A stretch of DNA of 21,128 nucleotides from Leptolyngbyaceae cyanobacterium RM1_406_9. Lineage in GTDB: Bacteria > Cyanobacteriota > Cyanobacteriia > Elainellales > Elainellaceae. The notes under the pieces were generated by a model. It worked only from the letters and a program-made list of their open reading frames with translations. It was not told the origin of the DNA and did no database searches. Below, piece after piece: positions 1 through 21,128 of the stretch (the first letter of the stretch is position 1; every line of letters begins with the position of its first letter). The stretch spans positions 1-21,128 of the forward strand of contig JAAUQZ010000074.1 of the NCBI GenBank assembly GCA_012033355.1, in the 5' to 3' direction. The position numbers and the translations under genes are program-made.

Positions 1-108
1 CGGTATTCTTTCAGTAGCTCATCAATTAATTCAGGTCGAAAATCCATTTGTCGCGTCTCAGATAGATTAGTTCATTAGATCTGCTTTTGACCTTTGACAC
101 AATCTAAT

Positions 109-471
109 TTACAGTCTCCGATTCAGCTTCTGAATCATCTCTAGGGTCAAGGAACGTTTACGAGATAGCACCTCAGATACTCTAGCTCGACTACCAAGAT
201 ATGGCTCCAAATCACGACGCGACCAGCCACGAGTGTCCATACATAGCGCTCTGCGCCTGGATAACTAGCGGTTGTTTTGTGAGAGCCGCGCTCCGCGCGG
301 CTCTCACAAAACAACCTGTACTACACGCAATTGAGAATTGCTATAGTATTGAATTGCTTCAATTGGATCAGGAATTGCAATAGGGAAGTGTACTTTCTCA
401 TAGGCTTCTACTAATGTGCTTATCACATCTGATCCGATTATTGGTGATGATACTTGCGTTACGATGGGTGG
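109..471 (-). pseudogene. Decayed HigA/COG5499-type HTH antitoxin gene, interrupted by a roughly 100-bp hairpin element
   Basis: The minus-strand frame reads ...SPIIGSDVISTLVEAYEKVHFPIAIPDPIEAIQYY (471..343). It then runs into the repeat and hits an in-frame TGA. The frame resumes as MDTRGWSRRDLEPYLGSRARVSEVLSRKRSLTLEMIQKLNRRL* (240..109). The motifs LVEAYE..H.PI..PDPIEAI and DLEPYLGSR.RVSEVL.RKR.LTLEMI are what I recall for COG5499/HigA-like antitoxins. There is no credible N-terminal start, and the C-terminus looks short. Confidence 0.55.
243..344. repeat. MITE-like hairpin element, copy 1 (ATAGC...GCTAT ends; 21-bp perfect stem 270-290/296-316, loop CTCCG)
   Basis: GGTTGTTTTGTGAGAGCCGCG-ctccg-CGCGGCTCTCACAAAACAACC is read directly from the sequence. 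The left part ATAGCGCTCTGCGCCTGGATAACTAGCGGTTGTTTTGTGAGAGCCGCG is nearly identical to 20774-20822. Confidence 0.8.
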
Positions 472-772
472 CTAAAGATGAAGGAGGCAATGTCAGTATC
501 GATCAGAACAAGACTCATGGGAGATTGGCTAGCTGAAATCTTGCACAAGATTGGTCTGTTACCCAATGACCCGCCCCAGAATCACCACAAACATCAGAAA
601 CCCTATGAGTGAATATAGCGAATCAAAGCAAGTCCTCCAACATCAATCGCAGCCCCTTAAAATTAAAAAATACGGTCGTCGGGTCAAAAGTCTGTTTCGC
701 TTAGGATTCGACTATTTGCGCCATTTGGTACTCAATCCATCCCCTTCTAATGAGTCCGACTTTGTGCAATCT

Positions 773-1612
773 TTACAACTTTTGTCCTGTACTTAGGGGT
801 TGGCAGGTTGGGCAGTAGTAATATCGCCGCCCGCCCGAAAATTCTTTAACAATGGCTGTGCCACAGACATAACAGGGTTTATCGACTCGATTGAACACAT
901 AATGGCGGTATTCCTGGCGCTTTTGTCCCTGGGTTTTGAGTTGCGCGACAAACTCCAGGTCATTGGTAATTCCACCCGTTTGATAGGACTGACGGCTGAC
1001 TGAGAGAACCGCTTCTGCCAGAGCAGCAATTTGCTCAGGGGAACAGTCAGTAGGGCGGCGAGTGGGATGAATTTTGGCGACAAACAAGACTTCGCTGCGA
1101 AGGTAGTTACCCAAGCCACAGAAAAAGCCTTGATCGAGCAATAGAGATATGAAGCTGCGGCGGTAAAAGCGTTTGTCTTGGATATGGGCGATCGCCTGCT
1201 CAACCGTAGTCGCCTCATCCAACACATCGAGTCCCAACTTGCTGAGAAACGGGTGCATGAAAATTTCAGGTTCGGTTAAAACCTCGATATCAGAAGCGCT
1301 GTAGAGCAAGGCTGACTTTTTTTCGTTGTGAATCGCCAGCCGAAGCTGACGATTGGTCGTAGGGTAAGAATGGGCATCTCGAATCACCCATTTACCGTAA
1401 AGCTGATTGTGGCTGTAGATGCTGAATCCGTTGTCAAAGCCGAGCAGCATTGCCTTTCCTTTGGCGGTGACGGATACAACTTTTCTGCCCTTCAGCTTAG
1501 ATTCGTAGGGTTTGAGCCGCTCGAAAGCAAAGAAGATCTCGGTGACGGGGCGATCGCCAATTGCCTTTGCAATCTGGTCCGCCGCTCGTTTAATTTCGGG
1601 TCCTTCTGGCAT
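773..1612 (-). CDS. nei: Endonuclease VIII (Nei), Fpg/Nei family DNA glycosylase/AP lyase
   Basis: 279 aa. The N-terminus is MPEGPEI (catalytic Pro2/Glu3). Internal motifs YSHNQLYG, LLYSASDIE and LLLDQ.F..GLGNYLR.E, plus a C-terminal CxxC...CxxC zinc finger, are collinear with E. coli Nei as I recall it. Confidence 0.9.
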   Translation of the reverse strand: MPEGPEIKRAADQIAKAIGDRPVTEIFFAFERLKPYESKLKGRKVVSVTAKGKAMLLGFDNGFSIYSHNQLYGKWVIRDAHSYPTTNRQLRLAIHNEKKSALLYSASDIEVLTEPEIFMHPFLSKLGLDVLDEATTVEQAIAHIQDKRFYRRSFISLLLDQGFFCGLGNYLRSEVLFVAKIHPTRRPTDCSPEQIAALAEAVLSVSRQSYQTGGITNDLEFVAQLKTQGQKRQEYRHYVFNRVDKPCYVCGTAIVKEFSGGRRYYYCPTCQPLSTGQKL

Positions 1613-2266
1613 TTACAGCACACCTTTGGAGCTGGGGATGGTATGGGCGCGACGCGGATCAACCTCAATCGCCATTCTCATCGCCCGCGCAAACGCCTTG
1701 AACGTTGCCTCAATGATGTGGTGAGAATTGATCCCATCCAGTTGGCGAATGTGTAGCGTCATTTGGGAATGGTTGACAATTGCCACAAAAAACTCGCGCA
1801 CCAGTTGCGTATCGTAAGTGCCAACCCGCTCCGTAGGAATTTGTAAGCCGTAGCTGAGGTGAGGCCGTCCCGAAAAATCTAGCGTCACCTGCACGAGGGC
1901 TTCATCCAGGGGTGCTAGGAAATGCCCGAAACGGACGATGCCTTTGCGATCGCCCAATGCCTTTGCCAACGACTGACCCAGCGTAATCCCCACATCTTCA
2001 TTCGTGTGGTGGTCATCGATTTCCAGATCGCCCGTTGCCTGCACATCCAGGTCAATCAGCCCGTGTGAGGAGATCTGGTGCAGCATATGATCTAAAAACG
2101 GAATTCCCGTTGCTGCCGAGCAAGTTCCCTGTCCGTCAAGATTCAGGCTCACCTGCACGTCTGTCTCACCCGTTTTGCGGCTAACGGAGGCCATTCGAGC
2201 AGGCAATTCTAAATTGAAGGAAGGAAGTTTTTCTGAGGAAGTCGCTGCGAAGTCGCGGGTTTGCAT
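1613..2266 (-). CDS. hisB: Imidazoleglycerol-phosphate dehydratase
   Basis: The 217-aa ORF contains [35 protein letters not shown] and HHIIEA.FKA.ARA, which are canonical HisB motifs. The true start may be the internal Met at 2194 ([12 protein letters not shown]). The stop codon directly abuts the nei start. Confidence 0.93.
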
Positions 2267-2409
2267 GAACCTGAGCCAAATTTTCTAATTGTCTAAGCTC
2301 ATTAATTGTAAAACCCAGCGCTCAGATCTGCGACTTCTCGAAGAAGTTGCAGATCTTGTTTGCTCATGAATAGGCAGAAGGCTTAGTTCCAATGGCACTG
2401 ACGTAAGCG

Positions 2410-2470
2410 GCTTTCTTTGCCCTGGAATCAATTCCAGGTAATCGATTAAGTCCGTTAAAACTGAGAGTTG
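2410..2470 (+). repeat. Partial copy of the roughly 146-bp structured repeat (central palindrome plus part of the next hairpin)
   Basis: CCCTGGAATCAATTCCAGGTAATCGATTAAGTCCGTTAAAACTGA resembles the core of 2482-2627, and lies immediately upstream of the full copy. Confidence 0.6.
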
Positions 2471-2481
2471 GCACTAGTTTA

Positions 2482-2627
2482 GTCTGTTACCCAACGCCCC
2501 GCCCTGGAATCAATTCCGGGCTAACAGCTTAAGTCAGTTGAAACTGACTCAACCATCCACTGAAAAACCGTTCCAACTTGTTTTAACGAGTTTTAGCTTT
2601 GAGCCTGAGATTGATCTCAAGGCTCTA
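2482..2627 (+). repeat. Roughly 146-bp hairpin-rich dispersed repeat, copy A
   Basis: It aligns by eye at roughly 85% identity with the reverse complement of 9223-9369. Shared elements are the palindrome CCTGGAATCAATTCCGGG, the hairpins GTC(A/C)GTT..AAC(T/G)GAC and AACT(T/C)GTT-tt-AACGAGTT, and a nearly identical 3' 60 nt (..TTTTAGCTTTGAGCCTGAGATTGATCTCAAGGC). The first 30 nt or so recur at 546-580. Confidence 0.85.
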
Positions 2628-2918
2628 GAGCGATGCCTCCAGCCGTTGATACAAGCTCTCATTTAAGGTGGATTGCATCTACAGCTCCCCGATCTCCCCA
2701 TTCGTTAAAGCTGATTAAGCAGACTTTGCAGACGTTCTAATTCTGCATCAACTGCTGCATCGAGGAGAAGGAGTGTTTGAGGGTTCAGCACTGGGAAGTT
2801 GCGACTGGGGTACTAGCCAACGACACTCCAAGCCTAAGCGCAACTGACCTGGAATATTTAATGGGAATTACGCAGATTTCTCTGATCTTTAAGAAGTTTT
2901 CGTCAACTTGAAGCCCTA

Positions 2919-3021
2919 AGGATTGTGGATCAAATAATCTGTAAAACCAGAATCTCTGTAGGGACATGGCATTGCCGTGCCCCTACACAGGAGAATTACA
3001 CATTAATAAATCCACAATCCT
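2919..3021. repeat. Nested palindromic element: a 12-bp perfect outer IR enclosing a GTAGGG..CCCTAC hairpin
   Basis: AGGATTGTGGAT (2919-2930) pairs with ATCCACAATCCT (3010-3021). The inner imperfect 14-bp stem is 2957-2970/2974-2987 (TGTAGGGACATGGC att GCCGTGCCCCTACA). Confidence 0.7.
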
Positions 3022-3099
3022 AAGCAGCGTGAAAAATTGGACGGTTCAACAAACCTTACTAGAGGATATTCAAAAAACAGCCCATACCCCAAGAATACG

Positions 3100-3170
3100 T
3101 AGGGGCATAGCATTCGGCAGATAGACGCTGGAACAAACCTAAGGATTCTTGCCCGAATGCTACGCCCTTA
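3100..3170. repeat. Second GTAGGGGCA-type inverted repeat (about 21-bp arms, 28-nt spacer)
   Basis: TAGGGGCATAGCATTCGGCAG (3100-3120) pairs with TTGCCCGAATGCTACGCCCTTA (3149-3170), with 2 mismatches and 1 indel. CCTAAGGATT at 3138-3147 is a direct repeat of 2915-2924. Confidence 0.65.
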
Positions 3171-3205
3171 CAGGAACTCGCTGCTTTTCAACCATTCTCT
3201 TAAAG

Positions 3206-3982
3206 TTACATTCCCATGATGGCGTAGCCCGAATCGACGTAGAGAATCTGTCCCGTGATGCCACTGGAAAGGTCACTTGCCAGGAAAGCAGCCGTATTGC
3301 CGACTTCGGTTTGAGTTACCGTGCGGCGCAGGGGGGCAATTTCCTCAACGTGGTGGATCATGTCTAAGATGCCGCCAACAGCCGAAGAAGCCAGGGTGCG
3401 AATGGGGCCAGCGGAGATCGCATTGACACGGATATTTTGGGGGCCAAGCTCGGCGGCGAGATAGCGGACGTTCATCTCCAGGGCGGCTTTGGCAATTCCC
3501 ATGACGTTGTAGTTGGGGATAACGCGAACGCCGCCTAAATAGGTCAGGGTAATGATGCTACCGCCTTCGGTCATGAGTGGGCTGGCGGCGCGGCTAAGCT
3601 GCACCAGTGAATAAGCGCTGACTTCCAGGGCGAGGTTGAATCCAGCACGAGAGGTTTTACTGAAATCACCTGTCAGGTCATCTTTGTTGGCAAAGGCGAG
3701 GCAGTGAATCAGGATGTCGAGCTTGCCCCACTTCTCCTGAACCGTTGCAAAGGTTGACTCGATCTGCTCATCGTTTTGCACGTCGCAGGGCAGAAACAGA
3801 CTGGGCTGGAGCGGCTCTACCAGTTCTGCCACTTTCTTTTCATACCGTCCTTTTTCGTCGGGCAGAAAAGTTACGCCCAGGTTAGCTCCAGCTTGGTGAA
3901 GCTGTTGGGCGATTCCCCAGGCGATCGAGCGGTTATTGGCGATGCCTGTGACGAGAGCGTTTTTGCCAGTCAAGTTCAGCAT
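3206..3982 (-). CDS. fabI: Enoyl-[acyl-carrier-protein] reductase (NADH), FabI
   Basis: MLNLTGKNALVTGIANNRSIAWGIA is the Rossmann/FabI N-terminus. The downstream motifs LDILIHCLAF, Y...K (AYSLV...MGIAKAALE) and ISAGPIRTLA are also present. The ORF is open to 4015, but the Met at 3982 gives the canonical N-terminus. Confidence 0.93.
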   Translation of the reverse strand: MLNLTGKNALVTGIANNRSIAWGIAQQLHQAGANLGVTFLPDEKGRYEKKVAELVEPLQPSLFLPCDVQNDEQIESTFATVQEKWGKLDILIHCLAFANKDDLTGDFSKTSRAGFNLALEVSAYSLVQLSRAASPLMTEGGSIITLTYLGGVRVIPNYNVMGIAKAALEMNVRYLAAELGPQNIRVNAISAGPIRTLASSAVGGILDMIHHVEEIAPLRRTVTQTEVGNTAAFLASDLSSGITGQILYVDSGYAIMGM

Positions 3983-4232
3983 GGGAATCTGTGGAAAATC
4001 TTTATTTAGGCGCAACTAGGAGAATACTGGAAAACGAGGATCGAAGGATAGAGTATGAATTTTGATATGGCTGTTTTACTTTGGAGCGATCGCCTTGTAA
4101 TCTAGATAACATAAGCCTTTCAAGTTCCTTCATCAAAGCTCAAACCTGGCTTGTTTTTGAGTGAACTGAATGCTGCCAAAGCAAAGTTGGGTGAATTTAC
4201 GGACGAGCTTTCGATACAGCTTGGCAAATTAT

Positions 4233-4246
4233 GTATCGTCGTGTAC
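4233..4246 (+). promoter_or_regulatory. Candidate NtcA-binding box GTA-N8-TAC upstream of ntcA
   Basis: GTATCGTCGTGTAC is read at 4233-4246, 116 nt upstream of the ntcA ATG. Two TAN3T-like -10 candidates follow: TAAGTT (4265-4270) and TAGTGT (4272-4277). Their spacings of 18 and 25 nt bracket the canonical spacing of about 22 nt but do not match it. Confidence 0.55.
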
Positions 4247-4361
4247 AAAAAACTGTCTCACAGTTAAGTTTTAGTGTTCTAAAGTCAGAGATCTCTCACA
4301 GGAAGCAGGGGATCTCTGCATGACCTGATTCAGTCTATACGACAGTGGGTAGGGCGAGGGT

Positions 4362-5036
4362 ATGGTAGTGACGCAAGATAGACCACCGCTAGCGAATGTA
4401 TTTCGGCAGCTCAGTGGCAGCGCTTTTCCGCCAGTGGTGGAGTCGTTTGATCGAAGTAAGACTATTTTCTTTCCGGGTGATCCCGCTGAGCGTGTCTATT
4501 TTCTGCTTAAGGGCGCTGTAAAACTGTCCAGGGTTTATGAAGCTGGAGAGGAAATCACGGTTGCGCTGCTGCGAGAAAATAGCGTGTTTGGCGTGCTGTC
4601 TCTGATCACGGGACACCGCTCTGATCGGTTTTACCATGCCGTCGCTTTTACGCCCGTAGATTTGCTCTCTGTGCCGATTGAGCAAGTCGAGAAGGCGCTC
4701 AAAGATAACCCCGAACTGTCGATGCTGATGCTTCAGGGACTTTCCTCTCGGATTCTGCAAACCGAGATGATGATCGAAACGCTGGCACACCGCGATATGG
4801 GTTCACGCCTGGTCAGTTTCTTGCTGATTCTCTGCCGTGACTTTGGAATGCCCAGCCCCGATGGGATCACGATTGACCTGAAGCTGTCGCATCAGGCGAT
4901 CGCTGAAGCCATTGGCTCAACCCGTGTGACCGTAACTCGTCTGCTGGGCGATCTGCGGCAGGATAAAATGATATCTATTCACAAAAAGAAAATTACCGTT
5001 CACAATCCCGTTGCCCTTAGCCAGCAGTTTACTTAA
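4362..5036 (+). CDS. ntcA: Global nitrogen regulator NtcA (CRP/FNR family)
   Basis: The 224-aa product is near-identical over long stretches to NtcA as I recall it. Matching stretches are [79 protein letters not shown] and [25 protein letters not shown]. Confidence 0.97.
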
Positions 5037-5105
5037 GTCAACGCATCCACCCGTTCACCTTGTTCAGAATGCAGTAGGCTGTATCTGGACTGTTTCTAGC
5101 CAGCG

Positions 5106-6599
5106 ATGACCGCTCAGTTAGTCCTGATTGCAGCAATTTTGGTACTGGGGGGGGTGATTGCCACGGTGGGCGATCGCCTGGGAATGCGAGTGGGCAAAGC
5201 TCGGTTAACGCTGTTTAACCTGCGTCCCCGTCAGACTGCAACTATTGTCACCATTCTCACGGGCAGCGTCATTTCTGCCTCTACGTTTGCGCTCCTGTTT
5301 GCCCTGAGTGAGCAGCTTCGACGCGGTATTTTCGACTACGAAGAAATTCAGGAAAATTTGACGACTGCCCGTCAAGACCTGGAAGAAGTCAGCGAAGAAA
5401 AGCAGCAGATTGAGGCTCAGCGAGATGAAGCCATTGAGCAGCAAAGGGCAGCACGGAACCGACTGCGGCAAATCAACCAAGATCTGGAAGCGGCGATCGC
5501 CCGTCAAGCTAGAACCGCTGCCCGATTAAACCAGTCCCAAAACCAACTGAACCGAACTCAAAACCAACTGGGTCGAATTCGCTCTAGCTTTGAACGAGCC
5601 CGCGCTCAACTGGGTCGGGTGACACAGCAGGCAAACAGCCTTCGATCAGAGATTCGAGAGCTTCAGGTTGGACGGCAACAGTTGATTCGCCAAAGAGAAG
5701 AAGAATTGGCTCTGCGGGATCAGGCGATCGCCGAACGAGAAGCACTGCTGCGGCAACTTGAAGCCCAAAGAGCATTTCTCGCTCAAGAGGTGCAATCTCT
5801 AGAGCGAGAGTTTCAAGGATTACGTCAAGGCAACGTCGCTCTCCTGCGAAATCAGGCTCTTGTCTCTCGTGCCTTTCGCATTGTTGATCCAACCGTTGCG
5901 CCTCAAGTAATCTATCGGCTGCTGCTAGAGGCAAATCGAGTCGCAGTTCAGGAAATCTTACCTGATGCAGACGATTTAGATCAGCAAGTCATCGATATTA
6001 CAAATGCTGAGGTTGAACGGCTGGTTAGCCAAATTCGAGATGGACAAGAGTATGTCGTGCGAATTCTCTCGGCTGGCAATTATGTCGTTGGAGAACCGTG
6101 CGTTGTAGCAGGAGAATCGTGTATTCAGGTATTTGCTGCTGCCACCCCTAATCAGGTTGTGTTTTTAGATGGAGAAACTGTAGCGACCGTTTCTGTTGAT
6201 CCATCCACTGCTACGGATGAAGAACTGCTAGATCGAATCAGGTTGTTGGTTGCAGCCTCTCAGTTTCGGGCGAGACAGGCAGGCATATTGTTAGATATGC
6301 CCCAGGTGGCAGATGGCCGAACTCAAACTTTGATCAGCTTTTTGCGACAGGTTAAGCAATACAATCAGCCGATTGAAATCCAGGCGATCGCCTCAGATGT
6401 TACTTACACCGCAGGGCCAGTTAGGCTAGAGCTAGTTGCAGTTCAAGACGGTCAAATTCTGTTTGGAACAGGACAATCTCCTGCATTATTTGCTCCACAA
6501 CCCAATTCCCCACCTGCCAGTCCAGAGCAGTCCGAATCTGACTCTAATAGTTCAGGACGAAGTGATCCAGAGCGAAACAATCAGGATCAGCCAAACTGA
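5106..6599 (+). CDS. Membrane-anchored coiled-coil protein, DUF3084-like
   Basis: 497 aa. The N-terminal region has two hydrophobic segments (ILVLGGVIATVGDRLG..., TILTGSVISASTFALLF). A long Q/R/E/L-rich heptad-like region of about 180 aa follows. The C-terminal globular part ends in a low-complexity S/P/N tail. The DUF3084 name is from memory of the N-terminal motif. Confidence 0.8.
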   Translation: MTAQLVLIAAILVLGGVIATVGDRLGMRVGKARLTLFNLRPRQTATIVTILTGSVISASTFALLFALSEQLRRGIFDYEEIQENLTTARQDLEEVSEEKQQIEAQRDEAIEQQRAARNRLRQINQDLEAAIARQARTAARLNQSQNQLNRTQNQLGRIRSSFERARAQLGRVTQQANSLRSEIRELQVGRQQLIRQREEELALRDQAIAEREALLRQLEAQRAFLAQEVQSLEREFQGLRQGNVALLRNQALVSRAFRIVDPTVAPQVIYRLLLEANRVAVQEILPDADDLDQQVIDITNAEVERLVSQIRDGQEYVVRILSAGNYVVGEPCVVAGESCIQVFAAATPNQVVFLDGETVATVSVDPSTATDEELLDRIRLLVAASQFRARQAGILLDMPQVADGRTQTLISFLRQVKQYNQPIEIQAIASDVTYTAGPVRLELVAVQDGQILFGTGQSPALFAPQPNSPPASPEQSESDSNSSGRSDPERNNQDQPN

Positions 6600-6633
6600 A
6601 GGAATTTTCAGAAATCTTAATTTTCCAAACTGC

Positions 6634-7068
6634 ATGGCATCCCTATTTCTAGATTCTAACCAGCCAGCTATTTTGGGTTTTGATCCCGGTCGCCAAAAGT
6701 GCGGTCTGGCCGTCATGGGGCTGGATCGCAGCCTCCTATATCGTGAGGTAATCCCAGCGGAGAAGGCGATCGCTACCATCCAAACATTACGCCAGCAGTT
6801 CCCAATTTCGCTGCTGGTAATGGGCGACCAGACCAGTTCCAAAGACTGGAAGCAAAAGCTCGACAGCAACTTATCAGAACCCCTGAGAATCGTCCTGGTA
6901 GACGAACGGTTTAGCACCCTGGAAGCTCGCGATCGCTACTGGCAAATGCACCCGCCCAGAGGTTTATTCCGCCTGCTGCCACAGGGCATTCGCACCCTTC
7001 CCCGCCCCATCGACGACATCGTAGCGATTCTTTTAATTGAACGCTATTTGGGCAGGTTGACGGATTAA
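6634..7068 (+). CDS. YqgF/RuvX-like RNase H-fold nuclease (putative pre-16S rRNA nuclease / Holliday-junction resolvase-like)
   Basis: ILGFDPGRQKCGLAVMG resembles the GLD.G..RIGVA motif, LLVMGDQTS is present, and VDERFSTLEAR resembles the DERLTT..A motif. The start is placed at the Met at 6634. The longer track ORF from 6436 overlaps the preceding gene. Confidence 0.65.
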   Translation: MASLFLDSNQPAILGFDPGRQKCGLAVMGLDRSLLYREVIPAEKAIATIQTLRQQFPISLLVMGDQTSSKDWKQKLDSNLSEPLRIVLVDERFSTLEARDRYWQMHPPRGLFRLLPQGIRTLPRPIDDIVAILLIERYLGRLTD

Positions 7069-7118
7069 AAAAGAGTTGAATTGTTCCATGAGCTTGCACA
7101 TGAAAAATTCGACTTCAA

Positions 7119-7382
7119 TCAAATTTCTGCCCGAATCGTAAACGAATAATCTCCACCTGGCTCAAGCTGGTAATCACATTTTTCCAGAAAGCGACCCAGG
7201 GGTTCTTGAATGAGCGCTCTTCCCAGCGACGGCTCAACAGATAGCTCTCCTCGGTTAAAGCGCCACTGAAACTGCCAGTGATAGTCACTCGCTCTTACCT
7301 CACCTTCGATTCTGCCCTGCTGCCAAGACTGGTGAGTAATGCGGACATAGGCAGTCGTTTCAGGTAGACGCTTAGAACTCAC
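7119..7382 (-). CDS. Small conserved-looking hypothetical protein (87 aa)
   Basis: This is a clean ORF in line with pth and tatA on the minus strand (69-nt gap to pth). The composition is non-repetitive. I recognise no family with confidence. Confidence 0.55.
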   Translation of the reverse strand: MSSKRLPETTAYVRITHQSWQQGRIEGEVRASDYHWQFQWRFNRGELSVEPSLGRALIQEPLGRFLEKCDYQLEPGGDYSFTIRAEI

Positions 7383-7451
7383 AGTAGCTTCTATTTCCTA
7401 TTAATTTTAGGGTCCGTTCTGGTGGGCCCTGCTGGGATTCTAAACTAAGCT

Positions 7452-8120
7452 TTACGCAATGCGATCATCGGGAGTCACAGAGCGACTATTGTAGAGGCTC
7501 ATCGCTTTGGCAACGCCCTGTTTGAGACTTAGCTCGACGGCTGACAGAACCATTTGCAGCACTTCTGCCATGATTTGTGCTTCTGCTTTAGAAAATTGCC
7601 CTAATACGTGAGAAACGGTATCTTTGTCGGAAGCAGCAAGGTTTTTAGGGCTATCGATGCCGATGCGGAGACGCGGAAAATCTTGTGTGCCCAGGTGGGC
7701 GATCGCTGATTTCATGCCCTTTTGCCCACCCGCTGAGCCAGAGAGCCGCAGCCGAATTTTGCCTACTGCCAAATCCATATCATCGTAGATCACCAGCACG
7801 GACTCCGGCGGTAGCTTAAACCAATCCGTTGCGGCCCGAATTGCCTGCCCTGACAGATTCATGTAAGTCAGCGGCTTCAGCAAGCGAATTTTGTCTCCGT
7901 GTGGCCCTCGCCCTTCACCAAAAGTGGACTGAAATTTACGATTTTCGGACATACTAATGCCCCACGATCGCGCTAGCAAGTCGATCGCCTCAAAGCCAAT
8001 GTTGTGTCGAGTTTTGTCGTACTTTGCCCCCGGATTGCCCAACCCCACAATCAATTGCGGAATCACTAACTCAGGAGCCGCCGAAGTGTCTGTCATCTGA
8101 ACTGTTGATCTGTCTGTCAC
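7452..8120 (-). CDS. pth: Peptidyl-tRNA hydrolase
   Basis: LIVGLGNPGAKYDKTRHNIGF, TYMNLSG, and GGQKG.KS (GSAGGQKGMKS) are classic Pth motifs. The start may be the second Met (MTDTSA). Confidence 0.93.
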   Translation of the reverse strand: MTDRSTVQMTDTSAAPELVIPQLIVGLGNPGAKYDKTRHNIGFEAIDLLARSWGISMSENRKFQSTFGEGRGPHGDKIRLLKPLTYMNLSGQAIRAATDWFKLPPESVLVIYDDMDLAVGKIRLRLSGSAGGQKGMKSAIAHLGTQDFPRLRIGIDSPKNLAASDKDTVSHVLGQFSKAEAQIMAEVLQMVLSAVELSLKQGVAKAMSLYNSRSVTPDDRIA

Positions 8121-8167
8121 TGCTGGCGATCGCCCACTGCCGTCTCACCTATTCTTAACCTCGACCC

Positions 8168-8515
8168 CTAACTCTGAACGACTTTCTCCTCTGCAATTTC
8201 CTCAGCTTCGACTGCTTCAGCTAGTTCAGTCGCCTCAGTCGTTTCAGCTTCAGGCTCAGTCGAGGCAGTAGGAGCCAGTGCCTTGCGTGAAGACGGGGTT
8301 TCTAGCTTAGCTTCCATCGGTTGACTGACGGTTTGCTCTAGGCGCTCTGCTTCTTTCTTAAACTCGTTTTCAAATTCCTTAGACGCTTCCTGGAAGCCGC
8401 GAATTGCCTTGCCCAGACTACGACCAATTTCTGGTAGCTTCTTGGGGCCAAAAATTAGCAGGGCAACGACCATAATCAGCGCCATTTCGGGTAAACCAAT
8501 TCCAAAAACATTCAT
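8168..8515 (-). CDS. tatA: Twin-arginine translocase subunit TatA/E
   Basis: MNVFGIGLPEMALIMVVALLIFGPKKLPEIGRSLGKAIRGFQ shows the TatA TM helix, the FGPKKLP hinge and the amphipathic helix. An acidic C-terminal tail follows. Confidence 0.9.
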   Translation of the reverse strand: MNVFGIGLPEMALIMVVALLIFGPKKLPEIGRSLGKAIRGFQEASKEFENEFKKEAERLEQTVSQPMEAKLETPSSRKALAPTASTEPEAETTEATELAEAVEAEEIAEEKVVQS

Positions 8516-8589
8516 CGTGCCTTCTCCTAAAACTGTGGGTGGGCGATCGCCCCTTTAACGATAGACTCAATTTTTTAGTATAAGGCGAA

Positions 8590-8614
8590 CAAAAAACCCC
8601 GGACGAGCCGGGGC
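8590..8614 (-). terminator. Rho-independent terminator downstream of psbH
   Basis: The minus strand reads CCCCGG-ctcgt-CCGGGG followed by TTTTTT. It lies 64 nt after the psbH stop and before tatA. Confidence 0.75.
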
Positions 8615-8677
8615 AAAGATTCATCCAATATCCACAACCAAAGGAAGACTTGCAGGCAGTAAGCAATCTGCCAAACA

Positions 8678-8881
8678 TTACTTGCCCAATGTACTCCAGT
8701 CTACATCCAGACCTTCAAGCAGCAAGGAAGAATTATAAATTTGCAGAATGATCAGCAAGAACACGAAAAATAAACCCATGAAGACCGCCATCAGCGGTGT
8801 CGTTCCCCAACCGGGAGCAACTTTACCGTATTCAGAGTTTAGAGGTTTGAGGATATTTCCCAACCGAGTCTGTTGTGCCAT
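8678..8881 (-). CDS. psbH: Photosystem II reaction-centre protein H
   Basis: 67 aa. The sequence is [52 protein letters not shown], the canonical PsbH sequence with a single TM helix. Confidence 0.95.
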
Positions 8882-8957
8882 GAGTGACCTGCGATAAATC
8901 TCAATATTTTAACGATCCGTAATATTATAAAAGAATACTACTCATAATTGATCGCTT

Positions 8958-9089
8958 ATGGAACCCGCAACAGTTTTTAGCATTTCTATCGGAGTTTTCT
9001 TGTTAGCCGTGACAGGCTTTTCTATTTATACCTCGTTTGGGCCTCCTTCTAGAGAACTCAACGATCCATTTGAAGACCACGAAGATTAG
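8958..9089 (+). CDS. psbN: Photosystem II assembly protein PsbN (43 aa; below the ORF-track length cutoff)
   Basis: My hand translation gives [43 protein letters not shown], from ATG at 8958 to TAG at 9087-9089. This matches the conserved PsbN pattern (METAT...YT.FGPPS.EL.DPFE.HED). The gene is divergent from psbH, which is the conserved arrangement. Confidence 0.9.
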
Positions 9090-9222
9090 AAAGTACTTAA
9101 GCACAACGAGCATTTGTAATCAAACGCAAACTCTGCCACCGCTCTAAACCTGCTGGGCATATCTCTAGCCCTACCCAAGCCAGGGTACCTGAGATCTTGC
9201 ACTAGCGGCAGGGGGTGTTGCA

Positions 9223-9369
9223 CTAGCGCCTTGAGATCAATCTCAGGCTCAAAGCTAAAACTCGTTAAAACGAGTTGGAATGGTTTTACAGTGGGCATTT
9301 GAGTCCGTTGAAACGGACTTGGGCTATTAGCCCGGAATTGATTCCAGGATGGGTCATCGGGTAACAAAC
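9223..9369 (-). repeat. Roughly 146-bp hairpin-rich dispersed repeat, copy B (inverted relative to copy A)
   Basis: The reverse complement aligns along its whole length with 2482-2627 (see copy A). The 93-aa track ORF at 9086..9367 lies inside it and is not conserved in copy A. Confidence 0.85.
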
Positions 9370-9562
9370 CAGCTTAGTGCGAGATTTGAGTTACAGCAGT
9401 TTTCACTTGCACAAAGCACAAATCTCTCTAGGGGCGGACAGCCGTTTGCCCCTAGAGTTATTCATCCGTAAGACGCTGCAAATCTCCACTCAAATTCAAC
9501 AATTTGTGGCTTGAGTTGCTTTATTCTATGTCTAGACAACTCGATTTGAGGTTCAACCGTAG

Positions 9563-9795
9563 CTCATTCTATTTTTGGAATAGATGGCTCTATCTCTGAC
9601 CCGCTTCAGTTAACCCTGAGAATAGAACTATCCATCTCTGACCCCACTTCATTTGGGGTCAGACCTACTTCATTCTATTCTTGGAATAAGTGGTTCTATC
9701 CCTGAACTCCACTTCAACTGGGGGCAAACCTACTCCATTCTATTTCTAGAATAGATGGCTTTGTACTAGACATACTTCCATTGGGGTAAGAGGGC
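9563..9795 (+). repeat. Degenerate tandem repeat (unit about 66 bp, 3-4 copies) with internal hairpins
   Basis: Units start with CATTCTATT(T/C)(T/C)(T/A)GGAATA(G/A)(A/G)TGG at 9565, 9671 and 9737. The first interval is 106 bp and contains an internal partial duplication. Each unit has a TCTATT..AATAGA hairpin, and CTGACCCC-acttcattt-GGGGTCAG is present at 9638-9662. Confidence 0.75.
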
Positions 9796-9797
9796 GA

Positions 9798-9939
9798 TGG
9801 GTGCATCCAAGTTTTGCAAGTTTGCCCTCATCCCCCAGCCCCTTCTCTCAAAAAGGGAGAAGGGGAGCCGGATTGGAAGTCCCTCTCCCGCTCTGGGAGA
9901 GGAATTTAGGGTGAGGGCTGCAAAAGTGGGATGCACCCA
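9798..9939. repeat. Roughly 140-bp palindromic dispersed element (long terminal IR plus two internal hairpins)
   Basis: The left arm is TGGGTGCATCCAAGTTTTGCAAGTTTGCCCTCA and the right arm is GGGTGAGGGCTGCAAAAGTGGGATGCACCCA. Internal stems are CCCCTTCTC/GAGAAGGGG (9839-9865) and CCTCTCCC/GGGAGAGG (9882-9902). The 21 nt at 9919-9939 recur exactly, inverted, at 21108-21128. Confidence 0.8.
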
Positions 9940-10103
9940 GGGGCGATCGCCTCTGAGGAAGTGACGGCAAACCGTTGGAACCACTAAATTGACCAGCAGC
10001 CTGATGCCACTTCTGCGTGAAGCTATATGTTCTAGGGCAAGACACGCTCCAAAACATATAGCTTTGAAGAGAATTGGGATAAAGACTTGGAGGTAAACCT
10101 GTC

Positions 10104-10685
10104 ATGATTGCTCAAACTGAGACAAAACACTACACCATTGATGAATACCTGGAACTCGAAATCGCGTCAGAAACGCGCAGTGAATACTGTGATGGAGAAA
10201 TCATTCCAATGACTGGTGGAACACCCAACCACAATGATATCGCTGGGAACCTATACATCCTTCTTAAATCCGCGCTCAAGGGGAAAAATTACCGGACTTT
10301 TTATGCCGATCAACGGCTCTGGATTCCAGATGTCAGCCTCTATACCTATCCCGATGTGATGGTTCTACCTAAACCGCTAGAACTTCAAACTGGGCGCAAA
10401 GATACTGTTGTGAACCCTTGTTTTATAGCTGAAGTGTTGTCTAAGTCCACTCAAAACTACGATCGCGGTGAGAAATTTGTTGCCTATCGGACAATTCCCA
10501 CCTTCCAAGAATATTTGCTGATTGACCAATACTGCATACACGTTGAGCATTATGTTAAAACAGCCGCTCATCAATGGCTATTTTCGGAATACGATGACCC
10601 AACTGTTACTCTTTCTTTAAGCACCTTTGAGTTTCAAATTCAGATTGCAGAACTTTACGACAATATTGACTTTTCAACTGTTTGA
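10104..10685 (+). CDS. Uma2 family (DUF820) PD-(D/E)xK-like endonuclease
   Basis: 193 aa. YTIDEYLELE...SEYCDGEI..MTGGTPNHNDI..NLY..L, the later ...YPDVMVL and ...NPCFIAEVLS.ST...D...K...Y follow the Uma2 pattern that is abundant in cyanobacteria. Confidence 0.85.
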   Translation: MIAQTETKHYTIDEYLELEIASETRSEYCDGEIIPMTGGTPNHNDIAGNLYILLKSALKGKNYRTFYADQRLWIPDVSLYTYPDVMVLPKPLELQTGRKDTVVNPCFIAEVLSKSTQNYDRGEKFVAYRTIPTFQEYLLIDQYCIHVEHYVKTAAHQWLFSEYDDPTVTLSLSTFEFQIQIAELYDNIDFSTV

Positions 10686-10799
10686 GTGGGATGGCTGAAA
10701 CAGGAGTAGAAAGGGCGATCGCACAGGATAAGAACAAGGCTACTATTTGGATACCCCGCTTAGTGAAGTGAACAGGAGATCGACGTAAGGCAGGTCAAG

Positions 10800-11108
10800 A
10801 TGTCCGTTGAGGAAGCACTGGCTATTTTAGATATAGCCTTACAGCAAGAACGCCTAAACGACGTTCAAGAAATTGTCTTTCGCTGCTGCTGGGAAGGACA
10901 GACCTATGCTGAGATTGCCGACTCAGCGGGATATGATCCTGGCTACATCAAAGATGTCGGCTCCAAACTGTGGCAGCTTTTGTCAGAGTCTCTCGGCGAA
11001 AAAGTCAGCAAAAGCAACCTCCAGGCTGTTTTTAGAAGAAATCTATACCGCCTTTCAACCCCGCAAGAACTCCCCTCTCCCCTCCCCACCCTCCTCTCTT
11101 TCCCTTAG
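10800..11108 (+). CDS. Stand-alone HTH domain (sigma-70 region 4/LuxR-like) normally found as the N-terminus of cyanobacterial STAND-WD40 proteins; probably the split-off 5' part of the next gene
   Basis: The sequence is [78 protein letters not shown], followed by a Pro-rich linker and a TAG at 11106. The downstream gene's frame is already open from 11036, which gives a 73-nt two-frame overlap. Confidence 0.7.
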
Positions 11109-11170
11109 CCCCCAGCCCCCAGCCCCTAGCGCCGCCCCGCCCCCTCACTGCGACTGGGAGAGCAATTGAC

Positions 11171-14100
11171 GTGTCTACCTTCTACGGTCGGGCAGAAGAG
11201 TTAGCCACGCTGAAGCAGTGGATTTTAGGAACCCAGACCCGTCAGCCCTGTCGCCTGGTTGCAATGCTGGGAATGGGCGGCATTGGCAAAACCTCTTTGT
11301 CGGTAAAACTGGCGCAAGAGATTGTAGAAGGGGTCGGAGGAACGGAGTCTCCCCATCGTTCTTTTGAGTTTGTGATTTGGCGATCGCTCCGCAATGCTCC
11401 TCTAGTCGAAGACATTCTCGCTGACCTCATCCGAGTCCTTTCTAACGAGCAGGAAACGGAAGCGGATTTATCCAAAGATCTCAGCAGCAGGATTACTCGG
11501 CTGATTCACTACCTCCGGACTCACCGTTGCCTACTGGTGTTAGACAACGCAGAAACAATTTTGCGCGGCGGTGACTATGCCGGATATTATCGCGAAGGCT
11601 ATGAGGGCTATGGAGATTTGCTGCGGCGGGTAGGAGAAGTAACTCACCAAAGCTGTCTGGTGATCACCAGTCGAGAAAAACCGAGGGAGTTTGTCTCTCT
11701 AGAAGGCGATACATTGCCTGTGCGATCGCTCAGTCTGATTGGCTTACGGGTCTCTGACGGACAGGAAATTCTCAGGGCAAAAGGTGAGTTTATTGGGTCT
11801 GAAGCCGAACTGGAGGCACTCACCGATCGCTATGCTGGAAACCCACTGGCGCTAAAGATTGTTGCCACCACGATTCAAGACTTGTTTGATGGCAGCATTG
11901 CCGAATTTTTAGCGCAGGGCACGGCCGTCTTTGATGACATTCGCACTCTGCTGGTCCAGCAGTTTAGCCGCCTGTCAGACCTGGAGCGGGAAATTATGCA
12001 CTGGCTGGCAATCGATCGGGAACCCGCTGCGTTTAGTGATTTGCAGGAAGATCTGCTGGTGCCTGTAACCAAAACACAGCTCATTGAGGCGATCGGCTCT
12101 TTGCGGCGGCGATCGCTGATTGAGAAAGCAACGGTTACAGGGGGCGATCGCCAGTCCAACAGCTACACGCAGCAGCCCGTTGTGATGGAGTATGTGACTG
12201 AACGGTTGGTCGAGCAAACTTGCCAGGAAATTCTCACTGGAAAGCTCTCACTGTTTATCACCCATGCCCTGCTCAAAGCCTCAACCAAAGACTACATTCG
12301 GGAAAGCCAAATTCGGATTATTTTAGAGCCGACTATTGCTCAACTCCTGTCCACACTGCGGACAAAGCCAGATGTTGAGCAAAAGTTAAACCAGGTTTTG
12401 GAAAAGTTACAGGAATTGGCTGACCAGAGTGGCTATGGTGGCGGCAACTTGATTAACCTGTATCGGCAACTTAAAACCGACCTGACAGACTATGATTTTG
12501 CTCAAATCAAAGTGCAGCACGCCTACCTGCCCGATGTAAACCTGCATCGAGTTGATTTTACCGACGCGGATTTGGCGAAATCTGTGTTTGCTCAAACGCT
12601 TGGCAGCATCTTGTCAGTCGCCTTTAGCCCCGATGGAACGCTGCTGGCAACCAGCGACGAAGACGGCGAAATTCGCGTTTGGCAAGTGACAGACGGCAGG
12701 CAGCTTTATACCTGTCGGGAACATACAGAGTGGGTTTGGTCAATTACCTTTAGCCCAGACGGGGAAACAATCGCCAGCAGCAGCAAAGACCAAACCGTGC
12801 GACTGTGGGACTCTGCAACGGGACAGTGTTTTCAGGACTTGCAAGGGCATACGGGCTGGGTTTGGTCTTCTGCTTTTAGCCCCGACGGCCAAACCCTGAT
12901 CAGCGGCAGCGAAGACCAGACGGTGAAACTATGGAATATTCACTCCGGAGACTGTCTCAATACCTTTGAAGGGCACCTGGGCGGAGTCTGGTCAGTGGCA
13001 TTTAGCCCCGATGGTCAACGGTTTGCCAGCGGGGGTGTCGATCAAACCGTGCGGCTGTGGGAGGTAAAAACCGGGAAATGTCTCCTGCTGGAAGGGCATA
13101 CAAATCGGATTCGTTCGATTGTTTTTAGTCCTGATGGTCAGCTTTTGGTCACGGCAGGCGATGACCAATCGATGCGATTCTGGCAGGTTAGCACAGGGAA
13201 ATGTTTGCACGTTGCACCTCACGATAGCCGCATCTGGTCGGTGGCATTTAGTCCGGATGGGGAATGGGTGGCGATCGCCAGTGACGACCAGACCATTAAA
13301 CTTTGGGAAGTCCGCACCCGTCAGTTTTTTAGAACCTTTCAAGGGCACAGCAGCCGAGTTTGGTCCGTGGCATTTAGTCCTGACAGTCAAACACTCGCCA
13401 GCGGCAGCGACGACCAGACGATTCGCCTCTGGGAAGTCCACAGTGGGCAGTGCCTCCGCAGCTTCCAGGGACACAATAACTGGATCTGGGCAGTTGCCTT
13501 TAGCCCTGACGGAAACTCCCTTGTCAGCGGTGGTGAAGATCGAGCAGTGCGGCTATGGGATCTTCAAACTGAGAAATGCTTCAAGGAATTGCGAGGCCAC
13601 ACCGGACGCATCTGGTCGGCCGCCTTTAGCCCCAATGGTCAGATTCTTGCTAGCGGCAGTGATGACCAAACCATCAAACTGTGGCAGGTGAAAACTGGAC
13701 GCTGCCGCGCGACCTTGCGCGGACACACACGCCAGGTGCGGCTAATTGCGTTTAGCCCAGAGGGTCAGCTCCTCGCCAGTGCCAGCGGCGATCGCACTGT
13801 CAAACTTTGGGAAGTCAGCACCGGGGAATGCCTCAAAACCCTTCGGGGACACGCAAGCTGGCTCTTTTCCGTTGCCTTCAGCCCCAATGGAAAACGGTTG
13901 GTAACGGGCAGCGATGACCAAACTGTGCGGCTGTGGGATGTGAATACGGGGGAATGTCTAACCGTGTTAGAAGGACACAGCAAAATTGTGCTATCGGTTG
14001 CCTTCAGTCCTGATGGCAAAACGGTTGCCAGCAGCAGCGATGACCAAACCATTCGACTTTGGGATGCTGACACCGGGGAATGCATTCACACCATTTCCCA

Positions 14101-14455
14101 GGAAGCAGGCTGGGTGCAGGTTGTCGCTTTTAGCCCCAGCATAGAATCGCCAATTCTCGCTAGCAGCGGCAATGACCAGATGATTAAACTGTGGGAGATG
14201 GGTCAGACGGAGTGCCTGAAGCAGTTGCAAGGGCATGGAAAAGCTGTGAATGCGATCGCCTTTAGCCCCAATGGTCAATTTCTCGTTTCCGGCAGCGAAG
14301 ACGAAACCATCAAACTCTGGCAGGTCAACACTGGAGAATGTCTCAAAACCCTCAGAGCCAAACGCCCTTACGAAGGCATGAATATTACGGGTACAACTGG
14401 ATTGACTGCCGCTCAAAGGGCGACTTTGAGAGCATTGGGGGCAGTAGAGTTTTGA
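11171..14455 (+). CDS. STAND (NB-ARC/AP-ATPase-like) P-loop NTPase with 14 C-terminal WD40 repeats
   Basis: FYGRAEEL...[11 protein letters not shown] is the Walker A (nt 11270-11293), and CLLVLDNAE is the Walker B. GNPLALK and a winged-helix-like region follow. Fourteen units of about 42 aa then run across 12602-14359 ([41 protein letters not shown]). The tail is [16 protein letters not shown]...L.ALGA. The annotated GTG start at 11171 is probably an artefact of the split from 10800-11108. Confidence 0.9.
12602..14359 (+). repeat. Intragenic tandem array: 14 WD40-encoding units of about 126 bp
   Basis: I counted the repeats from the translation. Unit lengths are 42,42,42,41,41,42x7,44,40 aa. 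This predicts two 7-bladed propellers. Confidence 0.85.
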
Positions 14456-14499
14456 TTGCTGAATTAGTCAAAATACTGACAGCAAACTTTCCTTACACT

Positions 14500-15309
14500 A
14501 TGGGTGATTCCCTCTCTATGACTCCATACTCCCTTCTCAAGCAAGCTCAGCGACAGCGAGTGAGTGATGGGCAACACGTTTCCATTGTGGATGGATGTGA
14601 TTCCGCTGATCGCCTCCTGGTGATGGTGCTGCCTCAACTGGGTGACTTTGATAGTCTTGAGTATATCTGGTGGCTACAACGGTATGCGGAACAGTTGCAG
14701 TCTCTCAAGCTAACCATTCGCGCCGTAGGAATTGGCGATCGCACGTCAGGAGAACAGTTTTGTCGTTACACCAACTTCTCCCCTGAGAGACTATTTGTTG
14801 ATCCGACGGCAGAACTGCATCAACAGTTGGGTCTGTATTCGGGGTTATCCCTCAAGCTACCTGCTCTTTCCCCCGCTCAAACTGCCTGGTTAAATTTGAT
14901 GTTAATGTGTGCTGGGGTTGGCAGTCCCGGTACGCTGGCAGAAGTGTTTCGAGGGTATCGGGGCGATCGCAACGCACCTCAACTCATTGCCGATGATGAA
15001 ATAGTGAAAGCGTCTCCCCTGCCTGCTTTCAAAGGCTCATTCTTTAAGCTAGCTGGAGGCACAGGATTTCAGCGCCCCTTTGAGTTGGCAACCCTGCGAC
15101 TACGAAACATGACAGAAGTTTTGAGTCACTGGAAAATCTATGTTCCCAACGCCGCATACCTCACCCAACGAGGGGGAACATTCCTATTCAATAGCAATGG
15201 CGATTTGCTCTATGAGCATCGAGACCAGGGAATCTTGGGCTTTGCTGCCGATATGAGCAACCCGCTATCGTTTTTGTTGGAGAATCTATCTCTTCTACAA
15301 CCTCAGTAA
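14500..15309 (+). CDS. AhpC/TSA_2-like (PF13911-type) thioredoxin-fold protein lacking the canonical Cys
   Basis: LLVMVLPQLGDFDSLEY...IRAVGIGD....F....F....LFVDP...L...LG, and the C-terminal QRGGTFLF...GDLLYEHRDQGILGFA, match my memory of the peroxiredoxin-like family. The start is set at ATG 14500 (alternative 14518). The track ORF start at 14338 overlaps the WD40 gene. Confidence 0.65.
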   Translation: MGDSLSMTPYSLLKQAQRQRVSDGQHVSIVDGCDSADRLLVMVLPQLGDFDSLEYIWWLQRYAEQLQSLKLTIRAVGIGDRTSGEQFCRYTNFSPERLFVDPTAELHQQLGLYSGLSLKLPALSPAQTAWLNLMLMCAGVGSPGTLAEVFRGYRGDRNAPQLIADDEIVKASPLPAFKGSFFKLAGGTGFQRPFELATLRLRNMTEVLSHWKIYVPNAAYLTQRGGTFLFNSNGDLLYEHRDQGILGFAADMSNPLSFLLENLSLLQPQ

Positions 15310-15332
15310 GCCAGATATCGTTGTGATCTTGT

Positions 15333-15383
15333 AGGTTAAGACAAGGGAGGCGGAGCCTAGCCCCGCCTCCCTTGTCTTAACCT
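15333..15383. terminator. 21-bp perfect GC-rich stem-loop between convergent genes (putative bidirectional terminator)
   Basis: AGGTTAAGACAAGGGAGGCGG (15333-15353), loop agcctagcc, CCGCCTCCCTTGTCTTAACCT (15363-15383). It lies 24 nt after the stop at 15309 and 22 nt after the minus-strand stop at 15405. There is no flanking T-run on either strand. Confidence 0.6.
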
Positions 15384-15404
15384 GAACGATTAGCCCTCTA
15401 GCAG

Positions 15405-16547
15405 TTAGTTTGGTTGCGAATCTGGATAATCGAGATATTTCAAATCACCTATGGATATAGAGCGCAACCCTGATTTCTCTTCTAGAAAGATTGCTCCATT
15501 TTTGATCAACTCAATCTTCAGCTTCTCAGGTACTCCAAGATTTTGACCAAACTTAGCAAGCTCCACGTTTGCCTCCTCTAAGGCTGCGTTTCTCAGGTTA
15601 GCGCCCTGCAAATCAGCGCCCTGTAAGTTAGCACCTTGCAGGTTAGCGCCTTGCAAATCAGCACCTCGCATATTGGTTTCCCGCAGTTGAGCATTGTTTA
15701 GATCAACACAACTCAAGATACTGCTGCTTAAATCAGCAAAGCTCAAATCACTTTCACCTAAGTTAGCAAGACTCAAGTTAGCGCCTCGAAGATCTGCGTA
15801 TCTCAAATCAGCCCCGCTGAGTTTAGTGAAACTAAGCGAAGCACACGTTAATATGGCTCTTTGCAGATTGCAACGCCGCAAATCGGCTCCTCGTAAAACA
15901 GCGCTGCTCAAATCAACTCCCTCCAGGTTTTTGTCTTGCAGCTTGCGAGTAGCCAGGTCATTTCTAGTGTCAATTCCAAACAAATTCAAATCGAACTTGC
16001 CCTTCATCTGCAAACTGTCGTCTAACTCCTTAAAATCCTGCAAATTGCTGGTTAACAGGATAGGTCGCTCTGGATTCTGGAAAAGCTCCTCCAAATTTTG
16101 GCGCTTGGTAAAATCATTCGCTGTTAAAACCGACAGATTAGCGCCAGCAAAGTTGTTGGGATAAAGGGTGATGATTGCACTAAGGTTCTTGGCGCTTGCA
16201 CAGGCTACCTCAACCGCACAATCGGTGTTTTGAATGCAAGACTGACGGGCTTCTTCTATGGATTTTGAGGTGATGTAAATGATGCGATCGCGCAAAAACA
16301 CCCTGATCATAGACACTGCCTCCTGACCTGCTTGCTCATCGAGTTTGCTGAGATAAAACCCAACTTTCTGCAAGCAATAGTCTGTAATATAGGCTCGAAT
16401 CTTTTGAAGTTGAACTAGCTGCAAAAGCTCCTCAGTATCTTCTATACATTTACTGGAATTGGTGAAGTACTGCAAAATCACATCAGTACTAATCAAAACT
16501 CCTATTTTTAGCGAATCTTCACAGGAACCAGGTAAAGACTGATTCAT
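15405..16547 (-). CDS. PIN-like N-terminal domain fused to a pentapeptide-repeat beta-helix domain
   Basis: 380 aa. Residues 15-140 or so show a PIN_3-like pattern: IGVLISTDVIL (Asp22), AYITDYCLQKV (Asp56), NTDCAVEVACASAKNLSAIIT (Asp109), with the usual fourth acidic position read as LYPNNF. Residues 198-332 or so hold about 25 A(D/N)Lxx pentapeptides (ADLRGANLSLANLGESDLSFADL...GADLQGANLQGANLQGADLQGANL). The last 50 aa or so are unassigned. Confidence 0.8.
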   Translation of the reverse strand: MNQSLPGSCEDSLKIGVLISTDVILQYFTNSSKCIEDTEELLQLVQLQKIRAYITDYCLQKVGFYLSKLDEQAGQEAVSMIRVFLRDRIIYITSKSIEEARQSCIQNTDCAVEVACASAKNLSAIITLYPNNFAGANLSVLTANDFTKRQNLEELFQNPERPILLTSNLQDFKELDDSLQMKGKFDLNLFGIDTRNDLATRKLQDKNLEGVDLSSAVLRGADLRRCNLQRAILTCASLSFTKLSGADLRYADLRGANLSLANLGESDLSFADLSSSILSCVDLNNAQLRETNMRGADLQGANLQGANLQGADLQGANLRNAALEEANVELAKFGQNLGVPEKLKIELIKNGAIFLEEKSGLRSISIGDLKYLDYPDSQPN

Positions 16548-16621
16548 ACTGCACTCCTACAAAAATCTAAGAACAGCGCTGCTGAGTTTTCAACAACGCC
16601 AAAACTTAATTTCTTTCTTTG

Positions 16622-16918
16622 TTACTTAGATCCCCATCGCTGACGCATCTCTCGCAAATCTTCTAAGGAGAAACTTCCAGCTTTTGTATCGTCTGCTTCG
16701 GGGTCTGGAACGTATTCAATTAACTGCTGAAGGTCGCAGCCTAACACCTCACACAACTTTAGGAACTTCTCGATCTGATCCACTCCCGACTTTCCACTTT
16801 CCCAATTCTGAATGGTGTTTGTGGTGACACCCACAAGAACAGCCAATTGAGCCTGAGTTAAGCCCGTCTTATCTCTAAGAGTTGCGATCCTCGAAACGGC
16901 CTTTTTGCGTTCAGACAT
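16622..16918 (-). CDS. XRE-family (HTH_3) transcriptional regulator, putative antitoxin or repressor of the downstream PIN-like gene
   Basis: 98 aa. LRDKTGLTQAQLAVLVGVTTNTIQNWESGK is a textbook Cro/C1-type HTH. The gene lies 74 nt upstream of, and co-oriented with, 15405-16547. Confidence 0.85.
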   Translation of the reverse strand: MSERKKAVSRIATLRDKTGLTQAQLAVLVGVTTNTIQNWESGKSGVDQIEKFLKLCEVLGCDLQQLIEYVPDPEADDTKAGSFSLEDLREMRQRWGSK

Positions 16919-17014
16919 GATTACCTACTGTATTAGTTCCCCAAAAAAATTTAGTAGTCTATCACACAAAAAATATTTTGCCCTCAATCAGGTTAACATA
17001 TTGTGCAGATTGGC

Positions 17015-17034
17015 AAACCAAAAATTTTTGGTTT
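17015..17034. promoter_or_regulatory. 20-bp perfect palindrome in the divergent promoter region (candidate operator)
   Basis: AAACCAAAAATTTTTGGTTT is exactly self-complementary. It lies 97 nt upstream of the XRE start at 16918 and 32 nt upstream of the ATG at 17066. Confidence 0.45.
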
Positions 17035-17065
17035 ATTATGTTAGTGCGACTATTGGGTTAGGTTT

Positions 17066-17260
17066 ATGAGAGAATCTTCACAGTTGTTTTCCCCTGCTGC
17101 TAAAGAAATTCCTGAAGCTCTACCTTCCCCCTGTTCTCCAAGTTCAGATGTTCTCACTGAGATTGAACCTTTTCTGGAGCAGGGAGGTCCGTTGGTCTTC
17201 ATGCTGTTACTCTGCCTGCTGCTTCAGCTTTTGATTCGCTTTGTGAAGGTCTGTAAGTAA
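17066..17260 (+). CDS. Possible small membrane protein (64 aa, C-terminal TM helix)
   Basis: The ORF has a hydrophobic C-terminus (GGPLVFMLLLCLLLQLLIRFV) and lies just upstream of the NfeD-like ORF. I recognise no family. Confidence 0.3.
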   Translation: MRESSQLFSPAAKEIPEALPSPCSPSSDVLTEIEPFLEQGGPLVFMLLLCLLLQLLIRFVKVCK

Positions 17261-17323
17261 GAGCAGCAATTCCAGTTCAATTTCAACCCAATGCAACTCT
17301 AAATTTTCTAGATAGGACGGTGC

Positions 17324-17542
17324 ATGATGTCACCCTTTAACAAGGCTCCAATGCAACCTTATTTCTGCTCCTTTGATAATGAAGCGGTGGTGGGCGAGGT
17401 AGTTCAACAGGGAAAGATTTGGCGGGTCAAATATGAGGGAACCTGGTGGACTGCTCGCAGTGTGCAGCCATTAATCCTCAACCCGGGCGATGTGGTTTAC
17501 GTGGTGGGTAGGCAAAGAATTACGCTGATCATTCAGCCTTAA
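17324..17542 (+). CDS. NfeD-like OB-fold protein (C-terminal domain only)
   Basis: GKIWRVKYEGTWWTARS....L.PGDVVYVVGRQRITLIIQP fits the NfeD C-terminal pattern (G.V.f.G..W.A.s....i..G..V.V....G..L.V.P). Confidence 0.6.
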   Translation: MMSPFNKAPMQPYFCSFDNEAVVGEVVQQGKIWRVKYEGTWWTARSVQPLILNPGDVVYVVGRQRITLIIQP

Positions 17543-17612
17543 CCCTCACTCTATTTAAGGTGCGATGCTGACTCGTCGTGCTAAGCAGTTGACCCTTTCA
17601 ACAGTTAGCCAT

Positions 17613-18272
17613 TCAAGATGTCAATTTTCTGAAGGTTAATGCAATAAAGGTATAGTCTTTGTCGTACCAGGTGACTGTTTTATCCTTACAGGGCGGGATG
17701 GCAGTATTTTGCTTAAGTTCAAAGCCACAGGTTTGGGCGATCGCGATCGCCTCCTCTATCTCTGCTTTTGAAAAAATCTGCCAGGAAAGCCCAAAGGGTC
17801 GAATGGAAGAAGCTATCTCTACTTTGTCTTTCCAGTAATCAGTGGTTACAAAGAGCATTCCACCGGGCTTAAGAATTCGGTGAGCTTCGTGAAAAAAGGC
17901 TTTCAAATCAACTCCGTGTTCAATCACAGAAATACTAACGGCCCCATCAAAGGATTGCTCAGTGAACGAAGTGTTCATTAGATCTCCCTGAGCAAGCTTG
18001 TAGGGCAGTGTGGAAGAAGCTTGAGGAAGATGCAAATCAATCCCAGATAAGTCACTGAAACCCAGCGCCGCTAAAAACTTAAGCGTGCAGCAATCTCCAC
18101 AGCCCAGGTCTAGAATCGCCGACGAATTTGGCGTGTGCAGAAGTTCTTGAGCCAGCAAAAACTGATCCCAATTTTTCTGTACAGTGATGTGAGTCGGCAA
18201 CCCCTGACGCTGTAAAGATAACGTCGCTTTTCCAATATCTAACCAGCTTTGTAGAACCTCAATCATGCTCAA
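17613..18272 (-). CDS. Class I SAM-dependent methyltransferase
   Basis: ILDLGCGDC is motif I, DLSGIDL is the motif II acidic residue, FDGAVSISVIEH is present, and LKPGGMLFVTT is the post-motif III segment. Confidence 0.85.
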   Translation of the reverse strand: MSMIEVLQSWLDIGKATLSLQRQGLPTHITVQKNWDQFLLAQELLHTPNSSAILDLGCGDCCTLKFLAALGFSDLSGIDLHLPQASSTLPYKLAQGDLMNTSFTEQSFDGAVSISVIEHGVDLKAFFHEAHRILKPGGMLFVTTDYWKDKVEIASSIRPFGLSWQIFSKAEIEEAIAIAQTCGFELKQNTAIPPCKDKTVTWYDKDYTFIALTFRKLTS

Positions 18273-18795
18273 TGCTCAAAAGCAAAAAAGGACTTTGAGT
18301 GACTCAGTTTCCCCCTTTGCAAAGCTACGACGTACACACAAGTTCTTGCAAGTTCTGGTTAAATCATCTGAGGACAGTTTGTATAGTAGTTACCAAACTT
18401 TACTTTTCATTAACAATCTTGATTCTAAAGCTCATAAGCATTTATACTTAGGTATAACGATTTGCAGAAGATTCTGCGCCATCTCAGGTGTTTCTAGACT
18501 TTATTAAGAGTGCAGAGGCGATGTTGTTTTTTGAAGATTTGTATCTTGACGGGCAAAGTCCCTCAGGAATCAAAACCTCAAAGCCCACATACAGCGTCAT
18601 AGGATCAAAAACTAGACAAAGGCGAGACGGCATTTCCTGTGGTTCTCCGTCCATTGAGATCTATCCTGTGTGTAATGCGGCATAGCGATCGCCATCTGCT
18701 CCCAATAACTTAACTGTTTGCCAGAAGTCGTCAGTGACGATGTTGCCTCTAGAAGTGCCCATCTCAAAGAACTGCCCACCTAAAGAAAATTAGCC

Positions 18796-20715
18796 ATGAC
18801 TATTGCTAAAGCCAAAACCAGCTTCCCCATTGACTTAGGCGCTTACAAGCCAATCGCCCTTGACCCGACTAACCCCACGTTGACCAGTGACCAGCGGAAC
18901 GCATTAAAGGCAAATATTGAGCTTTGCCGCGATGCGATCGTGTTTTTTACCGCAACTGGAGCGGCGAGAGGCGTAGGCGGACACACAGGCGGACCCTACG
19001 ACACAGTGCCCGAAGTGGTGATTTTGGATGCATTCTTTCGAGGATCGCCTGACAAGTTTGTGCCAATTTTCTTTGATGAGGCAGGGCACCGCGTTGCTAC
19101 TCAATATTTGATGGCCGCGATTCATGGGGAACTGCCTGTAGAGCGACTCACTCAATATCGCGCTGCTCATGCAGAATTGCCTGGACACCCAGAGCTAGGG
19201 CTGACTCCTGGCGTAAAGTTTAGCTCTGGACGGCTGGGGCACGTCTGGCCCTACGTGAATGGGGTGGCGATCGCCAAGCCCGGTAAGGTCGTTTTCTGCC
19301 TCGGCTCTGACGGCTCTCAACAGGAAGGCAACGATGCAGAAGCCGCCCGTCTAGCAGTCGCGCAAGGTCTTAACGTCAAACTGCTGATTGACGATAACGA
19401 TGTCACCATTGCTGGACATCCTTCTGAATATTTGAAGGGTTTTAGCGTCGGTAAGGTGCTAGAAGGACACGGCTTAGAGGTAAACGAAGGCGACCCAGAA
19501 GATCTCGATGATCTGTATCGCCGGATGTGTGCCGCTGTCACTACCGATGGCCCCGTTGCTCTAATTAACAAGCGTAAAATGTGCGTCGGTATTGAAGGGC
19601 TGGAAGGCTCAACGCACGGGCATGATGTGATTTCTGTGGAGTTGGCGATCGCTTACCTGGAGTCTCGCAAGCAGACTGAAGCCGCCGAGTTCCTAAAGAA
19701 CATTCAAAAGCCCAAAAATCCTTATACATACCTCGGCTCTGGCAGCAAGCAAGGCTCTAACCGCAACGTATTTGGCGAAGCCGTTGTCTCCATTCTCGGC
19801 CGCATGAGTGAGACAGAGCGCAAGGAGAAAGTACTGTGTATCGACAGTGACCTGGAAGGCTCCTGTGGACTCAAAGCCATTCACCAGGCATACCCCGAAA
19901 TCTTCATTAGCTCTGGCATCATGGAGCGGGGCAACTTCTCCGCTGCGGCTGGCTTTGGCATGGAGAAAGGAAAACAGGGCATCTTCGCTACCTTCAGCGC
20001 CTTCCTGGAAATGTGCATTTCTGAAATCACAATGGCGCGACTCAACTACTCCAACGTCCTCTGCCACTTCTCACACTCTGGCGTAGACGACATGGCAGAC
20101 AATACCTGTCACTTTGGACTGAACAACCTATTTGCCGATAACGGACTGGATGATGGCTACGAAACGCGACTCTACTTTCCTGCCGATGCAGCCCAAATGA
20201 CCGCCTGTGTTGAGGCTGTCTTTAACCAGCCGGGTTTACGCTTCATCTTTTCCACCCGTTCCAAAACACCTAACATTTTGGATGCAGATGGAAATGACCT
20301 GTACGGCGAAGGCTATACCTTTGTCCCAGGCAAAGATGAAGTGGTGCGCGAAGGTACAGCAGGCTACATCGTTAGCTTTGGTGAGTCGCTCTATCGCGCC
20401 CTGGATGCCGTTGAGAAACTGAAACAGCAGGGAATTGATGTCGGTTTAATCAACAAACCCACGCTGAATGTGGTTGATGAAGAAACAATCGCCAAAGTTG
20501 GCGCATCCCCGTTTGTCTTAGTGACTGAAGCCTTCAACCGTCGCACCGGACTGGGCAGCCGCTTTGGTTCCTGGCTGCTAGAGCGCGGACTGACTCCCAA
20601 GTTTGCTCACCTGGGTACTCACAAAGAAGGCTGTGGCGGTTTATGGGAACAGTTTCCTCATCAAGGCATTGACCCCGATGGCATTATTAGCAAGGTGAAG
20701 GAATTGGTTGGCTAA
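18796..20715 (+). CDS. Transketolase-family thiamine-diphosphate enzyme (single-chain fusion of the split N- and C-terminal transketolase sections)
   Basis: 639 aa. GSDGSQQEGNDAEAARLAVAQGLNVKLLIDDND is a GDG-x(25-30)-N-type TPP motif. GRLGHVWPYVNGVAIA resembles the tGsLGqG segment of split transketolases. The central IMERGNFSAAAGFG is the Pyr domain, and a C-terminal domain follows (DVGLINKPTLN). Confidence 0.8.
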   Translation: MTIAKAKTSFPIDLGAYKPIALDPTNPTLTSDQRNALKANIELCRDAIVFFTATGAARGVGGHTGGPYDTVPEVVILDAFFRGSPDKFVPIFFDEAGHRVATQYLMAAIHGELPVERLTQYRAAHAELPGHPELGLTPGVKFSSGRLGHVWPYVNGVAIAKPGKVVFCLGSDGSQQEGNDAEAARLAVAQGLNVKLLIDDNDVTIAGHPSEYLKGFSVGKVLEGHGLEVNEGDPEDLDDLYRRMCAAVTTDGPVALINKRKMCVGIEGLEGSTHGHDVISVELAIAYLESRKQTEAAEFLKNIQKPKNPYTYLGSGSKQGSNRNVFGEAVVSILGRMSETERKEKVLCIDSDLEGSCGLKAIHQAYPEIFISSGIMERGNFSAAAGFGMEKGKQGIFATFSAFLEMCISEITMARLNYSNVLCHFSHSGVDDMADNTCHFGLNNLFADNGLDDGYETRLYFPADAAQMTACVEAVFNQPGLRFIFSTRSKTPNILDADGNDLYGEGYTFVPGKDEVVREGTAGYIVSFGESLYRALDAVEKLKQQGIDVGLINKPTLNVVDEETIAKVGASPFVLVTEAFNRRTGLGSRFGSWLLERGLTPKFAHLGTHKEGCGGLWEQFPHQGIDPDGIISKVKELVG

Positions 20716-20737
20716 TTGATATCGGTGAAGTGAGTTG

Positions 20738-20773
20738 AAAAGAGGGTGGGCATTGCTCACTCTCTTTTTTTTT
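20738..20773 (+). terminator. Rho-independent terminator of the transketolase-family gene
   Basis: GAGGGTGGGC (20742-20751), loop att, GCTCACTCTC (20755-20764; two G.U pairs), followed by nine T (20765-20773). The A-run at 20738-20741 can extend the stem. Confidence 0.75.
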
Positions 20774-20858
20774 ATAGCGCTCCGCGCTTGGATAACTAAG
20801 GGTTGTTTTGTGAGAGCCGCGCGGAGCGCGGCTCTCACAACCCATTTAGGATGGCTAT
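20774..20858. repeat. MITE-like hairpin element, copy 2 (same family as 243-344)
   Basis: ATAGCGCTCCGCGCTTGGATAACTAAGGGTTGTTTTGTGAGAGCCGCG-cggag-CGCGGCTCTCACAA...GGCTAT. It has the same flank orientation as copy 1, but the loop is inverted (CGGAG vs CTCCG) and the right stem arm is shorter. It is flanked by TA on both sides. Confidence 0.8.
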
Positions 20859-20876
20859 ATTCAACGAAGCTGTGGC

Positions 20877-21128
20877 ATGAAATCTGTTCTCAACAAAGGG
20901 CGGCTAACAACCTGGAAAGACGATAGAGGTTTTGGCTTCATTCAACCCGCCGATGGCAGTCAAGCAATTTTTCTGCACATCTCTGAGTTAAAAGACTCAA
21001 CTCGCCGTCCGCAAGTAGGCGATACGATTTACTACTATGCTGTAACTGAAAATGGTAAGCTTCGCGCTCACAAAGCTTTTATTTTAGGAGCAAGACGTAA
21101 GCCAACTTGGGTGCATCCCACTTTTGCA
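20877..21128 (+). CDS. Cold-shock-domain (S1-like OB) protein, 5' part; runs off the window
   Basis: My hand translation from ATG 20877 gives MKSVLNKGRLTTWKDDRGFGFIQPADGSQAIFLHISELKDSTRRPQVGDTIYYYAVTENGKLRAHKAFILGARRKPTWVHPTFA..., with no stop before the window end. It contains the RGFGFI RNP1-like motif and the FLHIS motif of CSD proteins. Confidence 0.75.
   Translation, partial: MKSVLNKGRLTTWKDDRGFGFIQPADGSQAIFLHISELKDSTRRPQVGDTIYYYAVTENGKLRAHKAFILGARRKPTWVHPTFA
21108..21128. repeat. Start of a second copy of the 9798-9939 palindromic element (truncated by the window edge)
   Basis: TGGGTGCATCCCACTTTTGCA is the exact reverse complement of 9919-9939. Confidence 0.7.

Follow-up and report, generated by a model that had tools for sequence, protein, structure and literature searches.

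The three plus-strand genes at 10104-15309 of the window, by which we mean the whole 21,128-nucleotide stretch of DNA that was analysed, are probably best explained as independently evolving Leptolyngbyaceae neighbours that form no functional unit. The members of the block are a strain-variable cassette carrying a Uma2 gene, an HTH-NB-ARC-WD40 (STAND) gene with a frame break in the sequence as given, and a core AhpC-TSA_2 gene, and they are mostly ordinary. The earlier note had read them as one functional island, a reading that is unsupported because the genes are unlinked in other genomes, which is an outcome that the note had itself named beforehand as refuting. The AhpC-TSA_2 orthologues found in 79 other genomes adjoin neither Uma2 nor this STAND gene in any case, and clustering of the neighbours at 83 loci with STAND homologues returned no recurrent partner family and no recurrent defence gene, with AhpC-TSA_2 present at 0 of the 83. 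Uma2-like genes have a density of ∼10 per Mb near the STAND loci (9 in 0.875 Mb) as compared with ∼11.5 per Mb near controls (14 in 1.215 Mb). Co-occurrence of the three genes was thus not found beyond close relatives or above background. A new NLR-like defence island of three genes, acting through a nuclease in trans, would have been of note; this reading is removed by the evidence, and chance adjacency is left.

Uma2, AhpC-TSA_2, and the surrounding elements

The first gene (10104-10685, + strand) encodes a 193-residue putative endonuclease of the PD-(D/E)xK fold, and its assignment to Uma2 was confirmed by a full-length match to PF05685 (E 3e-35). A second match of the protein is to PDC-S03, a PADLOC candidate family (E 3e-24), and conservation among Uma2-like ORFs extends to its putative catalytic-type residues E27, PD83-84, E110, S113, and K124. 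The loci examined contain about 10 dispersed Uma2-like genes per Mb, a pattern typical of cyanobacteria. The gene lies in a cassette (9941-10722, + strand) between direct copies of the HIP1 sequence GGGCGATCGC at 9941-9950 and 10713-10722. This cassette is missing entirely in sequencing runs X3 and X4 (metagenomes, ∼93-95% identical), where contigs join about 9734-9791 straight to 10712, and it is present at the same depth as its flanks in run X1, and therefore in single copy. Close relatives are thus polymorphic for the insertion or deletion of this cassette, a clean case of gene gain or loss between two HIP1 sites, and we infer that the gain or loss proceeds by recombination. In X3 and X4 the STAND gene, the AhpC-TSA_2 gene, and the genes downstream are all present. 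The suggestion that the block as a whole is accessory therefore holds for Uma2, which is missing in these runs, and probably for the STAND gene, whose closest homologues beyond the species cluster reach just 55-58% identity, and it fails for AhpC-TSA_2.

The third gene (14500-15309, + strand) begins 44 nt past the STAND stop codon and encodes a PRXL2-like thioredoxin-fold protein of the AhpC-TSA_2 family (PF13911, E 1e-24). It is a core cyanobacterial gene, with 75-85% identity across cyanobacterial orders, and a PDB sequence search with the protein returned no relative. The protein had been described as lacking Cys, which is correct for the CxxC cysteines and incorrect for the protein as a whole, as all 121 orthologues have C88 and C137. 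The motif PQLGDFDSLEY is likewise invariant in the 121 orthologues, with DFDS where relatives have CxxC, a correspondence that was read from the motif context in the alignment and not from a structure. Because the CxxC position is invariantly DFDS, the protein is predicted not to act as a conventional thiol peroxidase. That a core protein has an invariant DFDS at the position of CxxC, and two invariant cysteines elsewhere, is a point of modest value. The order of the STAND and AhpC-TSA_2 genes and the 44-nt gap are kept in all close relatives, so the two may be cotranscribed in this lineage; a search of RNA-seq runs returned none that contains the locus. The role of the AhpC-TSA_2 protein is probably unrelated to the Uma2 and STAND genes.

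The repeats and the stem-loop that the earlier note described on the two sides of the block are present, and their interpretation as island borders is not borne out. A 217-nt dispersed repeat (9176-9392) has an inverted copy, 78% complementary, at 2459-2675 in the hisB-fabI spacer, and its contig depth is 20-30 times that of the flanks in four metagenomes. It is followed by three to four degenerate ∼65-nt units (9535-9773), each able to form a hairpin, as identified by repeat comparison, and by a MITE-like element (9798-9939) with 21-nt terminal inverted repeats and GGGCGAT on both sides. One terminal repeat of this element recurs at 21108-21128, and a contig of run X7 joins 9688 to 9943 without the element, at which a depth spike is seen. 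On the other side, a perfect 21-bp stem with a 9-nt loop lies between convergent genes at 15333-15383 (ΔG -51.6 kcal/mol, z -8), and in the relative L089 this stem is kept by paired substitutions and a matched deletion, consistent with covariation. No T-run follows the hairpin on either strand, and the hairpin in its full extent is missed by a terminator scan; it is probably a bidirectional terminator or an RNA-stabilising stem-loop. Similar elements at 270-316, 2459-2675, 20795-20840, and 21108-21128 of the window rule out the hairpin and repeats as borders; the repeats on the upstream side are of a dispersed, MITE-like kind, and the hairpin and repeats alike are genome-wide intergenic elements. 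Degeneracy of the units, repetition of the supposed "spacers", and the high-copy dispersal of the elements also ruled out a CRISPR array at 9535-9773. The only match of an Rfam scan was to a psbN 5′UTR family, with none in the repeats or the hairpin, and no tRNAs were found. We note that beyond the hairpin, outside the claimed island, a gene for an XRE-type HTH protein (16622-16918, - strand) and then one for a PIN-like and pentapeptide-repeat protein (15405-16547, - strand; PIN_3 below the Pfam cut-off, 24.5 vs 27 bits) form a neighbouring pair at 15405-16918.

The STAND gene and the break in its linker

The STAND or NLR-like architecture that had been proposed for the central gene is confirmed in that the HTH, the NB-ARC NTPase, and the WD40 sensor are all present. 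The NB-ARC NTPase with its helical and winged-helix region (11171-12601, + strand) scores 42 bits with PF00931, for which the cut-off is 23.5 (E 8.8e-11), and also matches AAA_16 and NACHT; its Walker A (GMGGIGKTS, at about 11270-11296) and Walker B (LLVLDN) motifs are invariant in the family alignment, the top PDB entry by sequence is the plant NLR ZAR1 (RPP13-like 4, E 6e-4), and its dN/dS against relatives is 0.10. The sensor (12602-14455, + strand) has exactly the 14 WD40 repeats that had been counted, as two seven-bladed propellers, and ends in a conserved tail of 16 residues. The HTH, of HTH_VMAP-M9 type, is encoded by a 102-codon ORF ending in TAG (10800-11108, + strand) and corresponds to the N-terminus of the STAND protein in homologues; PF26355 (HTH_VMAP-M9) is recorded in precomputed annotation on the orthologous products of the relatives L082 and L083. 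The HTH of the window has no match among the local Pfam and NCBIfam profiles even at E 10. The best Foldseek matches to its AlphaFold model (pLDDT 82.6) are almost exclusively LuxR/GerE and sigma-70 region 4 domains, with probabilities of up to 0.99 and weak E values of 0.26-1. Homologue searches with the HTH alone returned 2 proteins when word-indexed and 1952 representative clusters when exhaustive, and in close NB-ARC relatives the same N-terminal position is taken by HTH domains of other types, either GerE (above the Pfam cut-off) or Cro/C1 (below it). The homologue search with the STAND protein gave 3409 matches and delineates a large, paralogue-rich family. The gene is a lineage-specific member of a very large cyanobacterial HTH_VMAP-M9-NB-ARC-WD40 family.

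In the window itself, the HTH ORF and the NB-ARC/WD40 ORF (11171-14455) lie in different frames, with the TAG ending the HTH. The N-terminal HTH module was therefore rightly recognised in the earlier note, and the single HTH-STAND-WD40 reading frame was not, since the frameshifts that separate the HTH from the NTPase had been missed. An N-terminal effector or adaptor in the same polypeptide is absent from the window sequence and present both in relatives and at homologous loci, 52 of 53 of which have an in-frame HTH-STAND fusion. The break falls in a Pro-rich linker (11070-11170, + strand) that contains 7-nt tandem repeats (CTCCCCT and AGCCCCC, found with TRF) and, by alignment to relatives, three 1-nt indels: an extra C in the run at 11084-11087, a G missing after 11155, and an A missing after 11160. 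The two missing bases turn GACTGGGGAGAAGCA, which encodes a DWGEA motif conserved in STAND homologues, into GACTGGGAGAGCA. The motif is preserved in the sequences of five near-identical relatives; the DWGEA junction is intact in contigs of runs X2, X3, and X4 and in L089, and L082 is without the extra C.

We lean toward the view that the frameshifts are an artefact of assembly or sequencing at a coverage trough. All short-read assemblies break or lose depth at 11030-11360, and the indels sit exactly where these assemblies fail; even in run X1, which is 100% identical, no contig spans 11031-11264. The exact words of 11060-11200 occur in none of the indexed sequencing runs, and the indels are reproduced in no independent data set. 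Two of the three hit the conserved DWGEA codons and not the repeats, and the remaining ORF is intact, with no other stop in its 1094 codons, and under purifying selection, with a dN/dS of 0.07-0.12 that is like that of its neighbours. The competing explanation, which we regard as quite possible, is that the break is real, either as a recent inactivation or as a genuine split into a free HTH and an NB-ARC-WD40 protein starting from the GTG at 11171. The three indels are, after all, present in the sequence as given, and GGGAGA lies about 10 nt before this GTG. Moreover, an independent genome (L169, GCA_000733415.1) shows a split of the same family member with an identical relative frame, and there the break lies within 12.6 copies of the 8-nt unit CACCCCCT; in L170, a 102-residue HTH_VMAP-M9 protein is encoded by a gene of its own, ahead of one for an AAA_35 ATPase.

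Of the 53 homologous linkers, 13 contain short tandem repeats, for the most part with a period of 7 or 8, and so does the window's own linker. It is nevertheless very unlikely that the non-triplet repeat linker is prone to slippage and serves as a contingency tract, by which the DNA-binding output is reversibly disconnected from the sensor, with the window and L169 caught in the OFF state: the indels of the window are single-base, two of them are outside the repeats, and only 1 of the 53 other loci is out of frame. Programmed ribosomal frameshifting was ruled out, as the junction is in frame in relatives and two indels are inside conserved codons.

Proposed role of the STAND protein

Judged by analogy, the intact STAND protein is most likely a ligand-gated, oligomerising ATPase with a DNA-binding output. 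In the course of events that the architecture suggests, the double WD40 propeller would bind a ligand, which would release autoinhibition; exchange of ADP for ATP in the NB-ARC module would drive oligomerisation; and the N-terminal HTH domains, once clustered, would bind DNA and alter transcription, as in AfsR, MalT, and GutR. One example and a family-level hint suggest that Apaf-1-like cyanobacterial STAND sensors can carry an interchangeable HTH as their sole output, which points to transcriptional rather than enzymatic signalling.

We consider it unlikely that the STAND gene is on its own an antiviral NLR-like sensor of the Avs/bNACHT-like or Apaf-1-like kind, in which the WD40 propellers would recognise a phage protein and the HTH would either be the effector or act as a homotypic adaptor that brings in effectors encoded at other loci. 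The NB-ARC and WD40 architecture is compatible with such a role, as is the size of the paralogue-rich family, in the homologues of the whole protein and the clusters of the HTH alike. Cyanobacterial Apaf-1-like STANDs with WD40 sensors are among the sensor types surveyed in PMC13581612, and the N-terminal domain belongs to the Pfam family of the variable middle region VMAP-M9 of the vWA-MoxR conflict systems (PMC7159879). Furthermore, a CHAT protease gene lies 27 nt upstream of the closest STAND homologue. However, no enzymatic effector domain is present, no known defence STAND model of PADLOC is matched, and the PADLOC-DB 2.0 families gave only HEAT-ARM_XIII, which picks up the WD40 repeats, and IetA, matched at the level of the P-loop (E 0.003-0.008). 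The ORFs of the window contain no vWA, MoxR, or VMAP-C Pfam domains, defence genes do not recur in the 83 neighbourhoods, and the purifying selection on the WD40 repeats (dN/dS 0.07-0.12) gives no sign of a diversifying sensor between these strains.

Some members of the family may work with neighbouring genes, since one homologue has the CHAT gene upstream and another, more distant one has a Uma2 gene 650 nt downstream. That the Uma2, STAND, and AhpC-TSA_2 genes of the window make up one conflict or defence island, with the STAND protein acting through its HTH and a trans-acting Uma2 effector, is scarcely credible: the genes are co-oriented with short gaps, their order is kept in the close relatives L002, L082, L083, and L089 and in runs X1, X2, and X7, Uma2 has its PADLOC candidate match, and the distant homologue just mentioned has a Uma2 neighbour, but X3 and X4 do without Uma2 while keeping an intact STAND gene, the density of Uma2-like genes is no higher around STAND loci than around controls, AhpC-TSA_2 is a core gene, and it is absent from the STAND loci surveyed, just as neither STAND nor Uma2 adjoins it at its own loci in other genomes.

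Relation to known systems

As three separate genes, the members of the block each fall into a known family. The Uma2 protein shares with the Uma2/DUF820 family of the PD-(D/E)xK superfamily (PMC3424549) its full-length Pfam match and the conserved acidic and lysine residues, and nothing sets it apart from other members; what is notable is the single-copy, HIP1-flanked indel in which it is found. The AhpC-TSA_2 protein resembles the PRXL2 and SelL-related proteins through its Pfam match and a weak NCBIfam match to the SelL-related family (NF040769, E 4e-8), and it differs from them in having DFDS at the redox CxxC/UxxU position and in an insertion of ∼70 residues that splits the domain.

The STAND protein shares with the VMAP proteins of the vWA-MoxR ternary systems an N-terminal HTH in the same Pfam family as the VMAP middle region M9, whereas here this HTH heads a STAND NTPase. 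The Apaf-1-like NB-ARC-WD40 STANDs of cyanobacteria (Kaur et al. 2020, PMC7159879; PMC13581612) have the same succession of an NB-ARC module and two WD40 propellers and likewise form a large, paralogue-rich family in multicellular (filamentous) cyanobacteria. Those implicated in conflict carry caspase-like, TIR, nuclease, or death-like effectors at the N-terminus, whereas the STAND protein of the window has only an HTH and no PADLOC defence match.

With the regulators AfsR, MalT, and GutR, the STAND protein shares a layout in three parts, in which a putative DNA-binding domain of HTH type comes with a P-loop NTPase of the NB-ARC class and a repeat sensor at the C-terminus. In AfsR, too, the first of these domains is N-terminal and the Walker B motif is of the LLVLDNA type. 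The likeness is one of layout and not of sequence-level orthology, in that the putative DNA-binding domain here is HTH_VMAP-M9, similar to LuxR and sigma-70 region 4, and not SARP, and the sensor is a 14-blade pair of WD40 propellers and not TPR or SUPR. All three regulators are cited as non-immune STANDs (PMC13581612).

Neighborhoods of the Three Genes

The earlier note had read Uma2, the central STAND gene (HTH, NB-ARC and WD40; 10800-14455) and AhpC-TSA_2 as a three-gene island (10104-15309) bounded by repeats and a hairpin. Its feature annotations are largely right, with Uma2, NB-ARC, 14 WD40 repeats, AhpC-TSA_2, the hairpin and the spacer repeats all present; the island is a chance adjacency. 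In neighborhoods of AhpC-TSA_2 from 79 other species' genomes (up to 10 kb of flank per side, 1.2 Mb total), the gene never adjoins Uma2 or an HTH-NB-ARC gene; in one Anabaena genome, an unrelated HTH-NB-ARC-WD40 gene lies at a distance of ∼7 kb. A fused N-terminal query returned 3409 STAND homologues, nearly all cyanobacterial and the best only 58% identical, and AhpC-TSA_2 is found at none of the 83 homologue loci examined (79 from metagenomes and 4 individually looked up, 0.875 Mb total). Clustering of all neighboring ORFs at these loci revealed no recurrent partner; the biggest non-self cluster, OmpR-type response regulators, occurs at 9 of the 83. Uma2-like ORFs, counted with an iterative Uma2 profile, number 9 in the STAND set (∼10 per Mb) versus 14 in the AhpC-TSA_2-centered control set (∼11.5 per Mb), that is, without enrichment near STAND loci. 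By the earlier note's own reasoning, this absence of linkage in other genomes is fatal to the island.

AhpC-TSA_2 (14500-15309) starts 44 nt past the STAND stop and is 75-85% identical to orthologues in Leptolyngbyales, Oscillatoriales, Nostocales and others, which makes it a core gene. Among 121 orthologues, PQLGDFDSLEY is invariant, and the motif context may be read as placing DFDS at the CxxC position of PRXL2/SelL-type relatives. The description of this thioredoxin-fold protein as Cys-less holds for that motif and not for the whole protein, in which C88 and C137 are also invariant. The Pfam domain is split by a ∼70-residue insertion, and a sequence search found no relative in the PDB.

The window, part of a cyanobacterial chromosome, also carries mutM, hisB, fabI, ntcA (TIGR03697, E 2e-117), DUF3084, ruvX, DUF3146, pth, tatA, psbH, psbN (8958-9089, read by eye), and a methyltransferase and a transketolase-like gene. 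An Rfam match to the plastid-defined element RF04353 (Plastid-psbN 5'UTR RNA; 51.1 bits against a gathering cut-off of 50) lies, here in a cyanobacterium, at 8779-8840 (+), ∼120 nt upstream of psbN and antisense to the psbH start. The minus strand at 15405-16918 holds a toxin-antitoxin-like pair, an XRE-type HTH gene and then a PIN-like and pentapeptide-repeat protein (PIN match below cut-off), which are 100% and 91% identical, respectively, to their counterparts in the JGI metagenome contig L089. The nearest public sequences, at 89-100% nucleotide identity, are L089, the Leptolyngbyaceae MAGs GCA_012032565.1 and GCA_012031415.1 (the second being SM1_4_3), and contigs of stromatolite metagenome runs. 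Against L082, a locus from a related MAG, identity over 798-11158 climbs stepwise from 89% through 90% and 94.7% to 97.8%, as might result from inter-strain recombination or from a MAG consensus that is itself a mosaic.

The Uma2 Cassette, Repeats and Hairpins

Uma2 (10104-10685; PF05685, E 3e-35) retains the conserved E, PD, E..S and K residues. Judged from read depth, its cassette is single copy, and the HIP1-containing decamer GGGCGATCGC stands on either side of it in the same orientation (9941-9950 and 10713-10722). Contigs of the same species cluster from metagenome runs X3 and X4, ∼93-95% identical over the island region, lack roughly 9792-10711, including all of Uma2, and carry one GGGCGATCGC copy without the cassette. 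This points to recombination between the HIP1 sites as the way the cassette was gained or lost. STAND, AhpC-TSA_2 and the downstream genes are retained in both runs.

The psbN-Uma2 spacer is crowded with repeats. The sequence at 2459-2675 recurs in inverted orientation as a dispersed repeat at 9176-9392. The MITE-like 142-nt element at 9798-9939, with 21-nt terminal inverted repeats and GGGCGAT flanking both sides, has apparently entered a HIP1 site; run X7 lacks it, it is multi-copy by depth, and it has its terminal repeat in common with 21108-21128. In four metagenomes, read depth over these two elements is 20-30 times that of the flanks. A hairpin of 21 perfectly paired bp closed by a 9-nt loop (15333-15383; dG -51.6 kcal/mol, z -8) separates convergent genes. 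L089 keeps its stem via paired substitutions and a matched deletion, which argues for a structural role, such as ending or stabilizing transcripts, and against an island border. Perfect 22-bp hairpins of a second family (GGTTGTTTTGTGAGAGCCGCGC...) lie just downstream of gene ends at 270-316 and 20795-20840, and intergenic regions of the RM1_406_9 genome repeatedly carry long perfect hairpins. With similar elements at 2459-2675, 21108-21128, 270-316 and 20795-20840, the repeats and hairpin do not delimit an island.

The Broken Frame of the STAND Gene

The STAND gene belongs to a known and very large family and is unremarkable within it; in the window sequence its frame is broken. Its HTH ORF (10800-11108; 102 codons, TAG stop) and NB-ARC/WD40 ORF (11171-14455; PF00931, E 8.8e-11, exactly 14 WD40 repeats) are in different frames, so the claimed HTH-STAND-14xWD40 protein is right in its NB-ARC and WD40 parts and wrong as a single ORF; HTH and NB-ARC are in frame at 52 of 53 homologous loci. 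The run at 11084-11087 has one C more than L082, and, relative to the X2, X3 and X4 contigs and L089, a G is absent after 11155 and an A after 11160. These two missing bases turn GACTGGGGAGAAGCA (DWGEA) into GACTGGGAGAGCA, where DWGEA(I/V)DV..FYGR is the conserved beginning of the NTPase module among homologues. The remaining ORF has no stop over 1094 codons, with a dN/dS of 0.07-0.12 against L089 and L002 (another close relative), similar to neighboring genes.

The frameshifts either arose very recently or are artifacts. Across 11030-11360, every short-read assembly breaks or drops in depth: L082 and the related locus L083 end, L002 begins later, and run X1, with 100% identical sequence, has a gap. 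The window's version of 11060-11200 was found in no indexed run. We lean modestly toward an assembly or sequencing artifact; a real, very recent disruption is somewhat less probable.

The HTH-NB-ARC linker contains 7-nt tandem repeats in the window, and 13 of 53 homologous linkers examined also have short tandem repeats, for the most part with a period of 7 or 8. In an independent genome (L169; GCA_000733415.1, KL662191.1), a family member 55% identical has its HTH / NACHT-WD40 pair frameshift-split at 8249-8366, within 12.6 copies of the 8-nt unit CACCCCCT, with the same relative frame offset as the window. Both observations raise a contingency locus as an improbable reading. The indels of the window itself are single bases, two of them destroying conserved codons, and so do not resemble unit slippage. 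Coding linkers with heptamer or octamer repeats (L086, L088, L096, L098, L103, L109, L117, L127 and L159; for example ACCCAAC x8.6 and AACCCTC x5.3) all remain in frame.

The HTH Domain and the Likely Output

The N-terminal domain is Pfam PF26355, HTH_VMAP-M9, named after the variable middle region M9 of VMAP proteins in vWA-MoxR conflict systems (PMC7159879). Modeled with AlphaFold from 39 sequences (pLDDT 82.6), the domain shows five helices, and nearly every Foldseek match of the model is to a LuxR/GerE DNA-binding domain of a response regulator or to sigma-70 region 4, with the weak E-values expected of a 70-residue domain. In close NB-ARC relatives (54-57% identical), the place of this domain is taken by different HTH types, GerE above and Cro/C1-type below the Pfam cut-off. 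This interchangeability would favor a DNA-binding output over a homotypic adaptor role. Elsewhere, tandem HTH_VMAP-M9-like domains (2 to 6 copies) make up some proteins (P0243, P0244, P0261), and representatives of only 90-200 aa, free-standing or fragments, are frequent. At L170 (49-1496), an AAA_35 ATPase gene begins 45 nt after a free-standing 102-aa HTH_VMAP-M9 gene; the HTH thus also occurs as a gene of its own beside another family of ATPase.

An immune role is unlikely. In its favor, the closest homologue outside the species cluster (P0001, 58% identical, at L088 of a Crinalium MAG) has a gene for a CHAT (caspase-like) protease directly upstream (3642-4973), ending 27 nt before the STAND gene. 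The likeness to defense STAND proteins drawn in the earlier note finds no match among the PADLOC defense STAND models, and no vWA or MoxR genes lie near the STAND gene. By analogy with the STAND biology of AfsR, MalT, GutR and Apaf-1, the most likely mechanism is one in which the WD40 propellers would bind a ligand, ligand binding would lead to nucleotide exchange and in turn to oligomerization, and the HTH domains clustered in this way would bind DNA.

What the first reader, a model, noticed from the sequence alone, without database searches (positions are those of the whole stretch)
15405..17034. XRE-HTH plus PIN-like/pentapeptide-repeat fusion: a toxin-antitoxin-shaped module with an unusual effector architecture
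Two co-oriented minus-strand genes sit 74 nt apart. The first is a 98-aa Cro/C1-type HTH protein. The second is a 380-aa protein whose first 140 aa or so read like a PIN_3-type nuclease fold. It has beta1 IGVLISTD, ITDYCLQKV and NTDCAVEVACASAKNLSAIIT, which supply three of the usual four acidic positions. The fourth position reads LYPNNF instead of T.D.DF. The residues from about 198 to 332 form an uninterrupted pentapeptide-repeat (Rfr/Qnr-like) beta-helix of about 25 units. Small HTH plus PIN is the standard VapBC-like layout. A PIN domain welded to a DNA-mimicking pentapeptide helix is not a combination I know to have been characterised. Possible readings are a nuclease targeted to a DNA-binding enzyme such as gyrase or a polymerase, an inactivated PIN acting as a sensor or adaptor, or an abortive-infection-type effector. 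The module is delimited downstream by a 21-bp perfect hairpin. Upstream is an AT-rich divergent promoter containing a 20-bp perfect palindrome.
Basis: partly seen in the sequence, partly recalled or inferred. Interest (0 to 1): 0.75.

Follow-up and report, generated by a model that had tools for sequence, protein, structure and literature searches.

The report
XRE repressor plus degenerate PIN–pentapeptide protein
This is a real two-gene, toxin-antitoxin-shaped operon from a cyanobacterium: a small DNA-binding repressor followed by a VapC-fold PIN domain fused to a pentapeptide-repeat helix. It belongs to an uncharacterised cyanobacterial family in which the PIN domain is constant and the tail is swappable, and in this copy the PIN catalytic centre is degenerate.

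Summary
The two co-oriented minus-strand genes, the 74-nt gap, the XRE HTH, the PIN-like N-terminus, about 25 in-register pentapeptide units, the downstream hairpin and the 20-bp upstream palindrome are all present.

The N-terminus is a genuine VapC-fold PIN_3 domain. Pfam is borderline for this protein alone, but 113 of 114 family members match. The AlphaFold model has pLDDT 94.7 and its top Foldseek hits are all VapC/FitB.

The architecture is uncharacterised but not unique. An exhaustive search finds 244 representative proteins with this PIN domain fused to variable C-terminal modules: pentapeptide, DUF1822, sigma-factor pieces, phycobiliprotein, GUN4 and others. The pentapeptide fusion arose repeatedly.

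A conserved XRE partner with an Arg/Trp-rich tail sits upstream in at least 11 independent loci. An exact ACCAAA-N4-TTTGGT operator lies upstream of it in 7 lineages and nowhere in 609 kb of control loci.

The canonical β1 Asp is Ser here, and four other near-invariant family residues are also lost.

The genes are under strong purifying selection (18 synonymous to 2 non-synonymous changes). Most likely this is an autoregulated VapBC-like module with an attenuated or inactive PIN, in which the pentapeptide helix is the working part. It is a new variant of a known kind, of moderate interest.

The parts
17015..17034 (.). 20-bp perfect palindrome AAACCAAAAATTTTTGGTTT, with core ACCAAA-N4-TTTGGT at 17017-17032. 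Predicted operator of the XRE repressor.
   Evidence: Found. The exact core motif lies upstream of the orthologous HTH gene in L001/L002, L004, L005, L007, L008/L009, L014 and L019. It occurs 0 times in 609 kb of unrelated XRE loci. It fills the spacer of the best sigma-70-like match, which is on the + strand (17010-17039).
16940..16955 (-). Second, degenerate copy of the operator motif (ACTAAATTTTTTTGGG, 2 mismatches), 22-37 nt upstream of the HTH start codon.
   Evidence: 3 matches at up to 2 mismatches against 0.07 expected. This is weak evidence on its own.
16622..16918 (-). 98-aa XRE/Cro-C1-type HTH protein. Predicted autorepressor and PIN-binding partner (antitoxin-like).
   Evidence: Pfam HTH_31 and HTH_3. 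It is 63-81% identical across loci whose PIN domains share only 31-59% identity with the window's. There is 1 synonymous and 0 non-synonymous difference from the sister MAG.
16631..16675 (-). C-terminal tail of the HTH protein (aa 82-96, GSFSLEDLREMRQRW). Predicted PIN-docking segment.
   Evidence: F83, L85, L88, R92, R94 and W95 are invariant in 5 partners, and the tail is kept in the partial L003 partner. The docking role is inferred by analogy with VapB/FitA tails, whose complexes are the top structural neighbours of the PIN domain.
16575..16600 (-). Intergenic RNA hairpin (11-bp stem, 4-nt loop) followed by a U-rich tract at 16561-16574. Possible attenuator between the two genes.
   Evidence: Fold of -20.6 kcal/mol, z = -2.4. 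It is conserved in L001 with a perfect stem, z = -4.5. All three window mismatches relative to L001 are G.U-compatible on the sense strand. It is absent in other family loci, where the gaps are 0-43 nt.
16068..16505 (-). PIN_3-type, VapC-fold domain (aa 15-160) with a degenerate catalytic core: S20, Q26, S31, N107, C110 and N132. D22, D56, D109 and E113 are kept.
15963..16067 (-). Linker or extension (aa 161-195), partly conserved in the family up to about aa 180.
   Evidence: Column statistics. phmmer matches extend to aa 150-190 in many members.
15543..15962 (-). Pentapeptide-repeat beta-helix (aa 196-335): 25 canonical plus 3 degenerate units in one register.
   Evidence: NCBIfam Qnr, MfpA and HetL models score far below their cutoffs.
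15405..15542 (-). C-terminal cap region (aa 336-380, ...FGQNLGVPEKLKIELIKNGAIF...) plus the stop codon.
   Evidence: It has no Pfam match. The same motif ends P0002 and an unrelated HTH-pentapeptide protein, P0019, so it belongs to the pentapeptide cassette.
15326..15390 (.). Long inverted repeat between the convergent AhpC/TSA_2 gene and the PIN-pentapeptide gene. Possible bidirectional transcript-end structure.
   Evidence: z about -8 on both strands. It is unique in the window, identical in L007 and has no U-tract.

Best explanation
The two genes form an autoregulated, VapBC-shaped operon. It belongs to a cyanobacterial family built from three parts: a conserved small XRE repressor, a constant N-terminal PIN_3 (VapC-fold) domain, and a swappable C-terminal module, which here is a pentapeptide-repeat beta-helix with its cap.

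Shown by computation:
- the PIN fold;
- the family and its variable C-termini;
- the conserved upstream XRE partner with a conserved tail;
- the conserved ACCAAA-N4-TTTGGT palindrome upstream of the XRE gene;
- strong purifying selection on both genes.

Inferred:
- The XRE dimer binds the palindrome and represses the operon, and possibly also the divergent promoter that the palindrome overlaps.
- Its Arg/Trp-rich C-terminal tail docks on the PIN domain, as VapB and FitA tails do on VapC and FitB.
- In the window/P0002 subclade an RNA hairpin with a U-tract between the genes lowers expression of the downstream gene.
- In this protein the PIN catalytic centre is degenerate. Ser replaces the canonical beta1 Asp, and E26, R31, D107 and S110 are also lost. 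I therefore predict that it is a poor nuclease or not one at all. The PIN would serve mainly as the partner-docking and oligomerisation module. The pentapeptide helix would be the working surface, binding a nucleic-acid-handling protein in the way DNA-mimicking pentapeptide proteins do.
For: - Gene pair and domains.
- Family: 244 representatives at E<=1e-3, and 113 of 114 hit PIN_3 with diverse C-terminal domains.
- Fold: AF2 pLDDT 94.7 and pTM 0.89. Foldseek top hits are VapC2, FitB and other VapCs, with probability 1.0 and TM 0.62-0.70.
- XRE partner upstream in the window, P0002, P0106, P0121, P0176, P0129 and P0125, and in L013, L014, L016 and L018.
- The partner is more conserved than the PIN domain, and its tail has invariant F, L, L, R, R and W.
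- Operator: exact in 7 lineages and absent from 609 kb of controls.
- Intergenic hairpin conserved, with G.U-compatible changes.
- Degenerate core: the window differs at 5 of the 10 best-conserved polar columns. D20 equals the canonical Asp by hhalign, probability 98.8.
- Pentapeptide-fused members are enriched for degenerate cores: 9 of 13 against 30 of 101, Fisher p = 0.010.
- Purifying selection: 18 synonymous to 2 non-synonymous codon differences, and 1 to 0 for the HTH gene.
Against: - No experiment exists on any member, so toxicity, neutralisation, DNA binding and nuclease activity are all untested.
- Four acidic residues (D22, D56, D109, E113) remain near the predicted active site and could form a non-canonical centre. 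I could not inspect the model coordinates.
- N at position 132 is normal for the whole family (N in 55 members, D in 27), so that substitution alone says little.
- The enrichment test ignores phylogenetic non-independence.
- The tail-PIN contact rests on analogy only.
- No convincing sense-strand promoter was found.
- The target of the pentapeptide helix is unknown. Qnr, MfpA and HetL models all score far below their cutoffs.
Confidence: 0.6

Rival explanations
1. Classical active toxin. The PIN domain is a working RNase (VapC-like toxin) neutralised by the XRE antitoxin. The pentapeptide helix targets or tethers the nuclease to a DNA-binding enzyme or a ribonucleoprotein.
For: - VapC fold and TA-like operon with a conserved operator.
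- Most family members keep a full set of conserved acidic residues: D20, D22, E26, D107, E/D109 and E113.
- The window protein still has D22, D56, D109 and E113.
- Strong purifying selection includes the PIN part, at 4 synonymous to 1 non-synonymous.
Against: - The canonical beta1 Asp is Ser, and D107, E26 and R31 are lost in the window protein; P0002 shares the S20, position-31, N107 and position-110 changes but keeps E26.
- Inactive VapC structures in the PDB are exactly D7A/D7N/D98N mutants (titles).
- The literature states that four acidic residues are required.
Confidence: 0.25
2. Conflict or abortive-infection sensor. The family is a polymorphic defence system in which the variable C-terminal module senses an invader and the PIN domain, or release of the XRE repressor, delivers the response. 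The modules include pentapeptide 'DNA mimic', sigma-factor pieces, phycobiliprotein and GUN4. This overlaps with the best explanation rather than excluding it.
For: - The layout of a constant module plus rapidly varying C-terminal modules matches the repertoire described for cyanobacterial conflict systems (PMC7159879 and PMC8195603).
- Polyphyletic module swapping.
- C-terminal census.
- Tandem paralogues in L011, IS66 next to L001 and a CyanoTRADDas_TM neighbour in L010.
- No synteny between the window and L001 outside the module.
Against: - PADLOC has no hit for the effector.
- No phage-challenge data exist.
- The window neighbourhood is mostly housekeeping genes: AhpC-like, methyltransferase, transketolase-like, Pth and TatA.
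- The module is not found on viral contigs, which is neutral for a host defence gene.
Confidence: 0.25
3. An ordinary regulator-target pair with no toxin logic. The XRE protein simply regulates a pentapeptide-repeat protein that has a housekeeping or structural role, and the PIN domain is a relic.
For: Cyanobacteria encode dozens of pentapeptide proteins with non-toxic roles (established knowledge). The catalytic core is degenerate.
Against: - The PIN domain, not the pentapeptide part, co-occurs with this XRE subfamily, whatever the C-terminal module.
- The PIN domain is still under purifying selection.
- It stays 59% identical between the window protein and P0002.
Confidence: 0.12
4. Assembly or gene-calling artefact that joins a PIN gene to a pentapeptide gene.
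For: The window is a MAG contig.
Against: - The same 380-aa ORF is 99% identical in an independent MAG.
- The same architecture occurs in at least 13 diverged representatives from many samples.
Confidence: 0.01

Closest known systems
VapBC / FitAB type II toxin-antitoxin modules (PIN toxin with an upstream DNA-binding antitoxin)
   Same: - The small DNA-binding protein is encoded first and the PIN protein second.
- The domain has the VapC fold, with top Foldseek hits 3zvk, 2bsq and 5x3t.
- A palindromic operator lies upstream.
- The partner has a conserved basic C-terminal tail.
   Different: - The partner is an XRE HTH rather than AbrB, RHH or Phd. HTH partners accompany about 16% of TA-associated PIN domains (PMC5499597).
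- The PIN is fused to a 185-aa pentapeptide cassette.
- The canonical S1 Asp and S4 acid are missing.
- The partner is more conserved than the 'toxin'.
- Toxicity is untested.
Pfam PIN_3 (PF13470), clusters PIN_3.1 and PIN_3.COG1569 of Matelska et al. 2017
   Same: 113 of 114 family members hit PIN_3. hhalign to a PIN/PIN_3 stand-alone protein gives probability 98.8 over the whole domain.
   Different: The family has its own signature (VLvDADliLE.F.NR ... DFESAvEvaCA ... AIVT.NP.NF) and variable C-terminal fusions. The window protein itself scores just under the Pfam cutoff as a full-length sequence.
Qnr / MfpA / AlbG-type DNA-mimicking pentapeptide-repeat proteins
   Same: It has an uninterrupted right-handed-helix-type repeat of about 27 units. 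NCBIfam Qnr and MfpA models give weak matches.
   Different: Scores of 36-47 bits lie far below the cutoffs of 240-360 bits. It has no Qnr loops and an extra N-terminal PIN domain. No link to gyrase is known.
Cyanobacterial 'constant module + variable C-terminal module' conflict proteins (TRADD-N, EACC and TIR fused to pentapeptide, TPR or GUN4; Kaur, Burroughs, Iyer and Aravind 2020/2021)
   Same: The repertoire of variable modules is the same: pentapeptide, DUF1822/TPR, GUN4 and ECF-like HTH. The most similar pentapeptide cassettes sit on TIR_2, TRADD-like_N and kinase proteins.
   Different: The constant module here is a PIN_3 domain paired with an XRE gene. This combination is not described in those papers. 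No STAND, caspase or vWA partner is present.

Membership tests
PIN domain, PIN_3 type (PF13470) | Match to the Pfam model at or above the gathering score | tested here: inconclusive
   The score is 24.5 bits on the full protein (below 27) and 27.5 bits on aa 1-141 alone (at or above 27). 113 of 114 relatives match, with a best E-value of 1e-24.
PIN domain, PIN_3 type (PF13470) | VapC-like alpha/beta/alpha fold with a five-strand parallel sheet | tested here: met
   The AF2 model has pLDDT 94.7 and pTM 0.89. About the first 30 Foldseek PDB hits are all VapC/FitB/PIN proteins, with probability 1.0 and TM 0.6-0.7.
PIN domain, PIN_3 type (PF13470) | Conserved acidic residues after S1, at the N-terminus of H4 and after S4, plus a fourth (at least four needed for activity) | tested here: not met
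   The S1 position is Ser20 (family D in 104 of 114). The S4 position is Asn132. D107 is replaced by N. D56 and D109 are present. The criterion comes from PMC5499597.
Type II toxin-antitoxin system, VapBC-like | Small DNA-binding partner gene immediately upstream, co-oriented and conserved across homologues | tested here: met
   The gap is 74 nt. The partner is conserved in at least 11 independent loci. A minority clade uses DUF2442 instead.
Type II toxin-antitoxin system, VapBC-like | Autoregulation through an operator in the promoter region | tested here: inconclusive
   The conserved exact palindrome ACCAAA-N4-TTTGGT is present. Binding and repression are not testable here, and no clear sense-strand promoter was found.
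Type II toxin-antitoxin system, VapBC-like | Toxicity of the second protein and neutralisation by direct binding of the first | not testable with these tools
   This needs expression and interaction experiments. Only the conserved tail hints at binding.
Pentapeptide-repeat proteins (PF00805) | Tandem A(D/N)LXX units in one register forming a beta-helix | tested here: met
   Pfam E-value 1.4e-47. There are 25 canonical and 3 degenerate consecutive units.
Qnr/MfpA quinolone-resistance pentapeptide proteins | Score at or above the NCBIfam family cutoff | tested here: not met
   Qnr scores 36 bits against a cutoff of 240, and MfpA 46.7 bits against 360.
XRE / Cro-C1 HTH regulators (PF01381, PF13560) | Match to the HTH models above the cutoff | tested here: met
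   HTH_31 scores 46.1 bits (cutoff 27) and HTH_3 scores 44.1 bits (cutoff 23).
Catalogued anti-phage defence systems (PADLOC-DB v2) | Effector matches a PADLOC model | tested here: not met
   The PIN-pentapeptide protein and relatives P0002, P0122, P0125 and P0129 have no hit. Only generic HTH hits appear for the partner.

The most novel reading that the evidence does not exclude
The family may be a polymorphic 'integrated-decoy' or 'address-label' system of cyanobacteria. A constant XRE-controlled PIN module would be fused to copies or mimics of host machinery parts: sigma-70 regions, phycobiliprotein, GUN4, and DNA in the form of a pentapeptide helix. These modules would act either as bait for phage proteins that attack those parts, or to dock the module on a specific cellular machine. 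In the window protein, whose PIN is degenerate, the pentapeptide DNA mimic plus release of the XRE repressor would be the whole signalling device.
Probability: 0.15. Interest if true: 0.8.

Novelty: new variant of a known kind. Interest (0 to 1): 0.5.

Why it matters
If the model is right, this locus is an entry point to an unstudied cyanobacterial family of at least 244 sequence clusters. The family combines TA-style control (an XRE repressor, an exact conserved operator and a VapC-fold domain) with modular C-terminal domains, an organisation so far described for other conflict-system scaffolds.

It offers a natural series for asking how a PIN toxin becomes a non-catalytic adaptor. Some pentapeptide-fused members keep the canonical core and others, like this one, have lost it.

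It also offers a defined operator and repressor pair that could serve as a genetic tool in cyanobacteria.

If the module is instead a plain TA pair, the finding is a modest extension of VapBC diversity.

Tried and rejected
- The word-indexed homologue search with the N-terminal 181 aa found nothing. With a 28-sequence profile it found only 3 proteins. The exhaustive HMMER search was needed.
- Single-sequence AlphaFold of the full protein was useless, at pLDDT 35.
- Sequence and profile searches of the PDB gave no significant PIN hit. Only the fold comparison worked.
- hhalign of the family against a single Shigella VapC sequence aligned only the IIVTNNTREF segment, so residue mapping rests mainly on the bridge protein P0270.
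The single-protein genome scan returned only the sister MAG.
- PADLOC, PHROGs and NCBIfam gave nothing for the PIN part.
- Rfam found no RNA family in the region.
- Viral contigs hold neither the XRE subfamily nor the PIN family, so a phage origin is not supported.
- The downstream hairpin was considered as a repeated element, but it is unique in the window.
- The intergenic -35/-10-like match at 16593-16564 was considered as an internal promoter. Promoter-like matches in the region are at chance level.
Full report
**1. What is in the sequence**

The window is a contig of a Leptolyngbyaceae cyanobacterium MAG. The 380-aa protein is 100% identical to an NCBI entry from 'Leptolyngbyaceae cyanobacterium RM1_406_9', whose longest contig is 21,128 bases.

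Two co-oriented minus-strand ORFs are present exactly as described. One spans 16622-16918 (98 aa) and the other 15405-16547 (380 aa), and they are separated by 74 nt.

The small protein is an XRE/Cro-C1 HTH, with HTH_31 at 6e-12 and HTH_3 at 2e-11.

The large protein has a pentapeptide-repeat region with Pfam E-value 1.4e-47. It consists of 25 canonical in-register units at aa 211-335, preceded by three degenerate units at aa 196-210.

The downstream inverted repeat lies at 15326-15390. It has a 20-bp perfect core and folds at -55 kcal/mol with z = -8.3. The 20-bp perfect palindrome lies at 17015-17034. Both are real. The palindrome sits in a stretch of GC 0.33, against about 0.45 nearby.

**2. 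Is the N-terminus a PIN domain?**

Yes. For this protein alone Pfam is borderline. PIN_3 scores 24.5 bits on the full sequence and 27.5 bits on aa 1-141, against a cutoff of 27, but the match covers profile positions 2-111 of 115.

An exhaustive phmmer search with aa 1-195 found 244 representative proteins at E<=1e-3 and 99 at E<=1e-10. Nearly all match from about aa 17 to aa 150-180. Of 114 members scanned, 113 hit PIN_3, with a best E-value of 1e-24.

An AlphaFold2 model of aa 14-160, built on a 28-sequence family alignment, reached pLDDT 94.7 and pTM 0.89. Its top Foldseek hits in the PDB are all VapC or FitB toxins, such as 3zvk, 2bsq, 5x3t and 5ecw. They have probability 1.0 and TM 0.62-0.70.

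**3. The catalytic centre**

The family has ten strongly conserved polar columns: D20, D22, E26, N30, R31, E39, D107, S110, E113 and T127. The window protein has S20, Q26, S31, N107 and C110, so five of the ten are changed.

Its closest relative, P0002, shares S20 and N107 and also deviates at positions 31 and 110 (F31, A110). It keeps E26.

hhalign of the family against a canonical stand-alone PIN, P0270, which matches both PF01850 and PF13470, gives probability 98.8. It places D20 on the canonical beta1 Asp (CDTN), D22 on the Asn of that motif, DFES on DFED, and position 132 on the Asp of KDF.

The short alignment to Shigella VapC puts position 132 on E119. I confirmed that sequence against PDB entry 3tnd.

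The window protein lacks the acids after both S1 and S4. [quoted passage not shown]

N at position 132 is, however, the family norm (N in 55 members, D in 27), so that substitution alone says little. D22, D56, D109 and E113 remain, so a non-canonical site cannot be excluded. I could not reach the model coordinates to measure geometry.

Pentapeptide-fused members deviate from the core consensus more often than the rest: 9 of 13 against 30 of 101, Fisher p = 0.010. That test is not corrected for phylogeny.

**4. The gene is functional**

An independent MAG, Leptolyngbyaceae SM1_4_3 (locus L007), carries the same operon. The large gene differs at 18 synonymous and only 2 non-synonymous codons (N144D and M181V). 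The HTH gene differs at 1 synonymous and 0 non-synonymous codons. The degenerate PIN is therefore maintained by selection and is not decaying.

**5. The architecture is one variant of a modular family**

After the constant PIN domain, family members carry a range of modules:
- pentapeptide repeats (13 of 114);
- DUF1822 (10);
- phycobilisome-protein domains (3);
- sigma-70 region 4 (3), plus region 2 and ECF-like pieces;
- Pepco, GUN4, FHA, ThiS, NfeD, C39 peptidase and WecG;
- nothing recognisable.

On a tree of the PIN domains the pentapeptide state needs about 9 changes. Most pentapeptide-fused members have a non-pentapeptide nearest neighbour. The cassette has therefore been swapped repeatedly.

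The most similar pentapeptide cassettes in other proteins are attached to TIR_2, TRADD-like_N, Ser/Thr kinase, HTH_3 and ion-channel domains. The C-terminal cap motif (..FG.N.G......L...GAIF) recurs in an unrelated HTH-pentapeptide protein.

This layout of a constant module plus a variable C-terminal module, and this repertoire of modules, is what Kaur, Burroughs, Iyer and Aravind describe for other cyanobacterial conflict systems (PMC7159879 and PMC8195603). Those papers do not describe a PIN_3 plus XRE version. I found no paper on a PIN-pentapeptide fusion.

**6. The XRE partner and its operator**

An orthologous HTH gene lies directly upstream of the PIN gene in all of these loci:
- P0002 (L001/L002);
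- P0106 (L003, partial);
- P0121 (L004);
- P0176 (L005, a PIN-only protein);
- P0129 (L008/L009);
- P0125 (L010, a PIN-sigma-like protein).

Probing the metagenome collection with the HTH alignment recovered eight more loci of this HTH subfamily. Four have a family PIN gene immediately downstream (L013, L014, L016, L018). Two have PIN-like N-termini below the HMM threshold. One is disrupted, and one is an HTH fused to an unknown region.

A minority clade (P0269, P0165) uses a DUF2442 gene instead.

The HTH protein is more conserved than its partner. It is 81, 72, 63 and 64% identical to the window's in L001, L004, L005 and L008. The matching PIN domains are 59, 43, 31 and 37% identical. Its C-terminal tail SFSLEDLRxLRxRW has invariant F83, L85, L88, R92, R94 and W95.

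The palindrome core ACCAAA-N4-TTTGGT occurs exactly, upstream of the HTH gene, in seven lineages: the window/L007, L001/L002, L004, L005, L008/L009, L014 and L019. It occurs nowhere in 609 kb of unrelated XRE-containing loci. It is the predicted operator.

In the window it fills the 18-nt spacer of the best sigma-70-like match. That match is on the + strand and points toward a small NfeD-like ORF. The repressor may therefore act on both directions. I did not find a convincing sense-strand promoter.

**7. Intergenic hairpin**

The 74-nt gap folds into an 11-bp hairpin followed by a U-rich tract. L001 has the same hairpin with a perfect stem. The three positions that differ are G.U pairs on the sense strand in the window. 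This argues for an RNA-level element, possibly an attenuator that lowers expression of the second gene. Other family loci have gaps of 0-43 nt and lack it.

**8. Mechanism proposed**

The XRE dimer binds the palindrome and autoregulates. This is inferred from the conservation of the site.

Its basic, aromatic tail docks on the PIN domain. This is inferred by analogy with VapB and FitA tails in the complexes that are the closest structural neighbours.

In canonical-core family members the PIN is probably an RNase toxin or effector.

In this protein the centre is degenerate. I expect little or no nuclease activity, with the PIN acting as the docking and oligomerisation module and the pentapeptide helix as the functional surface. 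Its target is unknown. Qnr, MfpA and HetL models score far below their cutoffs.

I put about 0.6 on this composite. The family and TA-like organisation is near 0.85, and the 'attenuated PIN' step about 0.55-0.6.

**9. Rivals**

- An active targeted nuclease: 0.25.
- A conflict or abortive-infection sensor with variable sensing modules: 0.25. This overlaps with the best explanation.
- A plain regulator-target pair: 0.12.
- An assembly artefact: about 0.01, refuted by the independent occurrences.

PADLOC, PHROGs and NCBIfam do not recognise the PIN part. The module is absent from viral contigs.

**10. Verdict**

The locus is a new variant of a known kind: a VapBC-like module with an XRE partner and a PIN_3 domain. 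It belongs to an uncharacterised modular cyanobacterial family, and this copy carries a pentapeptide cassette and a degenerate catalytic core.

Interest is moderate (0.5). The most novel reading not excluded is an 'integrated decoy' or 'address label' family, at probability about 0.15.

Noticed in passing
window 8779-8840 (+): Rfam match to the Plastid-psbN 5'UTR RNA family, just above its gathering score (51.1 against 50 bits, E = 1.5e-6).
   Followed up: no
window 11171-14455 (+) and 10104-10685 (+): A 1094-aa ORF has an NTPase-like N-terminus and a long run of WD40-type repeats (GH...[10 protein letters not shown]), read directly from the translation. It is preceded by a Uma2-family putative endonuclease. 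This looks like a typical cyanobacterial STAND-type protein.
   Followed up: no
window 14338-15309 (+): As listed from its first ATG, the AhpC/TSA_2-family ORF overlaps the end of the WD40 ORF by 118 nt, so its true start is probably further downstream.
   Followed up: no
window 17010-17039 (+) and 17324-17542 (+): The best sigma-70-like match of the region (TTGGCA-18-TATTAT) is on the + strand, and the 20-bp palindrome fills its spacer. It points toward a 72-aa NfeD-like ORF. One PIN-family member has an NfeD domain fused to it, which may be coincidence.
   Followed up: partly
L011:2-454 and L011:622-1620: Two paralogues of the PIN family lie in tandem on one short metagenomic contig.
   Followed up: partly
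L010 (Symploca sp. SIO2D2 MAG), 1106-4161: An XRE gene and a PIN fused to an ECF-sigma-like region sit next to a CyanoTRADDas_TM gene and a separate PF01850 PIN gene pair.
   Followed up: partly
P0134 aa 135-241: This family member has its PIN domain followed by an RpoD region-2-like segment. That segment also matches the sigma-factor component MzaA of the MZA anti-phage system in PADLOC and NCBIfam.
   Followed up: no
L006:62-1368 and L012:1048-3324: A sub-clade of the same PIN family is paired with an upstream DUF2442 gene instead of the XRE gene. In L012 a DUF4160 gene lies further upstream.
   Followed up: partly
L017:1438-1997: The HTH gene of this subfamily is truncated before its tail and is followed by short transposase-like ORF fragments rather than a PIN gene. 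This looks like a decayed copy.
   Followed up: no
L019:2450-3229: The HTH of this subfamily continues in frame into about 147 further residues with no PIN-family HMM match. The exact operator lies upstream at 2373.
   Followed up: no
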